In this document: positions 1 through 64,000 of the stretch, in pieces
Layout: each line of letters opens with the position of its first letter
Numbering within the stretch: the first letter of the stretch is position 1
DNA from: Cyanidioschyzon merolae
Taxonomy: Eukaryota
Length of the DNA: 64,000 nucleotides
Assembly (NCBI GenBank): GCA_000091205.1
Contig: AP006486.2
Strand: one strand, 5' to 3'
Notes under the pieces: model-generated
The model's input: the letters and a program-made list of their open reading frames with translations, nothing else
Databases searched by the model: none
What the model was told of the DNA's origin: nothing
Position numbers and translations under genes: made by a program

Positions 1-2184
1 CAAATTGCTATTGCCTGGAAGAACCTGACGGTGAAAGTTCCGGTTGTGTACGGGCGCACGGGGATCGAGACTGTCGGTTCGAAAACACAGGAAGCCGTGC
101 TCGCACTGCCACGCGTAGCGATCGATATTGGGAAATGGATCTGGACGGACGTTTTCCGACAAGGGCTCAACAAAGACGCACATCTAGAACCGATAGTCGA
201 CGACGCTACTGGTGTCCTGCTTCCCGGAGAGACGCTGCTGGTGCTGGGCCCGCCGGGCTCCGGCACCAGCACGTTTCTGAATGTGCTCGCGCAACGCAGT
301 CTGAAAGACTACGCTGCCATCACCGGAACAGTTGAGTACAATGGGTGCGATTTACACACGGCAGAGAAGCGAACGGTGCGCCCACTGCAGCATATCGTGC
401 AGTTTGTCGAAGAGGCAGATACACACATCGCCTCGTTGACGGTACGCGATACGTTCCGGTTTGCAGCCGAGTGTCTGATACCAGACTTTTTCCCGTTCGC
501 GGAGAAGGTGCGTCAAGATCGCGTGGAGCTTCTTATTAAGAATCTGGGATTAGAGCATTGTGCGGACACTGTAGTGGGTAATGAACTCTTACGGGGAGTC
601 AGCGGTGGAGAAAAGAAGCGAGTGACGATCGGAGAGATGGCGGTGCGGCTTTCGTCGCAAATTTGGCTGCTCGATCAATGGACTCGCGGTCTTGATGCGG
701 CAACCGCAATGGATTTGCAATATCGAGTTGCCGCTGTAGCCAAGCAGCGCAATATTACTGTCATTTCTGTGATGCAACAGCCAAGTCAAGAGATTTACGA
801 TGCGTACGACAAGGTCTTGTTGATGGAGGCAGGCAAAGTGCTCTACTTTGGGCCGACCAATGAGGCAGAGCGATACTTCTTCAAGCTTGGTTATCGGCGG
901 CCACGCAAACGGCTCATTCCTGAGTTCTTAGCGACCCTTGGCGACCCATTCGAGTCGAAACTTTGCATTCGGCCTGGATATGAGGATCGCGTGCCGCGGA
1001 CACCAGCGGAGTTCGCCGAGCGCTACCGCAATTCCTCGATCGCCAGGCGCTATCGAGAGATGGTGGAATCGCATTCCTATCTAACCGACGAGCAGCGCGA
1101 AGCATTCAACCAGGAACGTTATGTCGAGATAAGCAAGTTGTACGTTCGCAACTCGCTCCAACCTCGCTTGCGCCAGATGTTCATATGTTTGAATCGCGAA
1201 ATTCGAATGATCATCACGGCACCGTTCTCTTTCATCGTACGCTTCGCTCGTTATATCATTCTGGGTATCGTGGTCGGTGCGCTCTTCTTCGGGATCAATC
1301 ATGATCAACTGAGCGTTCGCGTTCGTGGCGGTCTTCTTTTCCTTGTCCTCCTAACCGTCGGTGTCGCTGGCTTTTCTTCTATTCAGCAAAACGCGGCTAC
1401 TCTGCAAATCATACGAAAACAGCGACGAGCAGGCTTCTATGAAATGCCACCATACTTTTTTGCGCTCTGGTTGATGGATATTCCGATTCAGTTCATCGAA
1501 GTGCTCATTTACTTGACGCTTGTCACGTACATGACGAAATTGCAGGGAGGTCCTCGATACGGTTTTGCGATCTTGATGGTGTGGTTAACCGGTATGGCAA
1601 CCAATACCTTGCTCAAATCGATTGGCTACGCAGCACCCTACACGGATATTGCGCTCGTGCTGGCGAGTTTGGTGATCATGCTCATGGTTCTGAGTGTGGG
1701 TTTCTTGGCTACCCCACCGAACATACCCGTGTATCTTCGTTGGATCTACTGGATCAATCCGTTTCACTATGCTTATGAGGCCATCATGCTGAATGAATTC
1801 GATGGCCTGTATTTCCACTGTACACCGAGCGAACTGCAGCCTGCGGGTGTACCGTCGGCCTATCAGGTGTGCCCGATCACGAACGGCATCAAGTATTTAC
1901 ACAGTCACTACAACTTTGCGTCTAACCCGTCATACAAATGGATTGACTTTGTCATCATCGTGGCGTACTATGTTGGATTCACCATCATAGCAGCTATTCT
2001 TCTGGTGCTCGTGCGTTGGCCACCGCGCCCCATGTACAAGAACGCCCGAGAAGTCGCCTGCGAGACGGATGTTCAGACATTTGTGGAAAGTCTCGAGCGG
2101 GAGGCCTCGTTATCGGATCGTCGGTCGCGAGAAGTATCGAATCCGTTCACAGATCGAAAAATATCGACGAATTCCAGACCGTAA
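1..2184 (+). CDS. ABC transporter, ABCG (White/PDR-type) half transporter, NBD then ABC-2 membrane domain; 5' partial (continues upstream of the window)
   Basis: Frame 1 is open from nt 1 (QIAIAWKNLTVKV precedes the track's GTG start at 31). Walker A is LLVLGPPGSGTSTFLNVLAQR, the ABC signature is VSGGEKKRVTIGEMAV, and the Walker B context is IWLLDQWTRGLDAATA. Six hydrophobic helices follow in the C-terminal half. Stop TAA at 2182-2184. Confidence 0.85.
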   Translation, partial: QIAIAWKNLTVKVPVVYGRTGIETVGSKTQEAVLALPRVAIDIGKWIWTDVFRQGLNKDAHLEPIVDDATGVLLPGETLLVLGPPGSGTSTFLNVLAQRSLKDYAAITGTVEYNGCDLHTAEKRTVRPLQHIVQFVEEADTHIASLTVRDTFRFAAECLIPDFFPFAEKVRQDRVELLIKNLGLEHCADTVVGNELLRGVSGGEKKRVTIGEMAVRLSSQIWLLDQWTRGLDAATAMDLQYRVAAVAKQRNITVISVMQQPSQEIYDAYDKVLLMEAGKVLYFGPTNEAERYFFKLGYRRPRKRLIPEFLATLGDPFESKLCIRPGYEDRVPRTPAEFAERYRNSSIARRYREMVESHSYLTDEQREAFNQERYVEISKLYVRNSLQPRLRQMFICLNREIRMIITAPFSFIVRFARYIILGIVVGALFFGINHDQLSVRVRGGLLFLVLLTVGVAGFSSIQQNAATLQIIRKQRRAGFYEMPPYFFALWLMDIPIQFIEVLIYLTLVTYMTKLQGGPRYGFAILMVWLTGMATNTLLKSIGYAAPYTDIALVLASLVIMLMVLSVGFLATPPNIPVYLRWIYWINPFHYAYEAIMLNEFDGLYFHCTPSELQPAGVPSAYQVCPITNGIKYLHSHYNFASNPSYKWIDFVIIVAYYVGFTIIAAILLVLVRWPPRPMYKNAREVACETDVQTFVESLEREASLSDRRSREVSNPFTDRKISTNSRP

Positions 2185-2714
2185 GTGCAGTGACATGGAC
2201 TCGGTGCCGATGCGCGAACCGCAGCGGATGACAGCAGCGTCGCTCTATGACATGGCATTGTGCTTCGTCTCTGGGTCCAGCGTTGGCGAAGTCAAGTCGG
2301 CGACGATTTCGTCGAGAACGTGACGGATGTTGTGCTTGTGTGCAAGCTTCAGATGTACTGGGCCTCGTGGTTACCAGCAGAACGCAGAGAGCGCTTGTAT
2401 GTTGGCGCTCCACAGCGCCGAGTGGATGAATCCGAAGGCTTTCGGGTGACGCAGCGGCGCCACTGGCGGCCGCCTTGAGCGTCATCGGCAGTAGGTACAC
2501 AACGCGGTGGGTGTCGTTGCAGCGCGCGAGGTTTTCTGATGGTAAACGCAGCACATAGTATGCGCCCTGGAGACTTGCTGGTGACCTGAAGCACCGCGTT
2601 GGCGATGTGGATGATCAAGAGTGGATAGACCATGCTTCAGCCGCGAGCAGCTGGTCCGTGTTTGATCCGCTCTGTATCGTTCAAACTCCATTGTTCTAGA
2701 CCGGTGGATGGCGA

Positions 2715-3713
2715 ATATTCTCTCTGAATTAGCGAATAACGGAAGACTACACTCGTTCACAAATTCCCTAGGAAAATACTTGCCAGTGTACATATATGCG
2801 GTGCTCTGGTTGTTCAGGTTCGCCGCACTGAACCGCTTCAGGGCGCTGAGCTAGGCGGGGATCCATTCCCGCTGCCCCTGGCATATGAGTCGCTATCGTC
2901 GACAGTTCCCCAGTGTTTAGGTGTCATGCCTATCTGGCGTACGAAGCGATGTTCGTGGTAGCTCGCTCCACAGAGCCTCTCGCGACGCTCTGGATGCACG
3001 ACACTTTGTCGGTTGTCGATCGAGACGTTCAAGCGTCGGTGCAGAGAACGCCTAGCGCCGTGCGCTACCAAGTCCACGACCCGACGTGTCGTTCATTTCC
3101 GTTCCCAAACCGGTGCAGAAGCTTTCTCTCGATTGCACGCTTCCTGGCTCCGGATGACCGAGACCGGGGCGACTCCAGCGCCGTCGTCATGGACGTCTGC
3201 CACGGGATGCTCGTGTGACCTCTCTGGAAGCTCCTGTACGGACTGCATGGAGCGTGCAAGGCATCCCGCGCTGCTCAGCCCGGTGCGTAGCGTGTCGGGT
3301 GAGCACCCGGCGCCTGCATGTTGCTTCTTTGTATGCCACGTGGCGTCCACAGCGCTCGACTTTCGAAGATTCCGGGCACAGGTCGAGCTGAGCAGCTCCG
3401 TCTGGTTTGCTGGTCAGGCGTTCGGCTCCGTGCTTTTGGTTGCTCCGTGTGCGGCGACAGCCGTGAAGCGCCTTACCCGCGGATAAACGCTGAAACCAGA
3501 ATCTTTTTCCTGGTCTACCTGGATCGGTTGAGAAAGAGTCTCGTTGCGCACCGCTGGGCGAGGCCTCACCAAGTGCATCCAGACTGATGGTTTGTCGCTC
3601 TGCATGCTCCCGCAGACCGTTCTTCATTTCCTGGGAGTAAACGAGAAACATGGAATGAGCGCAACAGACGCTGTTTGCGAATCTGTTCCAATGCATCGTC
3701 GTTTCTTGCCAAG
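2715..3713. repeat. ~1.0 kb dispersed repeat R1, copy A (direct repeat of 8062-9060, ~98-99% identical)
   Basis: The track ORFs 2838-3077(-) and 8185-8424(-) are identical 79-aa products. The 101-aa ORFs 2913-3218 and 8260-8565 differ at 2 residues. Nucleotide identity starts at atattctctctgaattagcg and ends at gtttcttgccaagacca. Flanks diverge on both sides. Confidence 0.8.
2838..3259 (-). other. Frameshifted AraC/XylS-type HTH-like reading inside repeat R1 (possible pseudogene relic)
   Basis: The minus-strand reading ...RKRAIERKLL... (frameshift) ...VSIDNRQSVV...CGASYHEHRFVRQIGMTPKHW fits the C-terminal HTH_18 consensus (RlerAkxLL ... IAxxvGFsSxSyFsRxFKKxxGxTPsxYR). It is split over two frames and conserved in both R1 copies. 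Confidence 0.2.
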
Positions 3714-6351
3714 ACCAGCTGCAGCTCACAGAGAAGGCCGTACAGGCCGCTGCGCCAGTGTGTGGAGTACGCGAACAGGCATTTATGTAGGACAGGGGCA
3801 CCACATCGAATAGAAGCCCGCTGAGCATGTTATGCTGGCATACTATGAGCGCGTCCGCTTTAAGCTTGAGTGCTCTATTCATGAAAGCATATTCGCACAA
3901 ACTGTTGCGAAGCCGCGGCAGCCATGTCAGCTACCCTGCGGGTAAGGAGTCGAAAGATCCGTCATCCTGAGCAGCGCAATGAACTTGGAGAATTCGCTGC
4001 GAGTCTCGCTCTCATTGCGAGTTCTCTGTGGAACTCGGTACCTCCTCGATGTGTCGCGTTACCAGCGCGTCATTGACCCCCCATGGACACGCTCAGGAAT
4101 CCTTGCCATCAGTTCCCATTGTTCACGGTCAGCAGCGTATGCATATAATGCCCAGTGGGTGCGCCTCATAAAGCGCTTCGACACTGACCTGCTTATGCTT
4201 TTGGTCAGTGAAGCTGGATGGATACTTTTGGCAGCTGCCCTGTACCGCTTTTTTCGATCACCGACAAGACGCAGCGATGTGTCAAGGTATGCTCAGAGGC
4301 GTTTGCATGAGAATCTGATCCTCCGATCAGGCCGTCTTGTATCCCCTGTAACGAGAATCAGCTGTGCTGCTTCACAGAGGTCTGATCGAAGAATTCCAGG
4401 CGAATATGACCGGTTGGCAGCGCAGTGTCCAGAACTCCTCCGAAGACCTGCTCGGCGACATATGTGAAGACGAAAGCACCGAGGCGTTCATTCGTTGAAT
4501 TAGAAGCTGTACGATCTCGAATGTTTTTCCTGCATTGTTTCGTGTCATTGGTGCGAACAGCTCATCTACGGATCCGGAAGCGGAAAATTTGCATTCGACA
4601 TCATCGAATCAGAGAGAATATACGAGAACAATGTGCAGTTGAGCGCCAGTCCTAAACGTGTACTCCATTACTGCCATTCTATGACGTAACGCAATGTTTT
4701 CCATGAGCAGGACAGAATAATGTTCGAATGAGAAGCCACGAAGAATGGTTCAACGATAATGCGTTGGTATTGAAAGGGCCCGGGCTTTGGCCTTCTGAAC
4801 GCGACTCCATGAATAAATCGCCACTGGCGCCTATGTCGTGGTAAAACGCGCTTGTCTCTTCTCTTCGAAACAGCGCTCGATCGCCCTTCGAATATCTCTA
4901 CACAGGTGCGCAATTCTTCCCCAAAGAAACCTCATAGACAGAGACGAATACCCGTCGCTCCTGTACTTATCGCTCGCGTTTCAGTTCGAAATCGCTGGAG
5001 TGTTGTTCACAGCGTGACGAATTCGTGTAGCAGTGCGCTTTTTTACTCCATCCTTCCGTGTCTCTTCAACACCATTCATATCACTGATACGCCAAAATCA
5101 CATTTTATGGCCTCGTCGTCAGCATTCTTAGAGAATGTATGGAGTGGGACCGATTGACGGGGACACGGTTGTCTAGATACTGTTTGGTTTGGTGAGTTTC
5201 CGGCGCTCTACGTTCAGAGCGGGGATTTCGACGAGACTTGTGGTTCATCCACCAGCGAACCGTAGCATACGTGACTTGGAGAGACGAAAAAGTCTTTTCT
5301 CGCACGCTTGCAGTGACTGCATTCGCGCTTTTCGTGACCGTTCTTCAGTCTACGGGAAATCATTTCACTGACTACCCGCGAGAAAAGCAACCAAGAACAA
5401 AAGTGATCTGCTCGTATATCCAGTCTAAAAAGTACTTTTCTGTGTATAAAGCGGCCTGATTCGCTGGTACGATCATCCGCTCAAGTTTCTGCATGAAGCT
5501 TCCACAACGCAGTTTCGATACATGCATGGATGCTAGCCGCGGATGTGGGCACTGTAGACTCGGACAACTAACTGGCAGAGAGCGATCGAAAATCCTCTTT
5601 AAAGCAAGTGGGTGTATGGTGATGGTGCTTTCGATAAACTGCGCTGCAGGTTCAGCGAGGACGCCACAGGTACCGGTGACCGCTGACGCACCTCTTACCG
5701 AGCGGCAACATCTTGTGCCGCGTGCAGATACTTTGCTGGTGACGCTGGAGATTTCGCTCTGGTTCCTATTGAGTGAACGATACAACGCTTGCTTTTCAAT
5801 CCAAAAAGCAGGTCTATGGGAAATTCCAGCAGGTCTGGTTTTGAACCGTCATCCTAGTCCACTGCAGCATCGAGTTCCGCAATGTAATGGAGTATATCCT
5901 ATGCTTTCGCGTACGCAGATCGTGCCCTAGTCCAGAGACACTGGCCTGCTTCAACGGCCGTCCGTGGTGCGTCACAACCACAGCGGGAATATCGTTGCCG
6001 ACTATGTCCAGAACATAGCGTCCAGGGCTGGCCCGGGCACCCGTGCAAATCTGCTCCATTGCCATGATGCCACGCGCAACAACACTAGTGATGTAGAGCT
6101 CATAAAACGGTAGTGTATCGCCAGCGCATCCCTCTGACACACACACTCTGTGTGTGTGTGTGTTTGTTTGTTTGAAAAAGCTCCCTGTTCGGGCTACCAG
6201 AAACGAAACACGGTATGCTGCAGCCCCTGTGCTCACTGTGCATGGTTTCCTGGTCTCGAAACACGATTGTCTTCACTCGTATCGGGAGGCACGTGCAATG
6301 TGCATCGCAGTGCGTCTAGCCAAAGACCGTTCATGATGTCGCAGACGCTGG

Positions 6352-7737
6352 CTACTGGTGACCGCGACCAGGCCGGAACGTGGATCCAAAGTACATGAAC
6401 ATGTTGGCAAACGACTCGAGAATAGGATTATAGCCGCTTGGATTGGTAGCAGCATGTTTTCGCCACCATTCCTGTTGCGGGAGTAGCTCCTGGAGTCCAA
6501 TCCGCCGTTCTAATCGACGGTGTGCCCGCAACAGACGCGGAAACGACACAGAAAACATGATATCGTGCTCACCAGGCCTTACTGCTGGCCAGTCAACGGT
6601 CTGATCTTGGCCAAAAGTCTGAATAACGGGTGCAATTGTGGTACCACTAGCGGTCGGTAAACTGTCAGTGAAACAGGCAAAGTCGGCGATGAGCAAACTG
6701 TGACCTTGTGGGAAGGAGCGCGCTATGTTTCGCAGCAAGAGCGTAGCGTCAGTCGGTACATACGTCGGCCAGGATACATCCTCTGCGTCAAACGCTTCCG
6801 CTGGACCCGCATTCGTATTCATAGATGTACCTGCACGAACAGACGAGGGGATGACCCAGTCGTTCATCCGCCGAAACAAGCTGCGGATTTGTTCGATGGA
6901 GCGAACAATGCCACTGCCACGTCCTGCATACATCGAGGGTTCCGGCGGATCGCCCATCTTCGATGGAGTCTCTTCGGCCTCAAAATGAGGACCGAAGCCC
7001 CAGACCCGACACGCCTCAAGAATCAAATCGTCACGCAAAGGCTCGTACAGGAAGCGGCCTCTGCCGTCCACCAGGAGCTGATACCACTCACCGGTACGTC
7101 GATTTTGTACGATAGCATCGTGAGCTAAATTGTCCAGAACTTCTAGCGCTAGAACTGCAACCCGTGGCGGTTGCCCCGACTCGTATCGCTCGTGTGCTCT
7201 AGCTGCTGCTGCTGCTGCTGCTGCCGCCGCCTCGGGGTGCTCCAGCGGGATCGGCTCCTCCAGCGCTGATCGGTGATGGACGACACACCGCCCCGCATCA
7301 ATGTGCTCATAGAGTTGCTCGTGTTGGCGCATCACGAAGGGAGCGGAGATATCAACCGTGTGGTATGTCAACTTGGCATACTTTTCGGGAAACGAGTCCC
7401 GGAGATAGTTCAGAGCGTCAAGCGCGACGGTACCGTTCCCTGCGCCGACCTCCACAATCGTATCGTGGTCGTGCGTTACTGCCAGAAAGTGCGCTATCGT
7501 TCTCCCATAGTGAGGTGAGAAGAGCTCTGAGGGTGTCAGCCATGTTCGCGGTGCAGTAGCGTAAAGGTCGCGAACGTGTGCGTCCCACTCGGCGCGAGAC
7601 GCGAACTTGAGCTCTACGTTCTGCCCGCCGCGCGAAGATCGCCGAAGCGGCAGATCTGCCTCTTTTACCGGGTTAAAGTAACCACGTTTAGGACTGTAAA
7701 GGCATTCATAGATGAAGTTTCGTAGCAGAACCGACAT
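6352..7737 (-). CDS. NDUFAF7/MidA-family protein (DUF185; putative protein arginine methyltransferase)
   Basis: ATG at 7737 (minus). FIYECLYSPKRGYFNP matches YMKEVLTNPAKGYY; TWLTPSELFSPHYGRTIAHFL matches DFITSPEISQIFGELLGIWF; IVEVGAGNGTV matches LVELGPGRGTL; LLIADFACF matches ALVADYGHD. An internal poly-Ala is encoded by (GCN)n at ~7195-7235. Confidence 0.72.
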   Translation of the reverse strand: MSVLLRNFIYECLYSPKRGYFNPVKEADLPLRRSSRGGQNVELKFASRAEWDAHVRDLYATAPRTWLTPSELFSPHYGRTIAHFLAVTHDHDTIVEVGAGNGTVALDALNYLRDSFPEKYAKLTYHTVDISAPFVMRQHEQLYEHIDAGRCVVHHRSALEEPIPLEHPEAAAAAAAAAARAHERYESGQPPRVAVLALEVLDNLAHDAIVQNRRTGEWYQLLVDGRGRFLYEPLRDDLILEACRVWGFGPHFEAEETPSKMGDPPEPSMYAGRGSGIVRSIEQIRSLFRRMNDWVIPSSVRAGTSMNTNAGPAEAFDAEDVSWPTYVPTDATLLLRNIARSFPQGHSLLIADFACFTDSLPTASGTTIAPVIQTFGQDQTVDWPAVRPGEHDIMFSVSFPRLLRAHRRLERRIGLQELLPQQEWWRKHAATNPSGYNPILESFANMFMYFGSTFRPGRGHQ

Positions 7738-8061
7738 GCGGCGGAAAGCGCGGGCTTTGCCTTCCGACCTCTACCAGGTACGTCGAGAGCCTGGTACCAG
7801 GTTACAGCGTTAACGCGACCAGTTGCAACCTTTTGGCAAAGAAGGTGACTTGGATGAAAAGCTACAGACTAATTTCTTTCACCAAATAATACGTCCTAGA
7901 TACTGGGGTATCCTCTACGGATACCCAAGGGGAAGCAACAAGCGAGCGTCCCGGGCTATCTCTAGCACGAGCCGGTGACGTAGACGTGCCGCCGGGGCGC
8001 GCACCTTGCCCCCAGATACGTTGTTGGCGCTGTGGATCCCGATGCACGGCTCCATACGGAG

Positions 8062-9060
8062 ATATTCTCTCTGAATTAGCGAATAACGGAAGACTACACT
8101 CGTTCACAAATTCCCTAGGAAAATACTTGCCAGTGTACATATATGCGGTGCTCTGGTTGTTCAGGTTCGCCGCACTGAACCGCTTCAGGGCGCTGAGCTA
8201 GGCGGGGATCCATTCCCGCTGCCCCTGGCATACGAGTCGCTATCGTCGACAGTTCCCCAGTGTTTAGGTGTCATGCCTATCTGGCGTACGAAGCGATGTT
8301 CGTGGTAGCTCGCTCCACAGAGCCTCTCGCGACGCTCTGGATGCACGACACTTTGTCGGTTGTCGATCGAGACGTTCAAGCGTCGGTGCAGAGAACGCCT
8401 AGCGCCGTGCGCTACCAAGTCCACGACCCGACGTGTCGTTCATTTCCGTTCCCAAACCGGTGCAGAGGCTTTCTCTTGATTGCACGCTTCCTGGCTCCGG
8501 ATGGCCGAGACCGGGGCGACTCCAGCGCCGTCGTCATGGACGTCTGCCACGGGATGCTCGTGTGACCTCTCTGGAAGCTCCTGTACGGACTGCATGGAGC
8601 GTGCAAGGCATCCCGCGCTGCTCGGCCCGGTGCGTAGCGTGTCGGGTGAGCACCCGGCGCCTGCATGTTGCTTCTTTGTATGCCACGTGGCGTCCACAGC
8701 GCTCGACTTTCGAAGATTCCGGGCACAGGTCGAGCTGAGCAGCTCCGTCTGGTTTGCTGGTCAGGCGTTCGGCTCCGTGCTTTTGGTTGCTCCGTGTGCG
8801 GCGACAGCCGTGAAGCGCCTTACCCGCGGATAAACGCTGAAACTAGAATCTTTTTCCTGGTCTACCTGGATCGGTTGAGAAAGAGTCTCGTTGCGCACCG
8901 CTGGGCGAGGCCTCACCAAGTGCATCCAGACTGATGGTTTGTCGCTCTGCATGCTCCCGCAGACCGTTCTTCATTTCCTGGGAGCAAACGAGAAACATGG
9001 AATGAGCGCCACAGACGCTGTTTGCGAATCTGTTCCAATGCATCGTCGTTTCTTGCCAAG
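8062..9060. repeat. ~1.0 kb dispersed repeat R1, copy B (direct repeat of 2715-3713)
   Basis: See copy A. The identical 79-aa minus ORF (8185-8424) and near-identical plus ORFs are present. Confidence 0.8.
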
Positions 9061-10136
9061 ACCAACCGCTAAAAGAGCGGACGATATCCACTGGCAAGCA
9101 ATTCGATACCAGTGTCGTTCGGCCTTCATGATAACCGTTGGAAAGGAGGATACGATTTCCGTATCTTCCAACGTTTGCCTTCTATGCCGAAGTGCCCGTG
9201 TGCCGGACGAGTATGCTGGGCCAGTGCTGCATGCTGCCCCCAGGGGTGGGTGCAGTTGCGCCACCTGAACAACTCGCCCGCAATGCAGTTGATTCTCGGA
9301 TTCAGGGCAGTTCGGGTGTGTCTCGAAGTCGCCCAGGTTGCAGTTATCTCCTAGTACACCGCATCGCGCTGCCGCATGCAGTAGGTCTGTCTGCGCAGTT
9401 TGCAGGCGCCCAGAATGATGTAGAGTGCCGACCCCGTGTCGGATGAACGACGCCTCGAGCCGACATGCCCATTGGTATGGCAACGCTGCTCTGTCTTTGT
9501 ATTGCATCCGCACTTGCGGTATAAGCGCTACAACGGGTGCAGCACTGCATGCACTCGGCGCGAGAGATACCATAACAAACGACCAGTGTATCCTAAAGAA
9601 AGTATGGGCCATGGAACCTGAAGGTACAGTGCGTCATGATGAATACGTTCCCGAATGCCTATATCCCTCATTTGATCTTGGGTATACGTTCAATGTAAAC
9701 CTTTAGTCGAACAAAAAATGGAAACGCTGCATAGGTGAATGAATAACGCAACATCCGCTCAAACCGTGCTACTGGCCGGCCAGTCTCCTCCGGAACGCTC
9801 ACATCATTCTATCAAGAGAATAACGATTGTGAACACACACTCGCCATCGACGGGCTTCCAGTCTGGCTCAGCATGGTCCCGTTACCATAACCCAATCGTT
9901 GCGTCTGTGCTAGTTTTCAACTTTCACTTGTTCAGCGCGGTAGTTTTCTCAAAAAAGTGCGCCGTTTCCGCTACGCCGAGCAGTTGCGTCACTCTCAGAG
10001 AAAAACGGTCGCAAGTGTAGGCGAGGCGTTTGTAACTGGACCACGTGTCCGGGGAGTGTCTGGCACCTGGTCTGTGGGGCGACTCCCTCAAAAGCTACAG
10101 CGGAGTCAGCATCAAGACTGGTTGCGTGTCTCGAGG

Positions 10137-10967
10137 ATGCGACTTCGCAAACGTCCGCTGACCAGGGCATTGACTTGTATCAAGTCCGAAGACGCGCGAA
10201 ATGAGCGCTTAGGAAAGGCTGCAGGTGAGATAAATGAAAAACCTGCGCCAGAAGACAGCGATGCTAGCCCCAGCGTGAGGCAGGTTTACCAAGCACTCGT
10301 ACAGACGTACGGCGAACGCAACCGACGTCCAACCGGGCGAAGCGTTCTTGAGGCTCTCGTTCGTACGATCCTCTCCCAGAATACCACGGATAAGTTGTCA
10401 GGAGCTGCGTATCGGGCGCTTCGGTCTCGTTATAAGGACTGGGCGGACGTGCTGCATGCACCTGTCGGGGAGATTGAGGAAACCATTCGGATCGGAGGCC
10501 TTGCACGAACGAAGGCTCAACACATACAAGATATTCTGCGCGAACTTGAGCACAATGCAGCAACGACAGGCACCGACACTGACTGGACACAGGGTCTGGA
10601 GTTTCTCCGCAATGTACCCACCGCGCAAGTCATGGAATACTTGACCCGCTACCCAGGTGTCGGTCCAAAAACTGCCGCATGCGTGGCGATGTTCACCCTC
10701 GAACGCGATGATAGTTTTCCTGTGGATACGCATATCTTTAGACTGGCGAAGCGGCTCGGATGGGTACCGAATGGGCATACCCGGGAACAGGCTCAAGTAG
10801 ATTTAGAGAATCTGATACCAAGCACTCTCCACTACCCGATGCATATTCTGATGATTGAGCATGGGCGCAAGGTTTGCACTGCTCGGGGACCGCGATGCCA
10901 GCACTGTAAACTAGCAGGTCTGGGCTGCCCGAGTGCCACGCAAGATACAGAATCGACGCCCGTCTGA
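10137..10967 (+). CDS. Endonuclease III-like DNA glycosylase (Nth family, HhH-GPD with 4Fe-4S cluster)
   Basis: The track ORF begins at GTG 9957; the first in-frame ATG is at 10137 (MRLRKRPL..). LVRTILSQNTTD; HhH motif VGPKTAACVAMFTL; VDTHIFRLAKRLGW; cluster CTARGPRCQHCKLAGLGC (C-x6-C-x2-C-x5-C). Confidence 0.85.
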   Translation: MRLRKRPLTRALTCIKSEDARNERLGKAAGEINEKPAPEDSDASPSVRQVYQALVQTYGERNRRPTGRSVLEALVRTILSQNTTDKLSGAAYRALRSRYKDWADVLHAPVGEIEETIRIGGLARTKAQHIQDILRELEHNAATTGTDTDWTQGLEFLRNVPTAQVMEYLTRYPGVGPKTAACVAMFTLERDDSFPVDTHIFRLAKRLGWVPNGHTREQAQVDLENLIPSTLHYPMHILMIEHGRKVCTARGPRCQHCKLAGLGCPSATQDTESTPV

Positions 10968-11096
10968 TCTGAAGCGAGAGTCTCGTATCAAATGGAGCCC
11001 GAATTCTGGAGCGTAGAACGATGTAGAGGTATTGGAGCGTTCGGACCTCGCAACTGCTTTTTAAAGTTTTACCGAGTTCTGGTGGCAACGCGTATT

Positions 11097-11117
11097 CAAG
11101 CATGCATGCATGCATGC
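11097..11117. repeat. (CATG)n palindromic microsatellite
   Basis: caagcatgcatgcatgcatgcccg. Confidence 0.7.
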
Positions 11118-13723
11118 CCGCCTTTTCTATTCGACTTCGTTTGTTGCCGATGACTCTTTTCTGAAAGAGCGTTCGACGTGCTCGTCGTTCCCGCTGCTGA
11201 ATACATTCCGAGGTTGCGTATCGAGGTCATCGTCGGCTGTGCTGCATGTAGATGAGCGTTCAAGCGCGTACACACCTGGAGCACCGGATCCGGTGGTTGC
11301 GTACCCCGGGTCGATGACGTGGCTTGGGGCGGTCACTTTTCGCGTGCAAGGCCACTGAGAAACCAAAGCGATCTGCACATGCATCGCGCACTGGGAACAG
11401 ATGTGCGACTCCTAATCGCGCCCAGAAGGTTCAAACGCGTACGAATGTGTGCGAGCAAGTGCATCGCAGTGTACATGCGGCAACGTGCTTTCAGAGTCTT
11501 AACTGTGGTTGACTCCTGCCGATGATCCTTCGACTCTGGCCATGCTCTCTCTATTCACGGCGCATTCCCCTGAGGAATGCAGGCTGGTCTCTGGAACGCG
11601 ACACTGTAGAAAGGTCCCGTCTGAACGAATACAGCTTTCATTCAATAACTGTTTCTTAAAATACATATAAAGGATGTCGACGCGCCCGGTTGAGCAGGGT
11701 TCCGCGGATTCCCAGCGGACCCTCGGGTGACACTTGAAGTTCGAGTCTTCTTCCGAGGAGCGTTTTTAAGCGATCTGCGCCATAGGCGGTTCTGGTGTCG
11801 TGCACACCAAGAAAGCGCTCATCGCATTCCCGAATGGACTGCGGTATCGCGCCAAACCCCAAAAGAAAGTTGTGCGAGCGTCTGAGGAGACGCCCCTAGA
11901 CTAGGCGATGAGCGTGCGGGTTTATTTCGGTCTACCGCGGGGAGTCGATTTTTTGCTTTCGTAGGATTTTCACGATTCCGAATACCCGAGAGATTGCTCG
12001 GTAGCGCTCACGCTCAAACCTGGATGAAAGCCGGCATCTCTGGCGTGTCGATACAGGTGCACGCTCGCTGGCGAGGCATGGTGCGGTTCGGCTGCGAGAC
12101 GTCCGCGGCAGCACGATCGCGACACCGGTACCAGATCAGGAGAGAACACAGAGCTGCTTGCTTTGTTTCCGCCTCTCGACTTTACCAAATTTTTTTGAGA
12201 TGCGCTGCCTCGAACGTCGACGTGAAGCGTAAAGGCCTTACAGATTCATGCATAGCTTTAGGATTCTCGGTCGTGTGGTCTCGGAGAGGCTCCTCGGACT
12301 CTGAGGCGCCGGAATTCCTTATGTCGAAAGGATGATTCGCGATGCACATGGCCGGGGTTTGTCAAAGAAGTGTCATCATCCTCCAACAAGTACGTGCGAA
12401 TCTCTACGATTCTCCTTTCCGTCCGAGTAGTCCACTCAAATCGCGCATTCATCACGATTTCAATGATGCTGTTCAGAGGCAACTCATGGGGCCGGCAATT
12501 CGTGCCGCCCGATTAACGAGAAACATGACTAGGTGTCGTCTCTTGACGACTTTTTTCCAGCACTTGTGGGAAATTCACTGAACTTGTAACAAAAATGATC
12601 TTTTTTCTTCGTAATCCATACCATCCTGTCTTGACGGTCATCGACGAGACCGCATTCTAAACCAGCACGATGGCTGTCACGAGATATGGTGCGAAAAGTA
12701 TCCGTCTTTTCTTTTTGCATGGAGCAATGGTCTTTGACCCGCACTTGTGTCATCGCGAAGCTTGCTTCGAATGGAACGTTTGTGTTCCCGCTCTGCAAGT
12801 CCAAAGCGTTGACGGATTGATATTTCTTGAACTGCTATCCTGCATGGATCTTGCTTGCGGTACTCGTTTCATCATGGACGGCATCGCTTTCCACAAATCC
12901 TCTATCGAATGGAACGGCGTCCGCTTTTGCATGCGGCAGACAGCGCAGTCGGCGACGGGATCGCGGAAACCAGGTCCGCCGTCACAGATATGACGCGGGG
13001 CGTCAACAAGCTGGAGTGCATCGAGGCGGCCTGATGCTCCTGCGAGGACCTCCACCGAACGATGATGGAAGTGGTCACGCCCAACAGGACACCGCTCGGA
13101 AGAAGAGGTGTGGTGGACATATGCGAACACCTGGCCACAGTCAAGTGCCCGCTGCTGCAAAGAACGCACTGATACTGAATGCAAAGGTGAAGAAGATAGC
13201 GAGCGAAGCGTTGATAAGAGGAACCGGTTGGGCTTGAGGTGCGTAAACAACACCTGAATGCTGCGAAAGCGCGATTTCAAGGCTGCCATCAACACCGTCG
13301 GACTGCAGACGAGAAATCTCGAGGGAAAGGAGGAACCAGCGTATTTGTAGCCAGACACGAGAGAGAGAGAAAGAGTTGAACTGCGGAAAAGGCTCGCAAA
13401 GGCTGCTCTGAAGAGATTTGGGAGGAGGCATGAGATTTCGTCTGCGCACCCTTGGTACAACGTTGTCCATTTTATGCTATTAGGATCAAGCCCACCCGCA
13501 AACGTCTGCACACCATCATTGAATCAGTATAGAATATAACATTACAGTACAATATTGCAACTCGCACGCCGCGGCCGTCGCTCGGCCATCGTCGTTGACC
13601 CAGTCGTACGCTCAAGCACGCTTTCTTGGGAGGGTTAGCCTTCTTGTAGCTGGGTCCTTGTTCTGGGCCAGCGTTCCGGTGTGTGACTAGTCCTGCCGAG
13701 TGTCCAAGAACTTCGATCGAGCT

Positions 13724-14179
13724 ATGGCAACTAGATTCAAGAAAAATAGGAAGAAGCGCGGTCACGTAAGTGCTGGGCACGGGCGCATCGGTAAACACCG
13801 AAAAGGTGGTGCTCGGGGAGGTCGCGGCATGGCGGGCGGCATGCACCACCACCGAACGCTTCTGGATAAATACCATCCAGGTTACTTTGGTAAGGTAGGC
13901 ATGCGGTACTTTAACGCCGGAGCGGATAAAAATGCGAAATACACGCCATGCATCAACATCGATAAGCTATGGACGCTCATTCCGCCTGCGGAGAAAGAAA
14001 AGTACGCCTCGAACAAGGAGGCGGCTCCTGTCTTGGACGTGACGCGAGCAGGTTTCTTCAAAGTGCTTGGACGGGGTCACCTTCCGAAGCAGCCACTTAT
14101 TGTGAAAGCAAAGTATTTTTCCAAGACGGCGGAGAAGAGGATCAAGGCTGCTGGCGGTGTTTGCGTGCTCACAGCTTGA
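13724..14179 (+). CDS. 60S ribosomal protein L27a (uL15)
   Basis: [63 protein letters not shown] is the canonical L27a N-terminus. First ATG at 13724 (the track ORF starts at an upstream alternative codon). Intronless. Confidence 0.9.
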
Positions 14180-15937
14180 GCCGTGGCGAAGGCCTTGGCG
14201 ACATCACCATCTCCACCTCATTGAGACAGTGCAGCAGGCGGTGAAGCGTGCCTCTGCAAGCTGAGAGAGACGTTGGTATTCGGCAAGGTTATGCTCGGCT
14301 TCAGCGCTCCAAGGTATCCAACGAGTTTGGTATTCTGAGGGCTTGGCACACCCTGCGCACGCGTTCTGAAGATAGATGGGTGTCGCCTTGCCGAGATGAA
14401 CAATTCACGGCCGCAAACTGCACTTGCTGTGAGGTGCTGGCTCTCAGGAACGTCTGATTTTCAGTTCTGATGGATGCGTTGGTGACCACCTCGTGGCCTG
14501 CTACGCGGGTACGATGTGTGTAACGCGGTGCGGGAATAGGCGGGCATGTCTCTCCGTTCGTGCTCGCAACGATTCATTATGGGTGTGTGGCGCCGCCAGT
14601 GCAGCCACAGAACGCACGCTGGTGTGGACAGGTCTCGGAGTGCCCGCAGACGAGCCACTCGTGCTTGCGCTGGTGTTGCGCGCTGCACTTGCTGGAAACA
14701 CTTTCATGCTATCAGTGGCAACCCGCGAAGAGCAAATGAGCCTATTTTCCGAAACAGTAAAGGTATCGTCAGGCTCAGCCTGACCCGCCATTTCCCCAGT
14801 CATCCCAGTTGTAGCGACGAGTACCGCAGGGGTCGTCCCTAACGCCGGCCACATGCACGGCTTCATCGCATTGCAGGTGCCAGCAGCAACTCGCGAGCGT
14901 ACGAATCCTCGCCATGACGGCAATGATTGCTTCGGGCACTACCAGCACTCTATAGTCGGCGTGCTCGGAGATATATCCGTTGCCGGCATGCATGGGTGCA
15001 GTGCCAGCGTATGTGCACCCATCATATGGTATACACTCAACGCCAAGCTGAACTCAGCGCGTACGCGAATTGCCAGTGCTTCATGGGCGTGCGGGACGGG
15101 CGCTCGCCCAGTGTCGTAGCGACGCTTCGAGCCGTCTCCCAGCAGCACGATAGTATGCGTCAAGAGCCGTCGAGCTGGACTGTGCTGCTCTTGGTGAGGT
15201 AGAGCGTTTTCCTTGAACGTTCCCTGGTGGATATACAGGTGTGGGGCTTCCCGGAGAATCCTCAACGACAAGCTCATGGTCGCTCGCAAGAACTGTTATG
15301 CGCTGGTACCGCAAACCACGGATCCGGGGCAGTCCATCACATGAGACAGACGCCTGCCGTACGACACGAACTGCATCGATGAGACGAGGCTGGGGCTCGC
15401 TGTCGACGGCTGCTGTCGGCAGGTAACGCACAAACCACAAACATGGTCAGTTACACGAGGGTTCTACCTCTTCTCATCGTGAACCTCGTCCATCGAGGTA
15501 TTCACGTGCTCCGACACCATCACAGCAACACTCGTGCCAACACTTCTGTGCACTACGCACGATGTGTTTTCCGAACAGAGGCGCCATCCCCGTCTGTACC
15601 TGTATATGCGGTAGCCAGTTGCGAATATCCGACCCTGGATCAGCACTGATGCCGCTACGTGCCGCTCCGAATATTTTTGCAGCCAGCTCCATGATGCAGC
15701 GACAGGCGTTCCTGGTACGTCGAACTTAGAACGCCTTTGGAATGCTGGTAAGCTCCCTGACGATGCGGATCCAGACTTGCCGACTTGGAGGAAGCGTCCG
15801 TTACGCGGGTTCGCGGCAGCAGCAGCAGCAGCAGTAACGCCATGCCTCAGTGCATGGTCGTTGCGGCGCTTGTGGTTTGCAGAGGCCGCAGTGCACCCTA
15901 GCGGTTGTCGAAGAGGGTTGCATGGTTGGCTTTATGA

Positions 15938-16498
15938 ATGCCGCTCATAGAGACTGCCCTTCATGCTCGTCAATCCGTGTCGGAATGCTTATCAAGCGCT
16001 GAGTCACTTTTTCAACAAGTACTAGCTGCTCGAGACGAGGCAGAGCGGCGGTGTCAAGTCCAAACTACCTGGCTACGAGTGCTGGTACGCGATGTGTGTG
16101 CGCTCGTCGACGAGAGGCTTGGCGACTTTGCCGACTGGAACTGCGAAGAAAATACGCTAGATGCTGCGGAACTCCGGAAACTTCTCGAAGAAGATGCTGG
16201 CCCGGAGGCACTTGCGGAAAAAGCACACGCTCTCATCCAAGCGCAACGCTCGCGAAAACGGGAGCGACTCGCAGAACAGGACGAGGTGGCAGGCAGCGTA
16301 GGCGGCCTCGGAAACTACAAAGCCGAGTTGGAAATGATTCACTGTCAACTAGAGAAGCGCTTAAAGGAACCGAAGAGTGAGCGCGCGTACCTGGCACGTT
16401 CAATAGCGTCCGTAGCGACTGAGCTCGATCGCTGTGCAGCGCTGTTGAAACATGCCCGACAACTTGCTTGCAGCGCGTTGCAGGACACGCACCAGTGA
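15938..16498 (+). CDS. Hypothetical coiled-coil protein
   Basis: 186-aa ORF from ATG 15938. It is charged and helical (LRKLLEEDAGPEALAEKAHALIQAQRSRKRERLAEQDE...) with a heptad-like pattern. No family recognised. Confidence 0.35.
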   Translation: MPLIETALHARQSVSECLSSAESLFQQVLAARDEAERRCQVQTTWLRVLVRDVCALVDERLGDFADWNCEENTLDAAELRKLLEEDAGPEALAEKAHALIQAQRSRKRERLAEQDEVAGSVGGLGNYKAELEMIHCQLEKRLKEPKSERAYLARSIASVATELDRCAALLKHARQLACSALQDTHQ

Positions 16499-17116
16499 CA
16501 CGCTAAGGTAGCGGGATAATCAACTGAAACGCCTCGAGAGCGGAACGTCTCGTGCGCGAGCGGGAAGCACGTCATGTTACCGACGCTTGACTTTGGACGA
16601 GCATCACCGGCTACCGACTTTCTTTGCATCCGCGGTCGGTGCAACCATGCGGTCATCGATTCAGGAACCGGAGTCGTAAGCGCGTTCAGTGCTGTGGCCT
16701 TTGATCCGGTACTATCCCTCGTGGTAGAAGCAGTTTTAGCAGGCGATTTGTAGAGGAATGCAAGACGCCGTGCGTCAGCCGTTACTAGACAAAATGAGTC
16801 GCAGGTGTGCACACCCGCTCCGTCCCGATTCGCTGGACGGTGCTCCTCTGACCGTCTGCGAATGAAGCATGGCTGCTGGACGGATACACAGGGGAATGGA
16901 GGCACCATATGCGTACCAGATTTCGCGTGCTTCGCGAGAAACAAGGCTCCAGCCCTGTGATGCAAGATCGCGTAGGGAAAGCGCTGCGCTCCGACGCTGG
17001 ATAACGCTGGGCACTGTTCATGTCGCTTGATCAACAAGGCAATGTGAAATGCATCCCAAAGTAGTACTCGAAAGCAAATGGAATCTTCCGCCGACTTATG
17101 CAGCAAGAAGCCGAAC

Positions 17117-18607
17117 TCAGCGGGAAAATTTGCCAAGGGATGTGCTGAGCTTCGCTGCATGGCCCCCTGTGGTGAATGGCGCAAGCTCACTACGATGCAA
17201 GTAAAATGCCGAAAGGAATCCAATTGCAAACCAGCTGCAGCTGCTAAGAAGCACGAGCATCACTAGGTTTGCGGGAAAGTTGTCGCCGAACGAGTGCAAC
17301 ATTGCAAAGCATAACACATAGATTGGAAGCACAACGCATAGCAAAATACGATGCTCGGACGTCATAGGTCCATCTTGTTGAAAAAAGAAAATCAGCAAAA
17401 GCGCTGTTGAGAAAATAAATGCATACATGATCATATAGACACGGCGCATTAACCGACGCATCTCCTGCGGCTCCTTGGAATGCCAAAAAGAATCACTCTG
17501 CATGGAGACTGGCGATTTGCCGCTCTCTTGCTGGGTCTGACGGAGCGCCTCCAGAACCGCTTCGCGAATCGAGCTCGACGTCAAGCCAGCATCGGCACCA
17601 GAGGGTCCAGCGGACTCTGGTGCGCCCCCCTTGCTCTGGTTGTCTGCCTCCGTGAGGATCGTCGCCCCACTTGCGGATGGAGCGCCACCCATCACGCTCG
17701 TTCCTGGCTCATGCTCTTCAGGAAACTGGCGGAGCCGCTGCGGTGCAGTGGTCCATCGAGCGTCGTTCCGCGCGAGATACCGCACCGATGTATGCGCTGC
17801 TGGATACATGACGCCACCATTGCCCGTATAGTATTCATCCAATAGCTCGTCGGACGCTTGTTCGGTCCAACGCGGCCCAGCGCTAGGCATAAGCTCGTGC
17901 TCTCCGAGGCGGACTAACCGCTGGTGCTGTTCTTCGTAAACGTCGGCGGCCGCACTGCTCGAAACACGCTCACCACCGACTGCCGGATACAGGTTATCCC
18001 CGTGGGGTGTGCCAGCTCGATATCGACCATTTTTAGAATGGTACTCAGCACCGGACATAAGTTCAGCACTCGTAGAAGCCGCGAGCGGCCGATTGCGAGC
18101 GTTCCCAGAACGACCGTCTGCGAGCGGCAACGAGAGCACTGCCGACTCGGTCTCTGGGGCGAAGGGGCTAGCGCGGTCAGCTGGGCTCCCAGAACGCCCT
18201 CCGAAAGCAGCACCTTGAGCATCTTCACGTTCTCTTTCCCAGACTGTAGAACGTGGCCTCTTTCCGTGAAAACCCTCCGCAAGGGTTGCCGGTGCCCGGA
18301 CACCTACGAGCCACGTGCCGAGGCGCCAAACCAGACCTACAGCGTACCACAACAGACGATAGAGTCGCGTCACCAAGAACATGGCATATTCGTGTTTAAC
18401 GGAAGCTTTTATGCAAACAGCACCCACGGGAAGCAGCAGAAAATACCTCTGAAGCGTAAACGTTGGACCGTTGCTGCTCCAGCGGTGCGCCTGGAGTGCC
18501 TCGGCACCAGCAGCAGCAGCAGCAATCTGCACGCGAAGACGCGCTCTCCGTGGAGCGAGTCTACCGTGAATGCCACTGCTGGACGTATTCAGGCAGCTGT
18601 GGTGCAA
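17117..18607 (-). CDS. Hypothetical membrane protein (hydrophobic helices at both termini, long low-complexity middle); uncertain
   Basis: 496-codon minus ORF. The C-terminal part (YMIMYAFIFSTALLLIFFF..LLCVVLPIYVLCFAML..LVMLVLLSSCSWFAIGFL) predicts 3 TM helices encoded by the AT-rich stretch 17300-17460. An N-terminal hydrophobic stretch is MFLVTRLYRLLWYAVGLVW. The extent of the real gene is unclear. Confidence 0.25.
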   Translation of the reverse strand: MHHSCLNTSSSGIHGRLAPRRARLRVQIAAAAAGAEALQAHRWSSNGPTFTLQRYFLLLPVGAVCIKASVKHEYAMFLVTRLYRLLWYAVGLVWRLGTWLVGVRAPATLAEGFHGKRPRSTVWEREREDAQGAAFGGRSGSPADRASPFAPETESAVLSLPLADGRSGNARNRPLAASTSAELMSGAEYHSKNGRYRAGTPHGDNLYPAVGGERVSSSAAADVYEEQHQRLVRLGEHELMPSAGPRWTEQASDELLDEYYTGNGGVMYPAAHTSVRYLARNDARWTTAPQRLRQFPEEHEPGTSVMGGAPSASGATILTEADNQSKGGAPESAGPSGADAGLTSSSIREAVLEALRQTQQESGKSPVSMQSDSFWHSKEPQEMRRLMRRVYMIMYAFIFSTALLLIFFFQQDGPMTSEHRILLCVVLPIYVLCFAMLHSFGDNFPANLVMLVLLSSCSWFAIGFLSAFYLHRSELAPFTTGGHAAKLSTSLGKFSR

Positions 18608-21097
18608 CTTGAGGGCGTCGAATCCCCAATCACATCATGCAGTTAGGTATTTGGCTGTTTTGTGCGTCGGTATTCTCGGTTCACGCATCATGGAGCATGC
18701 GGGTGACTGGAGGCTCGTGATACATTCGCATGTGTGCGCATGAAGACGTGTGGGCATTCGGACTTGCAGGATCGACGCAGACTCGCGTGCGTTGGTGGTA
18801 GCGGCTTTCATGGGATGCAGCATCATCGTATGGTGCCAAGCGAGCCATCTTCGTTTACATGAAGCGATCGTTGCATGGATGGATCGACAGGTGTCTGATA
18901 TTGGAAGCGGGCGACGAGCGGGCGCTCAATGTCCCGCAGGACTCCCGCTCGATGTCGATCTGTAGCTGGTGGATATCTCGCAGCCGCTAGCGTCCTGGGA
19001 GCTACAGACAGCGAGTATGGAGCTCGTGATCGGCTCGAGGGCAGGCGCGCCTGCCTCCGGTCGTGTCTAGCGGTCGCTGGGCGTATTCCATTCAAGTTCA
19101 GCGGAAACAGTGCCTCGGGGGTTGTTCTCCAAAGCTCTCTGAGTAAAAAAATCATCCATGGTCGTGCGTTCTTGATCGAATGGAATGGTGTTTGCACTGA
19201 TTCGTGATCTATGAAAGGCGTGTCCAGAAAACAGGACACGTCACAGGGCTGTGAACGGTTCCCACGTGAAAATACACAAGTTTCCGGGTATTGGAAAGTG
19301 CTGCGCAGACAGTCACCGTGATTCGTGAACGTCTCCAGAGAAGCATCTCGTTCGTGTGTCCGGGGCGAGAAGCTGCTTGGGCGCGCGACAGCATTTACGC
19401 TGACGCATGCGTGGCCAGAAGCGTCGATGTTCTTGGCTGAAATGCTCGGCACGAGTCGGGCTCAAGTCTGGCTCCCTCGATGCCAGGTCGAACGTTATGC
19501 GCAGAACGGGAAAATCTGGAACACCTGGACCAGCACGCCACGTTTGCCTTTCTTGAGGGTATTCAACGAAGGCGTGCATCCTGTAACTTAGAGAATGCCT
19601 GACGGCTTTCTTTACGATGCCATTGCTAGCTTGCGAATATCTGATCGAACTTGTACAAGTAAGGCATTCCATCGTCGGCAAATGGATGACCCATCGTTTG
19701 CGGCGTCCGCATACTCCATATCGTTCGCTCAGAACGGAACCAGTATAAATCTATTCACAGGATTGTGTGCTCGTCCATCGGAGCCAATCCATTGCTTTTC
19801 TAAGAACTACCACGGAATAAGCCATATGATGTGAAGTTTCCATATAGTAGAGACGACCAGTGATGCAGATACGAATGGACAAGTTAAGAAACACGCTAGT
19901 AGTCGCACTGGTCGCACGTTGAGCAACACACGATCGATTCCGTACTGAAACGCGAACAGTTTGGGCACGACAGACGGGTATTCATCTCGCTCGATGAGAT
20001 TCTATTCCGCAGAAATCGTACATCTGCGTGTGGATACTCAACGAGCGGCAATGCAATGTTTGCAAAGAAGACACAGGCGAGCTTCGCGACTCTACCAGGC
20101 CAAGCGGCGATGTCGACGGGTGTTCGCATACAAACCTTCAAACAAGAGGAGCGTTTCGCACTCGATGCGTCACCTAAGCAGTCTTCGTGCATTCGCCTTC
20201 CCACATTCTTCCGTCCTGCTCTGAGATAACGTCGCTTTCCATCAATCTACACGGTAACGGAGATCGTAGCTGAGACTGTTGGTAAGCGAAACTTGATGCC
20301 AGCCTATGCTCAGTGGTTTCATCCATCCGGGCGCGTCTTCTCTATCGTCAAACGCCATTTTTATGTTCGACGATCAATAGACGAGTCATTCGAATCTGGG
20401 ACCCCAAACTTCTTCGACAAGTCGTTCTCTAGCTCCACCAGCCCGCAACTGCGCAGTTGCTTCTCTGCTCGTGCGTGCTTGGGGGTGAAAGGCCAGCTCT
20501 GGTCCACGGGCGTGCTCCCGATGGAGGAAATGACGAAAAAATGCGAGGAGCTGTAGATATACACCCAGAAGAGGCGAGTCTCGGTGGCAAAGTCCACCCA
20601 GTGCGCACGGGCCGTGGCAAAAACGAACGGATATACCGTATACCGACCGCGTTCCTGCCAAACCGCCAAGTAAACGAGAAGAAGAAGAAACCTCCGCATC
20701 ATGAAGAGAAAGATCCTCCTAAAGACAGTACGAGCATTGAGAGAGGGCAAAAAGTGTGAGGCCAGAGGGATTCGTCAAATACCTCTGTCGAGGACGCTCT
20801 ACGAAAATCCATCGACGGGGAACGTTTCCCGGAAATGTGATACAGCAAGGCACCAGTGATCGTAGAGTCTTGTCCTGGAGGAATGCTCACGCAGCGCCTC
20901 TCGACTTGAAGCACCTGGTAATGCCATTGTCCATGCGCGTTCTGAACGCCGGGCTTCTAGCTGCCTGCGCTCCTCTGGATTTTTTCAATCAAACCGTTGT
21001 GCAATTTCTGATGCTGGGGATAGATATTGTGAGACGGACTGAGACGCTCAGGGCTCGATATGATCCCGAGTTGGACGTGGCAGACGCCACGGGACAA

Positions 21098-21991
21098 ACC
21101 AGCGAATAGTAGGTCGGCACCAGGACCCGTGCCAATGCCCCGAACCCTGTCCTGGACAGAGGCGATGCTGCATACGCTTCATTCAGAGAGTACATGCGGG
21201 TCCAGATTTTTCGACCAGACGATCTTTGCTACAAGGACCGGAGAGCATGCTGGCGTCCTCAACAACCGATTCCGTTGCTCCATATCACGAGGCGGTCACT
21301 CGCCAACCTCTTCATTGAGATGAAGAACAACAGCACCGATGCGTCGCGTCGTTTGCTCGAGACCTCTGACGCGGCACGTTTCGGAGAGCGCAACAGCTTC
21401 ACGTTTGTCCCTTTGATGGACGGGTACAACGCGTGCAGGGATCGGTGCTGCACGATGCCCATTGATGGCTTCGGAGCGAGATTCACACATCTCGAGCGCA
21501 AACTGGCGCTGAAGCGGGCATCCAGGGAGAGCGTAAAGCAGCGACACATCCACGATGTGGTGTCCGGAAGCATGACCGAGCGTCAGCCTGCCACGAAATC
21601 GAAAGCGAGTAACTTGCCGAGCTGGGACTCTACCAGAAACCATGTGCACAAGTCCTTTTTTCTGCGCAGAGACTTGAACGCCTCAGTGAACGCCAGAAAC
21701 TATTTTGTGCTTCCGGATTGATCATCGAGTTTGCATTTTTGGCGGTCATCATGTCATTCACCAGGGTGGTACTTGGATGAAACGCCGAACCCCTTCGATG
21801 AACTCATCGGTCGCCACGAGCGACAGACTTCCATCCCGGCCTGGAACGAGGTACGCGTACATGATGGAACGGCACGGCGAACGCTGGAAATCCAGCACAC
21901 CCGGATCTCCGTCTCTGGACACTGGAAAAGGCCCCGCATGCCAATGGGTGCACTTTCATGGCGCTCCACGATTCACCATTACCGAGTACGT
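21098..21991 (+). mobile_element. ~0.9 kb repeat element E2, copy 1 (TnpB-like C-terminal fragment ORF plus ~270 nt 3' non-coding tail)
   Basis: ~98% identical to 32744-33621. The 175-aa ORFs differ at 4 residues. The copy starts at aaccagcgaatagtagg (stop codon at the left edge) and ends at ...ccattaccgag. Flanks are unrelated. Confidence 0.6.
21194..21721 (+). CDS. ORF of element E2 resembling the TnpB/Fanzor C-terminal region (RuvC-II-like, zinc-ribbon-like, RuvC-III-like); probably non-autonomous or degenerate
   Basis: LANLFIEMKNN is a candidate RuvC-II Glu. SFTFVPLMDGYNACRDRCC matches the V..VDpxYTSqxCsxCG pattern. LRRDLNASVNARNYF matches hRDxNAAxNI. It aligns to the same segment of the 38598 ORF (FVTIPVDEFRTSYT / SRDFNAAINV). 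Motif-level only. Confidence 0.3.
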   Translation: MRVQIFRPDDLCYKDRRACWRPQQPIPLLHITRRSLANLFIEMKNNSTDASRRLLETSDAARFGERNSFTFVPLMDGYNACRDRCCTMPIDGFGARFTHLERKLALKRASRESVKQRHIHDVVSGSMTERQPATKSKASNLPSWDSTRNHVHKSFFLRRDLNASVNARNYFVLPD

Positions 21992-22841
21992 AAGTAAAGT
22001 ACTGACATCCCACTTTACTTTTTTCGAAATCCTCCGCTGCACGAAAAACATTGCTTGTCATATGAAACCTCCAACGGCTTCTGCCTCTGATGCCCATATG
22101 CCAGGAGTTTCTCTGCTTGCTCGATGATTTTCCTCTAGCTTGCCGACATCATACCTCCATAGATGCAATCCTGTGTCGAAATCAACACAGTCGCCGCATC
22201 CCATGTCATCAAGCGGGTGCGTCTTGTCGCTGCACGACGCTGTGCTGGCGGTACGCCTCGAACACATACGACCCGACTCTGGTTTGCAAGGCGCTGGCGG
22301 CCGTCGCCAGGTCCACTCGTGCATTGCCAGTCGCCAACAGAGACAGCAAGTTCTCGTTCGGAGCGCAAAGCTCGATCGGCGACCTCTGCTGGCTATCATA
22401 TCAGATGCTGAGGACACAAAGTCTAGTGCGCATGCCCTTCATCGGAAGTATTCCGCACGCTATAATGACCGGCATGCTCCCAGCATCTGCCATGGACCTC
22501 GCAAGCATCGAGAGCGCTCCGGGAGCCGTTATCGGGTTTTTGACTTTTCCGAAGCGCACTTCGCGCTTGTATCATTCCAACGATGTACCTGCGTGTGTCC
22601 TACCTGTAGGTAGCACAGCCTATGTTTCGCAGCTGCAGTTCCTTACCGAGCAGCACCCAAGTTCCAGGAGACGTTGCAGGCAAAACAAAGGGTGAGATCG
22701 CGGGCGCTCCAGGGGCAGCGCGTCTGCGATCGAGTCGACAATCGTCAGGGAGCGGCTCGGTGTCGGCATACGCCCTGATGCAAACACGCTTTTCGTTTGC
22801 TTTCGGGAACTGTGGACGTTTTCATCTACACTGTGTCGACG

Positions 22842-23687
22842 ATGCAGGCGGGAGGCGCTGAAATTTGGCCAGGTGCGGGTGCTGGTACCGCTGCAGGCAC
22901 TGGTGGTTCAGATGCGACTCCAGTCGCGGCGGCAGCGACCACGACAACGGGAGCTAGCCGCTCCTTCAGCGTACGCGACTGGGAGGCACGCCTTAGACAG
23001 GTTCGGGTCGACAAACGCGATATCAATCGCCTCGTGATGAACTATTTCGTGGTGGAAGGATATGCGGATGCAGCGGCTGCGTTTGCCAGCGAGTCGGGTA
23101 TGGAGCCGGGGGTGGACCTCAGTGCAACCCAGCAGCGGCTGGAAGCTCGAGCGCTCGTCGAGGAAGGTCGCATCCTGGAGGCCATCCAAAGAGTGAACGC
23201 GCTTAACCCTGAAGTTCTGGACTCGAACCCGACGTTGCACTTTCGTTTGCAAAAACAGCGCCTTATCGAGTTGATTCGACAGGGTTGTATCGAAGAAGCG
23301 ATCACCTTCGCACAGGCGGAGCTGGCGCCTCTCGGACAGACCGATGAAAGTTATCTGGAGGAGCTGGAGAGAGCGATGGCGCTCCTTATCTACGATACGG
23401 CAACGCAACACCCCGACACTTCCATGGTTCAAGAACTCCTCGACGAACGACAGCGGACCCGGTTGGCGAGTGAGTTGAATGCTGCCATTCTGGCGAATCA
23501 GAATCAAGAGATTTCGCACAAGCTGCCTCGCCTTATTCGACTCATGCGGTATGCTGAGCGGGACCTGCGCAGTCGCGGTGTCGTGTTTCCTGAACTAGAC
23601 CTGGAGACGGGCGTGCTACGCGAGTCGTCGGTGTCGGCGACTTCGACTCAGGCAGAGCCAGAGCCCATGGCGGATCCATCGGCATGA
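22842..23687 (+). CDS. GID8: GID8/TWA1 homolog (LisH-CTLH-CRA protein of the GID/CTLH E3 ligase complex)
   Basis: DINRLVMNYFVVEGYADAAAAFASESGMEPGVDL matches human TWA1 [34 protein letters not shown] (LisH). LHFRLQKQRLIELIRQG matches LYFHLQQQHLIELIRQ (CTLH). First ATG at 22842 (the track starts at TTG 22797). Confidence 0.85.
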   Translation: MQAGGAEIWPGAGAGTAAGTGGSDATPVAAAATTTTGASRSFSVRDWEARLRQVRVDKRDINRLVMNYFVVEGYADAAAAFASESGMEPGVDLSATQQRLEARALVEEGRILEAIQRVNALNPEVLDSNPTLHFRLQKQRLIELIRQGCIEEAITFAQAELAPLGQTDESYLEELERAMALLIYDTATQHPDTSMVQELLDERQRTRLASELNAAILANQNQEISHKLPRLIRLMRYAERDLRSRGVVFPELDLETGVLRESSVSATSTQAEPEPMADPSA

Positions 23688-24197
23688 CAAGGCCCAGTGA
23701 TGCAGCATGACTCACGAGTACGATCAAACCCCGAAGACGCAGATCGCATCCGCTGCTGTTTTCGCGGTGCTCTGGGTTACCTGATAAAGGGAGCGATTGC
23801 GAGTACACACCAGAAGCCAGGGACTCCAAGGTGATCACCTGCGGCACACGCTGTCCCGAAAGTGAATGAGCCGCGGGGTCATGCGCGAAGAGTATCTCTG
23901 GGCATTCTCCGGTTCACGGTGTTCAGCATTGATCCCATCGATGCTGGTGATAACTGATTCCGGGAAGTCGCTCGTGTGGTTTATAGCTTGCTCGATGTGA
24001 CGAATTAAGAGCAGTCCACGCGATGAGGCATATCGACTTTTAGCACTCGCGTGGCGGGTCGTAGGCATCAATTCAGACTCCCTGTTACGATTCGGGTCCA
24101 TAGGAAAAGGCCGTGATTTAGCTGGATGTCTGCACCAAGGCTGCGATTTTTGCAAGCATCAAATCCATATGTGGACGTGGTCGAACACTGAACATTG

Positions 24198-24250
24198 CCG
24201 TCGCCGCCGCCGCCGCCGCCGCCACTACCACCACTACCACTACCACTCCC
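24198..24250. repeat. (GCC)n followed by (CCA/CTA)n trinucleotide microsatellite
   Basis: gccgtcgccgccgccgccgccgccgccactaccaccactaccactaccactccc. Confidence 0.8.
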
Positions 24251-24617
24251 TGCCGCAGTGCCCCGCGACAGAAAAGTTCCCCATCGCGATACCACATCGA
24301 AGCCGTGCGACGCTAGGCATGTCCATGGACGCTGGTGACGCCATCCAATGACCCAAGGAGCGATCCGCTCTCTTTCTAACGACGCCGAGTCACGCCGTGA
24401 TCAGGCGCTTGTGATCGAGCTAGCGTCAAACAGCGAATGATCATGGCAATCTTGCTGCATGCTTCGCGCAAGAAGTTTCCGGCCTGTACGATCGCAAACG
24501 TGATGCTACAACGTGACTGCTAATCCACGATTCTATCGTGCATCGGTTGTACGCTTGTGTGCACGTTGCCGTCTATGCCAGATGGAGCTAGGCAAGCGCA
24601 CTTTCCCCAAGATTGCT

Positions 24618-25523
24618 CTAGCGGGCCAAAATCCCCTCTAATGGACCTTGCTGCGCATTCGATTGCGCAACGGCAACCATGAATGCCAGAACAACATCTA
24701 CTTGCACATCCAATGGAGCAACGGTTTCCATTGGACAGTGCAGGAAAAAAGTCTGCCACAGATGATGCCCGTTCTCCGCAAGACCCTCAAATGCGGAGAG
24801 ATAAAATAAGTAATTACATAAGAAACGACCCGCGTCGTCATTGACACGCACTGTCCAGTTCGTTCGACCCCACTCGTTCAGCAGGGACTCGGTGCGTTCA
24901 CAGAGAGAGGCCAACGCTTCCCCGTCAAGTTCGTAGCGTGCACCGAGCTGAGCACCACGGACGATTGGAATCGGCGTTGTCGGTTGCCAGCCTCTTTCAT
25001 CGGGGAATCGAAAAAGCGCCTCATTCACAGCACTGCGCTCGACGAGGAAACCATCCGCGGATGCGTCAACTCCGAGATGCAAGAAACAGACCGTCCTGTT
25101 TCTGCCATCTGACGAGATATTTGGTTTTTGTCGCATTTGGAGGCACTGGGTTTTCATTTCCGCAAGCGTCTCGTGAGCCGCTGCTGCCGACACCTCGAGG
25201 ATCCGCAGATCGACGATTCGCACAAGCCGCTCGTGCAACATCTGAACGCGACCTGGATCCTGCAGGATTTCTCGTAGTCGCAGCACGACACGCTCCGTCG
25301 GGTTGTCTTCCATAAGCGCAAACCGGCCAAATCCAGTGATGTAAAAGTATGTGACTGCTTTCGATAGCGATGGAGGCGCTCTTGGCAGGTCAACCACCTG
25401 CAGTTCGTTTTCATGCTCAGCGTTCGTCACTTGAGCTGACGAAACATACGTTGAATGAGCACCGCCCAGGTGGCCTGTTTCTTCGTGCGCTCCCACAGGT
25501 TTCGAAGTGCTCGCTGCGCGCAT
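24618..25523 (-). CDS. Pyroglutamyl-peptidase I-like (peptidase C15) with a ~55-aa N-terminal extension
   Basis: YITGFGRF..NPTE matches VVTGFGPF..NASW. LHLGVDASADGFLVERSAVNEA matches VHVGVSGMATTVTLEKCGHN. DAGRFLCNYLFYLS matches DAGRYLCDFTYYTSL (catalytic Cys). FLHCPM matches FVHVPP (His). First ATG at 25523 (the track starts at GTG 25550). Confidence 0.65.
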   Translation of the reverse strand: MRAASTSKPVGAHEETGHLGGAHSTYVSSAQVTNAEHENELQVVDLPRAPPSLSKAVTYFYITGFGRFALMEDNPTERVVLRLREILQDPGRVQMLHERLVRIVDLRILEVSAAAAHETLAEMKTQCLQMRQKPNISSDGRNRTVCFLHLGVDASADGFLVERSAVNEALFRFPDERGWQPTTPIPIVRGAQLGARYELDGEALASLCERTESLLNEWGRTNWTVRVNDDAGRFLCNYLFYLSAFEGLAENGHHLWQTFFLHCPMETVAPLDVQVDVVLAFMVAVAQSNAQQGPLEGILAR

Positions 25524-25624
25524 CCCAGTGAGCCACGCTCTCCCCTGCACCGCACACCAACAACGAACGCCTCAAAAGACAAAAGTTGCTGCAGGCAGTG
25601 TACAGTAGTGCGGAGAAACCCGCC

Positions 25625-26381
25625 CTAGACAACTCGTCGCCAACTGACTTGCAGACGCCTCCTGGTCTTTTCGGACCGGCCACCTACAACTGATTCCATC
25701 TTTTTCTCATATAATTCAACTTTTAGAAGTTGTCCCACAAAGTTCGCTCGTGTCGACGCTGGAGGTCTCGTCTCCAGCATCGCACTTTTCCTTATATGGA
25801 TTGCTGCGTTACAGCCTCGGTTCATAAACTCCATTCGTTTATTGCCGCTGGTGGAAGTCACCATTTTAAGGAGTCCTTGAAGTCGTGCCTTCCGTTCCAT
25901 TTCATTTGCTGTCACCTCACCGTACTTTTCTATATCTTCTAGGATTTGCTGGCTCTTCCCCGTCTCGGCCGTCTGAATTGTACGCCCCAGTTCATCCCAT
26001 AATATTTTAAAATCAAGGCACTGCTTTATGCATTTAGCTGAGGACATTCCCGGAGGAGATAGCACTTGCGCAGAAAGGACGACAGGTGCCCCGGTAGTGT
26101 TGTATGCTGAGCGCTTCAGCGATTCGCTCCATGCATCGATCGATACGTTTCACGATACAAAACACTCCCTCAATGGGGTAGACCAACGGAAACCACTAAA
26201 GAATGAAAACCAGCTCTATCCAGACAGAATCGGCAAGATCTCGAACGCAACAGGAATGATGAAATGCCAGTTTGTCCCGTAGAAGGACGTCGTTAGACGT
26301 CAGGGAAAAGGGACCCTTAATTCGACAACGTGGTTGAACCTGTTGTACGAGGCTGCTCTTCAAGTTCGATCTTATACACAA
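25625..26381 (-). pseudogene. Decayed TnpB/Fanzor-like relic related to the 38598-39752 ORF (frameshifted, internal stop, inactive RuvC-III)
   Basis: Minus reading ILEDIEKYGEVTANEMERKARLQGLLKMVTSTSGNKRMEFMNRGCNAAIHI...TRPPASTRANFVGQLLKVELYEKKMESVVGG aligns colinearly with RTPEDIAKYGPLTEEQMERMAKVRGLLALGSTINGKKRMEFVSRDFNAAINV...RRPPELKRENFTGQSLKVELYERKLEAVVAG. SRD has become NRG. Upstream, ..AYNTTGAPVVLSAQ (matching KGTTPAPTIRT) follows an in-frame TGA at ~26150, and an earlier segment is in another frame. Confidence 0.5.
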
Positions 26382-27575
26382 CGGACTCTGATTGCTCGTG
26401 TACGCTCAGAGCGTTTCGTACGAGGCAAGTCGCATCGACTAAAAAAACAAACCGACGTCCTTGTGCTTCATATCCATAGTGACTTTCCAGGAGCTTTGTT
26501 GTAGTTGCTGTTTCTGTCGAAGATGGCCGTGTTTGGACTAGGACTTTTTTGCGACGATATGTCTCAGTGTTTTTGGGACCGCACGAACAGACTTCTGCGA
26601 AACAGAGACGCCGTTTGCGGCTACGATCATCGCTTTTCTTTGCTTCCCGTAAGGTGATCGACGAGTAGTTTTAAACCATGGACCGCAACCAGTCTCTAAG
26701 AAGATCGATTTTCGGTACGTAACTCAAATCCTGCTTCCTTCCCGTGCTCCTCGACCATCAGAGTACTGTGATATAACTGACGTGAAGGATGGATGCAGAC
26801 CTCGTTGCACTTTTCAGCAAAGAATATATCTTGTAGGCCATTCGTCTACGATATATGCGGCACGTTTCATCGATATTTCGATCCCTTACTATACACTGCG
26901 ACAAAGCATTCGAATACTCTCTCCGCGGGGACGAAACAGCATGTAGTAGAATGGCGATCCATCCAGCGGTGCGAATCGCACCGTCCACGAGTTGCGTTTA
27001 ACGTCCAGAGATCGAAAACTTGAAGAGTGTCTCTTTTGAGCATGCACCATAGAGGCAATGGAGAAGAATGTGTGCTTGCACGTATGCACTACCTCATGAT
27101 ATGGGTTCTATGTCGAACGCTTATTCGGATGCGTTGTGAATCACCATGATTTCGATGATGTACCGAGTTCCAGCGCAAAATATTCGATAGAATCGCTCTG
27201 GGAATCCGACCGAAAACCCTGACACTACACATGAACTCGTATGCCCCGGTCGCTGCACTTCGAATCCAGATGCTGTACACCAAAAAATAAAAGTGAAAAG
27301 AAATAGAAAGGTAGGCGCAGAACGAACACTTCAACAGACCACCTCCAGTTCGATACGACTACTGGTTTGCACCGACGCGCCTGTACGTCGCGTCACAGGT
27401 CGCAACGGATGACGCTTTGGGGTGGGCGTTCGCGCGTACCGCTCCCTAGAGCAAGAACGCGAATAAAACAGCTCCGAGTGTGAGGAGCTTCGGCTCTACC
27501 CGATAGACGCTGTGGTGCGAGATACGACTGCGCGATAGGGAACCTCCGGCGCCGGTGGAACGACGACGCTCGGGA

Positions 27576-28352
27576 ATGAGCGCGGACTCTGGAAAATGTG
27601 CAGCGTGTTGCGTTGAGCACTGCCTCTGTAAGCGCGAAGCCGTTTTCCGAGCTCACCAAGTTCACTGCGTTGAGGTCGAGAACGAGCCAACGCACCCCGA
27701 GCTATTCCGGAACGAGTGGGTGCGAGTCTACGCAGGCATCCTCGCAATAGGGAACTGTACCTTGTTCCATAGGCACACGAGAGATACCCTATACGTGACG
27801 CTTCGAGACGCAAGCCTACTGAATGAATACTTTGTGGACCCGTCGCTTCGAGATGCGCACACAAAGACCTACCGACACGATGCGAGGCGTTTCGAGGTCT
27901 TTGGGCGGTGGCACGCTACCGACCAGAACCCACTTGTCCACCGGGTGTGTTATCCGTCGGACTGGGCGAAATCGCTTGCCGACCGCAGCGCTTCTCCTAC
28001 AACACTCTTTATTGGAATCGAGTTTCTGGCGTATCCTGAAGTGAGTCCAGCACTTATCGTCGCAGACGCTGTCCGCATCGAGAGCGTCGCGGAGTACCTG
28101 CAGGAGCCGAGTAGTCCACGTATGCGTCTCTGGCGTCTTCGCGAAAACCTTGAAGCGATTCGATTGCCTTTTCACTGTGTTGTGATCGAGTGGAGCTCGC
28201 CTCTGGATGAGCACTGGGATACAACTGATCTCGCAACATTAATGAAGCTCACTGCTAGTCGAGTGCGATTCGTTCCGGCTGGTGTGCAGCAGCTGCGCGT
28301 GTTGGCTAATACGCTCGTGGTAGAGCTGAGGTCAAGAACCGATCCATCTTGA
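27576..28352 (+). CDS. Hypothetical protein
   Basis: 258-codon ORF from the first ATG (the track starts at GTG 27555). Composition is protein-like (…LFIGIEFLAYPEVSPALIVADAVRIESVAEYLQEP…). No family recognised. Confidence 0.35.
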   Translation: MSADSGKCAACCVEHCLCKREAVFRAHQVHCVEVENEPTHPELFRNEWVRVYAGILAIGNCTLFHRHTRDTLYVTLRDASLLNEYFVDPSLRDAHTKTYRHDARRFEVFGRWHATDQNPLVHRVCYPSDWAKSLADRSASPTTLFIGIEFLAYPEVSPALIVADAVRIESVAEYLQEPSSPRMRLWRLRENLEAIRLPFHCVVIEWSSPLDEHWDTTDLATLMKLTASRVRFVPAGVQQLRVLANTLVVELRSRTDPS

Positions 28353-28752
28353 CTGGCGCTATCAAACGATCGGTAACGGAAGCTGAAGGCTTCGGCTGGC
28401 ACCAGGTGCTCTGGTGACGGCATGCTGGTCGTGAACAGTGCGTCACCAAGCCGTATGGCGCACCACGGTTTCCCAGTACGTATGTAAAACAAGCGCGTAC
28501 CCTACACGTTCGTATTCAGGGTGATGACGAGTCGCCGCCACGGTATGCCGGGAAAATCATCCGAGTGCGCTTTCGCTGCTCGAATACTGAGCATCATCAC
28601 GAGTCTGGGTGCGTTTCACTGCACGAGTTGCAACGATCATAGAATCCGCCATCATCCAAGAGTGACGAAACGTCACATACGCACCGGCCTCGCACCTCCA
28701 AGTCAGGACGTGCCCATCAGCACGCAAACAGGTTCTGCGACCTGCTGTGCTT

Positions 28753-29688
28753 TCACCAAATGAAAGGAAACATGCGTTTCCTCGACCGGGGATAGAGGGT
28801 TCCGAATTCCTTCAGATACTGGCGATGCTTCGCCTGGGCCCAGATCATCATCTGCAGTGTACCCACGAGCATAAACAGGATGCCTGCGATTGTTTGCGTC
28901 ATCAAGTTAAATCCCACCCACGCCAGTACCTCAAATGTGTAGTTCGGACACGACACAAGCTCGAAAAGGAAGCCGTACGGGATCTGCCGCAGGCGCGTTC
29001 CCGCGGGTCTCAACTGCCGCAGGCGCCAGTGGCACACCAGGTTGCCCAGCTCACCGATGCCAAAGCACAACACGCCTATCCAAAACTGGATATGAGACGC
29101 GACCGGCGTATAGCGCGGATGACAAACGAAGTACGCAACATAGGTCGCAAAGCCCCAGTAATACGCGCAGTTCTTGACGAGATTGCGCCATGGCATTGTC
29201 GCGTTTGAAAAGCGATGAACGAAAAGCGTCTCTAGTTCCCTTTTCGCAAAGTGCAGCGTCCACGCCACTAGAGCCGCCCTCTGTTGGGGAAGCGCCCGAT
29301 GCCACGCGTAGCTAAAGTCCAGACCCCCTAGTTGCAGAGTGAAGACAATCGGAAACAGGACCAGGGGTCCTAAGTATTCAGCGAGGAAGACACCCCGCCA
29401 AGAGACCTGCGGCCCCAGATCTTTGAAGTGCACCACAAAGTCCTGCGCCCCAGCATCAACTCGAATTCCATACTCCTCCAGTTTGTGACCTGCTTCGAGC
29501 AGGCTACGAGCTTTGGGTGCTGAGGCAACCCCCGTGGGCAGCGTCAAGCGCTGACGCAACGGCTTCACCCGAGGTCCCTGGAGCCACAGCAGTTGCTGGA
29601 GGTCGTCCACAGTCTGTGGAGCGCCTGGCTCTCTTAGCGACAAACGCAAGAGCTCCCTGCCGGATCTCGATTGAATCGACAGGCTCAT
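28753..29688 (-). CDS. TECR: Very-long-chain enoyl-CoA reductase (TECR/Tsc13-like; 3-oxo-5-alpha-steroid 4-dehydrogenase family) with N-terminal ubiquitin-like domain
   Basis: ATG at 29688 (minus). C-terminal IPYGFLFELVSCPNYTFEVLAWVGFNLMTQT matches the IPxGGxFxYVSxPNYxGExxEW reductase motif. VHRFS..NCAYYWGF plus multiple TM helices. The N-terminal ~80 aa is UBL-like. Confidence 0.8.
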   Translation of the reverse strand: MSLSIQSRSGRELLRLSLREPGAPQTVDDLQQLLWLQGPRVKPLRQRLTLPTGVASAPKARSLLEAGHKLEEYGIRVDAGAQDFVVHFKDLGPQVSWRGVFLAEYLGPLVLFPIVFTLQLGGLDFSYAWHRALPQQRAALVAWTLHFAKRELETLFVHRFSNATMPWRNLVKNCAYYWGFATYVAYFVCHPRYTPVASHIQFWIGVLCFGIGELGNLVCHWRLRQLRPAGTRLRQIPYGFLFELVSCPNYTFEVLAWVGFNLMTQTIAGILFMLVGTLQMMIWAQAKHRQYLKEFGTLYPRSRKRMFPFIW

Positions 29689-32600
29689 TTCCAGTCAAAA
29701 CTTCAACGGTGATAGCGCAGGCTAAAAGCGCTCGTTCCCTTTGCAGAGGCCTCGCTGAGCGTCCGAACGCCAAGGTCAAGCGCTCGAGCGGGGATGGGGT
29801 ACGCTTCAAGCGCCGCGTCTGCGCTGCTCGTTTCATAAAAGGGTCAGTTGGATACCGGCAGGTTTCTGCTGCCACAGCCGAATACGTCACGATGTGCCTG
29901 AAACCTGTACGGACTCCAGGAAGGAAACGAGTGCTTTTTAGGATTAGAAATTAACTGCGGAGCTTTTGAATTGCGACAAAAACAGCACGACCAGGAAAAG
30001 CAGTTGACGTTGGGTTGCACGCTCGAACGTGTACAACCCGCGGACGATTCTGCTGAAGATGCGAACTGGGAACCGAATATCGAAGAATTATCTTTATTAT
30101 TAGGAAATGTTCAGGTTTCGCGAGATCAAGGCTAAGACAGCGTACCAGATTTACGCGTTGAGTTGATCTCACGAGTTGCCGGCAGCAGAGGTGTCTGAAT
30201 GAAGCAGCAACCTAGCGGTACGTTGGCCCGCGCTCCAGTGGGAACCCGGGACCCTGCAGCAGGCTGCGGACGCTTCCTCATGGTCATCGTGAACGTTTCT
30301 ACACGCTGAACGCTTTGAACAAGTGCATCGACGGTTGGTCGGAACACTTTGCGTCACGTCTGGTGGACGGCACCTCGCTATGCGCACAACGCTGCAACAG
30401 CGCAGTGTGTGCCAGCGTGTCGCTCACCAAAGATGCCTGGTAGTTGACGGCAGTGCTGCGTTTTGGCAGTGTCGTGCATCCTCGAAAGAAGAAGCGAAAG
30501 CGACAAACGTCCCTGATTCATGGCAGATGCTGTGGTATGGAATGGAGCCGGATGCAAGTTGCGACTGAACCGGCGATTCTATGCTCCTTTGACGTAAAGC
30601 AGAGCGTGTTGGAACACCTTTGCCAGAACGGACTTTCGGTTTGTGTTTTGTTTCACACAGGTATTCAAGAAATGGGTTGTATCCTGTAGATTGGAGAAAG
30701 GTCGCGCAAAGAGATTGTATGAAGTCATTGCGAGCTTGTGAAAAGAAACAGTTTTTCTCATACGAGTCAGTCGGTCCACGGTCAGCCGGCAGATGCGCTG
30801 CCCGGCCTCGTTGTCCTGGTTCTAAGCGCCGCGTACTCAAAACAGAAGTTATTCAACCCCATTTGCTTCGCTGTTTGGTCGACAATCCATTACAATCTGT
30901 CCGTTCCTTGAGGATTACTACTACTGGAGAATCAACAGAATAGGCCGTGTTCGCACCGCTGAAGCAAATGTTAATAAAAGAGCACCGATGGGCAAAGGAA
31001 GTGAAAGCATGCTTCACTGGGAGGTCATCGCGTGCTGACCAACATGCCGTTGATTTCGTACGAGGACACGAACGCTTCTGCTTTCAGGTACCAGGGGCGC
31101 GCTTCTCAATCGATCATGCTTGATCCGGGGAGAAATTGCGGACGTGCACATGGGTCATTAAAATGAGGTACAGCGCTGTACGTAAACAGAACACGAGCGG
31201 ATTCGACGATTCCATCAGACCGAGTGGCAATCGAATGTCGTGGTCGTGTACAAACTGACAAGCAGACACGATAGGTTCACACTTGATCCTTCATCGATGG
31301 AGGCTTCGTGAGCTCGCCTCCCTGAATTCTCTCCCCTGCTCGCAGACAATGTCACTTTACATCATTCAAAAGTGGTCACGGATTATGCATCCGGTATTTA
31401 CGAGGATCACCTCTTCATGCCATTGTATTTATCCTGTTCCATTCAGTCGGAGGTGTTATTTCTGTCGTTCAACGCCATTTTTACGCTCAAGGATCAATGA
31501 ACGAGTCGTTCGCACCAGAAACACTGAGGGATGTAGGACGCCATTACGCATAGCAAAGCCTATGATTCGAAGAAGGCTCGCCTTGCTTTCATCTTTTCAA
31601 CGCACCTCGTCAGGCAAATATTTCTCGTAGTTCCGCATACAGGGCTATCTACCGCCCGTATTCCTCAGGAATCTTTCGATCTAGCTTTCGTGCGACAGCA
31701 CAACTGATGCTCAGGAGAGAAGATGCAGTACAGGATGATCGCGTGATCAGAGATTTGCGCGCTTGCTTTTCAGAATACCTGGACTAGTTGCCGCACCACC
31801 TAGGCGGTCGGAGCATTTACCGCGCAGGTGCCGAGAAGCACCAAATCATCCGCCTATACCAAAAGCATACGCGGGTCATTCACCGGAGCTTCATGAAGCG
31901 CGCCTTGAGCGCGTTGTCGCTTCTCTCTACTGACCGAGAAAAGCGGGGTCGCATGAAAGGGATTCTCGGGATGTACGTGGAGGCAACAAAAACTGATTCT
32001 TGCTGAAGAGTTCAGAGAGGTAATGCGTTTAGGAGATATGTCGCAGGGGGCGCGAACATCGCCAGCACTCGCCCAGTCTCATCATGTTGCTTCGTGCCTC
32101 GACCGACAAACGTTGCATCGGAAGGATAGTTCGTATATCTGACGTCTGGCTCTCTCGCGTCTTGCGCTACTACATGTTCCTGCAAAATGCGTCACAGAGT
32201 GAAGCGGACGCCCCCGCCATATCCGAGTAACGTAGCCTCGTCGAGCGTCCATTGGATGCGGTGCTCACACATGTCGGACCAGGGGGCATTCCAACGCCGT
32301 AGAGACTTGTGAATTGTACCGCAGTGTATGAAGGTCTGCGCGGTCAGCTGCGACTGGTCCCTACCCTCAAGTATGAATCATTCGACAGCTTTGCCAAGGG
32401 CATTCACTGGGCGAATTCAAAATTGCCCATGACTAGGGAGTAATTCGAAAGCATTTACCGGGTTTGCAGAGACCGACGGAACATCAGCCTGCATGCACGC
32501 TTCCACGCCTATGCTTCATTCGAGCAACGGATCGCATTTTTAACCGTTCAAGTTGGATGAAGGAGAGATTTCGTGGCGAGCGCGAATGCCTGGGTGAAGG

Positions 32601-32743
32601 GCAACAAGGCGATCGCCAAGCCTCAAAGTCAAGAGGACGGATCCAATATCCCGAACGGGAACCAGATGAAGTTCCTCAATGGTTCATGGACCCGGTATAA
32701 TCGAGCGCCGGGCATGACGGACGATCGGTGAGAAACCAGCGAA

Positions 32744-33621
32744 TAGTAGGTCGGCACCAGGACCCGTGCCAATGCCCCGAACCCTGTCCTGGACAGAGGC
32801 GATGCTGCATACGCTTCATTCAGAGAGTACATGCGGGTCCAGATTTTTCGACCAGACGATCTTTGCTACAAGGACCGGAGAGCATGCTGGCGTCCTCAAC
32901 AACCGATTCCGTTGCTCCATGTCACGAGGCGGTCACTCGCCAACCTCTTCATTGAGATGAAGAACAACAGCACCGATGCGTCGCGTCGTATGCTCGAGAC
33001 CTCTGACGCGGCACGTTTTGGAGAGCGCAACAGCTTCACGTTTGTCCCTTTGATGGACGGGTACAACGCGTGCAGGGATCGGTGCTGCACGATGCCCATT
33101 GATGCCTTCGGAGCGAGATTCACACATCTCGAGCGCAAACTGGCGCTGAAGCGGGCATCCAGGGAGAGCGTAAAGCAGCGACACATCCACGATGTGGTGT
33201 CCGGAAGCATGACCGAGCGTCAGCCTGCCACGAAATCGAAAGCGAGTAACTTGCCGAGCTGGGACTCTACCAGAAACCATGTGCACAAGTCCGTTTTTCT
33301 TCGCAGAGACTTGAACGCCTCAGTGAACGCCAGAAACTATTTTGTGCTTCCGGATTGATCATCGAGTTTGCATTTTTGGCGGTCATCATGTCATTCACCA
33401 GGGTGGTACTTGGATGAAACGCCGAACCCCTTCGATGAACTCATCGGTCGCCACGAGCGACAGACTTCCATCCCGGCCTGGAACGAGGTACGCGTACATG
33501 ATGGAACGGCACGGCGAACGCTGGACACCCAGCACACCCGGATCTCCGTCTCAGGACACTGGAAAAGGCCCCGCATGCCAATGGGTGCACTTTCATGGCG
33601 CTCCACGATTCACCATTACCG
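32744..33621 (+). mobile_element. ~0.9 kb repeat element E2, copy 2
   Basis: Near-identical to 21098-21991 over the whole length, with the same ORF set (32831-33358, 33342-33641). Confidence 0.6.
32831..33358 (+). CDS. ORF of element E2 copy 2 (TnpB-like C-terminal fragment; see 21194-21721)
   Basis: 175 aa, 4 substitutions relative to copy 1. The YNACRDRCC and RRDLNASVNARNYF motifs are retained. Confidence 0.3.
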   Translation: MRVQIFRPDDLCYKDRRACWRPQQPIPLLHVTRRSLANLFIEMKNNSTDASRRMLETSDAARFGERNSFTFVPLMDGYNACRDRCCTMPIDAFGARFTHLERKLALKRASRESVKQRHIHDVVSGSMTERQPATKSKASNLPSWDSTRNHVHKSVFLRRDLNASVNARNYFVLPD

Positions 33622-34074
33622 AGGATGCCTTCCATCGTTGAATGCGTCCGCCTCGTGCAATTCATCGCGTTCCATCAGGAGGTGACGACCTTCTCGCACA
33701 CATTTCAGCCGGATTCCATTCCACGACAATGCGCATGAGCTGTCGATGCGTCGCTTGATCATTCGTTGCAGGTCATCGCGCTCGCCAAACTGGAGTTGTA
33801 GATGATAACCTGTCTAGCGCATGGTGTGTTTACTCGGCAGATCACATGAAAAACTTTAACGCTTCAGGTAAAGTGCTCTATCATCTATCATATACAATTT
33901 GCAGGTCGCTTTGCGGGCCAGCAACGACACCTCAAGCCAGCCAGACTTGTCCGAGCACCGGCAATCTCCATCTCTGTCAACCGTTCATCCGATAATCGCA
34001 TATGCGGTCGCTGGTTCATGCGGCCTGTTTCGAAGCGCAGCACACTGCGCCATGCTGGTGTTCTGCATCCGCAC

Positions 34075-34099
34075 AGACAGACACACACACACACACACC
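34075..34099. repeat. (AC)n microsatellite
   Basis: gacagacacacacacacacacaccaag. Confidence 0.85.
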
Positions 34100-34616
34100 A
34101 AGCACCGTATAGCAACGATCGGAATGTATGTATACGATGCGATGAATGGAGGGGATGTATGATGTGTGCAGTGTATCCCATCGGTGATGCGTATCGCGTC
34201 CACGATGCATGATGCAGGATGTACATCAAATTTGTCGTAGGTGCAGTGTACACAGCACCTGCACGATATCCTGCACCAAGGATATCCTTGATGCGTAGCG
34301 CACCCGCAGTGCAGAATCTGCTCGTGATGCGTTCTGTCTGGAGAGGACGTACCAGTGCGCACCAGTACACTGCTAAAAAGAATCGGTGCTGACGTCACTG
34401 TGGCGCGCATCAGGCATCCGCTATGGTCACACGACGCTGCTGGAACGGACACACGTCCACGAAGACGACGCTCCTGACCAACATCGGCGACTAGCGCCTC
34501 AGTAACACCGTTTCCGTTGATACGTTGGCACACAAGCGATCCCGTCATTCCGTCTATCTTCCGCTTCCATGGCATCCGCACGATGCAGTGCTTTGTCTCA
34601 CGCGTTTCATGATGTA

Positions 34617-36707
34617 TTAGGCAGCGCTCATGTCACCGCTGGCCAACTGCTTCTCAACGAGTTGGTAGTAGAATCCTGATGGGCCCAGAGCCATGAGCTC
34701 CGAGTGGTTGCCTTGTTCAACCACGACACCATCCTGCATTACGAGAATGAGGTCTGCACGCGCCACTGTGGACAAGCGGTGGGCAATCACAACGCTGGTA
34801 ACGCCGTCAGAGGCCATCATCCGATCCAGCGCCTCCTGAACGAGAGCCTCGCTCTCTGCATCCAGAGCGCTGGTGCTTTCATCCAAGCAGAGTAGCGTTG
34901 GATGCTTCAGAATCGCTCGAGCGATAGCGATGCGTTGTTTCTGGCCGCCGCTTAACGCCAGACCTCGCTCTCCGACCTCGGTATCCAGTCCATCGGGTAA
35001 TGCCATAACAAAAGAGTACGCATTGGCTTCGCGCAAGGCCTGAATGACCTCCTCATCTGTAGCATCTCGTTTGCCATAGAGAATATTATCGCGGATGGTT
35101 CCAGAAAATAGAACCGGCTCCTGCGAAACAAGCCCAATCTGACTACGCAAGGCGTGAAAGTCGTAGTTCCAGGCGGGCGTACCGTCGAAGAGCAAGAGAC
35201 CGCCGCCTTGCGGTTCGATATCGTAGAAGCGCATCAGGAGCTGAATAATGGTCGACTTGCCGGCACCGCTTCCGCCGACAATAGCGACCGTCTTTCCATT
35301 AGGGATTGTCAGGGAAATCCCTCGTAACACTTCCACGTTCATTCGTGTCGGGTACCGGAAGTGGACGTTCTCGAAGACAATGCCTTGCTTCAGTACCAGA
35401 GGCTGCGTGACGACTTCAGCGCCGGGGTCAGGACGTCGGTACTGTGGTACACGGTCGATCATTGCAAAGAGCTCGCCACCAGCACCGAGTCCGCGGGTGA
35501 CGTCAGGCCAGACCTGAGCCGCCTGACCGACTCCCATGAAGCCGAGTATGGCGCTGAAGAATGCAGTTAGCAAATTACCCAGATTCAGAGAGCCGCGAGC
35601 GATCAGTTGCCCGCCCCACCACAGGGCAAGCGCATAGACACAGAAAATCACCAACATAGACAGTCCAAAGAAGAGACCGTCTGAGATGTAGCGTCGCCTC
35701 CCCAGACGGTACAAGGGATCAAGCTTGCTGCCGTATCGTTGCGTTTCGTAGCGCTCTGCCTCGAAGGCTTTGGTCGTGCGAATATTCGAGAACACCTCCG
35801 CTGCAACCGATCCAGCACTCGCATACGCTTCAGAGCTTCTTTTCGTATTGCCACTCATCTCGATCATCTGGGCGGCACCAGCGAGCACAACCAACGGTGA
35901 GAGCGCGATCAAGACGCCAGTGAGGGCAGGCGCGAATATAAACGCCACGATTATACCGACAACGCATTGGGCGAGATTGAATAAAACCGCACCGAGTTTC
36001 GAGAACGAGTACTGGATGACCTGAACGTCGTTATTCAGCTTTCCACCGAGCTCACCAGCTTTGCGGCGGTCGAAATAAGTCACGTCTTGCTCGACCAGGT
36101 TGCTGAAAGCCGCGACTCGCAGGTCCCGAGCTAGACGTTCGCTTGCGATCCCAAACAAAGCCGTTCTTGACCCGGCTACGATGAACTCGAAGACACCGAT
36201 ACCGACGAATCCAACGGAATACTTCCATGTTTCGCCTTCGATCTGGCTTTTGCTCTTCGTGAAAACTTGAAACATTCGACCGAATACAATCGCGAACGCT
36301 GGTAGCGTTGCTCCTTCCAAAATAGAAGCAATGAATCCGATAACAATCATAGTTGCAGACGAGCTCCAGGCAAGCGCGAAGATTCGCCGTGCAGTCACGC
36401 CCGTGGTGTAAGCGCTCTCCGGACCAGAGGCCTTTGCCGCCTTTTTAGGGTCGCCTGCCTCGGGATCTTCACCAGCAGCCGACGGGCGTGCCCAAAACCG
36501 CCACCAACGTCGGTTAGGTGTGTCCTTCTCCTTCAATTTCAAACTTGGAAAAGATTCTTGAAACGCGGTCGCCTCCGAACTGACCGCAGTGTCCGGCGAC
36601 ACCGGGTCCGTCTCGTAAATTGAGCTGCTGAGGGTTCGCTCGCGGTGGTTTTCACCAACGCTGCTGTAGTTCGCTGTTTCAAAGCTTTGCGCTGCGTGAG
36701 CGTTCAT
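34617..36707 (-). CDS. ABC transporter, ABCB-type half transporter (TMD then NBD)
   Basis: ATG at 36707 (minus). Six TM helices are followed by Walker A VAIVGGSGAGKSTIIQLL, the ABC signature LSGGQKQRIAIARAIL, Walker B LLCLDESTSALD and the H-loop VVIAHRLST. Confidence 0.88.
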   Translation of the reverse strand: MNAHAAQSFETANYSSVGENHRERTLSSSIYETDPVSPDTAVSSEATAFQESFPSLKLKEKDTPNRRWWRFWARPSAAGEDPEAGDPKKAAKASGPESAYTTGVTARRIFALAWSSSATMIVIGFIASILEGATLPAFAIVFGRMFQVFTKSKSQIEGETWKYSVGFVGIGVFEFIVAGSRTALFGIASERLARDLRVAAFSNLVEQDVTYFDRRKAGELGGKLNNDVQVIQYSFSKLGAVLFNLAQCVVGIIVAFIFAPALTGVLIALSPLVVLAGAAQMIEMSGNTKRSSEAYASAGSVAAEVFSNIRTTKAFEAERYETQRYGSKLDPLYRLGRRRYISDGLFFGLSMLVIFCVYALALWWGGQLIARGSLNLGNLLTAFFSAILGFMGVGQAAQVWPDVTRGLGAGGELFAMIDRVPQYRRPDPGAEVVTQPLVLKQGIVFENVHFRYPTRMNVEVLRGISLTIPNGKTVAIVGGSGAGKSTIIQLLMRFYDIEPQGGGLLLFDGTPAWNYDFHALRSQIGLVSQEPVLFSGTIRDNILYGKRDATDEEVIQALREANAYSFVMALPDGLDTEVGERGLALSGGQKQRIAIARAILKHPTLLCLDESTSALDAESEALVQEALDRMMASDGVTSVVIAHRLSTVARADLILVMQDGVVVEQGNHSELMALGPSGFYYQLVEKQLASGDMSAA

Positions 36708-37600
36708 AGTACATATGACGGAAAAACGTATCTTCTTCCGTTACGACACGCAAAATAAGAAACGTCGTCGTCACTAGAACACAAACGACTGTTCACACCA
36801 GACGTAACGCTTTGGCAACCCGAAGGTAACGCGAACGATGCGACGCTCGGTACTGTGCTCTGTACCCAGCATCAAATCTGCGGCAGATTCCGCATCGCCA
36901 CAGAGAGGCGTTTCTGTGGACACCGTCGGTTGACCCGCGTGTGTTCGACGCGAGCATCCGCGGTGGTGGTGGTGGTGGTGGCAGCGGCAGCGGCGGCGGT
37001 GCTGGTGATCAGACAGCGCCCCCCGCGGCTCAAAATTTCGACGCTGCGCGCGAGGCGACCGTTCCTTCCGGCGCTGTGTGGATTCCCTGCCCGATGACAG
37101 CACGTTTCCGTTGACCACGGATGCCGGCATTCGGGATGGATATTCGCTTTCGGGAAAGCGTCTACTAGGAAGCACCTACCTTCAAGTTCCATTCCCCGTA
37201 CTTCGTCTCGTATGCACTGGTCGTTTCGTATGCTCTGTCGTGTGCCGAGTGCCTGCCTCGAGCACTCGCCGTAGCGCTTATACCGCTGAAGCAGGTGCTG
37301 CACGGAGACAGAACGGCGTTGCCATACCGCAGAGGGCGTCGGCTCGCGGAATCCTACATGTGACACGCAATCACGGCGAATTCTCATTCCGGGAGCCTGC
37401 AAGATGCGCAGTCAGAAGCGCTGCCTGCGATAGCGCGAGGCGATAGACGAAGAGTCCACTGGGACCTGGGCGACGCCCAGATGCAGCATCCTGCTCCTAC
37501 TCCCGAGCTGAACGAAATTGTGAACGAGTTGCTCAGATCTGACTAAAGTACCTGCCACTGGGAGAAGCATGAAGCACGAGCCTGGGATCCTGTCTTAATT

Positions 37601-39757
37601 GATATATCAAGTATCTATCAGAGCGAAAGTTGCGGGTGGGCATGAGAAACCGTGCGTCGAGTCGTACTCCGTGAGTATCATAAAGGCTTCCTCAGGAATA
37701 ATGCTTTTGGTGAAGGCGATGTATCGCGACTTGACGCAGATCGAAACAGTCGAGGTTTCGGAGGAGGAATTTTTCGACAAGAGCTTTCATCGTCACCTGA
37801 TGCTTGGCACAGGGGAAGCGCGGAGCAAAAAATAAGTGAGTGCACGCCCTCCACGAACACCACGCCGAATACCGCTTCAGCGGTGCTCCATACAGGGGTG
37901 ACTCGCGAATTTACGAATACGCGGCGATGGAGTACCGCACGAACCTGAAGAATCACGTGGTCGTGAAACTCGAACGTTTCATGATACGCTCCATCTTTGC
38001 GTAGTATCCGGGCCTCTCTCGCAAAGGAATATGCGCGATCATCGACAGCATCACGAACGATTGTCAGCATGAACAGGAGATCGAATTCGTCGACAAGAAG
38101 GCGTCATATAGGAGAAGGAATGAGGTTTCTGTAATCCGCGCCACTATTGAAGAGAACCGTGCGGTCTTGGGGCCGGCGAATCCAGCAGAAAAGGTATCAG
38201 ATATGAAATAAACATGGAAAAAGATGTTATCCTTTAATTCTGCTCGATTTCGTATTTTTGGACCGAGAATCCGAACGCAAGGCGGAGATGAAGCTGAGTG
38301 AGGAAAAAATGAAGAGTGGGAGAGACGGAAGGCTGTCCGAATGGGGAAGCGCTTCAACGTCGTTCCAATGTGCAACATCAAGTCACATTTTGTGACTGTC
38401 GACTCCAGAATCCTTCATGACTTCATGAAAGAGATCAGTCCCGAGCTCAATGTTAGCAGGGAGGGGTTCTCCGGCGAAAACCGGGTGACGTTCTGCAAGA
38501 GAATCTTCGATTTCAAACGTCTCAATGTGAGCAAACAAGGGGTATTACTGGGATGATCGAAACCGATGTAGTGGCCATGTGTGTACACTAGCGGCGCTTG
38601 AAGAAAGATCGTCCAGTTCCGTCTGTGACGAAAGATGAAGATAAGAGGAAGGCGGATCCTGCGACACAGAAAGTTCAGGATAACTTTTTTGTCGTTGGCG
38701 CAGACCCTGGGAATACGAATATCATAACCATCGCTGTACCCAAACGTGCGGAAGATGGTACTGACGGCAACTTACGTCAGAAACACATACGTCTTTTGAG
38801 GTTCTCGAGAGCGAGATACTATCGAGAATCCGGTATAATGAATGCAAGGAAGAAAATTGATACGTGGAATGCAGGAATGAAGGATCACCTCGAAGTTTTG
38901 GGCGAGGTGACGAGTCGAGGAGCGGACTTTGAAGCTTTTCGGAAATTCATGGAAATACGCGTTGCTCATTGGGATGCCTTGTGGGAGGAGTGTACCAAGC
39001 CCCGGTGGGCTCGTTTGCGTATGAATCTGCACTGTGGGAAGCAGCGGGCGTTTGCCAACTTTTTCAATCAGTTGAGCGCTCTGAAGAGGAATGAAAGTCA
39101 GAGGCTCGTAGTAGCGTACGAAGCAGGGCGCTGGAAGACCCAAAAGGGGACCACGCCAGCCCCAACGATAAGAACGTACAAAGAGTGCGCAAGGCGTTTT
39201 GTTACGATACCTGTAGATGAGTTCCGAACGTCCTATACACATCACGAACTGGGGTGTACACTTCAGAGGGTCGAGATGGAAAGGTGCCAGCGGACCCCTG
39301 AGGATATCGCAAAGTATGGACCGCTGACGGAAGAGCAAATGGAAAGGATGGCGAAAGTTCGTGGACTGCTTGCATTAGGAAGCACCATCAATGGCAAGAA
39401 ACGTATGGAGTTTGTGAGCCGGGACTTTAACGCCGCGATCAATGTAACGATATGCGCAGCGATGGAAAGGAGACCTCCAGAGCTGAAACGAGAGAACTTT
39501 ACTGGACAATCACTCAAAGTCGAACTATATGAGAGAAAGTTGGAGGCAGTAGTCGCTGGCCCGCCGAGCAAGGCTGGGAGGCATCTGCACATCCGTTGGA
39601 GACTTCTTGTCCTGGGCGAGTTTCTCGCCACCACTGTACACTGCCGGCAGCAACGTTTTTTCTTTTGGAAGTTGTGTGTCGTCGTTCTGGCACTGGAATG
39701 GAGTTCATTCACGACGCCTTCGGACGAGGCGTACGTTCGTTATCCCACTTGAATATC
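37601..39757 (+). mobile_element. Putative Fanzor/TnpB-bearing transposon-like insertion (~2.16 kb), AT-rich 5' half
   Basis: There is a sharp GC-to-AT shift at ~37595. The left end GATATATCAAGT (37601-37612) and right end ACTTGAATATC (39747-39757, reverse complement GATATTCAAGT) form an imperfect 11/12 inverted repeat with one indel. The right inverted repeat overlaps the ORF stop (TGA 39750-39752). GC-rich host sequence resumes after 39757. Confidence 0.4.
38598..39752 (+). CDS. TnpB/Fanzor-like RuvC nuclease (OMEGA family); RuvC D-E-D triad intact; N-terminal WED/REC region not in this ORF (possibly intron-split or degraded upstream)
   Basis: RuvC-I FFVVGADPGNTNIITIAV (Asp codon 38703-38705). 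TnpB-like helical linker ARLRMNLHCGKQRAFANFFNQLSAL. RuvC-II LVVAYEAGRW (Glu 39120-39122). YKECARRFVTIPVDEFRTSYT with a degenerate zinc ribbon (HHELGC…RC). RuvC-III SRDFNAAINV (Asp 39423-39425). The track start is TTG, with no in-frame ATG before residue 79. Confidence 0.65.
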   Translation: MKKDRPVPSVTKDEDKRKADPATQKVQDNFFVVGADPGNTNIITIAVPKRAEDGTDGNLRQKHIRLLRFSRARYYRESGIMNARKKIDTWNAGMKDHLEVLGEVTSRGADFEAFRKFMEIRVAHWDALWEECTKPRWARLRMNLHCGKQRAFANFFNQLSALKRNESQRLVVAYEAGRWKTQKGTTPAPTIRTYKECARRFVTIPVDEFRTSYTHHELGCTLQRVEMERCQRTPEDIAKYGPLTEEQMERMAKVRGLLALGSTINGKKRMEFVSRDFNAAINVTICAAMERRPPELKRENFTGQSLKVELYERKLEAVVAGPPSKAGRHLHIRWRLLVLGEFLATTVHCRQQRFFFWKLCVVVLALEWSSFTTPSDEAYVRYPT

Positions 39758-39780
39758 CAGTGGGTGCGCACAAGGCGCTG
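39480..39780 (+). ncRNA. Candidate omega-RNA (Fanzor guide RNA) scaffold overlapping the ORF 3' tail and right end; the guide would derive from flank 3' of 39757
   Basis: The ~85-codon post-RuvC-III tail is not protein-like but is conserved at the nucleotide level with the relic copy. One block, tttctcgccaccactgtacactgccggcagcaacgttttttcttttgg, versus tttctccgcactactgtacactgcctgcagcaacttttgtcttttga, is ~88% identical over 47 nt. A local stem cctcag/ctgagg lies at 39845-39890. Placement follows TnpB/Fanzor biology. Confidence 0.3.
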
Positions 39781-42700
39781 AGCTGCTCCATTTTTTGTGT
39801 GCAGCGTGTTCAGATGATGCATGCTGCAGTTTTTCGATATTCATGCCTCAGGGTAACGCTGCGCAGCATGTCGACATCCTGTCTGAGGGCACGAAAAAGT
39901 CGGCAGCGTCGTTCGACGTGTTCAAAAGCTCGTGCCGCATCAAGTTACGGGCACCACACGATTCATAAATCCGCATCATTTCGTTGCCGTCGACGAAACC
40001 GCATGCGACATCCCCATCGTATTGCTCCGGGGATATGCAACCGGGCGTTTCCGTCTCTTCTGTTTCCATGGAAAAGGATCTCACACTCGGATTTCCCACA
40101 TTGCAGCAATCGCTTCCCATGGAGCATGCGTCACTGCTCTGCACGTTAGCAGCATCGACGGATCGAAGGTTATTGATGCGATCTCCGGTCTGGAGTTCGC
40201 TTCTGGATTTTGTCTCATCAGGATTGACATTGACTTTTACAAATCCCTTATTGAATGCGGTAGTGCGCGAATGCCCGATAACGTACTCGCCGAGGCAATC
40301 GCTCAGAAGAAGCAGGTCGTTTCAGGGTAAACCATTGGGTAAGGGAACCGAAGGCATCTACAGGGACCTCGCAAAAGCGTAAACGGTGCGATGAAACCAG
40401 TCTGAGCGCGCCACGGGCTGGTACTCGTAGCAAGTTGTATGGTCGGCGTACCGGACCACCTGACTGCATCCACGTGTCACCGCTGAGGAGGGCGCTCCAA
40501 AGCTGTCCACAAAGAGTACGAGAATGGCACGCAAGCCGTGTGTCGGAACTTTCGTCTGTGCAAGCAATGCGTCGTCAACGGACGTAAGCAGCGTGATCAT
40601 GAATTGACCGCTGTCATCATGATCATCATCATCCTTCGAATGCAGATCACGGAGCTCATGTAAAGGCTCAGACTGGCGTATTCGAAGCCCGAGCGAACCG
40701 AGTGAAACCGAAAGCAGTCACGGGAGAGATGTCCGCAAAGGCTGGTGCGAATTACAATTGGAAGAGACCCAAACTCCATCGTTTATGCCCGTATTCGAGG
40801 ACCTATTCCGTGTTATGCTGACATATGTCTAGTCGCTTTGTTGAACGTGAGACTAGTTAAGGGGTTCCAAGCGGTCTCAGCGCATGCATGCCCACAGGAG
40901 CGCGGCTCCACCTGCCTCGCTATTCCTGGAGAAAGCGCTGTCAAGCGAGTACGCTGACGGCTACGCGATCAGACAAGATGCCTCATACGCCGTCTCCATG
41001 AGGCGCTTCGCAGGATCCCCACGGGTGTCGGCTGCGTATGCAACTAGCGTTCAAATGCTTCACCGTTGTCTTTGAGGAATCAAGCAGTTCTACCGAGGTA
41101 AACGTCTTCGTGTATCTAAGTTCGTACCGCAAAATAGCCGCACAAATCCAGGTGTGGTAGCGACAGCTCCGCAATCATAGACGATAAAAAATGAGCATTG
41201 CCTTTTCTAATGAGGCATTTATCGACTCTGCCGCCAAGAGTCACTCGTGATCATGGACGCACGCTCACGAAGCCTTGCACATCGCATGTGAAGAACTCGT
41301 GCTGCGTCCCTTGGGCAAGGAAGCTGCAGGCTTTGCGTTCGAAAAGCCTCAGATTTGGCTATTGTTCAGTTGCCCCCTATCATAAAAACGCATTTCCATG
41401 GTGAACAAGAATATCCCGCCGCACATTGGAATCGATTTTTGTCGATTCCCTGACTTGGCGTTCGCACCGACTTCTCAGCCACAGTTGCCACTCCAGGCAT
41501 CGTCGCACTTGGTTACGGGATTTCTATGGACGACACCCATCGACGGACACCATGCCGAGTCCTATTCTCGATACACGAACCGCTACACCACCGGAACATG
41601 GTCATGCGTTCGTGAGCATGCAAGTGCAGGCATTGTGACCCGCGCATATGCGCCACGTTCCCAGTCAAGACGATTCGTTAGCGTCTATACATCTGCGAAT
41701 TTCGAACCACCACATATATTCCCCATAAAGAGCCGACTCGATCGCAGCGAGCACGCCTCGCAATGATCTCGCATTCACCAGCTTCGGCGTTTTGGCAGGA
41801 TGCTCCTGGTGTCGTGTTCGGCAGGGAGCGTAGATCAGGACAGGCGGTCTCATTTAGAGAAACGTACATGAATCTCTACGCTTTGCCAGGTTGGAATTGG
41901 ATCCGTACGGTTTCGGATGCAGCAAGAGTCGCAGCACAACCAGCCGATTCATGATGGTCAATGATCGGCAGTTTCCAGCCTTGGTCGCGTCGCTGATGCG
42001 CATTGGCAAGCGTTGTGTACGCCCCCGGTTGAAAAAGGTGCATCCGTAGACCGCGAAGATGCTGACACGGAAACGTAAACAAGGCCAGTAGGCATCAACT
42101 ATTGCTACTGGAATCATGGCACTTGAGAGAGCAGCGCATACCCGCTTCTGTGACTTGGTGCTTTGGGCGGAACCGCACTGTACGCACTTTCTGGGCTATT
42201 CGGGCCAATGAATATCGAAACAGAACATAAGATCCAGAAGAGCTCGTCGTGAAGGTGCTCAGTTCCAACCAGGTCAAGAGTCGCGGGAGCCGATGAATCG
42301 CATCAGAACTTGAGTCAGCAAGAACGTAGCGCAACTGCTCCAGCGTCGTCGCTAACCTTGTTTCACAGACTCCGTTTGCGACGTTGTGACAGCTTCGTAT
42401 CACGACTCCATACGTTGAGCAAAGAGCGTGCAGGTCTCGTGCTTGCGCTAGCGGAACGCACGAACTCGGCGATGACTCTTGCGGACGCCAGTCGCGAGTA
42501 TACAGTTGTCTTCCATCGCTCAGCACTGTCGTTCCTCCAGCGATGGAAACAAAAAACTCTCCTCAAACAAGAGCATCTGAAAGCTATCAACCTGGTTCCA
42601 AAAAAGTTCCACCAGAGAACCGTTTCATTGTATACCTTGTCTAAAACGTTCGACAACTCGCCCGTCAAGCGGCTCAGAGGCGAGCAACTCGTCTACGACA

Positions 42701-43205
42701 ACAACAACGCTTTCGCAGGACGGTCGCCGCGGCTCCACAACGTTTTGTTTCAGCGTTTTGCAAAGTCTCTCGAAAGCACGCCTTCTGGAAACGAATCGCG
42801 AACGTTTCGCTGGTGCAAGTGAAGAGCTCTGGGTGTTTGGTACTCCGACAACTCGAGTGCTCTGGGGAGCGCCTCGGTCAGCTCCAGAGCGTACCACCGA
42901 AAAGCTCTAGCCAGGTTCGCAGAGGCAGGTACCAAGCGAGGCGCCTCGAAAGCTGCAGCCAGCACCAATTTTACGTACACGCTTCGCTACTGATCAAACA
43001 GTGGCAGCGCCTACGTCCTCGAAGCACCAAGGGCAAGTCTGTAGACGAGCGCGCTCCGCCACCGACAGACGCTGTGCGTCGTTCGAAGCGAACGCTCACA
43101 GAAAGAGGCGAAACAACGTCACCTGTCAAGCAGGCGTTTAACGGAGAACGCATCCCAGTGGTGGACACTGTCGTACTCAGCGTGTTTTGAGGTCGTAAGT
43201 GGCCC

Positions 43206-46200
43206 ATGTCAAAGCAGGAAAAATCCAGCGAAACTAGAAGCGCAGATGACAAGTCGCCAACGGCAGCGACTGGGAACTCCATGACACCAAGCGCTGGGAC
43301 AGCAGACACGGAAACACCTCTAGTAAGCTCTTCACAGGTTACGGACCAAGGGAGCGGTTCTGTTTCAAGTCGGATGCGGGATGAAGCGACGTTGTCCTCA
43401 ACCGGAAACGACTCGGCGAACGCAAGCGTGCAACCCGCGAGCGACGCCTCGGACTCGTTGCAGCAAGTCTCGGCCAGCTCGATGCCCAACGTCACAGGAT
43501 CCAACGACGACAAGAACCCAGCACATGTACAACAAACAACTTCTGGCGCTGGTCAGATGTCGAGCGGGCTGGAAGGATGCAACACTTCTGGCTCAGCAGC
43601 AGGTTCGAGTGCGCTCCCGCCACCACCAGATTCACCGGTTCCTGTCGAAGAGGCGGCATCACAGGTGCTATCCGCAGGACAAGCAGTGCCCGAGTCGGGC
43701 AAACGAACCCAGGCGTCTGAAGTCCAGTCAACAGCCACATTGTCAGCAGGTCGTGCTCGCGGAGTCAAAAGAGGACTCGAATCTGCGGAGCCAGACACGA
43801 AGAGCACGGTTGAAGAGGAACCTCCGGTGAAGACCCTTCGCCATGATGCTCACGAAAGATACGAAATTCATCGTGATCAAGAATCCTCTACAAAAGCGGC
43901 AGATGAGTCTTCATCGCCATCGTCCAGATTGGAGATACCGAATGCTCCAGTGCCGGCTGCGACGGGCGTACCACCTGTTCTACCAGGCGGTACCAGCGGT
44001 GAAGATGTGCCTGCTTTTACACCAAGCAAACCATCCCAAGCGTCCCCGCCGCTGTCGACACCGCAACCGGCTACGGCGGCAGGGAGCAGTGAGACATTGA
44101 GACCAGAGGACTCGACAGAGTCGGGGTATTCGACGCGCGATACCACCGAAAGACATCCGCTGCGGCGGCAGGAGGAAGCGCTTGCGAGAGCGCCGCGCCA
44201 GAACGTCAAGAGCACGATTCAACATCGTATGCAGGAAGAAGCGGAAGGAAACGACGGTGATGAATACCCAAGCGCGGAAATCAAGGACGGGATCGATGAT
44301 GAAGACGATGAAGAAGAAAGGGCAGACGACGACGATGACGATGCGGATGAGGAAGCCGATGAAGACGAAGACGAAGACGAAGATGACGAGGAAGACGAAG
44401 ATGAAGAGGAGCACAGCAGCCGCCGAAGACGTGGAGCGGCTCAGTTCTTGGAACTCGAGGCCGAAGTCGATGAAGGCGACGAGGAAGAAGAGGAAGATGA
44501 TGATATCCAAGACCTCGTCGCCGATGAAGACGAAGAATCCGCAGATGAAGAGGAGCTCGCTGCCGAGGAGCGGGAGGCCATCGCTCGCCGCGAACAACGT
44601 CGTCGAGCGGAGGCAGCGCTTCTGCAACGCGCCCAAACCGCTGAGGAGCTCGAAAAATTCGTCCAAGAACGTTACGGTGGCCTCGACGATGAAGACGAGG
44701 AGTCCGACCTCATCACCCGGGCGTTTCTTGAGGGTGCAGCTGGTGCTGCTGATGGATCAACAGCACGCCGTCGGCACGGTGCCGCATCCGACCTGGACGT
44801 GTTGCCGGTGCCGGCTGCCATGGCTCGCGGCAAGCCCCCGACCGACATCGAGCAACAGAGCCTCCTGCCAACAGTGCATGACCCGCGCTTGTTCCTGGTG
44901 AAATGTCGAACTGGTAAGGAAAAAGAAATGACCATCTGTCTCTTGCAGAAATGCGTTGACCGGGCGAATCAGGGTCAACCTCTGGCGATCACCGGCATCG
45001 TGGCACCGGATCATCTGCGCGGTTGCCTCTACATTGAGGCACCACGTGAAAACGATGTCCGAGACGCCATCAAAGGACTCCATCATCTGTACCAGACCAA
45101 GATTACGCTGGTCCCGTTGAAAGAGATGGTAGAGGTCGTCTCTGTACGACCCACAACGGAGCGTCAGAAGCTCATTCCAGGCCAATGGGTGCGTCTACGT
45201 CGTGGCCTCTACGCTGGGGATCTGGCACAAGTCTATCAAATTCGAGAAGATCAAGTTATCGTTCGCTTGGTACCGCGTCTGGACTTGACGGCGTTGGCGC
45301 GGAAACCGCGCTACGGTGCCGTCGATGCCGTCGACCGAGACGATATGGAAAACGTGGACGATGCCGCTACAAAAGGTGCTCCTTCACGTCAAGTCGGAGA
45401 AGCTGCCGCAGCACGCCGCGGTGGATCGCGGACGTCCGGCGTGCGTCCACCGCGGAAACTCTTTGATCGAGACCAGGTCGCTCGTATCCTTCACGTGAAT
45501 GTGTTTGCGAGACGTGATTCGCGCACCGGTGAGTGGTTTGACGAGTTCGAAAACGATCAGTTTCGTTACGGTCTTTTATACAAACGCGTCTCTCGAAAGA
45601 ATATCATTCATGGAGCAGCGATGACGCCGCCCAGCATCGACGAGCTGGAGCCGTTCCAGGAAGCGGAGCGTCAGGCGCAAGTTGCTGCTGCCGCCGCCGC
45701 CGCCGCCGCTGATGATGATAATGATAATGATAGTGATGATGATGATAATGATGATGCTGGTGCTGGTATCAGCGATAAAGCGTCTGACGACTCGCTTGCC
45801 GCAGCGGCGACGGTGCAGCGGTTCACCAGTGGTATCGACGCCATAGCAAGCGGTACCAGTACACCTGCAGCGGACATGGAAGCGTTTCGCGCTTCATCTG
45901 CTCTGGTGGCTGCAACACAAGCGGTCACCGCTACCGCTGCGGATGCCAATCGTCATCGTTTTCGCAAAGGGGATCGTGTACGCGTTCGACGCGGTGACCT
46001 GCGGAACCTCATCGGCATCGTGGATAGCGTCCTGCCCGACGCTCGAGTCCTCATACAACCGACCCCAGCGACAGGTGAGCACGATGCCTCGACGACACCG
46101 GCGTCAGTTCAGGTGTTGGCGGCAGACCTGGAAAAGTACTTTGCCATCGGGGATCATGTGCGGATATCCGCTGGCAAACATGCCGGTCTCACTGGCCTCG

Positions 46201-47827
46201 TTGTGGCTACCGCGTACCAGGACCAGGACACTGACAAGAGCACCGACAACGCCGACAACGACAATGATGCACAAGCGTCGGTAACCGTGCTCGCCGATGT
46301 AACAAACGAGGTCGTACGCGTCTCCGCGCACCTGCTCAGCGAGTCCAGTGGAGAGCAGAGCGCTGCTACAGCCGCCAAGTTGATTGCCGGTGGCCTGTAC
46401 CATCTCTTCGATCTGGTGACACTGCACTCGGAGCCGCGGCATGCCTGGTTGATCCTGCGTAGCCTGCTGGGGCACGCCTCATCTACCGACCTGATGGCGA
46501 ACGGTGCAAACGGCACGATGCTGAGCGCACGCGGTGCTGTAGCACTTGCACAGGCCGCTGTAGAACGCGTTCAGGTGATGAACGAAGTCGGAGAAATCAA
46601 GACGGTCAGTGTTCAGGATATTCGCGGACGTCGCGATGGGAGCACGGCTCGCACTAGCCAGCTGCGTACCCTGGATGCCGCCCAGCAACCGGTTGGAGCT
46701 GGTGATGCAGTTCGCATCGTCGGTGCCCGACATCCGCACCGTAACCGCGAAGCGCTTGTGATGTATGTGTTTGGGAATCGCCTTTTTCTGCGTATTCGTG
46801 AGCATCTCGATAACGCAGGTATGGTGGTTGCAAGCGGCAGCGAAGTGCAGCGGCTGACACAGGCGCCTGCAGCCGAGGTGAACGCTTCGGGAGCCGGCAC
46901 CGTGTCGACGTCGTTGCCGTTCGTTGCACCGACAAGTGGTTGGCGTCCATCGATGGGCACTGCGTTTGGACGCGGTGGTATCGGGAGCGGGGGGCTCGGT
47001 AACAGCACCGCGCCCTTATCATCGTCGAGAGCACCGTTTGGGGGTAGTGATTCGGGCCGGAAGCCGACGCCTGGTGCAGTACGCGGTGGTGGTCGTGGTG
47101 GTGGTGGTGGTGATCCGCTTCTGCACCGCTGGGTAGCGGTGACGCGGGGTCCGCACAAGGGCCTCTCCGGACGCGTTCTAGATGCTTCGGATACGAGTGT
47201 GCGCCTGGAACTGGAGTCATCGATGAAGACGATTACGGTGGCACGGGATGCGGTACGCCTACGTGCAGAGGCCAGTTCAGCAGCGACGAGTGCTGCTCTG
47301 GGACGTGCATCGGTCATCGGGGGTCTCTATGGCCCCGGACTCGTAACAGGGCTTGCGGGACAGAGCGCTTACGGACTCGGTATGGCTACTGGTGCCTATG
47401 GACAAGCGTCTTTGGTGACGGGCACGCCTGGTGCGACCTCATCGCTGGCCGCTGTTGGTGCAGGCGTTGCCTCCGCGAGGACCCCGTTGCAGGGTTGGCA
47501 ACCTAACAACCAGGTTGCCGGGATGCAGCGTACCCCAGCGATGGATGCTTCGTATGCGACGGTACCCGTGACGCCGTACGCTTCGGCACTGACGGCAACG
47601 CCACTACATCCCTCGGTTCCTATGACACCGGCTCACGAGTTCGGAGGTACGGCAGCGGGTGGCGCTTCTGCTCGTGGTGGTGGTGCCAGCGATGTCTGGC
47701 GTCCGATGACACCGGCACACGTTCCTGAGGCGTTTGCCAGTGTACGGCCGTCGACGCCCATGCATCCCGCGGTGGACGCGCAGCGGCCAACGAGCGTCAA
47801 GGCTGCAGTAGACGACGGCGCCAGTGA

Positions 47828-47878
<51 letters not shown>

Positions 47879-48407
47879 TGGAGCAGCTGCCGCGGGCCCC
47901 GGCCCAGTCGCAATGTCGTCGGAATGCAACCCGGCGACACCAGACACACCAGACGCAGTCACACCAGCGCCACCAACGACAACGACAATACGAAAAGTAC
48001 CAGAATCAGTGCCGGGCGCGTTTACAGTATCTTCGGTGCCATCCTACTGGCTTGGGGCGGTCATGCGTGACAAGCGTGCGGGCAATCGTCTCGTGGTTGT
48101 TTGCGGTTTACCGTCCGAAGAATCCGGATCATGGCTGGTCAAAGCGTATGATCAACAACAAGACGCCGCATCGAAGCACACTGAACAGGAGGCATCCAAG
48201 GCAGAGGCACGCGCTCGAACCGAGCTCGAACCGGTAGCGCCCGATCCCGGCGATACCCTCGTTGTGTACCAGGGAGACCTCGAGGGTGTCCTTGGTGTCT
48301 GCATCCACGTGGACGAGGACGGTGACTGCATGTTCAAGGAACACGGTACGCAAGAGCTGCGTGTCGTTGGCGTGAACCAGGCAATCCGACGCATCTCCAC
48401 AGCCTAA
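43206..48407 (+). CDS. SPT5: Transcription elongation factor SPT5 homolog (acidic N-terminus, NGN domain, KOW repeats, long low-complexity C-terminal region)
   Basis: ATG 43206. Acidic D/E block (44290-44540). NGN: LFLVKCRTGKEKEMTICLLQKC…ITGIVAPDHLRGCLYIEAPRENDVRDAIKGLHHLYQ. KOW: GQWVRLRRGLYAGDLAQVYQI, RKGDRVRVRRGDLRNLIGIVDSV, IGDHVRISAGKHAGLTGLVV, GDAVRIVGARHPHRNREALV, RWVAVTRGPHKGLSGRVLD. (GA)n is encoded by (GCAGGA)n at 47829-47885. Confidence 0.8.
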
Positions 48408-48636
48408 CCAACGAAACGCTGGGAAACGTGCGGTAAGAAGGCGCTTCCGAGCGGGTAAAGATGTGTTTTACACCAAGTTTGCCTCGTGGTGTCCGAAGTG
48501 AACACCACCACATACCATGTACGATCTTCGCTATCGTCCTCGTCGTTGCCGTAACGTTGCGACCGCGGCCAATACCCCAACAGCATCAGCGTTCATCGCT
48601 GAAGAAGCGTGCACCGCGTCGTACCGTTTCTGCTTT

Positions 48637-49287
<651 letters not shown>

Positions 49288-49295
49288 TTAGGGAT

Positions 49296-49685
49296 ACAGG
49301 AATGGATCTATAGAATACATATCCAATGGAAAGGATACTGGAGGGATACAGGAATAGATCTATAGAATGCAGATCCAATGGGAAGGATACAGGAGGGATA
49401 TCGGAATGGATCTATAGAATACAGATCCACTGGGAAGGATACTGGAGGAATACAGGAATGGATCTATAGAATGCAGATCCAATGGAAAGGATACTGGAGG
49501 GATATCGGAATGGATCTATAGAATACAGATCCACTGGGAAGGATACTGGAGGGATATCGGAATGGATCTATAGAATACAGATCCACTGGGAAGGATACTG
49601 GAGGGATATCGGAATGGATCTATAGAATACAGATCCACTGGGAAGGATACTGGAGGGATATCGGAATGGATCTATAGAATGGGGG
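49296..49685. repeat. Minisatellite, ~7.5 copies of a 52-bp unit (ggatctatagaatacagatccactgggaaggatactggagggatatcggaat)
   Basis: The gatc landmarks recur at 49305, 49357, 49409, 49461, 49514, 49565, 49617 and 49669 (period 51-53), with minor variants. Confidence 0.85.
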
Positions 49686-49893
49686 AGGATATAAGAGGCA
49701 TATCGGAAGAATAAGAGGTCTAGAAGGAATGGGAGAATAGAAGGGATAGGAAGCGTGCCCTCTAGATTTTCTGAGATGATCGCGTGACGCTCATGCGTGT
49801 AAGCGCGCAGGTGCCGTAAACGTGCGCATACGTGTCCCAGTGTTCCAGGGCCGGTGCGCTGCGTCATGTATTGCGTTTGCGCGGAGAAGCAGT

Positions 49894-49951
49894 GTGCGTG
49901 TATGCGTGTGTGCGTGTATGCATGTATGCGTGTATGCGTGTATGCGTGCAT
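49894..49951. repeat. Microsatellite (GCGTGTAT)n, imperfect
   Basis: gtgcgtgtatgcgtgtgtgcgtgtatgcatgtatgcgtgtatgcgtgtatgcgtgcat. Confidence 0.8.
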
Positions 49952-50203
49952 AGGTGTTGAAGGTCACCAAATTCCATGCATGAGGACGGACATGGGTGTC
50001 GTGGACTTGTAACCTCTTTCTCTTGAGCGCTATGGAGCTTTTTGATAGGTTTCTTTGATTCTGTCTCGTTACCAGGAAAAGAACATGTGCTGCTCCTTGA
50101 AGACGGACAGGTATGTGTCTACGCTCGTGTGTATGCGTGTTGCACCTACTGTATGCAACTAGCTAAAACGGAACTACACAATTCGGGTAGCGTCTAGTTA
50201 CAC

Positions 50204-50223
50204 TGTGTGTGTGTGTGTGTGTG
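50204..50223. repeat. (TG)10 microsatellite
   Basis: cactgtgtgtgtgtgtgtgtgtgac. Confidence 0.85.
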
Positions 50224-50931
50224 ACTTGGTGATCACCAGTTGGTGGGTGCGCGCTCACTCTAGCGCTGGGGCATACTGGCGACTGCAGCAGCGCCCAGGA
50301 ACGTGCAAGCAGCTATGCAAGAGCAGTGGTGGCGATGACGGCGGCATCGTCTCCAGTTGCTCGGTACCTTGGGCAGCGGCGCGACGCGGGGTCACGCTGT
50401 TGTACCGCGGAGGCGGAGGAGCCTGGACAACGACGCGTGCGACATACCCGATGCGTTGCGTTGCACATCTTGACGGCAATTGTTGGTGCTGGTGCTGGTG
50501 CTGGTGCTGGAAGCTTTATGGAGCGTTCCGCGCGTGCCCTAGACGCTATGCGTGTAAGCGTATGGACCACATCCGTTGCGACGCATAGACATAGAGACAC
50601 AAGCTCTGGCGCATACAAAGTGCGAGCGCGCACAACGCGCTACCGGCTTTCGCGAAGAGCCTCGTGTATAGAGTCGTGCGGCTAGCACACGCGCAAGTAC
50701 AGCGGATGCAGCGCTGCGGAGACGCTGCCAGCACACCCTGGCTGCCAACTGGGACCTATCTGCGGTCATAGGCTGGCATCATGAGTTGATGCATCTGGAT
50801 AGCGTGCTCGTCAGTCGATCGATTGGAATGAAAGCAAGTACGCGAGCGTTTGCCGCGTGCTTGCCATTGCTGTTTGACGCTGCACAAGTCGTCGTCGTAG
50901 GGACGTCGAATGCCGCTGCGTGTCAACGGTG

Positions 50932-53900
50932 TCACCTGTGCACGTCGCTCGGTGAATTGGTGGACGTTGCCGCTGACGTGGGCGCCTCGCACGGCTCCAC
51001 CAGCGACCGTCCAGCCGATTGAAAGGTCACTTGTATCGCTCGAGCGAGACGGTTTGCAGACACCCTGAGCAGCGACCCAGGCTTGGCCTGTTCGCGAGTT
51101 GTTAGGGCCCAGCATAGCAGCGCTCGGAGCACAGCGTCCGCATCCGCAGCCACAGCATCGCCCGGATCTGGTACAGTGGCCAGCAGTGCTGCGCCAATAT
51201 GCCGCACCAGTTCAATGGCGGTACGCAACGCCGACTCCTGCCAGGCCAGATCGTTTGCCCGCTGGGCGGCGCAGTCGAGCAGCAGGTGCGCCTGCGCGCA
51301 GGCCTCGTGATGGCCGACTCCACCGGCACCAGTTGCTGTAGCTGTAGCTGGAGCTGTAGGAGCTGCGCGATTCCGCCAGGAGACGCGTACTTGGCGCAAC
51401 GCTTCCAAGCTCTCCGGGTTCAACAGCTGCAGTTGCGTTCGCGCGGGAGACCGCTGGCGAGGTGCTGGCGACCTCAGTCGCACAGGCGACACGGCATCCG
51501 TGGACGCCAGCGCAAGCTGACAATGCAGTCGATGCCGATTCGCGATTGCCGGGCTCCTGGGTAAATGTGCGGCATTGTTTGAATCGAGCATCGTCTCTGG
51601 GCTACACGGTGTCGGTGTCGTTGTCGTTGTCGTTGCTGTCTTCACCAGCGGCGCCCACAGAATCGGATCTGCGCGACTGCGAAGCGTCTCCAACAACTGA
51701 GCAGCAGCACGGCGCACCAGAGGCTGTTTGATCTGCGTCCGATCGTGCAGAACGTGAAGACGCGCCACGAGCGCTGAAAGAGCGTCTCGTCCAGTTGGTG
51801 CATTGCAACCGAGCAGAGCGCGTTGCCATGCGACCAGCTCGGGCTCCGTCGCTCGGAAGCAGGCATCCAGAAACAGCAATGTACGCTCAGCGAGACGTGG
51901 ATGCGCATTCTCCGCAGCATTACGCAACGGCTCCATCGAGCAATGTCGCAAAAAGAGCCGCAAGCCTGCGTCCAGCGCCAGGCGTGGTATGAAAGCAACC
52001 AGAATAGGCTGGGTACGCGGCCACTGATTCAACAGCCTGCCCAGTAGCGGGTACGCGTGGAGTGCCTGTTCCAGATCCGTGGCGGCGAGCATGTCTGGAA
52101 CAAGAGCCAGGATTGCTAGCAGCACCCGCTCCGTCTGTTGGAGCACGCTGTGCTGCTTCTCAGCGAGACAGCGATGCAGACAGGCAATCAGCTCCTGGAT
52201 GAGCTCGAAAGGCACGGTATCGCATGTCGCTTGACCTGGCGTTGCTGCTGCTGCCGCTGCTGCCGATGCTGCTGCTGATGCGCTGCGCTGGCGACAAAAC
52301 TCCTCCTCCAGCGCAATGAGCGCGTCTAGGCGTCTGCGCCAGTCGGCACCGGCATCCTCAATTCTGGTTACCAGCAGCTGCAGCGCCGTTCCTCGACAGC
52401 AGCCATCTCCGTCCTGGGCCATAGCCTCGGCCGCTGGCACTGCGTACTCGTCCGCGTCATCGTTGTCGTCGTTGTCATGCTCTCGCTGACACACCGGAGC
52501 CAGCGCTGGCTCGCCAAGTGGCGACTGAGCCGCCACCGTGCGCCTTGCTGGACGCCATTTTGCGGCAAGTGGTAGCATAGGCTCTGCTGCTGCTGCTGCT
52601 GCTGCTGGCGCTCGGCCTGCTCGTTGGTACTCGCGACTCGGGACCCAGGCCTGCTCGCAAGGCCGCTCTGGCGATGTGGCTGCAGGTGGATGCCCGCTCA
52701 GCAGACGCGCGTGTCGTCGCACCCGATCAACGTTTTCATCTGCTGACTCCCTGCCCACACCAACTCGGAGCGCTCCACCGAGGGCGCGCGTGGGCACCCG
52801 ACCCACGCCAGACCAGTCGTCTGACTGCGCACAGCTTCCAAGACTCGCGCCATGCGCCGACTTTCGGGTAGCTGCCGCTTCAAATGGACTCTGGTTCTCC
52901 TTGTTCATCACGTGTCTCTGTGTTGTTTGCTCCGGATGCGAGAGAGATTCGCACACGGCGGCATAAAGTTCGGAAAAGAGCGCGTGCTGATGCTCGTCGC
53001 CCGACGCTGCTCTCGACGGCGAACGCAGCGCAATGGACTCACTGTTCTCCCGGGGACAATGTTCCATCAGCGTGCGCCGCGTGCACTGACGAAGCGCTTG
53101 CAGAACATCCCGTTCCAGCGACTGGTTCACGAACGCAACGAGTCGAGGCATTCCACTTGCGCCTCGGTAGCGTGAACTGTGCGCGTCAGATCGAGCCGAT
53201 GCGCGCAAGGCTTGCCAGCACAGGAAAGCGACGTAACGCCAAAAAGCGTGGCGCATGCGAGCACGCACACAAGCGGAGGCGTCTTCAAGGCCCGTACGCA
53301 GCGCTCGGCGCCATTCTTCCGCATGACGCTCGATGTCAAAGGCAGGTTGTCTCGCCAACGCGACGTATAGCAACTCGGCTGTGATTTCGCGGAGGCTTGT
53401 GGCGCTTTTCTGGTCCTGCAGACCCTGGAACAGAAAGATTACTGAACGTCCGAGTCGTGCGTGTTCCACGATGCAGCGCAAGGCCTGCCGCGCACTATCC
53501 GCAATCACGGCAATGGTAACGATGGAGGCACGAAGAAGCGAAGGTACCAGCACCAAGCCGAGCGTGTCAGCGAAGGCGTCGCCCAGCGCGCGTGCTAGCG
53601 TGGCTGATGTTGCACAGGCATGGCGCACGACCTGGGAGCGCAGGTCCTGGATCTGTTCCACGAGGGCGTAGCGCAGACTCGACTGGCGCAGGAATTCGGC
53701 AAGGTCGGCACGCGACAATCGCTGTGCCCGTTCTTCAATGAAGACGAGGGCTTCGACACGTTTTTCCCAGTCGGCCGCCGGTTTGATGTGCAGTACTTGC
53801 ACAGCGTTCTCCAGCTGCGACCATAAAACGACCTCTGTGGTTGCCGTGGAATCCATGGTGTCCTTGAGGCGGCATTCTGACTGCTGTTGTGCCGCCGCCG

Positions 53901-55158
53901 CCACCACCACCGTCGTCTCTATCGCTTCCATTGCATCCACCGTAGCAGCAGCAGCAGCAGCACTTTGGACGCCAGCACCATTGCCAGCGTCAGACGCACC
54001 GACAGCGTGACTTGCTCTGCGCAGTGCGCGGCGTCTTTCAGTGCTGCAGTTGCGTTCAGCGTCTAGTGCTTCGCTACTGTGATCGGTTGCCGCTGCAGGC
54101 TCCTGAACATGCGCAGCGAGACGCTTCTCCAGGTCATGTACCAGATGCAGCGCACGTTCCATCGTCGCAAGGATTCCAGGCAGCGCTATCTTCTGATCGG
54201 GAACGGCGAAGCGCGCGTTCATCGTTTCAATAGCGGACCCCAGACGTCGCTGCAGTTCTCGCACCAGCACCATGATCGATTCCGGTGCGGCGGAATGTGC
54301 TACAACGGCGGTGTCCACTCCGTCCAGAAGCGCATGGAGGCGGTCAAGCGCCCATTCGAGCGCAGCCTGAGCGGTCTCTTGTTGGCTGGGCCAGAGCATG
54401 CGCACGACGACCTTAGCAATGGCGGTGCAGACCTGTCGAGCGACTTCGCCATTTGGTACTCGGCATAACGCATGAGAAAGCAAACGCCCCAGACTCTGCA
54501 ATGCACATCGCAACGCAACACCGCAACGAGGGTCTCGTGGCTCGTCAGCCTGGCCGAAAGCGCGTACGATCGCTGGTATCCAGCGCAGGAGACATTTCAC
54601 GACTGCTACCGGCATGCTTCGTTGCGTCTGACGTGCGATGAGTTCTAGGGTATCTGCCCAGAACGTCCAGAACGCCCGCGTCATGCCTGCAGCCGGCGAC
54701 GTCTGGCCGGCAGTCGCCCCTGGCGCGGTGCCTGTTTCCCGCTGGCGCCAGTACGCCAACGTTGCATCAAAAACGTACTCAATCAAGAACACGGGAAGAG
54801 CATCGGTCGCCGTTTCACGATCAACTTCATCAACAGGCACATAGAGAATGTCCGGCTGCTCGCAGAGGTGCTCACGGAACGCCGCCCAGCTGCCGAGCGT
54901 GCTGAACGTTTTAACCTGGAGCTCAAAATCGTACAAGCACTCACAAAACGAAAGAATCTTGGATACCTTATCAACCACAGCACGCACTGGCGTCGGGGGT
55001 TGCGGCGAGCGCTTCTCTGTTCCCAATTGTCGCTGCAGCTCTGCGTCGACTCGCACTTGTCCCTCGGACTGCACCAGAGCAGACGCCACTGATGCTGGAG
55101 CCGCGTCCCGAACGCTCCGGTCGTTCGGTTCCACGGAACCTCCAGAACACGGAGCCAT
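50932..55158 (-). CDS. Large (≈1400 aa) alpha-helical repeat protein (HEAT/ARM- or TOG-like), function unknown
   Basis: Uninterrupted minus ORF. The first ATG is at 55158 (MAPCSGG…); the track starts at GTG 55275. Many Leu/Ala-rich helix pairs recur (e.g. DWEKRVEALVFIEERAQRL…LAEFLRQSSLRYALVEQIQDLRSQVV…LVPSLLRASIVTIAVIADSARQALRCIVEHAR), plus poly-Ala tracts. Confidence 0.55.
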   Translation of the reverse strand: MAPCSGGSVEPNDRSVRDAAPASVASALVQSEGQVRVDAELQRQLGTEKRSPQPPTPVRAVVDKVSKILSFCECLYDFELQVKTFSTLGSWAAFREHLCEQPDILYVPVDEVDRETATDALPVFLIEYVFDATLAYWRQRETGTAPGATAGQTSPAAGMTRAFWTFWADTLELIARQTQRSMPVAVVKCLLRWIPAIVRAFGQADEPRDPRCGVALRCALQSLGRLLSHALCRVPNGEVARQVCTAIAKVVVRMLWPSQQETAQAALEWALDRLHALLDGVDTAVVAHSAAPESIMVLVRELQRRLGSAIETMNARFAVPDQKIALPGILATMERALHLVHDLEKRLAAHVQEPAAATDHSSEALDAERNCSTERRRALRRASHAVGASDAGNGAGVQSAAAAAATVDAMEAIETTVVVAAAAQQQSECRLKDTMDSTATTEVVLWSQLENAVQVLHIKPAADWEKRVEALVFIEERAQRLSRADLAEFLRQSSLRYALVEQIQDLRSQVVRHACATSATLARALGDAFADTLGLVLVPSLLRASIVTIAVIADSARQALRCIVEHARLGRSVIFLFQGLQDQKSATSLREITAELLYVALARQPAFDIERHAEEWRRALRTGLEDASACVRARMRHAFWRYVAFLCWQALRASARSDAHSSRYRGASGMPRLVAFVNQSLERDVLQALRQCTRRTLMEHCPRENSESIALRSPSRAASGDEHQHALFSELYAAVCESLSHPEQTTQRHVMNKENQSPFEAAATRKSAHGASLGSCAQSDDWSGVGRVPTRALGGALRVGVGRESADENVDRVRRHARLLSGHPPAATSPERPCEQAWVPSREYQRAGRAPAAAAAAAEPMLPLAAKWRPARRTVAAQSPLGEPALAPVCQREHDNDDNDDADEYAVPAAEAMAQDGDGCCRGTALQLLVTRIEDAGADWRRRLDALIALEEEFCRQRSASAAASAAAAAAATPGQATCDTVPFELIQELIACLHRCLAEKQHSVLQQTERVLLAILALVPDMLAATDLEQALHAYPLLGRLLNQWPRTQPILVAFIPRLALDAGLRLFLRHCSMEPLRNAAENAHPRLAERTLLFLDACFRATEPELVAWQRALLGCNAPTGRDALSALVARLHVLHDRTQIKQPLVRRAAAQLLETLRSRADPILWAPLVKTATTTTTTPTPCSPETMLDSNNAAHLPRSPAIANRHRLHCQLALASTDAVSPVRLRSPAPRQRSPARTQLQLLNPESLEALRQVRVSWRNRAAPTAPATATATGAGGVGHHEACAQAHLLLDCAAQRANDLAWQESALRTAIELVRHIGAALLATVPDPGDAVAADADAVLRALLCWALTTREQAKPGSLLRVSANRLARAIQVTFQSAGRSLVEPCEAPTSAATSTNSPSDVHR

Positions 55159-55284
55159 TATACCAAGCGTCGTCGTGAAAGCAGCTCGTTTGACTTTTAT
55201 CTGTAAACGTTTAAGAAGAGCGATTTTGCGGTAAGCGCCTTGGTGATGTGTCAAGCACCAGTCCGTGGACAGCACTGAAGGTCA

Positions 55285-55317
55285 ACACGCATACACGCAT
55301 ACACGCATACACGCATC
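55285..55317. repeat. Microsatellite (ACGCATAC)4, the reverse complement of the GTATGCGT unit at 49894-49951
   Basis: cacgcatacacgcatacacgcatacacgcatcc. Confidence 0.8.
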
Positions 55318-58300
55318 CAAACAAAACAAAGCATCGATCGCCACCGGAACTGCGTGCATCGCTGCGCGTTACCGTTATGCGTGCAACGCCTGGGTGCTGC
55401 ACGGCGGCGGCGCGCTGCAGATCGCCATGGCGATACGGCACGCTGGTGCCCCTCGATGGCGTAACGCCTTTGAACGCAACGGTGGTGGGCGGGACGCCGC
55501 CGCCGCCGCTGATGACGATGATGATGATGACGCCTCGGCGACGATCGCCATCGACACCGCGTTGCGCTGGAGCGCGCACTGCGCCCGCACAGCGGATGCG
55601 TTCGCGCGCCTGCGCGAAACTTGTGCAGCCGCGATATCGCAGCGGGGTAGTATCGGTGCGCCTGTGGGTGCGGTGTTCATGTCGGTCGTGCGAGCATGAG
55701 CGGAACGATGATGGTATGGGCGTGCTGGGAAAGCGTTTTGCGCGTTTCTACACTGTTTGAGATGAGCCTGGGACATCGACGTTCAGGCTATGTTCATGTT
55801 TTGAGATTATTTTCCGAAGGTTATCCTACGAACAATCGCGACAGTGCAAGTGCAGGTATCAGGGCTCACGGATACATGGGTCGATTTAGGATTCCCGGAG
55901 GTATTCTCAGAGTCTGTGCAACGGAGTGACGTCACAGGACTAGGTTAGGTCACCAGAATCAAGATGAGTTGTAAAGTCTTCGAAGAAGGGATCGGAAAAT
56001 AAGCGATATTTTTCACAGGTGCATACGTTTTTTTCTTCTTGGTCTCGCGCTTCACCTTTCCTGTGTGGAGCACGCGCTCAACATGCCTGCTGGAAGTTTT
56101 CGATCGTTCCATTTCAAGACAAGTCGTGGGTGCAAGGATTCGTTCAAATGTACCTATGAGGAAAAATATCTCGATAGGTATCCCGAAGGATTCGTTCAAA
56201 AGCTTTTACTGAAAAATTCACCGTATACGTCAAGTAACCGATTCCTTTCGAGACTTAAATCCTCGTCTTTTTATGGCCAATGGTGAAACGAGATTCTATA
56301 TCAGCTTGATCCTTGTTCGTGAGTACGCTCCTAGATGCTAATGTCAGTTCTGTAGGCGTAAAAAAGGGCGTCGGACTCGGACCTGCGTTATTCCTGCAGC
56401 GATCGCTTCCAATGACGAGTGCGTCACCACCGCGTCGCACCAAGGCAGCGTAAACAGGTCGGCATTTCTCGGCTTGTCCACGGGGCTGTATTTGCTTCCG
56501 GGGTCTCTTTTCATCAAGGGCAAGACCGCGTTCCACAACTCCTCCATATGTGGGGACAGCGTGGCCTTGTATGTGCTTCGGACATGGAACTTGACCATAG
56601 GATCGCCCAGAACAACACCACAATTGCTGGCTGCTGCGCTGGGCGCGGACGCAGAGAACGGCATCGAGTGGCGCCTGCGGTACCCATCCAGGGCAGACAG
56701 CGAGCTATGCAGCAAGCGGTCACGTGGTACAGTGCAGCCCGCGGACGAGGAGGAGAACCAGCAAGTCCAGTGGACAGCTGGGAATCCCTGGCAACAGCCA
56801 AGAGTTACCGCTGCGAGCGACGCACCGAGGCTGTACATCAAGAGGATGAAAAACGGAAAGCGGAGCGTAGACCCCAACTTTTGCTCGTGCATTCAATGCA
56901 TCTCTGATAGCCGAGAACGACGATTTCGGGACTTGAACGGTGCCATCTGTAGCCTAGACGGATGACAACGGAGCTCAAAAAACATGAGAGACCTCTGCAT
57001 TTCAAGCTCGAGATACAATGGAGGAAAAGGAAGCAGTCGCAGAAATTCCCGAGTTGCTTCGGTTCATAACAGAGCAAGGATACGCAAACTTGTGGATACA
57101 CGTCTAAGTTACCCAAGCGTAACCGTTCGAAGTCATCCTCACATGGATGTCGTCAGGTCAGGGCTGCTGCGCAGGTTGTGCGTAGCGCCCGCAACCCTGT
57201 TTCTTCGGTAACCACAACGGTGAGCAGACCCATCACCCGAACTTTGCCCCGGTCATCGAGTTCCTTCAGCGCGTCTCGCTGTGACGGCAGCTGTATTGCT
57301 TGCGGAGTATGCTGGAACCGACGCCTCCAGGTGACGCTCGGAACAGCTATCCTTATCCGTTCCGTCGTTGTACGGCGTCTGCAGGAAGCTCCGCGCCTGG
57401 ACGGATGCTGCTTTGAACCGCCATGCCCAGGGCGAGTCTCAGACAGGCACTGGTGGCACGCGAAAGTGACCGGTAAAGCCGCTTTACTTTCGTCTCCGCG
57501 GGCACCTGCTGACGCTTACGCTTTTCACCATATAAACCCTCCGAAAACCGCCGATTGTGTTTCAGGGCAGGGTGCATCTTGTTGACCAGACGCGTCGGTT
57601 GCCCAAACGGTTCCAGTGATCGAAGCGAAAACCTGGTGTCCTCCGCAGACGCCTGGCCGCCAGTTGCGCCCATGAACGCATACACTTGACACCGTATCGC
57701 ATAGAACTCGTATGCTGCATACAAGGCGGTGCCACACGACTACCTGTCCGAGTGCTAGCGCCGTTCTTCAACACACAGCAGCAGGTGCGAAAGCGGGTCC
57801 ACGAGTCCAGCACTCCGCGCTAACAGAAACTCAGCTCGAGACTCTGAGAGAAACGCAACTTACGTACCAGAGTCTTGCACAGCATACAAGCGTCCGGACT
57901 GTAGAAACCTGATGTGTTTCAATTTCCGTCACTGTTGAGGCTGCAGAGGTCGCACGCACGGTCGTTGCGCTTTAGCACTACGAAACGCTCTGAGGGCCGC
58001 TCTGAGCACCGAGTCAGCACCTCAGTCTGTTGGTACTGAAGAGACGCTCTTGAAGCCGACTTGTGTGCGTCCTGCTTTCACAGGTACACACACAGGGCGC
58101 TATCGCTCTATCATGACCAGTTGCCTGGCGACGACCGCGAACGACACCAAAAGGTGCCACTCGTGCCACATAGGTACGACTCTGGGGTCAGCGTGCGAGC
58201 AAGTCGAACAGTGCACCGACTTGGACTCCGTACTCGAAACGCTGAGTACACTCATGAAGCGCACTGCTTGGCGAACGCGACGCCAACTGCCGAGCAGGTC

Positions 58301-58510
58301 ACCTGCTACACCACAAGGTTTTTCTTCGGCATCGTGCACGACACATGAAGGCGTTTGATGTCCACGAACGTGTTTAGAGAATTGCCACCCACACATGACA
58401 CGACAACCATACGCACTACAGCATCGCCGCTGCCGCTGTTATCGTTATCATCATCGTTGTTGTCGTTCTACGCGTTGCCGCATCCGCTAGCACCCGCTTC
58501 CATATAAACT

Positions 58511-61500
58511 TCAAGTACTGGACGTCACGCCTTGTGTCCAAAAAATCAAACCCGATGCCGTACGCTGCGAGGCATCCAGGCTCGATAGTTGGCAGACGAC
58601 ACAACGCGTTGCCGAGGTGTATGTTGCCGTACAATACGGGCACGATCGCACTGCTCCGCGATCGTGTATGGGTACCAGCAGCTCCGCATCGATGGCAAAG
58701 ATGCGCTGCTCATCGTACATGTCAAGCGGTAGCACACGTGACACTGCTTCTTGTTTCGAGGTACTGGAGCGTTGTTCGCTTCGCCGTCGACGTTCCGCTA
58801 AGGCGATCACTTTGTTCGCGGCAGCGACAAGTTCCGGCGCTGGTTCCGTCTCTAGCACACGTTGCGCAAAGCGCACAGCAAGTGCATCAAACTGCAACTC
58901 GTAGGCGAGCTTCATGGCCGCACGAAGCGCCAACAGCAAATGCGGCGGTTCCAGGTTGCAGTGCGTGAATAGTGCAGACAGCTGCATGAGTCGCGCTCGA
59001 TCTGCGTCGCTGTCGAGACCGCGAGCTCGACAAGTTTTCTGTTCCAGCATTAGACGCATGCCGAGACGATATTCTCGACAAGTGCTGATCAGCGAGCGAA
59101 GTTTTGCGTCGTCCGCAGCGCTCCGAACAATCGCAAACGGCATAACCCAGAGGAGTGATAGCAGCAGGCGATCCGCTTCGCCAAAGGCCCCGCGTGTTAC
59201 CAGACCGAAAATGTGCTCCATCTGCTGTTCGAGTCGATCGATCATCACGAATGCTGCCGGGGCTGGTGTCTCATCCGCGCTCGCAACGCAAGGCGTCTGA
59301 TCGATTCGCGACAAGCTCAAAGAAGCACAAGACGGGGACGGCACCGCGTGCCACGCCGCCGCATGAAGCGCCCTCAGAACCGGATGAAGTACCACGGGAT
59401 CCGCCAGACATATCTGCTCTACAAGCAGTGCCAGCGCCCGCTGAGGCTCTCCCGCAATCACCCATTCGCCGGGTACCCGGGCCTGGGCACGCCAAATCTC
59501 CTGCGTTAACGGACCGGGCTCCACGGGAATATCGGCCAGCGAATGTGATAAACTCGATGTGGTGACGCTTGCAGCAGGAGCAGCTGCTGCTGCAGCATCC
59601 AATGCAGCACTCGGATGCAAAGCGTCGCCAGCCGCCATCGCATGCCGGTCTTGGGAGCTGCTCGGCGACGTCACTGCGTCTGGAGGTAGTTCCAGGTCCA
59701 ATGTATCTGCCCAGCCGTCAGCAGCATCCGTTGCAGCGTTCGCAGCAAAACCCAGGAACCCGGCCTCATTTGCGACATGCGCATCCGCGTCGCCCATTGT
59801 CATGCTGTTCGACCTCTCTGTGTAGTCACCGGTGTGCATCGCGTCACCCAAACGGCCAGCAGCTGCCGTCCAGTCACTCGCAAGATACCCCGTGCTCGAA
59901 TGCTGACTCACGGATGCCTCGTAGAGGTCATTAGCCGGCGCGATGCTCGCCGCCTGCCGCGCAGCACCGTCGAAAGCGCCTGCCGCGACGCCTTCCGATG
60001 CATGATGCGCGTCGACGGACTCCGACGTTGGCATCAGGGGCCAATTCTCCTGCGCCAGCGTGGCGTCCACCGGGGCGAGCGGTGTCTGTAACTTCTCGAC
60101 ACCCGCAACGTATGACCCTGCCGTTGCATCTTCAGGTTCGTACGTTGCGCTCAGTAGGGAAGCTAAGGCATCAAGGCCAGCCTTTTTGAGCGTCTGCACA
60201 CGACTTTCGGGGTCGCCGAGGACCAACGCGATCTGCAGCTGTGCGGGGATATCCTTTTGGGCATCGGCGATGTCATAGAGACGTTCCAGCTTCTCCCAGT
60301 TGCCCGTCAGAACGTATAGAAACAGCAAACGCTCCAGATTCCGAAGACGCTGAAAACAGAGCTCCGCAAGCTGAACCTGCCCATATTCCATTGCCTTTTC
60401 CGCTAAACTCGACCAGGCTTCGTCATCGTCCATCTGGCCCGCCATGTCGAGCGCTGTCTGCAGATAGCCAGCACTGAGCGCGAGCACGAAACGCGTCTGT
60501 GTTTCTTCGGTAAACCACAACGCAATATCGAGGTATCCCTTTTGCTGGAGGTAACCGATCATGCTCTTGCCGGGAAGTCGTGACTCGGCAAGCGCTTGAC
60601 GAACACGGTCATATTGCTTTCGCCAAAGCAACAGCTTGAACGTGTATTCGGTGGGATCGATCGCCAAAGTTTGCGGCTGCGCCCGGCGATCAAGCGCAGC
60701 AACAGCGGGTCCGCGTACCCACGTCAGGTAGAGCGGTTCTTTCAGAGAACAGATGATGCCAGCATCACCGTTCGGCAGGCAGTACTTGAGATGACTCGTG
60801 GTCGTATACACTAGAACGCCGGATTCGTCCCAGGCTGCGGACTTGATACGCATGGTCTCATGGAGAAGCGCGAGCCGTTCCATTTGTCGATTCACGATCC
60901 AGAGCGTGTGCTTCGCCAGCAACGCCAGGTACGTTCGATCCTCCGACCAAACTGCGTATCGAATGAGCGGTGCGTCGAGCGTTGCAAGCAGTTTCTGCCG
61001 CTGCCAGTCCCAGAGATGCACCTGATCGCGGGACGCAAACAACACAAGACCTGCCGTAGCCGGAAACATAAATCGAATGCCAGTTGCAGGCAGCGGTATC
61101 CGACGCTCGCTACCCTGCGACAGATCGCGGAGGAGCAAGGCATCTTCCTCGAGTGTGAGCCAGCGGCCTTGTCCTAGTAAAACCGACGAGAGCGCCGGTA
61201 CGCGACGAGGTTCAACCTGCAAATCTGGAGAGTCCCCGGAAACGTTACGCGGTTCTTCGATGCGCTGTGGCAGCTGATACAGCTCGGCGAAGCCACCGTC
61301 CGCATCGTACTGCAGTAAAAGCGCACGATCCAGAGGCTGGTACTGGAGGGAGCGCGGTGGCGGCGTCAGCACCGCGTTGCCCGTACTGAGGCCGAACAGA
61401 ACACCAGGCGCGGAAATACCGTTGCTTCCCCCCAGTGCCGACAAGCCCGTGGTGCCCTCACCGCTCATGCCGGGCCAGGATGATCCCGTATCATTCGCTG

Positions 61501-62800
61501 GCTGCCGTCCGCGGGCCATACAAACGGGCCACTCTCGACCTGTGTCCAGCTCGAGCGCCCGAACGAACCGATCCCGCACGTACACAAGCACGCCATTCTC
61601 CAGCATTGTGAACGGGGGCCGCTCCCGGTGGAGTTTGAAAATCATGCAGCCGGAATCATGACCCGCCGCCATTGCACTGAGACGAGGGTGCACTGCCAGA
61701 ATCCAGAATCGATCCATTTCACGCCTGTAGATCGCTATGCAGCTCCTCCGAGACAAATCCCACACGCGAATCGTCTTATCTTCCGAATTCGAGACGAGCA
61801 CATCAAGATGCGGATGGAACAGCACGCATGACACGTTGTTCACGTGACCGCGTAGGGTGTCAACCTCCCAGGCCCGTGATTCCGTGTACCGCCAGAGTTT
61901 GATTGTACGATCATCTGCACCCGATGCGATGAGTGGCAGACTCGGATGGAAGCTGACCCAGTTCACGCCGCGTGTATGGCCTTCGAGCGTAAATTTCACA
62001 GCGACATCGAGCCCGCCACCGAGGCGCTCGATCACTCCACTGATTCCGCCGGTGCCGCCACCATATGCACCGGACCCCAAAGTAGATCCAGAGGAGCCAC
62101 CAAACCCTGACATGCTAGGCGCACCCATTCCTCCACCCGTACTTTGCGGGGCTAGTGCAGACCAGGGCGCACTACCGGTACCGAAGCCGGTGCCTTGGTC
62201 TCGGCCGGGTGCCAAAGCATTCGCGTTGGCGCTCGATCCCCAGAGACCTGCAGCCGTGACAGCTGCGATAGCTTGGGCAGCGTTCGCAGATCCACCACCC
62301 AAACCGGAGATATCCCACACTCGAATCGTCTGGTCAAGCGACGCAGATACCACCAAATCCTCAGCTGGATGAAAACTTGCGCACATCACGTAGTGATTAT
62401 GCCCACTGAGCACCGCCAAGCACGTGCGATTTTGCCAGTTCCACACCCGAACAGTCTGGTCATCAGAAGCTGATACGATCCACGGCAGTTCATGATGAAA
62501 TTGTACCGTACGAATGTAGTCCGCATGGCCGGTCAGCGTGAAGAGACAACGCCGCAGCCCGTAGTGGAAAACTTTGATCTTCGCGTCATCGCCTCCAGAA
62601 ACGAACAGCGGCTGACTCGGATGGAACGCAATCCCCCGCACCGGGCCTTCATGTTCATGATAAGTGTCAATAACCGTTGCTAGTCGATAATCAAGCAACT
62701 GGATAGCTCCAGAGTGCAGCGATGCGAGCAGCCACGGCCGTTTCGGGTGAAAAGACAGGCCTTTTACCCTGCTCGACTTGGACTCAAACGAAACAAGCAT
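58511..62800 (-). CDS. COPA: Coatomer subunit alpha (COPA), N-terminal WD40 beta-propellers plus C-terminal alpha-solenoid; contains a Gly/Ser-rich insertion
   Basis: From ATG 62800: MLVSFESKSSRVKGLSFHPKRPWLLASLHSGAIQLLDYRLATVIDTYHEHEGPVRGIAFHPSQPLFVSGGDDAKIKVFHYGLRRCLFTLTGHADYIRTVQFHHELPWIVSASDDQTVRVWNWQNRTCLAVLSGHNHYVMCASFHPAEDLVVSASLDQTIRVWDISGL. This matches human COPA almost residue for residue. The track ORF starts at GTG 62884. Confidence 0.92.
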   Translation of the reverse strand: MLVSFESKSSRVKGLSFHPKRPWLLASLHSGAIQLLDYRLATVIDTYHEHEGPVRGIAFHPSQPLFVSGGDDAKIKVFHYGLRRCLFTLTGHADYIRTVQFHHELPWIVSASDDQTVRVWNWQNRTCLAVLSGHNHYVMCASFHPAEDLVVSASLDQTIRVWDISGLGGGSANAAQAIAAVTAAGLWGSSANANALAPGRDQGTGFGTGSAPWSALAPQSTGGGMGAPSMSGFGGSSGSTLGSGAYGGGTGGISGVIERLGGGLDVAVKFTLEGHTRGVNWVSFHPSLPLIASGADDRTIKLWRYTESRAWEVDTLRGHVNNVSCVLFHPHLDVLVSNSEDKTIRVWDLSRRSCIAIYRREMDRFWILAVHPRLSAMAAGHDSGCMIFKLHRERPPFTMLENGVLVYVRDRFVRALELDTGREWPVCMARGRQPANDTGSSWPGMSGEGTTGLSALGGSNGISAPGVLFGLSTGNAVLTPPPRSLQYQPLDRALLLQYDADGGFAELYQLPQRIEEPRNVSGDSPDLQVEPRRVPALSSVLLGQGRWLTLEEDALLLRDLSQGSERRIPLPATGIRFMFPATAGLVLFASRDQVHLWDWQRQKLLATLDAPLIRYAVWSEDRTYLALLAKHTLWIVNRQMERLALLHETMRIKSAAWDESGVLVYTTTSHLKYCLPNGDAGIICSLKEPLYLTWVRGPAVAALDRRAQPQTLAIDPTEYTFKLLLWRKQYDRVRQALAESRLPGKSMIGYLQQKGYLDIALWFTEETQTRFVLALSAGYLQTALDMAGQMDDDEAWSSLAEKAMEYGQVQLAELCFQRLRNLERLLFLYVLTGNWEKLERLYDIADAQKDIPAQLQIALVLGDPESRVQTLKKAGLDALASLLSATYEPEDATAGSYVAGVEKLQTPLAPVDATLAQENWPLMPTSESVDAHHASEGVAAGAFDGAARQAASIAPANDLYEASVSQHSSTGYLASDWTAAAGRLGDAMHTGDYTERSNSMTMGDADAHVANEAGFLGFAANAATDAADGWADTLDLELPPDAVTSPSSSQDRHAMAAGDALHPSAALDAAAAAAPAASVTTSSLSHSLADIPVEPGPLTQEIWRAQARVPGEWVIAGEPQRALALLVEQICLADPVVLHPVLRALHAAAWHAVPSPSCASLSLSRIDQTPCVASADETPAPAAFVMIDRLEQQMEHIFGLVTRGAFGEADRLLLSLLWVMPFAIVRSAADDAKLRSLISTCREYRLGMRLMLEQKTCRARGLDSDADRARLMQLSALFTHCNLEPPHLLLALRAAMKLAYELQFDALAVRFAQRVLETEPAPELVAAANKVIALAERRRRSEQRSSTSKQEAVSRVLPLDMYDEQRIFAIDAELLVPIHDRGAVRSCPYCTATYTSATRCVVCQLSSLDASQRTASGLIFWTQGVTSST

Positions 62801-63165
62801 CGTCAACGCGCTTGCAGGATCAAGACTTTCTTCCCTCTGCTTCAAGAGCAACAGGCACCAAAAAACTGGTACTACGTAAGGCACGGTAGAGTCCCAGCAA
62901 GGCGCTCAAGCAAGTGCGTTCCGTGTCTACACCAGGCCCGCAACGCGACCGATAGGAGCTCTTGTTTCGGGCCAACGTGATCACCCAAACTTGCAAAGTC
63001 TGTCCTTCACCAGCCTTATCCCAACAACAGGACTTTGTTCAAGCCCCTACTCTTGCCTCTCTTGTTGGTTAGTCGCTTCCGCAGGCGACTCAAAGTGCTT
63101 GTGTATTCAACAAAAGAAAAGCAGATTCTGATCAGGCTTTTGCCGCCGTCGCACGGCCGCCAAAC

Positions 63166-63368
63166 GGACACGCATCGACACGCATTCGCACGCATTAGCA
63201 CGCATTAGCACGCATTAGCACGCATTAGCACGCACCAGCAGGAATCGACACGCATCGACACGCAACAGTAGGCATCAGCACGCACCAGTAGACAACAACA
63301 CGTACCAGTAGGCATCGACACGCAACAGTAGACAACAACACGTACCAGTAGGCATCGACAGGCAACAT
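63166..63368. repeat. Complex tandem repeat built from ~10-bp units (cacgcattag / cacgcatcga / cagtaggcat …)
   Basis: cacgcattag occurs 4 times in tandem (63186-63230), then higher-order ~60-bp repeats (cgtaccagtaggcatcgacacgcaacagtagacaacaaca occurs twice). Confidence 0.75.
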
Positions 63369-64000
63369 TGCTATGCGTACGGCACGCACCGCTGCGTTTG
63401 CTGCACATCAGGAGCAAGCTGGCCGACCTGAGCGGTGACGGATGTACGCGGAGCACAAAAATGAGTGCTGTGTTCCTGTATAAAGATTTTTTTCGAACTT
63501 TCATAGACGAAAAGTCATGAAAAACCTAGTGCAGAAAAAAAGACGGACGGATTCATTTGTAGTTCAGAGATTCTCGGTCGACTCTTTGCAGGAGCTCCTT
63601 TACCGTCAGATGGCTAGGATTCTTTACGGAATCGGGATCAAGATGATTTGCGACGCTACTCTCCTAGAGGGTCCTAAAATAAACGATAGCGTTATCCAGC
63701 GCATGCGTACAAGCCTCCAACTGTGTTCTTTCCATGCCTGTAGCAAGCTCATACCATGCAAGCTTCAAGTTATCAATCTTTCTGTTTCGGGCAACGCCTG
63801 TGTAGAGCAATTTGAGCAGCTGCATTGACGACGAAGAAAACCTCAACGTCAACTCTTGTGGGCTGTTTCACAAGATCATGCCGAAAGCTCAGTGAACTTA
63901 CCATGTTAAGCAATTGATTCCGTTCGTTAAACAAATCTACCAATCTTTATGGGTGGCGGCGAAACGGCATTCCGCTGCAGCGCGACATTTCGTAGAGGAT

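Follow-up and report, generated by a model that had tools for sequence, protein, structure and literature searches.

The gene for pyroglutamyl-peptidase I (PGP) of Cyanidioschyzon merolae begins beside the remnant of a Fanzor-type element, and the question at this locus is whether transposon sequence has become part of the host gene. Host genes may acquire promoters, 5′ UTRs or coding exons from transposon fragments. We analyzed a stretch of 64,000 nt of contig AP006486.2 (GenBank assembly GCA_000091205.1; hereafter the window), for which an initial annotation had described a degraded, inactive second copy of the element directly upstream of PGP, overlapping the start of the gene and underlying the N-terminal extension of its product. 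The description as a degraded and inactive copy is upheld. The relic is very probably a dead, internally deleted copy of CMe-1A, of a rare variant with a DDE_3 transposase gene before the Fanzor gene. It encodes nothing functional and adds no codons to PGP. The coordinates of the features are given in Table 1.

Table 1. Features of the relic, its neighbor PGP and the other CMe-1A copy in the window.
Feature	Position	Strand	Basis or remark
Pyroglutamyl-peptidase I (C15) gene (PGP), 301 aa	24618..25523	-	Host-gene neighbor, outside the element; Peptidase_C15 match, identity, orthologue alignment
Gap between element end and PGP start codon, not element-derived	25524..25551	-	28 nt (profile end); 44 nt (published consensus end)
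Right end of the CMe-1 relic: non-coding 3′ tail with the native TAG (25627-25625)	25552..25627	-	nhmmer, copy comparison, published consensus
Last 123 Fanzor1 codons (CMe-1A ~2735-3107)	25628..25996	-	Protein profile, BLASTP, blastn to consensus
Fanzor start-codon remnant (ATG 26000-25998) and junction 25997/25996	25997..26002	-	Pairwise alignments to L070, L071 and CMe-1A consensus
DDE_3 (IS630/Tc1-mariner-type) transposase pseudogene, then short spacer before Fanzor ATG	26003..26913	-	Homologous copies, tblastn, Pfam
Left end/leader of the relic, tentative	26865..26961	-	Resembles CMe-1A just upstream of Fanzor ATG (profile 838-914)
CMe-1A copy, earlier called intact; pseudogene	37066..39697	+	nhmmer, blastn to consensus, frame translations, 3′-end alignment

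CMe-1A is a Fanzor1 family of C. merolae with a published consensus of 3169 bp, a family identity of ~80% and no TIRs; its 5′ 635 bp correspond to TE-N2_CMe, its TE class is listed as unknown and a transposase is not mentioned (Bao and Jurka, 2013; PMC3627910). A description of this family, of the genome that hosts it and of its state of decay has been available since 2013. From metagenome copies we built a second family consensus, which is 94–95% identical to the published CMe-1A. The family has about 150 old copies, the relic among them, and other loci hold internally deleted and 3′-only derivatives of it.

The Fanzor part of the relic was identified at the DNA and the protein level. Against the 38598 ORF, which belongs to the other copy in the window, positions 25993–25573 align to 39246–39667 with 73% identity over 423 nt (blastn, E = 1e-65), and the translations are 49% identical over 122 residues without gaps (BLASTP, E = 2e-37). 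Positions 2737–3163 of the published CMe-1A consensus match 25995–25572 at 79.9% identity (blastn, E = 2e-107), a family DNA profile matches 25997–25547 (nhmmer, E = 8e-93; profile positions 2924–3372 aligned to 25995–25552), and positions 388–511 of the protein profile A2 match 25999–25631 (E = 5e-46). The initially noted minus-strand homology, which concerns the 3′ portion of the 38598 ORF, is therefore real, but the colinear Fanzor sequence placed at 26001–26381 and upstream is not: that region gave no match to the family protein profile when filters were switched off and E values up to 100 were allowed, and tblastx, tblastn, unfiltered protein HMM and DNA profile searches detected no Fanzor homology in 26000–27600. 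Two of the decay marks first ascribed to the relic also fall away, as the supposed in-frame stop corresponds to the stop codon with which the family consensus normally ends its ORF (GTC TAG GGC), and the protein profile and BLASTP alignments contain no frameshift in the Fanzor-homologous segment, where at least two had been counted.

The copy that served as the intact reference proved to be a pseudogene itself. CMe-1A positions 495–1074 are deleted from it, its N-terminal half contains stops and frameshifts, and its stop codon has changed from TAG to CTG (39612–39614), so that the ORF reads ~60–80 nt into flanking DNA. It matches the published consensus at 85.8% and 80% identity (blastn).

Alignment of the relic to the consensus and to two homologous copies located a deletion of ~1.8 kb, by which CMe-1A ~910–2734 (Fanzor codons ~2–610) is gone and the Fanzor ATG is joined to codon ~611. 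The homology resumes at the HHELG codons, just past the DEFRTS motif (conserved Glu, [TS][TS]). Upstream of the ATG, the ORFs at 26196–26381 and 26034–26186 were considered as Fanzor sequence and rejected, since neither gives a BLASTP alignment to the Fanzor ORF and their match is to a DDE_3 transposase (E = 9e-11). The transposase pseudogene proper (26043–26913) carries stops and frameshifts, and shows 66–73% nucleotide identity to three other loci (L070, 2589–3504; L071, 7618–8565; L098, 2628–3560). With P0276 and P0277 as tblastn queries, window positions 26100–26309 are matched at 50% (E = 1.6e-17). P0276, which is the ORF of L071, reaches 32.6 bits with Pfam DDE_3 (gathering score 28.6); the window's own transposase frames are below Pfam significance. 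The transposase is followed by Fanzor sequence from profile position ~913 in all three informative copies (window, L070, and L071), and the flanking DNA differs each time.

The left boundary of the relic is tentatively placed near 26955. Homology to the three other transposase-bearing copies, all degenerate and with 5′ ends compared by eye, begins at about 26913–26955. The resemblance of the leader to CMe-1A is a weak nhmmer match (4.6 bits; E = 0.003 for the window and 3.5e-5 for a small target), and no significant counterpart was found in the other three copies. Consensus positions 1–800 are unmatched in 25400–27600, where the DDE_3 pseudogene occupies their place. A lower GC content at 26.7–27.3 kb was confirmed (46% vs 55% for the window). 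No convincing inverted repeat joins the ends of the relic, the 5′ and 3′ termini of the family are not complementary, and no target-site duplication of the relic was found; decay may hide both features.

From these features we infer the following order of events. An element would have inserted 28–44 bp before the start codon of PGP and in the orientation of that gene; this point is placed by the family ends, because no empty site was found in close relatives. The intergenic DNA shows no homology to that of sister species, which are too diverged. A later 1.8-kb deletion would have fused the Fanzor ATG to codon ~611, and in the course of decay the transposase gene would have gained its stops and frameshifts and the RuvC-III aspartate would have become glycine. 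What remains is a remnant of ~1.4 kb (about 26955–25552), made up of leader, transposase pseudogene, 123 Fanzor codons with their stop, and a tail of ~60–75 nt.

In TnpB and Fanzor systems the guide RNA normally comes from the 3′-terminal region, which the relic has kept in its entirety, and an ORF of 146 codons (25625–26065) is still open. The relic could on these grounds have a function of its own, the ORF encoding a protein or the 3′ end yielding a Fanzor guide RNA with the PGP 5′ flank as guide, and some CMe-1A copies are reported still to encode an intact Fanzor1 (Bao and Jurka, 2013; PMC3627910). We regard this as highly improbable. The frame is open in the Fanzor segment, but it lacks RuvC-I, whose aspartate (DPG motif) was lost by deletion at the junction, as well as the DEFRTS glutamate motif. 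RuvC-III, as reported initially, now reads NRG (Gly codon GGC, 25816–25814), where the consensus has NRD and the window's other copy SRD. Moreover, the first 22 residues of the ORF stem from the junction spacer, and one strain SNP falls in its stop codon, at 25625.

Folding and strain variation bear on the same point. For the 3′ end of the family, RNAalifold predicted 7 pairs from 43 copies, with no compensatory changes; single-sequence folding gave a mean z of -1.1, with recurrent hairpins behind the stop and at the terminus. Many copies form a terminal hairpin, but in the relic substitutions and the loss of 2 nt disrupt it, and the relic's 3′ end folds no better than shuffled sequences (z = +0.3). 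Neither an Rfam family nor a tRNA was detected there. Of the strain-level contigs, 11 of 11 contain the relic, at 99.2–99.5% identity. It carries 10–16 SNPs per kb, compared with 12–16 for other non-coding and 5–7 for coding DNA; these figures have low power (39 variable sites in 4.1 kb), and the density in the relic looks neutral. A relic transcript acting as an orphan guide RNA or a regulatory RNA tied to PGP, with the 28–44 nt before the start codon as guide, is less credible still, because the hairpin is broken, the folding does not exceed that of shuffles and the SNP density is neutral-looking. The relic is best read as a dead copy, probably evolving without selective constraint.

Whether this dead copy reaches into PGP depends on where it ends. 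Homology does continue past the stop at 25625, as first proposed, but not to ~25520: it ends at 25568–25552. By the published consensus the element ends at 25568 (GGCG), and by the profile alignment at 25552. In comparisons with 62 other copies, the point where similarity stops has a median of 25564 and a 90th percentile of 25551. The family terminus ...CTTTTGAAAGGCG is matched by the right end of the relic, which reads CTTTTGA--GGCG and ends at 25568. The relic does not overlap the PGP start, since both estimates of its right end lie upstream of the ATG.

As first reported, the PGP ORF has its first ATG at 25523, and the same start is annotated for C. merolae 10D, whose protein XP_005535495.1 is identical at 301 of 301 positions. 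The protein matches Pfam Peptidase_C15 with 24.1 bits (cutoff 22.7), and E171, C245 and H271 are invariant in an alignment of 7 sequences; Glu, Cys and His form the known catalytic triad of the pyroglutamyl peptidase I family (MEROPS C15). The N-terminal extension is encoded by about 25523–25350 and lies entirely outside element-derived DNA, contrary to the initial placement, so that no host-coding sequence overlaps the element. It comprises 60 residues before the conserved FY(I/V)xGFG core, against 38–69 in orthologues, and is present in P0122 (Cyanidiococcus), P0123, P0125, and P0126 (Cyanidium); in two of three other cyanidialean lineages its length is comparable to that in C. merolae. At the PGP loci of Cyanidiococcus (P0122) and the P0123 lineage no element was found upstream (tblastn; nhmmer at E ≤ 1), and the gene order around PGP is conserved in the orthologous loci. 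The comparison of orthologues that had been named beforehand as decisive hence went against an element-derived extension: the extensions exist, and the fetched loci (P0122 and P0123) are free of the element. The N-terminal extension is evidently ancestral.

That PGP recruited the right end of the transposon for its 5′ coding region, making the extension element-derived, is very unlikely. This reading draws on the closeness of the relic end to the ATG and on a 29-nt patch (25510–25482) that resembles 39745–39773, past the other copy, with a score reached by 0 of 500 shuffles. That score of 24, however, ranks 19th among 1891 flank pairs, within the range of unrelated flanks, and the family homology halts before the ATG. 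A proposed terminal motif is indeed present, at 27257, but only 2 of 64 family 3′ flanks share it, both belonging to the window copies, which is chance level. In its general form, ACTT(C)GAA..CC(A/T)G, the motif has 4 loose matches in the window, where 0.6 would be expected, but it is missing from the other family 3′ flanks and was rejected as a chance occurrence. The element-free orthologous loci, together with the extensions of the orthologues, lead us to reject coding co-option.

A contribution to the regulation of PGP is a different matter. The insertion may have displaced the ancestral upstream region by ~1.4 kb, so that the core promoter of PGP, most of its 5′ UTR, or both would now lie in the 3′ part of the relic (about 25552–25800). 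The gene is intact, conserved and annotated, the element ends just 28–44 nt from its ATG, and the relic has the orientation of PGP and occurs in every sampled strain. A short 5′ UTR with its initiator inside the 28–44-nt gap would serve equally, however, as would upstream elements acting across the relic; SNPs are as dense in the relic as in other non-coding DNA, and there is no sign that its sequence itself matters. We consider such regulatory exaptation possible but doubtful. The literature on C. merolae transcription start sites offered nothing usable. As the relic fills the expected promoter space of PGP, it offers a simple opportunity to test for promoter replacement, in an alga amenable to routine gene targeting.

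Set beside transposon fragments that act as donors, the relic is similar in that it directly precedes a conserved host gene and shares its orientation, and differs from donors of coding exons in having no coding overlap. As an old family copy that added nothing to the PGP protein, it is an ordinary finding. It agrees with CMe-1A in host genome, identity (~80%), right end, native stop and the lack of TIRs, but it is without the TE-N2_CMe head, has a DDE_3 pseudogene instead, and is missing 1.8 kb of its Fanzor ORF.

Comparison with solved Fanzor1 nucleases required a deep alignment. A profile from 78 diverse relatives of the family matches the structures from Parasitella parasitica (9cf0, E = 2e-20), Spizellomyces punctatus (8gkh, E = 5e-12) and Guillardia theta (9cer, E = 4e-7), whereas a shallow profile of 25 close copies had no match in the PDB. 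Pfam gave only a sub-threshold Cas12f1-like_TNB hit for the 384-aa ORF and full-length relatives, and AlphaFold2 from a shallow alignment reached a pLDDT of 38. The family profile aligns to the solved nucleases over the RuvC lobe, including DPG (RuvC-I), DEFRT and NRD. For Fanzor1/TnpB-like RuvC nucleases the motif D...[TS][TS]..Zn finger..RD has been described (Bao and Jurka, 2013; PMC3627910). Unlike the solved nucleases, the relic has just the part that follows DEFRT, with NRG replacing NRD.

In PUl-1 and PGv-1, Fanzor1 genes lie inside Mariner/Tc1 transposons with TIRs of 24–33 bp and TA target duplications (Bao and Jurka, 2013; PMC3627910). The relic differs from them in that no TIRs or TA duplication were found and its arrangement is known from four degenerate copies only; as TIRs and a target-site duplication were not found, a Tc1/mariner-type classification of the composite is incomplete, and the literature on a link between Mariner and CMe-1 provided nothing usable. 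Like them, the relic combines an upstream DDE transposase gene and a downstream Fanzor1 gene in one mobile unit. The copies with DDE_3 before Fanzor hint that CMe-1 may descend from a composite of the IS630/Tc1-mariner type, like other carriers of Fanzor1.

For the 384-aa Fanzor ORF of the plus-strand copy in the window (the 38598 ORF), the protein database contains 204 close relatives, and at least 342 loci in the metagenome collection encode a relative. This close family was not recognized by Pfam or PDB searches. A wider profile of 78 diverse relatives, drawn from an exhaustive search, matches the solved Fanzor1 nucleases of Parasitella (9cf0, E = 2e-20), Spizellomyces (8gkh, 5e-12) and Guillardia (9cer, 4e-7), with the DPG, DEFRT and NRD motifs all inside the alignments. 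The family is CMe-1A, described in C. merolae as ~150 copies, each ~80% identical to a 3169-bp consensus, that lack TIRs, have undetermined target duplications and carry a separate element, TE-N2_CMe, as their 5' 635 bp (Bao and Jurka, 2013; PMC3627910). The published consensus (supplementary file 2 of that paper) is 94–95% identical to our own, built from 20 metagenome copies. Ahead of RuvC-I, the linker includes a tandem repeat of ~24 aa (KHEEKKEA..ATQKVQDNDFVV) whose unit number varies from 1 to 5 among copies (proteins P0011 and P0008; DNA-profile positions ~2130–2310). In protein P0118 (581 aa), methyltransferase Pfam domains stand beside a segment with 64% identity to the 384-aa Fanzor. 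The protein probably reflects a gene call running on into a neighboring gene, and is worth noting because a Fanzor-methyltransferase link has been the subject of speculation (Bao and Jurka, 2013; PMC3627910).

CMe-1A-related and DDE_3-like sequences in the window (P0276 and P0277, transposase proteins)
Feature	Coordinates	Strand	Similarity
CMe-1A consensus match	37589-39671		85.8%
CMe-1A consensus match	37092-37585		80%
CMe-1A consensus match (relic)	25995-25572		79.9%
Solo TE-N2_CMe (~635-bp 5' head of CMe-1A)	9051-9744	-	consensus match 9708-9072, 74% to CMe-1A 5-636; profile 32-679, E 3e-118
Weak DDE_3-like relic	31336-31461	+	24-42% aa identity to P0276/P0277, E 1e-4 to 4e-3 (range for all three)
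Weak DDE_3-like relic	19991-20397	+	as above
Weak DDE_3-like relic	4615-4887	-	as above

The copy at 37066–39697 (+), called intact in the initial annotation, is a pseudogene: ~580 bp (CMe-1A 495–1074) are deleted, and the N-terminal half of its Fanzor gene contains several stops and frameshifts. A second, degraded minus-strand copy was indeed found upstream of the pyroglutamyl-peptidase I gene (PGP). The two pair at 39246–39667 (+) and 25993–25573 (-) with 73% identity over 423 nt (blastn, E = 1e-65), which tblastx widens to 39238–39705 and 26001–25534. The relic ORF (25625–26065) is 49% identical to the 384-aa ORF over 122 residues, ungapped (BLASTP, E = 2e-37). A DNA profile of the family matches the relic at 25997–25547 (positions 2924–3372 of 3376, E = 8e-93), and the sole match of the Fanzor protein profile to the relic is at 25999–25631 (positions 388–511, E = 5e-46), with no further Fanzor sequence upstream of 25999 when filters were disabled and E values up to 100 allowed. 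RuvC-III is mutated as annotated, the aspartate being replaced by glycine (NRG; GGC at 25816–25814). The Fanzor-homologous segment is a single open frame closing at TAG 25627–25625, and the supposed in-frame stop is this native stop of the family, GTC TAG GGC in both consensus sequences. Homology does continue past it, but merely as the 60–75-nt right-end tail that follows the native stop. Both features had stood out because the other copy has CTG instead of TAG at 39612–39614, so that its ORF overruns the element end (39671–39697) by ~60–80 nt into the flank.

Further upstream, the ORFs 26196–26381 and 26034–26186, previously assigned to Fanzor, do not align to the Fanzor ORF by BLASTP; the former matches the transposase P0277 (E = 9e-11). 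A Fanzor identity was ruled out for the whole of 26043–26913, which is transposase-like instead. It is 66–73% identical in nucleotides to three other loci, L070 (2589–3504), L071 (7618–8565) and L098 (2628–3560), and its conceptual translation shows motifs characteristic of IS630/Tc1-type DDE transposases. P0276, encoded by the L071 copy, exceeds the Pfam DDE_3 gathering score (32.6 vs 28.6 bits) and is 50% identical to 26100–26309 of the window (E = 1.6e-17). The three further weak DDE_3-like relics in the table, none of which adjoins Fanzor sequence, suggest that the genome contains several old families of the IS630/Tc1 type.

At L070 an almost complete Fanzor gene, from profile position 913 on, comes directly after the transposase piece; at L071 the piece is followed by positions 913–1129 and then 3163–3270. 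In the window it leads into the spacer that precedes the Fanzor ATG (TTATGG; ATG 26000–25998), and this is fused between 25997 and 25996 to CMe-1A ~2735, at the HHELG codons that closely follow DEFRTS. As judged from these sequences, transposase and Fanzor form a single unit, and the relic is such a composite element minus ~1.8 kb (Fanzor codons ~2–610). Its left end is tentatively, and probably, near 26955, where mutual resemblance among four copies begins and a weak CMe-1A leader match is found (4.6 bits, E = 0.003). Just past this point lies a low-copy repeat (26958–27180 (+), opposite in orientation to the relic), also present at L019 (5749–5972) and L022 (7926–8140; ~65% identity, E = 1e-6 to 1e-8). 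Other loci likewise contain family derivatives that are internally deleted or reduced to the 3' part, and this type of decay is therefore not unique. Short derivatives with similar breakpoints, joining profile positions ~820–1115 to ~3016–3370 (L032 7016–7530 (-), L034 8696–9255, L047 6250–6866 and L071 7618–8975), resemble a non-autonomous deletion family that has been amplified. They point to a true left end for the Fanzor-bearing unit near CMe-1A ~790, downstream of the TE-N2_CMe head.

An alignment of 64 distinct family 3' ends showed strong conservation through ...CTTTTGAAAGGCGTT(T/C)G, followed by collapse. Similarity of the relic to 62 other copies stops at 25564 (median) or 25551 (90th percentile), and its end is placed at 25552 by the DNA profile and at 25568 by the published consensus. 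The first ATG of the PGP-like ORF (24618–25550) is at 25523–25521, as annotated, beyond 28–44 nt of unrelated sequence. Given this short distance, the PGP transcription start and promoter may lie inside the relic, a regulatory role that we consider less likely than not. A 29-nt patch (25510–25482 against 39745–39773) outscored 500 shuffles but ranks 19th among all 1891 family-flank pairs, some unrelated pairs scoring equal or higher. The motif at 27257, taken earlier for an element end, is present, yet family 3' flanks other than those of the two window copies have no such motif, and the two ends of the relic share no inverted repeats.

The PGP protein is identical (301/301) to C. merolae 10D XP_005535495.1/BAM79209.1. 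Its orthologues, 35–49% identical to it, are P0122 of Cyanidiococcus yangmingshanensis, P0123 of a second lineage, P0126 of Cyanidium caldarium and two more sequences; all have 38–69 residues before the invariant FY(I/V)xGFG core (60 in C. merolae). Gene order is conserved (ABC transporter, steroid dehydrogenase, a 258–300-aa gene, PGP, LisH/CTLH), and no Fanzor or CMe-1 similarity was found upstream of the fetched orthologous loci (tblastn; DNA profile at E ≤ 1). The proposal that the PGP N-terminal extension derives from the element is thereby refuted; the initial observation is partly confirmed, its coding co-option reading rejected. The spacer between the steroid dehydrogenase and ABC transporter genes (29689–34616) is ~4.9 kb here vs ~1.0–1.4 kb in Cyanidiococcus and the P0123 lineage, and probably holds more inserted DNA, since one DDE_3-like relic lies within it.

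Passive decay of an old insertion is the best-supported account: an element would have landed next to PGP, lost its activity through a large internal deletion and point mutations, and become fixed. All 11 hot-spring metagenome contigs covering the locus contain the relic and match at 99.2–99.5% identity without indels. Variable sites number 10–16 per kb in the relic, 12–16 in other non-coding DNA and 5–7 in the two flanking genes, and one falls in the relic stop codon; with few sites, the variation is consistent with neutrality. As predicted from its sequence, the relic cannot encode an active nuclease, since it lacks RuvC-I and the DEFRTS glutamate and its RuvC-III is mutated; stops and frameshifts likewise preclude an active transposase. 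Many family copies have GGCG...CGCC hairpin potential right after the stop and a ~10-bp terminal hairpin (alignment A4, columns ~197–272), the latter in different registers in two subfamilies (TCGTTCGA-CTT-TCGAACGG vs AACGTTTTTC-TTTT-GAAAGACGTT); both window copies (39610–39690; 25630–25552) have degraded versions. Such hairpins could be a guide-RNA scaffold or a transposition signal, with no covariation support from RNAalifold. That the relic itself retains a guide-RNA role is very unlikely: covariation is absent across 43 copies, its terminal hairpin is disrupted, it folds no more stably than shuffled sequences, and it has no Rfam match.

The relic is an ordinary member of a family whose host, copy number and age are already published. 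It differs from the CMe-1A consensus in having a DDE_3 pseudogene in place of TE-N2_CMe. The Mariner-borne Fanzor1 elements PUl-1 and PGv-1 (Bao and Jurka, 2013; PMC3627910) are similarly arranged, although their defining TIRs and TA duplications were not found in the relic. We found no mention of a DDE_3 link of CMe-1 in the searchable literature; supported by four degenerate copies, the link is a small lead toward classifying CMe-1.

Follow-up and report, generated by a model that had tools for sequence, protein, structure and literature searches.

The uninterrupted reading frame of 384 codons at 38598-39752 (+ strand) of the window, the 64-kb stretch of Cyanidioschyzon merolae DNA analysed here, is a pseudogene relic of a real Fanzor and not a working nuclease gene. 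The locus that contains it, 37092-39674, is very probably a dead, neutrally decaying insertion of the mobile element CMe-1A, with the frame representing the RuvC half of its Fanzor1 gene. A first-pass annotation made from the DNA letters alone had located this frame correctly and described it as a eukaryotic, Fanzor-like TnpB homolog, perhaps coding for an RNA-guided DNA endonuclease. The homology is borne out by the data below; the endonuclease is not, given a deleted start, a broken REC/WED half, a lost stop codon, and a neutral substitution pattern. All parts of the element described here lie on the + strand.

Identity of the element

Alignment to the published 3,169-bp CMe-1A consensus places the whole insertion at 37092-39674. 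In blastn searches, consensus positions 1-494 correspond to 37092-37585 (80% identity) and positions 1075-3166 to 37589-39671 (85.8% identity over 2.1 kb), and DNA similarity runs from end to end apart from an internal deletion. The published CMe-1 Fanzor1 protein matches the window at 79.6% identity over 372 aa (tblastn). An open reading frame next to the element matches CmABCB1 of C. merolae 10D exactly, and the window is nuclear DNA. Searches with CMe-1A and CMe-1 reveal two more fragments of the family within the window. The copy therefore has the setting of a Fanzor1 gene, a eukaryotic genome and a repeated mobile element.

The element family is not new, since publications on the Fanzor1 of C. 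merolae (CMe-1A/CMe-1) go back to 2013. CMe-1A was reported as the sole Fanzor1 family of C. merolae, with ~150 copies that are typically ~80% identical to the consensus; it is ~3.2 kb long, has no TIRs, and carries a single gene for the 734-aa Fanzor1 protein CMe-1 (Bao & Jurka 2013, Mob DNA 4:12; PMC3627910). Its 5' 635 bp also occur in the non-autonomous element TE-N2_CMe (Bao & Jurka 2013; PMC3627910), and the 5' non-coding part of the window copy (37092-37585) is this common module. A Helitron-type classification was considered and rejected. Helitrons begin with 5'-TC and end with CTRR-3', which the ends of this element, CGATGAC... (5') and ...GAAAGGCG (3'), do not fit.

Membership in Fanzor1

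The reading frame descends from a Fanzor1-type eukaryotic homolog of TnpB, an assignment based on a family profile matched to solved structures, a fold search, and the published classification. The frame alone has no match in Pfam, NCBIfam, or PDB sequences, and a shallow profile built from close relatives only (A1) has none in the PDB. These results favor a merely coincidental resemblance to TnpB/Fanzor motifs, in a frame unrelated to RuvC nucleases, but the probability of that reading is negligible. A deeper profile of 35 clade members matches three solved Fanzor1 proteins, PpFz1 (9cf0, E=1.2e-20), SpuFz1 (8gkh, 1e-11), and GtFz1 (9cer, 3e-5), the fold search agrees, and identity to a published Fanzor1 consensus is 80%. 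The profile search proposed with the first-pass annotation thus fails for the frame alone and succeeds for the family, through which homology to the RuvC region of established Fanzor1 proteins becomes detectable. Pfam scans of long relatives return no significant family. Some database hits are tagged PF26935.

The structure prediction that had also been proposed yields a Fanzor1-like fold. An AF2 model from a shallow MSA (A2) had a pLDDT of 35.5 and was unusable; it was replaced by a model from a deeper MSA (A3) with a pLDDT of 78.9. The top seven Foldseek matches of the latter are all Fanzor1 proteins (E ~1e-12 to 1e-8), with TM scores of up to 0.59, the value obtained against SpuFz1, and Cas12, Fanzor2, and TnpB rank far behind. 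Relatives confirmed in metagenome contigs number 381, and the clade of CMe-1 comprises >1,500 relatives in which D-E-D is invariant. Cluster look-ups yield a single organism name for the wider clade, Haematococcus lacustris.

RuvC motifs and zinc ribbon

Profile alignment to solved Fanzor1 proteins puts the D-P-G, D-E-F/Y-[RK]-T-S, and N-R-D motifs in register. RuvC-I is G-A-D-P-G at 38697-38711 (Asp codon, 38703-38705), aligned with 'DPNKRD' of SpuFz1 and 'DPGRRD' of PpFz1. D-P-G is the Fanzor signature at RuvC-I (Yoon et al. 2023), and the clade carries it almost without exception (D, 35/35; P, 34/35; G, 35/35), which upholds the original reading of GADPG as a Fanzor-style RuvC-I. The assignment of S-R-D-F-N-A-A-I-N-V (39417-39446) to RuvC-III is likewise sound: the family consensus is N-R-D-F-N-A-A-I-N, the segment aligns with 'NRDM' and 'NRDQ' of the solved proteins, and R-D is present in 35/35 clade members. 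The TnpB-like helical linker segment, ARLRMNLHCGKQRAFANFFNQLS, is found in the translation at 39009-39077.

RuvC-II requires a different assignment. The catalytic Glu had been placed in A-Y-E-A-G (39114-39128), at the canonical RuvC-II position. That codon results from a GGA to GAA change at 39121; the CMe-1 consensus reads AYGAG, and the position is Gly in all 35 diverse clade members. In Fanzors, the canonical RuvC-II position is Gly or Pro (Jiang et al. 2023), and a conserved alternative Glu sits shortly before the [TS][TS]/zinc-finger segment (Yoon et al. 2023; Jiang et al. 2023). V-D-E-F-R-T-S (39213-39233), previously regarded only as the lead-in to the zinc ribbon, lies 33 residues from AYG in the clade, aligns with 'DEYKTS' of SpuFz1 and 'DEFRTS' of PpFz1, and holds a Glu that is invariant in the clade (35/35). 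The family thus has the rearranged RuvC-II of Fanzor1, and the window copy retains an intact codon for the alternative Glu together with a Gly to Glu change at the canonical position. Clade alignment indicates that the AYEAG Glu is a copy-specific mutation without a catalytic role and that the true catalytic Glu is the one in VDEFRTS. The claim of an intact catalytic triad had one of its three residues misplaced: D (GADPG), D (SRDF), and the alternative E (VDEFRTS) survive, but the E assigned to AYEAG was wrong.

The zinc ribbon was correctly described as degenerate. In the window, only a vestigial TNB/zinc-ribbon start remains, T-H-H-E-L-G-C at 39237-39257, which continues as THHELGC...C with the second cysteine pair missing. 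The CxxC...CxxC pattern occurs in none of the 35 clade members and is also missing from the CMe-1 consensus, and PF07282 is matched, weakly, by only 7 of the 35. The Fanzor1 signature has been given as D-X-[TS][TS]-X-X-[C4]-X-RD, and CMe-1 was still classed as Fanzor1 despite having no C4 zinc finger (Bao & Jurka 2013; PMC3627910). The C4 zinc finger is absent from both the window copy and the clade. Loss of the zinc ribbon is therefore a clade-wide departure rather than local decay, and it gives no ground to exclude the family from Fanzor1 in light of the profile and fold evidence.

Disabling lesions

The internal deletion removes ~580 bp (consensus 495-1074), and blastn HSP boundaries place its junction at 37586-37588. 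Because the CMe-1 coding sequence spans 906-3110 of the CMe-1A consensus, the deletion takes what remained of the 5' region together with the ATG (consensus 906) and codons 1-56, which include a basic NLS-like stretch. The N-terminal REC/WED coding half (CMe-1 codons ~57-391) follows at 37589-38597. Codon-aware alignment and the tblastn frames, which shift from 3 to 1 and back to 3, show it to be broken by five frameshifting indels, at ~37654 (+2), 37826 (+1), 38209 (+1), 38303 (-1), and 38546 (-1), and by four premature stops, at 37600, 37837, 38002, and 38589. The N-terminal domain noted as missing is indeed absent from the frame, by ~300-400 aa, but much of it is still present in the upstream DNA in these broken frames.

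The open C-terminal half, 38598-39611, aligns with CMe-1 codons 392-734 (RuvC with a REC2 insertion) and differs from the consensus in length only by in-frame deletions of 12 bp at ~38619 and 3 bp at ~39378. The CMe-1 stop codon has changed from TAG to CTG at 39612-39614. Because of this mutation, the frame runs through the right end of the element, which in the consensus alignment ends at 39674, and into non-element flank (39675-39752) up to the first chance stop. As had been remarked, there is no early in-frame ATG; the first is residue 81, past the RuvC-I Asp36, and a Met-initiated product of this copy would begin past that residue. The complete one-frame Fanzor1 gene, with start, NLS region, REC/WED, and RuvC, is thus absent from the window copy.

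A syntenic orthologous copy from an independent assembly (L001), 99.3% identical to the window copy, shares the same disabling lesions, which excludes sequencing error as their source. It is extremely unlikely that the frame, perhaps joined to upstream segments, encodes a working RNA-guided DNA endonuclease of the Fanzor type whose RuvC triad is intact. The family is a bona fide Fanzor1, and the three acidic residues all survive in the translation, but the nine frameshifts and stops fall in the half on which RNA and DNA binding depends, and the Glu on which this reading relied is a private change at an otherwise invariant Gly. The C. merolae genome contains only a few dozen introns, which makes rescue by splicing implausible. 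Together with the deleted start and first 56 codons, the lost stop, the late ATG, and substitutions that look neutral, these lesions are the reason for regarding the frame as a pseudogene.

Substitution pattern and the open 3' half

Relative to L001, the frame has accumulated five nonsynonymous and two synonymous substitutions, a density of 6.9/kb compared with 6-10/kb in the flanks. The neighboring ABCB1 gene shows one nonsynonymous and seven synonymous substitutions (3.8/kb). No purifying selection on the frame is apparent in this comparison of seven substitutions, and the frame looks as if it evolves neutrally, like the surrounding non-coding DNA, in what is a small sample.

The distribution of lesions is uneven. 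All nine lie in the 5' half, leaving the 3' half free of them (p ~0.002 under a uniform rate). Differences from the consensus within the frame fall on codon positions in the ratio 32:30:59, an enrichment at third positions, and the 3' half has diverged by 11.9%, the 5' half by 14.1%. The third-position excess and the lesion-free 3' half may point to earlier constraint, or to gene conversion of that half. A split of substitutions into private and shared classes, as post- and pre-insertion changes, was rejected as confounded: among ~80 copies at 15-20% decay, recurrent hits give most random changes the look of shared ones.

In an alternative reading, the open RuvC half (38598-39611) is expressed, or was until recently, as a shortened protein of Fanzor origin that acts other than as a nuclease, for instance as a dominant-negative or RNA-binding fragment. 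The ortholog P0003, whose 90% cluster has 26 members, is given a start at Met81 by gene callers. A product of this kind could start there and would explain why the 3' half stayed open, a state shared by only 2 of 64 near-full-length metagenomic copies of the family. We nevertheless consider it very unlikely. The recent nonsynonymous to synonymous ratio is 5:2 at the density of the non-coding flanks, the C-terminal tail differs between the orthologs as a result of the lost stop and of a frameshift in L001 at 39656, and the invariant Gly has become Glu. Selection that acted on master copies before they inserted accounts for the third-position excess; across the family, identity at the three codon positions is 0.875/0.896/0.813. 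None of the 64 near-full-length copies is free of lesions, and their 3' halves carry 3.4 lesions on average. A few open 3' halves are nonetheless expected by chance, since a frequency of ~3% among ~150 genomic copies predicts several such frames.

A younger CMe-1A copy could instead have overwritten the 3' half more recently, through gene conversion or recombination, leaving a mosaic copy whose 3' half is less decayed. The contrasts in divergence and lesions between the halves fit this explanation, but apart from the ortholog no donor copy above ~83% protein identity was found, and the modest gap in divergence also fits the better conservation of the RuvC half across the family. We regard a mosaic origin as unlikely; it is compatible with the pseudogene verdict.

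Element ends

The lost stop and the non-coding right end (consensus 3111-3169) occupy 39612-39674; the right end is partly decayed in this copy. In the consensus right end, patches at 3122-3137 and 3150-3169 are conserved. Three local hairpins, proposed by hand, keep their register there, with 76.5% of positions paired as compared with 34-57% when slid. Their covariation is not significant (41/500 shuffles), and an RNAalifold consensus of the last ~180 nt is weak (-5.4 kcal/mol, covariation term +0.25). No Rfam family matched in a scan of 36800-40200. The right end with its hairpin segments is a candidate for the 3' terminus of an omega-RNA scaffold.

Most of 19 independent copies have a T-rich tract directly before the 5' end of the element, a candidate target-site or TAM motif. 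Copies also share ~6 nt (TTTGTT) past the published 3' end of CMe-1A. Neither the TTTGTT extension nor the T-rich tract is mentioned in Bao & Jurka 2013 (PMC3627910).

Proposed history and significance

By homology, the ancestral active element would have encoded a Fanzor1 nuclease with a basic NLS-like N-terminus, REC/WED domains, and a split RuvC containing D-P-G, the alternative Glu, and R-D. Bound to an omega-RNA that the element's 3' end gave rise to, this nuclease would have cut guide-matching DNA beside a flanking motif, thereby aiding persistence or spread of the element. In the window copy, the C-terminal RuvC half (codons 392-734) probably escaped stops and frameshifts by chance. The copy is incapable of the ancestral function, as it has no start codon, NLS region, or intact REC/WED half.

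The discovery value of the locus is small, because its Fanzor1 has been known since 2013 and the copy is a pseudogene. For annotation, long frames with RuvC-like motifs in the C. merolae genome are to be masked as CMe-1A relics rather than called as genes, and Fanzor RuvC-II needs a rearranged-glutamate template instead of that of TnpB. The entire CMe-1 clade lacks the zinc ribbon; if clade members are active nucleases, they would constitute a structurally interesting zinc-ribbon-less Fanzor1 variant, found here in a thermoacidophile. The hairpins at the right end and the T-rich tract flanking the 5' end, as a candidate omega-RNA 3' end and TAM, are minor leads for resurrecting the CMe-1 consensus as a thermotolerant Fanzor.

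Comparison with known systems

The closest known system is CMe-1A itself, the same family in the same organism (80-86% DNA and 79.6% protein identity; Bao & Jurka 2013; PMC3627910). Like CMe-1A, the window element has no TIRs and carries the 5' module of TE-N2_CMe. Unlike the consensus, it has a 580-bp deletion, five frameshifts, four stops, a lost stop codon, and the private Gly to Glu change at the canonical RuvC-II position.

The solved Fanzor1 structures (SpuFz1, 8GKH and 9CEU-9CEZ; PpFz1, 9CF0-9CF3; GtFz1, 9CER-9CET) match in domain order and fold. They have D-P-G, the alternative Glu within D-E-[FY]-[RK]-T-S, and N-R-D in common with the CMe-1 clade, at a sequence identity of only 13-17%. 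SpuFz1 and PpFz1 retain the CxxC...CxxC zinc ribbon that the clade lacks. Another difference is a tandem repeat, acidic and variable, that the clade carries between its WED domain and RuvC-I.

Bacterial TnpB (such as ISDra2 TnpB, 8H1J) and Fanzor2 (ApmFz2, 9B0L) share the RNase-H-like split RuvC core and the WED/REC/RuvC/TNB logic, but their Foldseek matches to the AF2 model are weak (E ~1.5e-2). TnpB is much smaller than CMe-1 and has kept its zinc ribbon. It combines a canonical RuvC-II Glu with D-[hydrophobic]-G, in contrast to the D-P-G and alternative Glu of Fanzor1 (Yoon et al. 2023; Jiang et al. 2023). Because the RuvC-II of TnpB and that of Fanzors differ in this way, TnpB was the wrong template for reading AYEAG.

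A disabled CMe-1A insertion

The locus is an insertion of the Fanzor1-carrying transposon CMe-1A whose gene is disabled. Exactly one Fanzor1 family, CMe-1A, is listed for C. merolae; its consensus is 3,169 bp, with ~150 copies that are each ~80% identical to it, it has no TIRs, target-site duplications are given as undetermined, it encodes the 734-aa protein CMe-1, and its 5' 635 bp are common to the non-autonomous TE-N2_CMe (Bao & Jurka 2013, Mob DNA 4:12). When compared by blastn with the consensus from the supplements of Bao & Jurka 2013, which also supplied the CMe-1 protein consensus, 37092-37585 corresponds to positions 1-494 (80%) and 37589-39671 to positions 1075-3166 (85.8%). The element family is already published. 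The neighboring 696-aa ORF at 34617-36707 (-) is identical to CmABCB1 (BAM79212.1 / XP_005535498.1) of C. merolae 10D, which identifies the sequence as nuclear DNA of a red alga.

The ORF at 38598-39752 (+) comprises 384 codons, and its TTG "start" is merely the first permitted codon following a stop. It is 79.6% identical to CMe-1 over 372 aa (tblastn), with upstream protein segments in other frames. The motifs quoted in the first-pass annotation are all present: GADPG (38697-38711), a helical segment (39009-39077), AYEAG (39114-39128), VDEFRTS (39213-39233), THHELGC (39237-39257), and SRDFNAAINV (39417-39446). Sequence searches of Pfam, NCBIfam, and the PDB with the ORF alone gave no match. 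A protein search recovered 204 relatives, nearly all of them metagenome proteins, with identities of 58-98%, a pattern typical of a repeat family.

The consensus coding sequence spans 906-3110. The window copy has lost 580 bp internally, and with them the ATG and codons 1-56, which contain a basic NLS-like stretch. Codon-aware alignment of the remaining N-terminal (REC/WED) half, 37589-38597, places five frameshifting indels at ~37654, 37826, 38209, 38303, and 38546, and four premature stops at 37600, 37837, 38002, and 38589; the RuvC half, 38598-39611, shows just two deletions, both in frame. A TAG-to-CTG change at 39612 has abolished the stop codon, and translation of the ORF therefore continues past the element end (39674) into flanking DNA. 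Its first ATG is residue 81, downstream of the RuvC-I Asp (residue 36). The missing N-terminus and lack of an early ATG, flagged earlier as oddities, are thus real and are explained by the deletion and lesions, which also refute the proposal of a functional nuclease.

Past selection and the open RuvC half

The insertion was compared with its ortholog on L001, a syntenic metagenome contig 99.3% identical across 12.7 kb. The element part of the ORF differs at 6.9 positions/kb (5 nonsynonymous, 2 synonymous), the broken 5' half at 9.9/kb, two stretches of non-coding DNA from 39753 at 6.5 and 7.7/kb, and ABCB1 at 3.8/kb (1 nonsynonymous, 7 synonymous). A frameshift at 39656 in L001 alters the ORF tail. 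That the open half is a domesticated fragment, kept for a function of its own, is unlikely. Across the family, the first, second, and third codon positions match the consensus at 0.875/0.896/0.813, which shows past selection on CMe-1A master copies; this selection also accounts for the third-position excess among differences of the window copy from the consensus (32:30:59).

None of 64 near-full-length metagenomic CMe-1A copies is free of lesions. Their 3' halves carry a mean of 3.4 lesions, and 2/64 are open. In a family of ~150 genomic copies, chance should leave a few RuvC halves open, and these are just what scanning for long ORFs picks out. We regard the 0-versus-9 lesion asymmetry of the window copy as ascertainment plus chance; replacement of its 3' half by gene conversion is a possible alternative.

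Element ends and ancestral mechanism

By analogy with characterized Fanzor1 systems, ancestral CMe-1A would have produced a nuclear Fanzor1, which would bind an omega-RNA derived from the right end of the element and cleave guide-matched DNA beside a flanking motif. Features of the element ends lend this tentative support. In the non-coding right end, consensus 3122-3137 and 3150-3169 are strongly conserved. Among further copies (L002-L081; window 39612-39682), similarity continues ~6 nt (TTTGTT) past the published 3' end and is then lost. Three local hairpins in the right end are 76.5% paired when register is held versus 34-57% when slid; covariation is not significant, and no Rfam family matched. 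In the majority of 19 independent copies, the element is immediately preceded by a T-rich tract, often GATTTTTTY (window 37060-37092), which is a candidate target-site or TAM-like motif. The tract and the TTTGTT extension may instead refine the CMe-1A boundaries.

Other repeats and family features

Another Fanzor1-like relic, far more divergent, occupies 31600-33400 (+) and 21090-21986 (+) and shares ~30% amino acid identity with residues 425-685 of CMe-1 (tblastn E ~1e-24). Its WED motif FTGFAETDGTSACMH is recognizable and R-D is retained; D-P-G (ASANAW) and the alternative Glu (IDAFGARFTH) are lost, and several stops are present. A 0.9-kb piece is duplicated 11.6 kb upstream at 98.8% identity. 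Because Bao & Jurka list only one C. merolae Fanzor family, this older family may be unreported. A solo CMe-1A 5' module of the TE-N2_CMe non-autonomous type lies at 9072-9708 (-) (consensus 5-636, 74% identity), adjoining the second copy of a 1.0-kb direct duplication (2715-3717 and 8062-9064, 99.2% identity). A further CMe-1A copy is represented by its 3' part at 25572-25995 (-) (consensus 2737-3163, 80% identity), which comprises the final ~120 Fanzor residues and the right end. Tandem arrays include a 52-bp unit at 49290-49680 (7.5 copies, 93% matches) and a short (TGCGTGTA)n array at 49895-49957.

Between the WED domain and RuvC-I, family proteins such as P0002, P0011, and P0146 carry one to five or more ~22-aa acidic tandem repeats (K-[DH]-E-[ED]-K-K-E-A-x-P-A-T-Q-E-V-x-D-N-D-F-V-V). 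AF2 predicts this region to be disordered (pLDDT <50); the window copy has one repeat, with a 12-bp deletion (38619-38690). Some members (P0007, P0008, P0011, and others) bear the precomputed Pfam tag PF26935.1, and the tagged proteins include the MGKRFN...FTGxIETDG (WED) region.

Comparison with characterized Fanzors

A profile of close relatives only matched no solved structure. Exhaustive searching with an HMM recovered 1,559 relatives, and an alignment of 35 diverse full-length members at 25-40% identity (A3) yielded a profile that matches the Fanzor1 proteins of Parasitella (9cf0, E=1.2e-20), Spizellomyces (8gkh, E=1e-11), and Guillardia (9cer, E=3e-5), with D-P-G, D-E-[FY]-[RK]-T-S, and N-R-D in register. 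The AF2 model of family member P0038, built with the A3 alignment, has pLDDT 78.9 and pTM 0.71. The seven PDB structures that Foldseek ranks closest to it are all Fanzor1 (E ~1e-12 to 1e-8, TM up to 0.59); Cas12p, Fanzor2, and TnpB come next, only at E 1e-3 or weaker. The profile and fold matches thus run counter to the refuting outcomes named in the first-pass annotation, bear out its family assignment, and identify the ORF as Fanzor-derived sequence.

Three features define Fanzors: D-P-G, an inert Gly/Pro where RuvC-II canonically has its Glu, and an alternative Glu that shortly precedes the zinc-finger segment (Yoon et al. 2023; Jiang et al. 2023). The D of D-P-G, G of A-Y-G, E of V-D-E-F-R-T, and R-D are invariant in A3 (35/35). 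The AYEAG Glu, previously taken as catalytic, occupies the canonical RuvC-II position, which is Gly in all 35, and reflects a GGA to GAA change private to the window copy and its ortholog; the true RuvC-II Glu is that of VDEFRTS. The codons of the reported D/E/D triad do survive in translation, but with the Glu supplied by VDEFRTS rather than AYEAG.

Degeneracy of the zinc ribbon does not reflect decay of the window copy: CxxC...CxxC is absent from the CMe-1 consensus and from every A3 member, and PF07282 weakly matches only 7/35.

The whole CMe-1 clade, which has >1,500 relatives and includes a member in the green alga Haematococcus lacustris, is a Fanzor1 lineage that, though it lacks the zinc ribbon, keeps D-P-G, the alternative Glu, and R-D invariant across A3.

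Follow-up and report, generated by a model that had tools for sequence, protein, structure and literature searches.

A probable fossil CMe-1A copy with a broken Fanzor1 gene, lacking terminal inverted repeats, between CmABCB1 and SPT5 of Cyanidioschyzon merolae

The stretch of DNA analysed here (the window, 64,000 nucleotides) contains an intergenic copy of a dispersed repeat, located between the genes for CmABCB1 and SPT5. The neighbouring ORF on the minus strand (34617-36707) is identical to CmABCB1 of Cyanidioschyzon merolae 10D (BAM79212.1), and this identity marks the window as DNA of C. merolae 10D, a red alga. The repeat consists of a 5' module, a core with the remains of a Fanzor1 gene, and a junction between the two; the RuvC half of the gene is still an open frame of 384 aa (Table 1). 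Reading of the sequence alone had recognised here a transposable-element insertion with a RuvC gene of the Fanzor/TnpB type, and this is borne out by paralogous copies and by matches to Fanzor1 at the level of both sequence profile and fold.

Table 1. Coordinates of the features of the repeat copy and of the two short motifs at its proposed edges
Feature	Position in window	Strand	Basis or description
TE-N2_CMe-like 5' module ("module A") of CMe-1A	37070-37588	+	Paralog identity, multiple alignments
Internal deletion junction	37583-37600	.	Located at ~37588/37589, adjoins short AGCCTG microhomology
Fanzor1-bearing core ("module B") of CMe-1A	37589-39680	+	5'-truncated by deletion, 3' end intact
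Degenerate N-terminal half of Fanzor1 coding sequence	37601-38597	+	tblastn, three-frame translations
Left proposed repeat arm, GATATATCAAGT	37601-37612	+	Internal coding sequence (K-H-I-K-D-P), 12 nt past the ~37588 junction
384-aa open frame, RuvC half of Fanzor1	38598-39752	+	ORF translation, homologues
Right proposed repeat arm, ACTTGAATATC	39747-39757	+	Unique flanking DNA, ~65-70 nt past the family 3' end

The boundaries of the element are defined by its other copies. Homology within the family extends from ~37070 to ~39680, as seen in nine independent paralogs, which share 70-84% pairwise identity, and in a second copy within the window, a 3' fragment at 25553-25995 in which homology likewise ends at the equivalent of ~39680. 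The left end is uncertain by ±15 bp; the right end lies within 39678-39690, and ten copies break off after ...GGAAGTTGTGTG, immediately before TCGTCG. The length of the family is ~3.2 kb (2667-5871 in locus L004). The sequence-only reading had placed the ends of a ~2.16-kb insertion at 37601 and 39757, but family homology continues for ~530 bp to the left of the former and stops ~70 bp short of the right-hand motif. The true ends of the composite, of the core, and of the 5' module are devoid of terminal inverted repeats: in 12 of 13 tests there, the highest score of a local inverted repeat fell among the values obtained by shuffling. Neither is there a target-site duplication at the true ends, the longest word common to both flanks being the 5-nt CGTTC, located off the junctions. 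Comparison with seven orthologous metagenome or strain loci at 99% identity revealed no empty site: the element, together with its internal deletion, is found in all seven, so that the insertion is deduced from paralogy and not seen as a polymorphism.

The two short motifs that had been proposed as terminal inverted repeats are present as quoted, and are reverse complements of each other save for a 1-nt indel. Neither of them lies at an end of the family. The left arm, GATATATCAAGT, is conserved coding sequence in the paralogs, where its equivalent is AACATATCAAAG/GG (K-H-I-K-D), and the right arm, ACTTGAATATC, is missing from all of them. When the sequence was shuffled, an inverted match of equal quality turned up in 0.6% of cases with search zones of ±30 nt, in 2.2% with ±50 nt and in 8% with ±100 nt; it also occurs in 13 of 308 (4%) pairs of real zones 2.1 kb apart within the window. 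Such a match is only moderately unlikely, somewhat rarer than expected by chance (2-8%), and the pair is a chance match.

Base composition had been thought to turn AT-rich between the same two edges. GC content of the 37601-39757 interval is indeed lower than in the window as a whole (49.8% vs. 55.1%, the 1.2th percentile of 2157-bp windows), but a dip of about 5 points does not make it AT-rich. In a two-boundary likelihood scan of 35000-42500, a GC-rich patch (36881-37510) came out as the strongest compositional feature. When the left edge is kept constant, the likelihood is essentially flat for all right edges from 38900 to 41700, and 39757 is no better than 39678 (6.53 vs. 6.51), so the sharp return to host composition to the right of 39757 is not seen. 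Within the element, the 5' module has 57.7% GC and the core 49.7%, the cores of the paralogs being at 48-49%.

The core is 75-82% identical to nine paralogs. Its first kilobase, previously regarded as a 5' region of the transposon, is in fact the N-terminal half of the Fanzor gene, corresponding to residues ~62-395 of a reconstructed protein of ~730 aa that was used as the tblastn query. In-frame stops (at least four) and changes of frame (at least three) interrupt this half; the tblastn alignment passes from frame 3 to frame 1 and back to frame 3, and contains several stop symbols as well as a scrambled patch (~38205-38315). The open frame that follows has as its nominal start a TTG codon immediately 3' of an in-frame TAG. 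Its stop codon lies inside the right-hand motif, as had been noted; the gene, however, does not run into the end of the transposon, and the last ~72 nt (~24 codons) of the frame are read-through from the true end into flanking DNA, up to the first chance stop. This frame has 204 homologues, the best of them 70-83% identical; none covers more than 90% of it, indicating that none extends past ~39680, with the sole exception of the orthologous P0003. Among the best 120 of the 204 homologues, none comes from NCBI or UniRef, and the exact 384-aa ORF is absent from the protein collection searched, in which the neighbouring C. merolae gene is present. At the orthologous site in 99%-identical strains the frame is 410, 436, 507 or 602 aa long.

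The 384-aa ORF comes from a genuine Fanzor1 protein, of which it is the RuvC half. A profile of 84 sequences, comprising family members and distant relatives (alignment A3, the deeper one, built via profile search of 1.84 billion representatives), matched PpFz1 (E = 1.9e-20), SpuFz1 (3.7e-13) and GtFz1 (7e-7) in PDB, and nothing else there. A narrow profile of 13 sequences gave only a spurious match to angiogenin in the same database, and AlphaFold with that 13-sequence alignment produced an unusable model (pLDDT 33). The AlphaFold model of P0038 reached pLDDT 83.3 and pTM 0.79; the fold test pertains to this intact paralog, whose identity to the truncated window ORF is 74% (alignment A1). Foldseek placed SpuFz, PpFz and GtFz on top (E from 5e-14 to 3e-10, TM ~0.6); Fanzor1 structures occupy the first seven ranks, and Cas12 and TnpB come after them. 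The three catalytic RuvC residues are found in the window ORF within GADPGNTN, VDEFRTSY and SRDFNAAIN, and across the 84 sequences D314 and E486 never vary, while D555 hardly does. The segment from the [TS][TS] to the RD motif, where the motif of Bao & Jurka (Pfam PF07282) has a C4 zinc ribbon, reads TSYTHHELGC-x10-C...VRGLLAL and has no canonical CxxC...CxxC, with H, H, C and C as possible ligands. Pfam searches yielded no match for the window ORF or the long paralogs; in particular, PF07282 does not match the window ORF or its close paralogs, and matches two distant relatives weakly (E ~0.002, under the curated cut-off). A guide RNA was sought in the last 200 nt of ten copies and could not be shown: the RNAalifold consensus is weak (-16.8 kcal/mol, with a covariation penalty), and no Rfam family matched the 36500-40500 interval.

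The 5' module is a separable unit of ~660 bp, found at the 5' side of copies. In the window copy it is 68-74% identical to the 5' modules of L004, L007, L010, L012, L013, L015 and L016, and lacks roughly its last 130 bp; elsewhere in the window, at 9100-9700 on the minus strand, it occurs alone, with no Fanzor sequence alongside. Relative to the Fanzor core it may be direct, inverted (in three loci), or common to two diverging cores, and it is absent in L029 and represented by at most a short stub in L003. Its coding potential is ambiguous: the consensus has long open frames on both strands and only weak 3-periodicity, the sole Pfam match, DUF1780, is non-significant (E = 0.12, under the cut-off), and RNAalifold analysis of nine copies found no covariation support. 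We considered whether this module could be a degenerate serine-recombinase gene of the IS607 type, and found nothing in support.

At the junction between the modules, window position 37587 aligns with position 3171 of L012, and 37589 with position 3750, which amounts to a deletion of ~580 bp; in the multiple alignment, a ~570-bp gap is seen in the window copy alone. Compared to all other copies, the window copy lacks the 3' tail of module A, the non-coding stretch upstream of the gene, and the beginning of the Fanzor ORF itself (ATG and ~60 N-terminal codons).

With high confidence, then, we regard the interval as part of a fossil CMe-1A copy, ~37070-39680, a composite with a single deletion and a broken Fanzor1 gene. 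The alternative from the sequence-only reading, a complete 2.16-kb cut-and-paste transposon spanning 37601-39757, with 11-12-nt terminal inverted repeats, 1 kb of non-coding DNA on its 5' side, and Fanzor as a cargo gene extending into the right end, has in its favour the reality of both motifs, matched as well in only 0.6-8% of shuffles, the lower GC of the interval, and the precedent of other Fanzor1 elements, such as SPu-1, which do have terminal inverted repeats. It is nevertheless refuted, and hardly credible, because family homology in other copies has its limits at positions different from 37601 and 39757; furthermore, one arm is coding in the paralogs and the other is found in none, what was taken for a 5' region is coding sequence with disruptions, the flanks showed no target-site duplication, and the empty site that would have helped this model is not found among the seven sampled strains, all of which carry the same sequence. 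It is also very unlikely that the RuvC-only ORF is a domesticated or otherwise still functional truncated gene, expressed and kept for a host function. The length of the ORF and its preserved catalytic D, E and D would suit such a role, and some CMe-1A copies have kept intact ORFs despite the age of the family (Bao & Jurka 2013, PMC3627910); against it stand the TTG start after an in-frame stop, the loss of the upstream region, of the ATG and of the entire N-terminal half, the read-through nature of the last codons, and the frameshifts that change ORF length, from the 384 aa of the window to the four other values, among strains that are 99% identical, which indicates drift and not constraint.

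The history of the junction is a separate matter. Two independent insertions, of a 3'-truncated TE-N2_CMe (37070-37588) and of a 5'-truncated Fanzor core (37589-39680), could have come to abut, and independently truncated neighbours would give the same appearance of the junction; the modules are separable, as the solo 5' module in the window attests, and depending on the paralog the 5' module sits beside the core in either orientation or is absent. We nonetheless consider this unlikely, since in L004, L007, L012 and L027 the two modules are ordered and oriented likewise and the sequence across their junction is of full length, so that one deletion across that junction explains the window copy, and the AGCCTG microhomology also speaks against it. 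Two insertions would in any case alter the history of the copy and not the verdict on the boundaries proposed earlier. One deletion is the most parsimonious history of the junction. A broader proposal, improbable in our estimate, is that the TE-N2_CMe-like module and the Fanzor1 core are two mobile units that repeatedly end up adjacent by site-specific or RNA-guided insertion: the pattern of their arrangements could mean that one inserts site-specifically beside the end of the other, conceivably with the Fanzor guide RNA choosing the site. If true, this old red-algal family would be a natural eukaryotic example of targeted, possibly RNA-guided insertion, to which the window copy could be only a dead witness.

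Under the preferred reading, a fossil copy with one deletion, the 5' module and the Fanzor1 core would together have made up one CMe-1A copy, and one deletion of ~580 bp would have taken away the final part of the 5' module together with the region preceding the gene and the gene's own beginning, start codon and ~60 codons; the rest of the N-terminal half would then have decayed through stops and frameshifts, leaving only the RuvC half open. As judged from its sequence, the window copy is a pseudogene that cannot make a functional RNA-guided nuclease, is most likely unable to move, and would amount to neutral intergenic DNA. The appropriate annotation for the 384-aa ORF is a pseudogene fragment, and for the element a span of ~37070-39680. 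Where paralogous copies exist, the limits of an element should not be drawn from short inverted matches that the eye has picked out at a change in composition.

Among proteins of known structure, the closest relatives of this family are SpuFz1 (8GKH), PpFz1 (9CF0) and GtFz1 (9CER), with which it shares the full-length fold, profile-level sequence homology, and the conserved D/E/D of RuvC. Sequence identity to them is only 13-16%, and in this clade the canonical CxxC...CxxC zinc ribbon is replaced by T-H-H-E-L-G-C...C and RGLLAL. SPu-1, the element that encodes SpuFz1, ends in terminal inverted repeats of 33 bp and is flanked by TA duplications (PMC3627910), whereas the C. merolae family has neither. 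In this respect the latter resembles bacterial TnpB-only elements of the IS200/IS605 or IS607 type (e.g., IS1341-like), which also have a lone TnpB-family ORF reaching the right end; several C. merolae copies additionally share with them a short palindrome (CGTTCGActtTCGAACG) near the 3' end, though this hairpin is not in all copies and shows no covariation. The host here is eukaryotic, the protein is about twice the size of TnpB, and no TnpA was found. In its active days the family probably resembled other Fanzor1/TnpB elements in behaviour: it may once have been a passenger RNA-guided nuclease that took its guide RNA from the 3' end of the element, mobilised in trans by a putative transposase making no use of terminal inverted repeats.

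The window copy matches the CMe-1A/TE-N2_CMe family as described by Bao & Jurka (2013, PMC3627910), an assignment made by comparing the host organism, the size and divergence of the copies, their architecture and the type of protein with the published description. According to these authors, CMe-1A is present in ~150 copies in the C. merolae genome, each ~3 kb long and ~80% identical to the consensus, without terminal inverted repeats and with the target-site duplication left undetermined, and its 5' 635 bp are common to a separate element, TE-N2_CMe. The family studied here is from the same organism, of about the same length (~3 kb), with copies ~75-84% identical to each other; its Fanzor1 ORF reaches the 3' end of the element, its ~650-bp 5' module also occurs as a separate repeat, and it too has neither terminal inverted repeats nor recognisable target-site duplication. 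The 2013 publication of the family thus already covered the absence of terminal inverted repeats and the composite 5' module, and the significance of the window copy, a broken relic, is small. It differs from the published element in its ~580-bp internal deletion and broken ORF; also, the published arrangement of the modules is 5'-direct, whereas in the sampled paralogs the TE-N2-like module may face either way with respect to the Fanzor core, or is absent, and the occurrence of both orientations is the one, only mildly new, observation.

The gene of the window copy, an element at ~37070-39680, is a real Fanzor1 of which only a fragment, a 384-aa ORF (38598-39752), is open. Direct searches were uninformative: a Pfam search of this ORF and of the long paralogs gave no placement, a narrow profile run against PDB did not place the protein, and an AlphaFold model built from 13 near-identical sequences reached pLDDT 33. 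The ORF has 204 homologues, the best ones 70-83% identical; the best 120 of the 204 all come from metagenome assemblies, with no NCBI or UniRef entry among them. The search was therefore widened: a profile run against 1.84 billion representative proteins retrieved 1427 relatives, many of them 600-700 aa long. When a profile of 84 sequences was compared with PDB, it matched only three solved Fanzor1 proteins, Parasitella PpFz1 (E 1.9e-20), Spizellomyces SpuFz1 (E 3.7e-13) and Guillardia GtFz1 (E 7e-7). The same alignment gave an AlphaFold model of the long paralog P0038 with pLDDT 83.3 and pTM 0.79, for which Foldseek puts Fanzor1 structures in the first seven places (E 5e-14 to 3e-10, TM ~0.6, ~600 columns), ahead of Cas12 and TnpB structures. 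The RuvC residues D, E and D, conserved throughout the 84-sequence alignment, are kept in the window ORF (GADPGNTN, VDEFRTSY, SRDFNAAIN); the canonical C4 zinc ribbon is absent from its clade. The sequence-only reading is supported in part: the copy is indeed a transposable element, and it carries a Fanzor gene.

The extent of this element is set by nine independent paralogous loci on metagenome contigs (L003, L004, L007, L012, L013, L027, L028, L029 and L030), which belong to the same species population, since the same samples give the orthologous locus at 99% identity. Family length is ~3.2 kb (L004 2667-5871), and copies are 70-84% identical in pairwise comparisons. The first ~500 bp of the family align with window 37092-37587 at 70-74% identity, placing the left end at ~37070. 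The next ~580 bp, retained by every other copy compared, are missing from the window copy, and alignment with the paralogs restarts at 37589-37604; the lost stretch comprises the tail of the 5' module (the TE-N2_CMe-like part), non-coding sequence upstream of the gene, the start codon (ATG, opening MKKLVDDPGG...) and ~60 codons. At the other end, alignability of ten copies, among them a 3' fragment elsewhere in the window, ceases at the junction of ...GGAAGTTGTGTG and TCGTCG, window 39678-39690. The boundaries 37601 and 39757, and the size of ~2.16 kb, proposed from the window alone are thus wrong.

Terminal inverted repeats had been proposed at those two edges, and the arms are indeed present as quoted, GATATATCAAGT at 37601-37612 and ACTTGAATATC at 39747-39757, reverse complements save for a 1-nt indel. 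Of shuffled sequences, 0.6%, 2.2% and 8% contain a match of equal quality when the zones searched are ±30, ±50 and ±100 nt wide, as do 13 of the 308 real pairs of zones spaced 2.1 kb within the window; such a match is moderately unusual, and, the edges having been picked after the match was seen, it is not strong evidence. The left arm is internal coding sequence, reading AACATATCAAAG/GG in paralogs (ORF codons K-H-I-K-D) and lying 12 nt from the deletion junction; the right arm, together with the final ~72 nt of the ORF, is unique flanking DNA, because family homology stops earlier, so that the gene does not end at the right end of the transposon but reads through it. At the real ends, no significant terminal inverted repeat was found for the composite, the Fanzor core alone or the 5' module alone, and no target-site duplication is visible. 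The claim about composition holds only in part. The interval 37601-39757 has 49.8% GC (window 55.1%, left 2 kb 55.9%, right 2 kb 52.6%), within the lowest 1.2% of the window's 2157-bp windows; the lower GC stands, but a dip of only ~5 points is not a switch to AT-rich sequence. In a two-boundary likelihood scan of 35000-42500 the strongest feature is a GC-rich patch at 36881-37510, and the apparently sharp fall at ~37590 is due to the (GGT)n/(GGC)n tract and the GC-rich 5' module. With the left edge held fixed, the right-edge likelihood is flat from ~38900 to 41700, 39757 being no better than 39678, which leaves no sharp right edge.

What had been taken for a ~1-kb 5' region before the RuvC gene is coding sequence for that protein's N-terminal half: compared with the long paralogs P0032, P0034 and P0038 (~590 aa), window 37840-38553 encodes it with in-frame stops and frame changes. 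Alignment of a reconstructed ~730-aa protein maps homology to frame 3 at 37656-37829, frame 1 at 37804-38553 and frame 3 from 38511; the frame-1 stretch is interrupted by three stop codons and is frameshifted over a patch at ~38205-38315, and a TAG directly precedes the TTG with which the 384-aa frame begins. Homologue coverage ends by ~residue 350, the sole exception being the orthologous P0003. The window copy has lost the upstream region, the ATG and N-terminal residues, is broken by multiple stops and frameshifts, and cannot encode a Fanzor nuclease. All seven orthologous assemblies, 98.8-99.3% identical to the window across 7-9 kb, carry both element and deletion; a check for an empty site found none among them, so that the insertion is old and fixed, and so is the deletion. 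Among strains the ORF here measures 384, 410, 436, 507 or 602 aa, owing to frameshift polymorphisms, which is the pattern that a neutrally decaying pseudogene should show. Some orthologous ORFs extend ~400 nt into flanking DNA.

The copy sits in an intergenic stretch between the SPT5 gene and CmABCB1; ORF 34617-36707(-) equals at every residue this ABC transporter of C. merolae 10D (BAM79212.1 / XP_005535498.1; 513-kb record). Counting the 3' fragment, four Fanzor-related relics lie in a ~20-kb span inside the window. Two of the others form an 894-bp duplicate whose 175-aa ORF looks like a second Fanzor-like family, divergent and dead; Bao & Jurka (PMC3627910) list a single Fanzor family for C. 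merolae.

Coordinates of element copies, modules and repeats (L-numbers, loci on metagenome contigs)
Feature	Location	Remark
Orthologous loci with longer ORFs	L017 2216-3739; L020 866-2098; L023 4565-6373; L001 5601-6911	99% identical; ORFs of 410, 436, 507 or 602 aa; all match window 38333-40149
Inverted 5' modules	L013 2749-3415; L028 1980-2603; L030 ~2130-2830	
Direct 5' module	L004 2667-3340	for comparison
Solo 5' module	window 9100-9700(-)	68-71% identical, TE-N2_CMe-like; no adjoining Fanzor sequence
3' fragment of another CMe-1A copy	window 25553-25995(-)	73% identical to 39246-39667; same family 3' terminus
25-aa (75-bp) tandem repeat, ...KDEEKKEAxPATQEVEDNDLVV...	window 38620-38700; L029 1720-2170; P0002	inside Fanzor ORF, immediately before first RuvC Asp; one copy in window, up to ~six elsewhere
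(GGT)n/(GGC)n simple-repeat tract	window 36950-37000	directly left of element
894-bp duplicate	window 21093-21986; 32730-33623	98.9% identical
175-aa ORF in each 894-bp copy	window 21194-21721; 32831-33358	Fanzor1 superfamily, as window ORF (profile comparison, 95% probability); ~29% identity only to CMe-1A; catalytic Glu replaced (PIDGFG / PIDAFG)
1003-bp duplicate	window 2715-3717; 8062-9064	99.2% identical, 5.3 kb apart
Tandem array of ~52-bp units	window 49290-49708	

By analogy with established Fanzor and TnpB nucleases (Saito et al. 2023, PMC10432273), active family members would be expected to encode an RNA-guided nuclease and to produce its guide RNA from sequence at the element's 3' end; to move, they would probably need a transposase acting in trans. 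No covariation in favour of a conserved RNA structure was found in the last 200 nt of ten copies. Several copies carry a subterminal palindrome, CGTTCGActtTCGAACG; this feature, and the lack of both terminal inverted repeats and target-site duplications, recall elements that work without DDE transposases.

The window copy is a fossil member of an already described family, assigned to CMe-1A via the published description. C. merolae has ~150 copies of this Fanzor1 element, ~3 kb long and ~80% identical to their consensus, without terminal inverted repeats, with target-site duplication undeterminable and classification unknown; the 635 bp at their 5' end share 95% identity with TE-N2_CMe, an element in its own right with 70 copies (Bao & Jurka, Mobile DNA 2013, PMC3627910). 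All these features are reproduced here, solo 5' module included, the likeness being one of description rather than of consensus alignment. Relative to the core, the Fanzor1-bearing part, the 5' module is direct in L004, L007, L012, L027 and the window, whereas L013, L028 and L030 have it inverted. L029 lacks it, L003 has no more than a short stub, and in L030 one module is shared by two diverging Fanzor cores. Because orientation varies and the module may be absent or shared, module and core are separable units, which suggests that the published composite is really two such units tending to sit together, a small addition to the published picture of CMe-1A.

Follow-up and report, generated by a model that had tools for sequence, protein, structure and literature searches.

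The element and its Fanzor1 gene

The open reading frame at positions 38598–39752 of the window, i.e. of the whole 64,000-nucleotide stretch of Cyanidioschyzon merolae DNA that was analysed, is part of a pseudogenised copy of CMe-1A, a Fanzor1 transposon family of strain 10D. The decayed copy occupies 37091–39681 on the plus strand, with a right limit that is uncertain within 39681–39690. An all-against-all BLASTN comparison of 83 loci puts its leftmost homology at 37091 (anchor-2309) and its rightmost at 39679 (anchor+279), and gives a full element length of ~3.3 kb. CMe-1A was described in 2013 as a Fanzor1-encoding repeat of ~3 kb, present in ~150 copies that are ~80% identical to the consensus, and without TIRs (Bao and Jurka, Mob DNA 4:12; PMC3627910). 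The assignment was made against this published description; the two agree in genome, in having a single Fanzor1 ORF, a length of ~3 kb and no TIRs, in their many copies that are ~75–80% alike, and in a separate 5′ repeat of ~0.5–0.6 kb (TE-N2_CMe). Pairwise identity among the CMe copies is 0.82–0.86. Unlike the published element, the window copy is internally deleted and pseudogenised.

The 5′ block of the copy, at 37091–37585 on the plus strand, is also found alone elsewhere, in either orientation, and fits the published TE-N2_CMe, which shares the 5′ 635 bp of CMe-1A (PMC3627910). At 37585/37589, ~575 nt are deleted relative to copy L010, whose positions 575–1077 match 37091–37585 and whose positions 1652–1797 match 37589–37736 in an alignment. 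Homology of the long copies begins at a T-rich stretch preceding TTCGATGACAAAACGTTT. Their 5′ regions differ, and no common motif upstream of the left end (TAM) could be fixed among copies. Neither a transposase gene nor TIRs were found in the window copy or in ~75 close copies, and an assignment to Tc1/mariner elements that carry Fanzor1 was rejected, as these have a DDE_3 transposase and TIRs. A Helitron or Helitron2 3′ end was likewise rejected, as the hairpin is accompanied neither by a terminal CTRR nor by an inverted box near the left end. CmABCB1 (BAM79212.1), identified by an exact match, adjoins the element and establishes the genome as that of strain 10D. It should be pointed out that the family reached ~150 copies although CMe-1A has no transposase gene, TIRs or recognisable TSDs.

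The C-terminal 338 codons of the Fanzor1 pseudogene lie at 38598–39611 on the plus strand and are recognised by motifs and by the codon-position signature of the family. They contain the RuvC-I Asp in GADPGNT (38697–38717), the RuvC Glu in VDEFRTS (39213–39233) and the RuvC-III Asp in SRDFNAAINV (39417–39446). The upstream part of the gene, 37599–38597, is interrupted by a frameshift and by a stop codon in frame (VH*RRLKK); intact relatives are 583–702 aa long.

The assignment of the nuclease gene to Fanzor, already proposed in the earlier note, is confirmed by matches to solved Fanzor1 structures in the PDB: Parasitella Fz1 (9cf0, E = 5.8e-20), Spizellomyces Fz1 (8gkh, 8e-11) and Guillardia Fz1 (9cer, 2.7e-5). 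These came only with a widened profile of 36 diverse relatives, two CMe copies among them, and a shallow CMe-only profile gave no Fanzor match. In the profile alignment the DPG..., DEFRTS and NRD.NAA.NI motifs line up with SpuFz1 and PpFz1. Pfam found nothing in the window ORF or in the relic copy described below, and AlphaFold2 with an 18-sequence alignment gave an unusable model (pLDDT 34.5). A C4 zinc finger between the TS and RD motifs is a Fanzor1 motif according to Bao and Jurka (PMC3627910). In the CMe family this region reads TSYTHHELGC...C, without CxxC pairs, and matches to PF07282 (TNB) are weak and limited to two distant relatives (P0134, E = 0.0023; P0288, 'weak'). The TNB zinc finger of the family appears degenerate (HH..C...C).

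Family identity at codon positions 1, 2 and 3 is 0.86, 0.89 and 0.75, and the Fanzor1 ORF therefore stayed under purifying selection while the family spread. The window copy itself is a dead pseudogene and not a working member of the family, as a frameshift, a premature stop and the 575-nt deletion lie upstream, its stop codon has been lost and its first stem is degraded. For any activity, this copy would depend on Fanzor protein supplied by an intact one at another locus.

The end of the reading frame

The reading frame of the window copy continues from 39612 to 39752, and its tail had been noted as not protein-like. This is borne out. Positions 39612–39614 are the stop-codon position of the family, where 36 of 50 non-redundant copies have a stop (TAG 32, TAA 3, TGA 1) and where the homologues P0004 and P0007 also terminate. 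The window copy is the only one of the 50 with CTG; the orthologue L001 has CAG, and the copies without a stop carry differing codons (CAA, CAG, CTG and others). The tail also contains a T5/T6 indel at orthologous loci that shifts the frame, and no codon-position signal is left past ~39580. The C-terminal region, with the ~47 codons that follow RuvC-III, could be looked at as a translated, folded protein extension, as the frame is open to 39752 in the window copy. The varying codons at 39612, the stops found there in most copies, the frame-shifting polymorphism, the missing codon-position signature and the end of homology at ~39681 leave this idea virtually no probability; it is already refuted by the present data. 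The tail at 39612–39752 on the plus strand is an artefact, a non-coding sequence kept open by accident.

The span 39480–39780, which had been flagged as a whole as a candidate scaffold, is accordingly mixed. Positions 39480–39611 are ordinary coding sequence, 39612–39681 form a non-coding module and 39682–39780 are flank, so that the candidate scaffold shrinks to ~39612–39681.

The right-end module

The non-coding module, which has the stop codon (39612) as its start and the limit of homology (~39681–39690) as its end, consists of a hairpin, a box and a second hairpin. The first stem-loop (SL-A), GGCGAG-UUU-CUCGCC, is at 39615–39629 on the plus strand; its arms have family identities of 0.89 and 0.93 and its loop 0.47. 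In the family consensus, UAG-GGCGGG-uuu-CUCGCC-a-CUA, the stem passes through the stop codon, with UAG paired to CUA, and reaches nine pairs. This extension is broken in the window copy. The conserved single-stranded box ACCACUGUACAC follows at 39630–39641 (plus strand; family consensus ACUACUGUACAC, identity 0.84) and is found at the expected offset, with two mismatches at most, in 76 of the 83 loci. The second, terminal stem-loop (SL-B) with a GU-rich end is at 39645–39681 on the plus strand. It has 10–17 pairs in well-kept copies, and its sequence and register vary between subfamilies; a 10-pair terminal hairpin is kept by both, in differing registers. A covariance model of the module matches 39609–39681 with 59.4 bits. 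Rfam gave nothing at gathering thresholds in the whole window, a search of 39300–39800 relaxed to E <= 10 yielded no meaningful match, and a tRNA scan found none.

A relic copy of the same family, truncated at its 5′ side, is on the minus strand at 25561–25993. Its end module is at 25630–25561 (covariance model match 50.9 bits), and it keeps TAG at 25627–25625 and has lost the RuvC-III Asp (NRGCNAAIH). BLASTN pairs 39246–39667 with 25993–25573 of the minus strand at 73% identity. The earlier note had pointed to a tail identity of ~80–88% between the two copies, set against proteins that are only ~50% identical. The figures hold: 39612–39667 is 84% identical (47/56) and the block that had been quoted 86% in a global alignment, and the proteins are 49% identical over 122 aa. 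The argument built on them does not, as nucleotide and protein identities are not like measures; between the two copies the coding DNA is itself 71.6% identical. With codon positions at 0.75/0.69/0.71 there is no codon-position bias, and the coding DNA of the pair is thus in neutral decay. The excess of the tail over it, 84% vs 72%, is borderline (Fisher p = 0.053), and as an argument for conservation of the tail the comparison is weak.

The borderline excess would also be expected if the likeness of the two tails were simply shared ancestry followed by neutral decay, with no selected function. The family as a whole provides a further point in this direction, as mean pairwise identity over 39612–39681 is 0.64 in 41 non-redundant copies, lower than the 0.75 at third codon positions. 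Higher identity than at third positions is seen only in GGCG (0.89), in CGCC (0.93) and in the box, with 0.84 (p = 0.004; the copies are interrelated, and p-values across copies, here and below, are inflated). The conserved core is thus ~20 nt, GGCG...CGCC plus ACTACTGTACAC, and the enclosed loop is free to vary (0.47). Such conservation of arms and box, at the level of non-synonymous sites and around a freely varying loop, speaks against decay alone. Synonymous sites of the ORF, at which an overlapping RNA might leave a mark, show no clear rise in conservation toward its 3′ end, with third-position identities of 0.75–0.79 in the last 180 nt vs 0.70–0.82 upstream.

The module is more stable than its dinucleotide shuffles, with a mean z of -1.48 in 50 copies vs +0.15 and -0.50 in coding controls. 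The well-kept copy L050 reaches z = -5.0; in the window copy, by contrast, the module is not more stable than shuffles (z = -0.35). Folding of the sense strand gives -21.8 kcal/mol and is more favourable than that of the antisense strand, with -18.0 kcal/mol (p = 2e-5). The excess reflects G-U pairs and favours an RNA over a DNA structure.

Covariation among the right-end homologues had been put forward as a check on the structure, and the outcome is divided. In an unbiased MAFFT alignment 69.5% of cells are paired; shuffles reach 68.8% and an equal covariation score. RNAalifold with 50 tails gives only four invariant pairs and no compensatory change, and the extended first stem that includes the stop codon is not significant. 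A modest excess is seen only in the model-fitted alignment, where 17 vs 11 pairs have double changes, a count reached in 0 of 500 shuffles; this alignment leans to the fitted structure by construction. The missing covariation in the unbiased alignment is again what neutral decay would give. The folding scores of down to -5 in well-kept copies and the analogous hairpins in relatives with 35–40% protein identity (see below) weigh on the other side, and neutral decay is a highly improbable explanation of the tail.

The right boundary and the flank

The likeness to the relic and to ~75 further copies extends as far as 39681–39690 and never ends at 39757. Among ~75 independent copies the BLASTN limit is at anchor+273 to +299, i.e. 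~39680–39690, and past it the flanks are unrelated; 39682–39780 has a per-column majority fraction of ~0.35. A guide, if any, would therefore start near 39682 and not at 39758. The right end at 39757 and the guide beginning with cagtgggtgcgc, as originally placed, are ~70–75 nt too far downstream. The first bases of the flank, 39682–39700 on the plus strand, as delimited by homology limits, composition and divergence, would be the guide template, provided that the module is an omega-RNA.

In subfamily B, whose copies have 16 nt in common, the element may be up to 9 nt longer, to ~39690. A G+T bias runs ~10–17 nt past the last conserved base, and in the 10 nt that follow the last stem A makes up 9% and G+T 71%. 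The scaffold/guide junction is uncertain by ~9 nt because of this persisting GU-rich bias.

Comparison with known systems

In characterised Fanzor1 systems the omega-RNA occupies the 3′ end of the nuclease gene up to the right end (PMC10432273; PMC11423790), and the guide corresponds to the 3′ flank of the element (PMC10432273). Fz1 omega-RNAs are 75–150 nt long and consist of a conserved first stem-loop of seven pairs, a variable second one and then the guide (PMC11423790). The nucleases of the systems of Spizellomyces punctatus, Parasitella parasitica and Guillardia theta (8gkh, 9cf0, 9cer) are homologous to that of CMe-1A. The CMe module has the same position, between the 3′ end of the nuclease gene and the right end, and the same order of parts, i.e. 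a conserved first stem-loop, a variable second one and then flank, which is the guide in Fanzor1. The candidate scaffold is ~65–70 nt, compared with total lengths of 75–150 nt, and its first stem has 4–6 pairs, or nine with the stop-codon extension, in place of a fixed seven. The candidate has no sequence or Rfam similarity to Fanzor1 omega-RNAs. Unlike the characterised Fanzor1 systems, CMe-1A has no transposase associated with it and no recognised TIR, TSD or TAM. The 2013 description of CMe-1A predates the discovery of omega-RNA, and no right-end structure is described there (PMC3627910).

The nearest comparison outside the family is with Tc1/mariner-type elements that carry DDE_3 and Fanzor1 genes (Bao and Jurka, 2013; here L083–L092), whose Fanzor1 proteins are 35–40% identical to those of the CMe family. 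Both have a non-coding stretch with a hairpin after the stop codon and a YATAYAC-like box. The hairpins follow soon after the stop and have differing stems (CCUUGG/CCAAGG in L084, CCGGGC/GCCCGG in L087); in L088 the hairpin is followed by the identical 7-mer UACUGUA. The CMe-tail covariance model gave no match in distant relatives. In the Tc1/mariner-type relatives, in contrast to CMe-1A, the Fanzor1 gene is preceded by a transposase gene and its stop is followed, after ~170–190 nt, by a clear TIR (...GGTGTTCCAWWATTCATTTnnCGGAGTATA).

The bacterial IS200/IS605 elements, e.g. ISDra2, form the scaffold of the TnpB reRNA/omega-RNA from the 3′ end of the nuclease gene plus the right end, and the guide from the flank. 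Their end sequence doubles as a transposon end, a likeness to the CMe module. The bacterial RNA is larger, pseudoknotted and overlaps the ORF, and IS200/IS605 elements have a TnpA Y1 transposase and a defined TAM; CMe-1A shows none of these features.

A candidate omega-RNA scaffold

The proposal of an omega-RNA scaffold at the right end stands in part. The Fanzor1 gene is real and a discrete hairpin-box-hairpin module is found at this place; the proposed boundaries did not hold up, the conservation argument is weak, and covariation is seen, as a modest excess, only in the model-fitted alignment. Positions 39612–39681 are the non-coding right-end module of CMe-1A, and homology suggests that its sense transcript is probably an omega-RNA scaffold. 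Such a scaffold would start at the stop codon with the stop-embedding hairpin, continue with the single-stranded ACUACUGUACAC box and a variable hairpin of 10–17 pairs, and finish with a short GU-rich end. The sense-strand transcript would be bound by the Fanzor1 nuclease, and the guide would be templated by ~15–20 nt of host DNA just past the end, here from ~39682–39691.

The module might instead be only a cis-acting DNA end for transposition, e.g. a subterminal hairpin recognised by a trans-acting transposase or a rolling-circle enzyme, with no RNA role. It is the terminal ~70 nt of the element and has a strong hairpin near the end, and there are 5′-truncated or solo tails and head-to-tail arrangements (L025 105–176, L034 36–107, L077 261–328). 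In IS200/IS605 a single end sequence is used in transposition as well as for the guide RNA, and for this reason the DNA-end and RNA roles need not exclude each other. An end without an RNA role is nevertheless unlikely. G-U pairs make the sense strand the more stable one, the box is not inverted at the left end, so that there is no ATIR or TIR, and the terminus is not CTRR. Neither the element nor its close copies contain a transposase gene, and distant relatives use Tc1/mariner-type TIRs which CMe-1A is missing. The tails recall the 3′-overabundance of Helitron2-type Fanzor elements in Chlamydomonas; on the other hand, TE-N2_CMe spreads without such a tail according to the published account (PMC3627910).

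A further possibility is that the Fanzor mRNA has in this module no more than its 3′ UTR, with the hairpin and GU-rich tract as a signal for transcription termination or 3′-end processing. The module begins at the stop codon, finishes GU-rich and has its structure on the sense strand, all of which would fit. A promoter/terminator scan found no terminator-like or other site, the consensus being bacterial in type. A conserved single-stranded box and a stem in which the stop codon is embedded are not known from eukaryotic 3′-end signals, and homology ends ~7–16 nt from the hairpin, as fits a transposon end. The 3′ UTR is a very unlikely explanation of the module.

Beyond the omega-RNA scaffold itself, it may be speculated, with little probability, that Fanzor1 and its ~70-nt right-end RNA are the engine of mobility or maintenance of the element, acting by RNA-guided cleavage and repair-mediated copying after loss of a Tc1/mariner transposase. 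An arrangement of tail, 80-nt spacer and left end is conserved in three loci, and if the engine exists this arrangement would be a footprint of RNA-guided copying. A thermoacidophilic alga would then hold a compact, heat-tolerant and transposase-free pair of Fanzor and omega-RNA.

At the window locus the value of these findings is mostly corrective: the family is known, the copy is dead, the tail is an artefact, and the right end and any guide lie ~75 nt further upstream. It is plausible that the CMe module is the omega-RNA scaffold of this already known family, with its boundaries corrected. If so, the Fanzor1 of a genetically tractable, thermoacidophilic red alga would have a small design of RNA, ~65–70 nt with two hairpins, and this would account for the retention of the ORF in an apparently non-autonomous family.

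A known Fanzor1 element in decay

The feature is real: it is the non-coding module at the right end of a known Fanzor1 transposon. The pseudogene ORF (38598–39752; motifs GADPGNT, VDEFRTS and SRDFNAAINV) was unrecognised in a Pfam search, and a PDB search with a shallow family profile also gave no recognition. An exhaustive HMMER search yielded 1421 clusters of relatives, typically 600–700 aa long. A wider profile built from 36 of these clusters matched the solved Fanzor1 proteins of Parasitella (9cf0, E = 5.8e-20), Spizellomyces (8gkh, E = 8e-11) and Guillardia (9cer, E = 2.7e-5) with the catalytic motifs in register, and therefore the ORF protein is a Fanzor1 homologue.

The family is the already described CMe-1A, which has ~150 copies in C. 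merolae, ~3 kb long with ~80% identity to the consensus, no TIRs and undetermined TSDs, and whose 5′ 635 bp constitute a second repeat, TE-N2_CMe (Bao and Jurka, 2013, PMC3627910). The present data agree with the published account: all-against-all comparison of loci gives a length of ~3.3 kb, pairwise identity among copies is 0.82–0.86, and a 5′ block can be separated from the rest, with a further fragment of it at ~9097–9669.

The window copy is a pseudogene. About 575 nt present in the related locus L010 are missing at junction 37585/37589, which borders a separable 5′ block (37091–37585); around 38540–38595 the coding sequence is frameshifted and interrupted by an in-frame TAG (VH*RRLKK), and the stop codon is lost. 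The relic (25993–25561, minus strand) is 5′-truncated and its RuvC-III aspartate is gone.

Two variations in the protein should be pointed out. A ~22-aa unit (KDEE.KEA.PA.QEV.DND.VV) just upstream of RuvC-I varies in copy number among homologues (seen in P0001, P0002, P0004, P0007, P0008 and P0011), from one in the window copy (~38600–38690) up to about seven in P0002. The family member P0118 (581 aa) has precomputed methyltransferase domains (PF13847, PF13649, PF08241) and may be a read-through fusion with an adjoining gene; methyltransferase activity was once hypothesised as a Fanzor function.

The right end

The earlier note described the end of the ORF as not protein-like, and this is borne out. 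A stop codon (TAG, TAA or TGA) occupies 39612–39614 in 36 of 50 copies, where the window copy has CTG and the orthologous locus of another assembly CAG. Within the supposed tail, orthologous loci are set apart by a T5/T6 indel that shifts the frame. All sequence past 39611 is non-coding. A +1-frame ORF at 39607–40149 (plus strand), joined to the Fanzor ORF in the ENA gene call (P0003), is likewise open by accident, in non-coding DNA rich in G+C; spurious long frames are frequent on both strands across the whole window.

In a BLASTN comparison of 39400–39800 with all loci, every paralogous copy stops at 39641–39679 and only four orthologous loci extend further. All-against-all comparison places the rightmost homology of any copy 273–299 nt past position 39400, and the majority fraction per column, 0.74–0.90, drops to ~0.35 past ~39685. 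Past the last stem TTYGGTG is conserved (16 nt in subfamily B), and the sequence beyond is unrelated. These limits place the right end at 39681–39690. The position proposed earlier, 39757, has no support and is merely the stop of an accidental ORF. Both the span assigned to the RNA (39480–39780) and a guide starting at 39758 are wrong.

Conservation and structure of the module

The family consensus is UAG-GGCGGG-uuu-CUCGCC-a-CUA-CUGUACAC-(variable)-CGUCGUUCGA-cuu-UCGAACGGCG-UUUGGUG. With the stop codon taken in, the first hairpin reaches 9 pairs; the second has 10, which its extension raises to 17. Within subfamily B, which includes the window copy and the relic, the second hairpin is rebuilt in a different register, AACGUUUUUC-uucu-GAAAGGCGUU.

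BLASTN recovers the alignment of the tail with the relic, and the identities first reported are correct: 84% over 39612–39667 and 86% in the quoted block, against 49% for the proteins. However, nucleotide identity is not comparable with protein identity. Between the two copies, coding DNA is 71.6% identical, with divergence equal at all three codon positions, exactly as expected of two neutrally decaying pseudogenes, and such identity automatically gives ~50% at the amino-acid level. The excess of the tail over this coding background is borderline (p = 0.053).

A broader comparison drew on hot-spring metagenomes, from which 80 loci carrying related copies were reduced to 41–50 non-redundant copies. 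Here the gene has a clear coding signature (identity 0.86/0.89/0.75 at codon positions 1/2/3), whereas the tail (39612–39681) averages 0.64 and is thus no conservation peak. Its conservation is a mosaic in which the arms and box stand out. Mean pairwise identity is 0.89 in the GGCG arm, 0.47 in the 7 nt between the arms, 0.93 in the CGCC arm, 0.84 in the 12-nt box and 0.61 in the last hairpin; the values for arms and box lie above those at third codon positions (p = 0.004).

The module folds more stably than dinucleotide shuffles, with a mean z of -1.48 (50 copies; coding controls +0.15 and -0.50), reaching -5.0 in one well-kept copy but only -0.35 in the window copy. The sense strand is stabler than the antisense (-21.8 vs -18.0 kcal/mol, p = 2e-5) owing to G-U pairs, an asymmetry in predicted folding that points to RNA rather than DNA structure. 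Within the window, a covariance model matches the two known tails and nothing else.

The case for structure is weakest on covariation. RNAalifold retained 4 invariant pairs, and on a MAFFT alignment the paired fraction and covariation score of the proposed structure were no different from shuffles. An alignment fitted by the covariance model, and hence biased toward the fitted structure, gave 17 pairs with double changes vs 11, above all 500 shuffles. The covariation among right-end homologues that the earlier note had set as a test of its reading is not seen in unbiased data.

Resemblance to Fanzor1 omega-RNAs

In solved Fanzor1 complexes the omega-RNA is 75–150 nt long and opens with a conserved seven-pair stem-loop; a variable second part under no apparent constraint comes next, and the guide last (PMC11423790). 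Fanzor guides come from the DNA flanking the element on its 3′ side, and overlap of the RNA with the ORF is optional (PMC10432273). The CMe-1A module is alike in position, size and order of parts, and it recalls the known pattern in that the first hairpin and the box are conserved and the second hairpin after them is plastic. From this resemblance and the protein homology, the module is fairly likely to be an omega-RNA scaffold at the family level; a working RNA from the decayed window copy is much less probable. Of the original omega-RNA proposal, a real non-coding right-end module and a reasonable reading of it stand, but the conservation argument, span and guide position do not.

Genomic setting

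The source is C. merolae strain 10D: the upstream ABC transporter gene (34617–36707, minus strand) is exactly CmABCB1 (BAM79212.1). The window is gene-dense with ~55% G+C, and a tRNA scan and Rfam search of it gave no match. A third repeat fragment (9097–9669, minus strand) shares 67–70% identity with the element's 5′ block (37135–37474; L010 651–1195) and has neither Fanzor ORF nor tail, in keeping with TE-N2_CMe, the separate repeat of the 2013 account. Microsatellites of the form (GGT)n(GGC)n lie at 24198–24246 and at 36963–36999, the latter ~90 nt upstream of the left end, and in several copies (e.g. at loci L054 and L063) a GGT-rich tract follows the right end, a hint that certain targets or flanks are preferred.

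Additional tail modules occur upstream of full elements at three loci (L077 261–328, L025 105–176, L034 36–107), each followed by a conserved ~80-nt spacer (...TCGATGTACAGGTTAGGCTC...AATCTTATAGAGTAGA...) and the left end. The upstream tail is joined to Fanzor coding sequence in L077 (head-to-tail copies) and is solo in L025. Such an arrangement could stem from tandem insertion, from 5′-truncated copies or from a composite unit that was amplified.

Distant relatives and origin

Nineteen full-length relatives at 33–41% identity lie mostly directly 3′ of a DDE_3 (Tc1/mariner-type) transposase gene, with a clear TIR (...GGTGTTCCAWWATTCATTTnnCGGAGTATA) ~170–190 nt past the Fanzor stop. The CMe covariance model found no match in their post-stop regions. 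These regions share a YATAYAC motif and carry a UUGGRU-loop hairpin whose stem is wholly different in L084 (CCUUGG/CCAAGG) and L087 (CCGGGC/GCCCGG); in L088 a hairpin is followed by UACUGUA, a 7-mer identical to that in the CMe box. Comparability of these features with the CMe module is suggestive, from seven sequences only. Set beside these relatives, CMe-1A looks like a derivative from which the transposase and the TIRs have been lost.

At loci L083–L092, in unrelated metagenomes (brine and freshwater samples among them), distant relatives of the CMe Fanzor1 form compact units with a DDE_3 transposase and a TIR. The left end of CMe-1A (TTCGATGACAAAACGTTT) is faintly like the relatives' 5′ TIR (CTCGTCAAAATGAAT), and by this likeness CMe-1A may derive, through decay, from a Tc1/mariner element. 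Such an origin, if true, would address the 'unknown classification' of CMe-1A.
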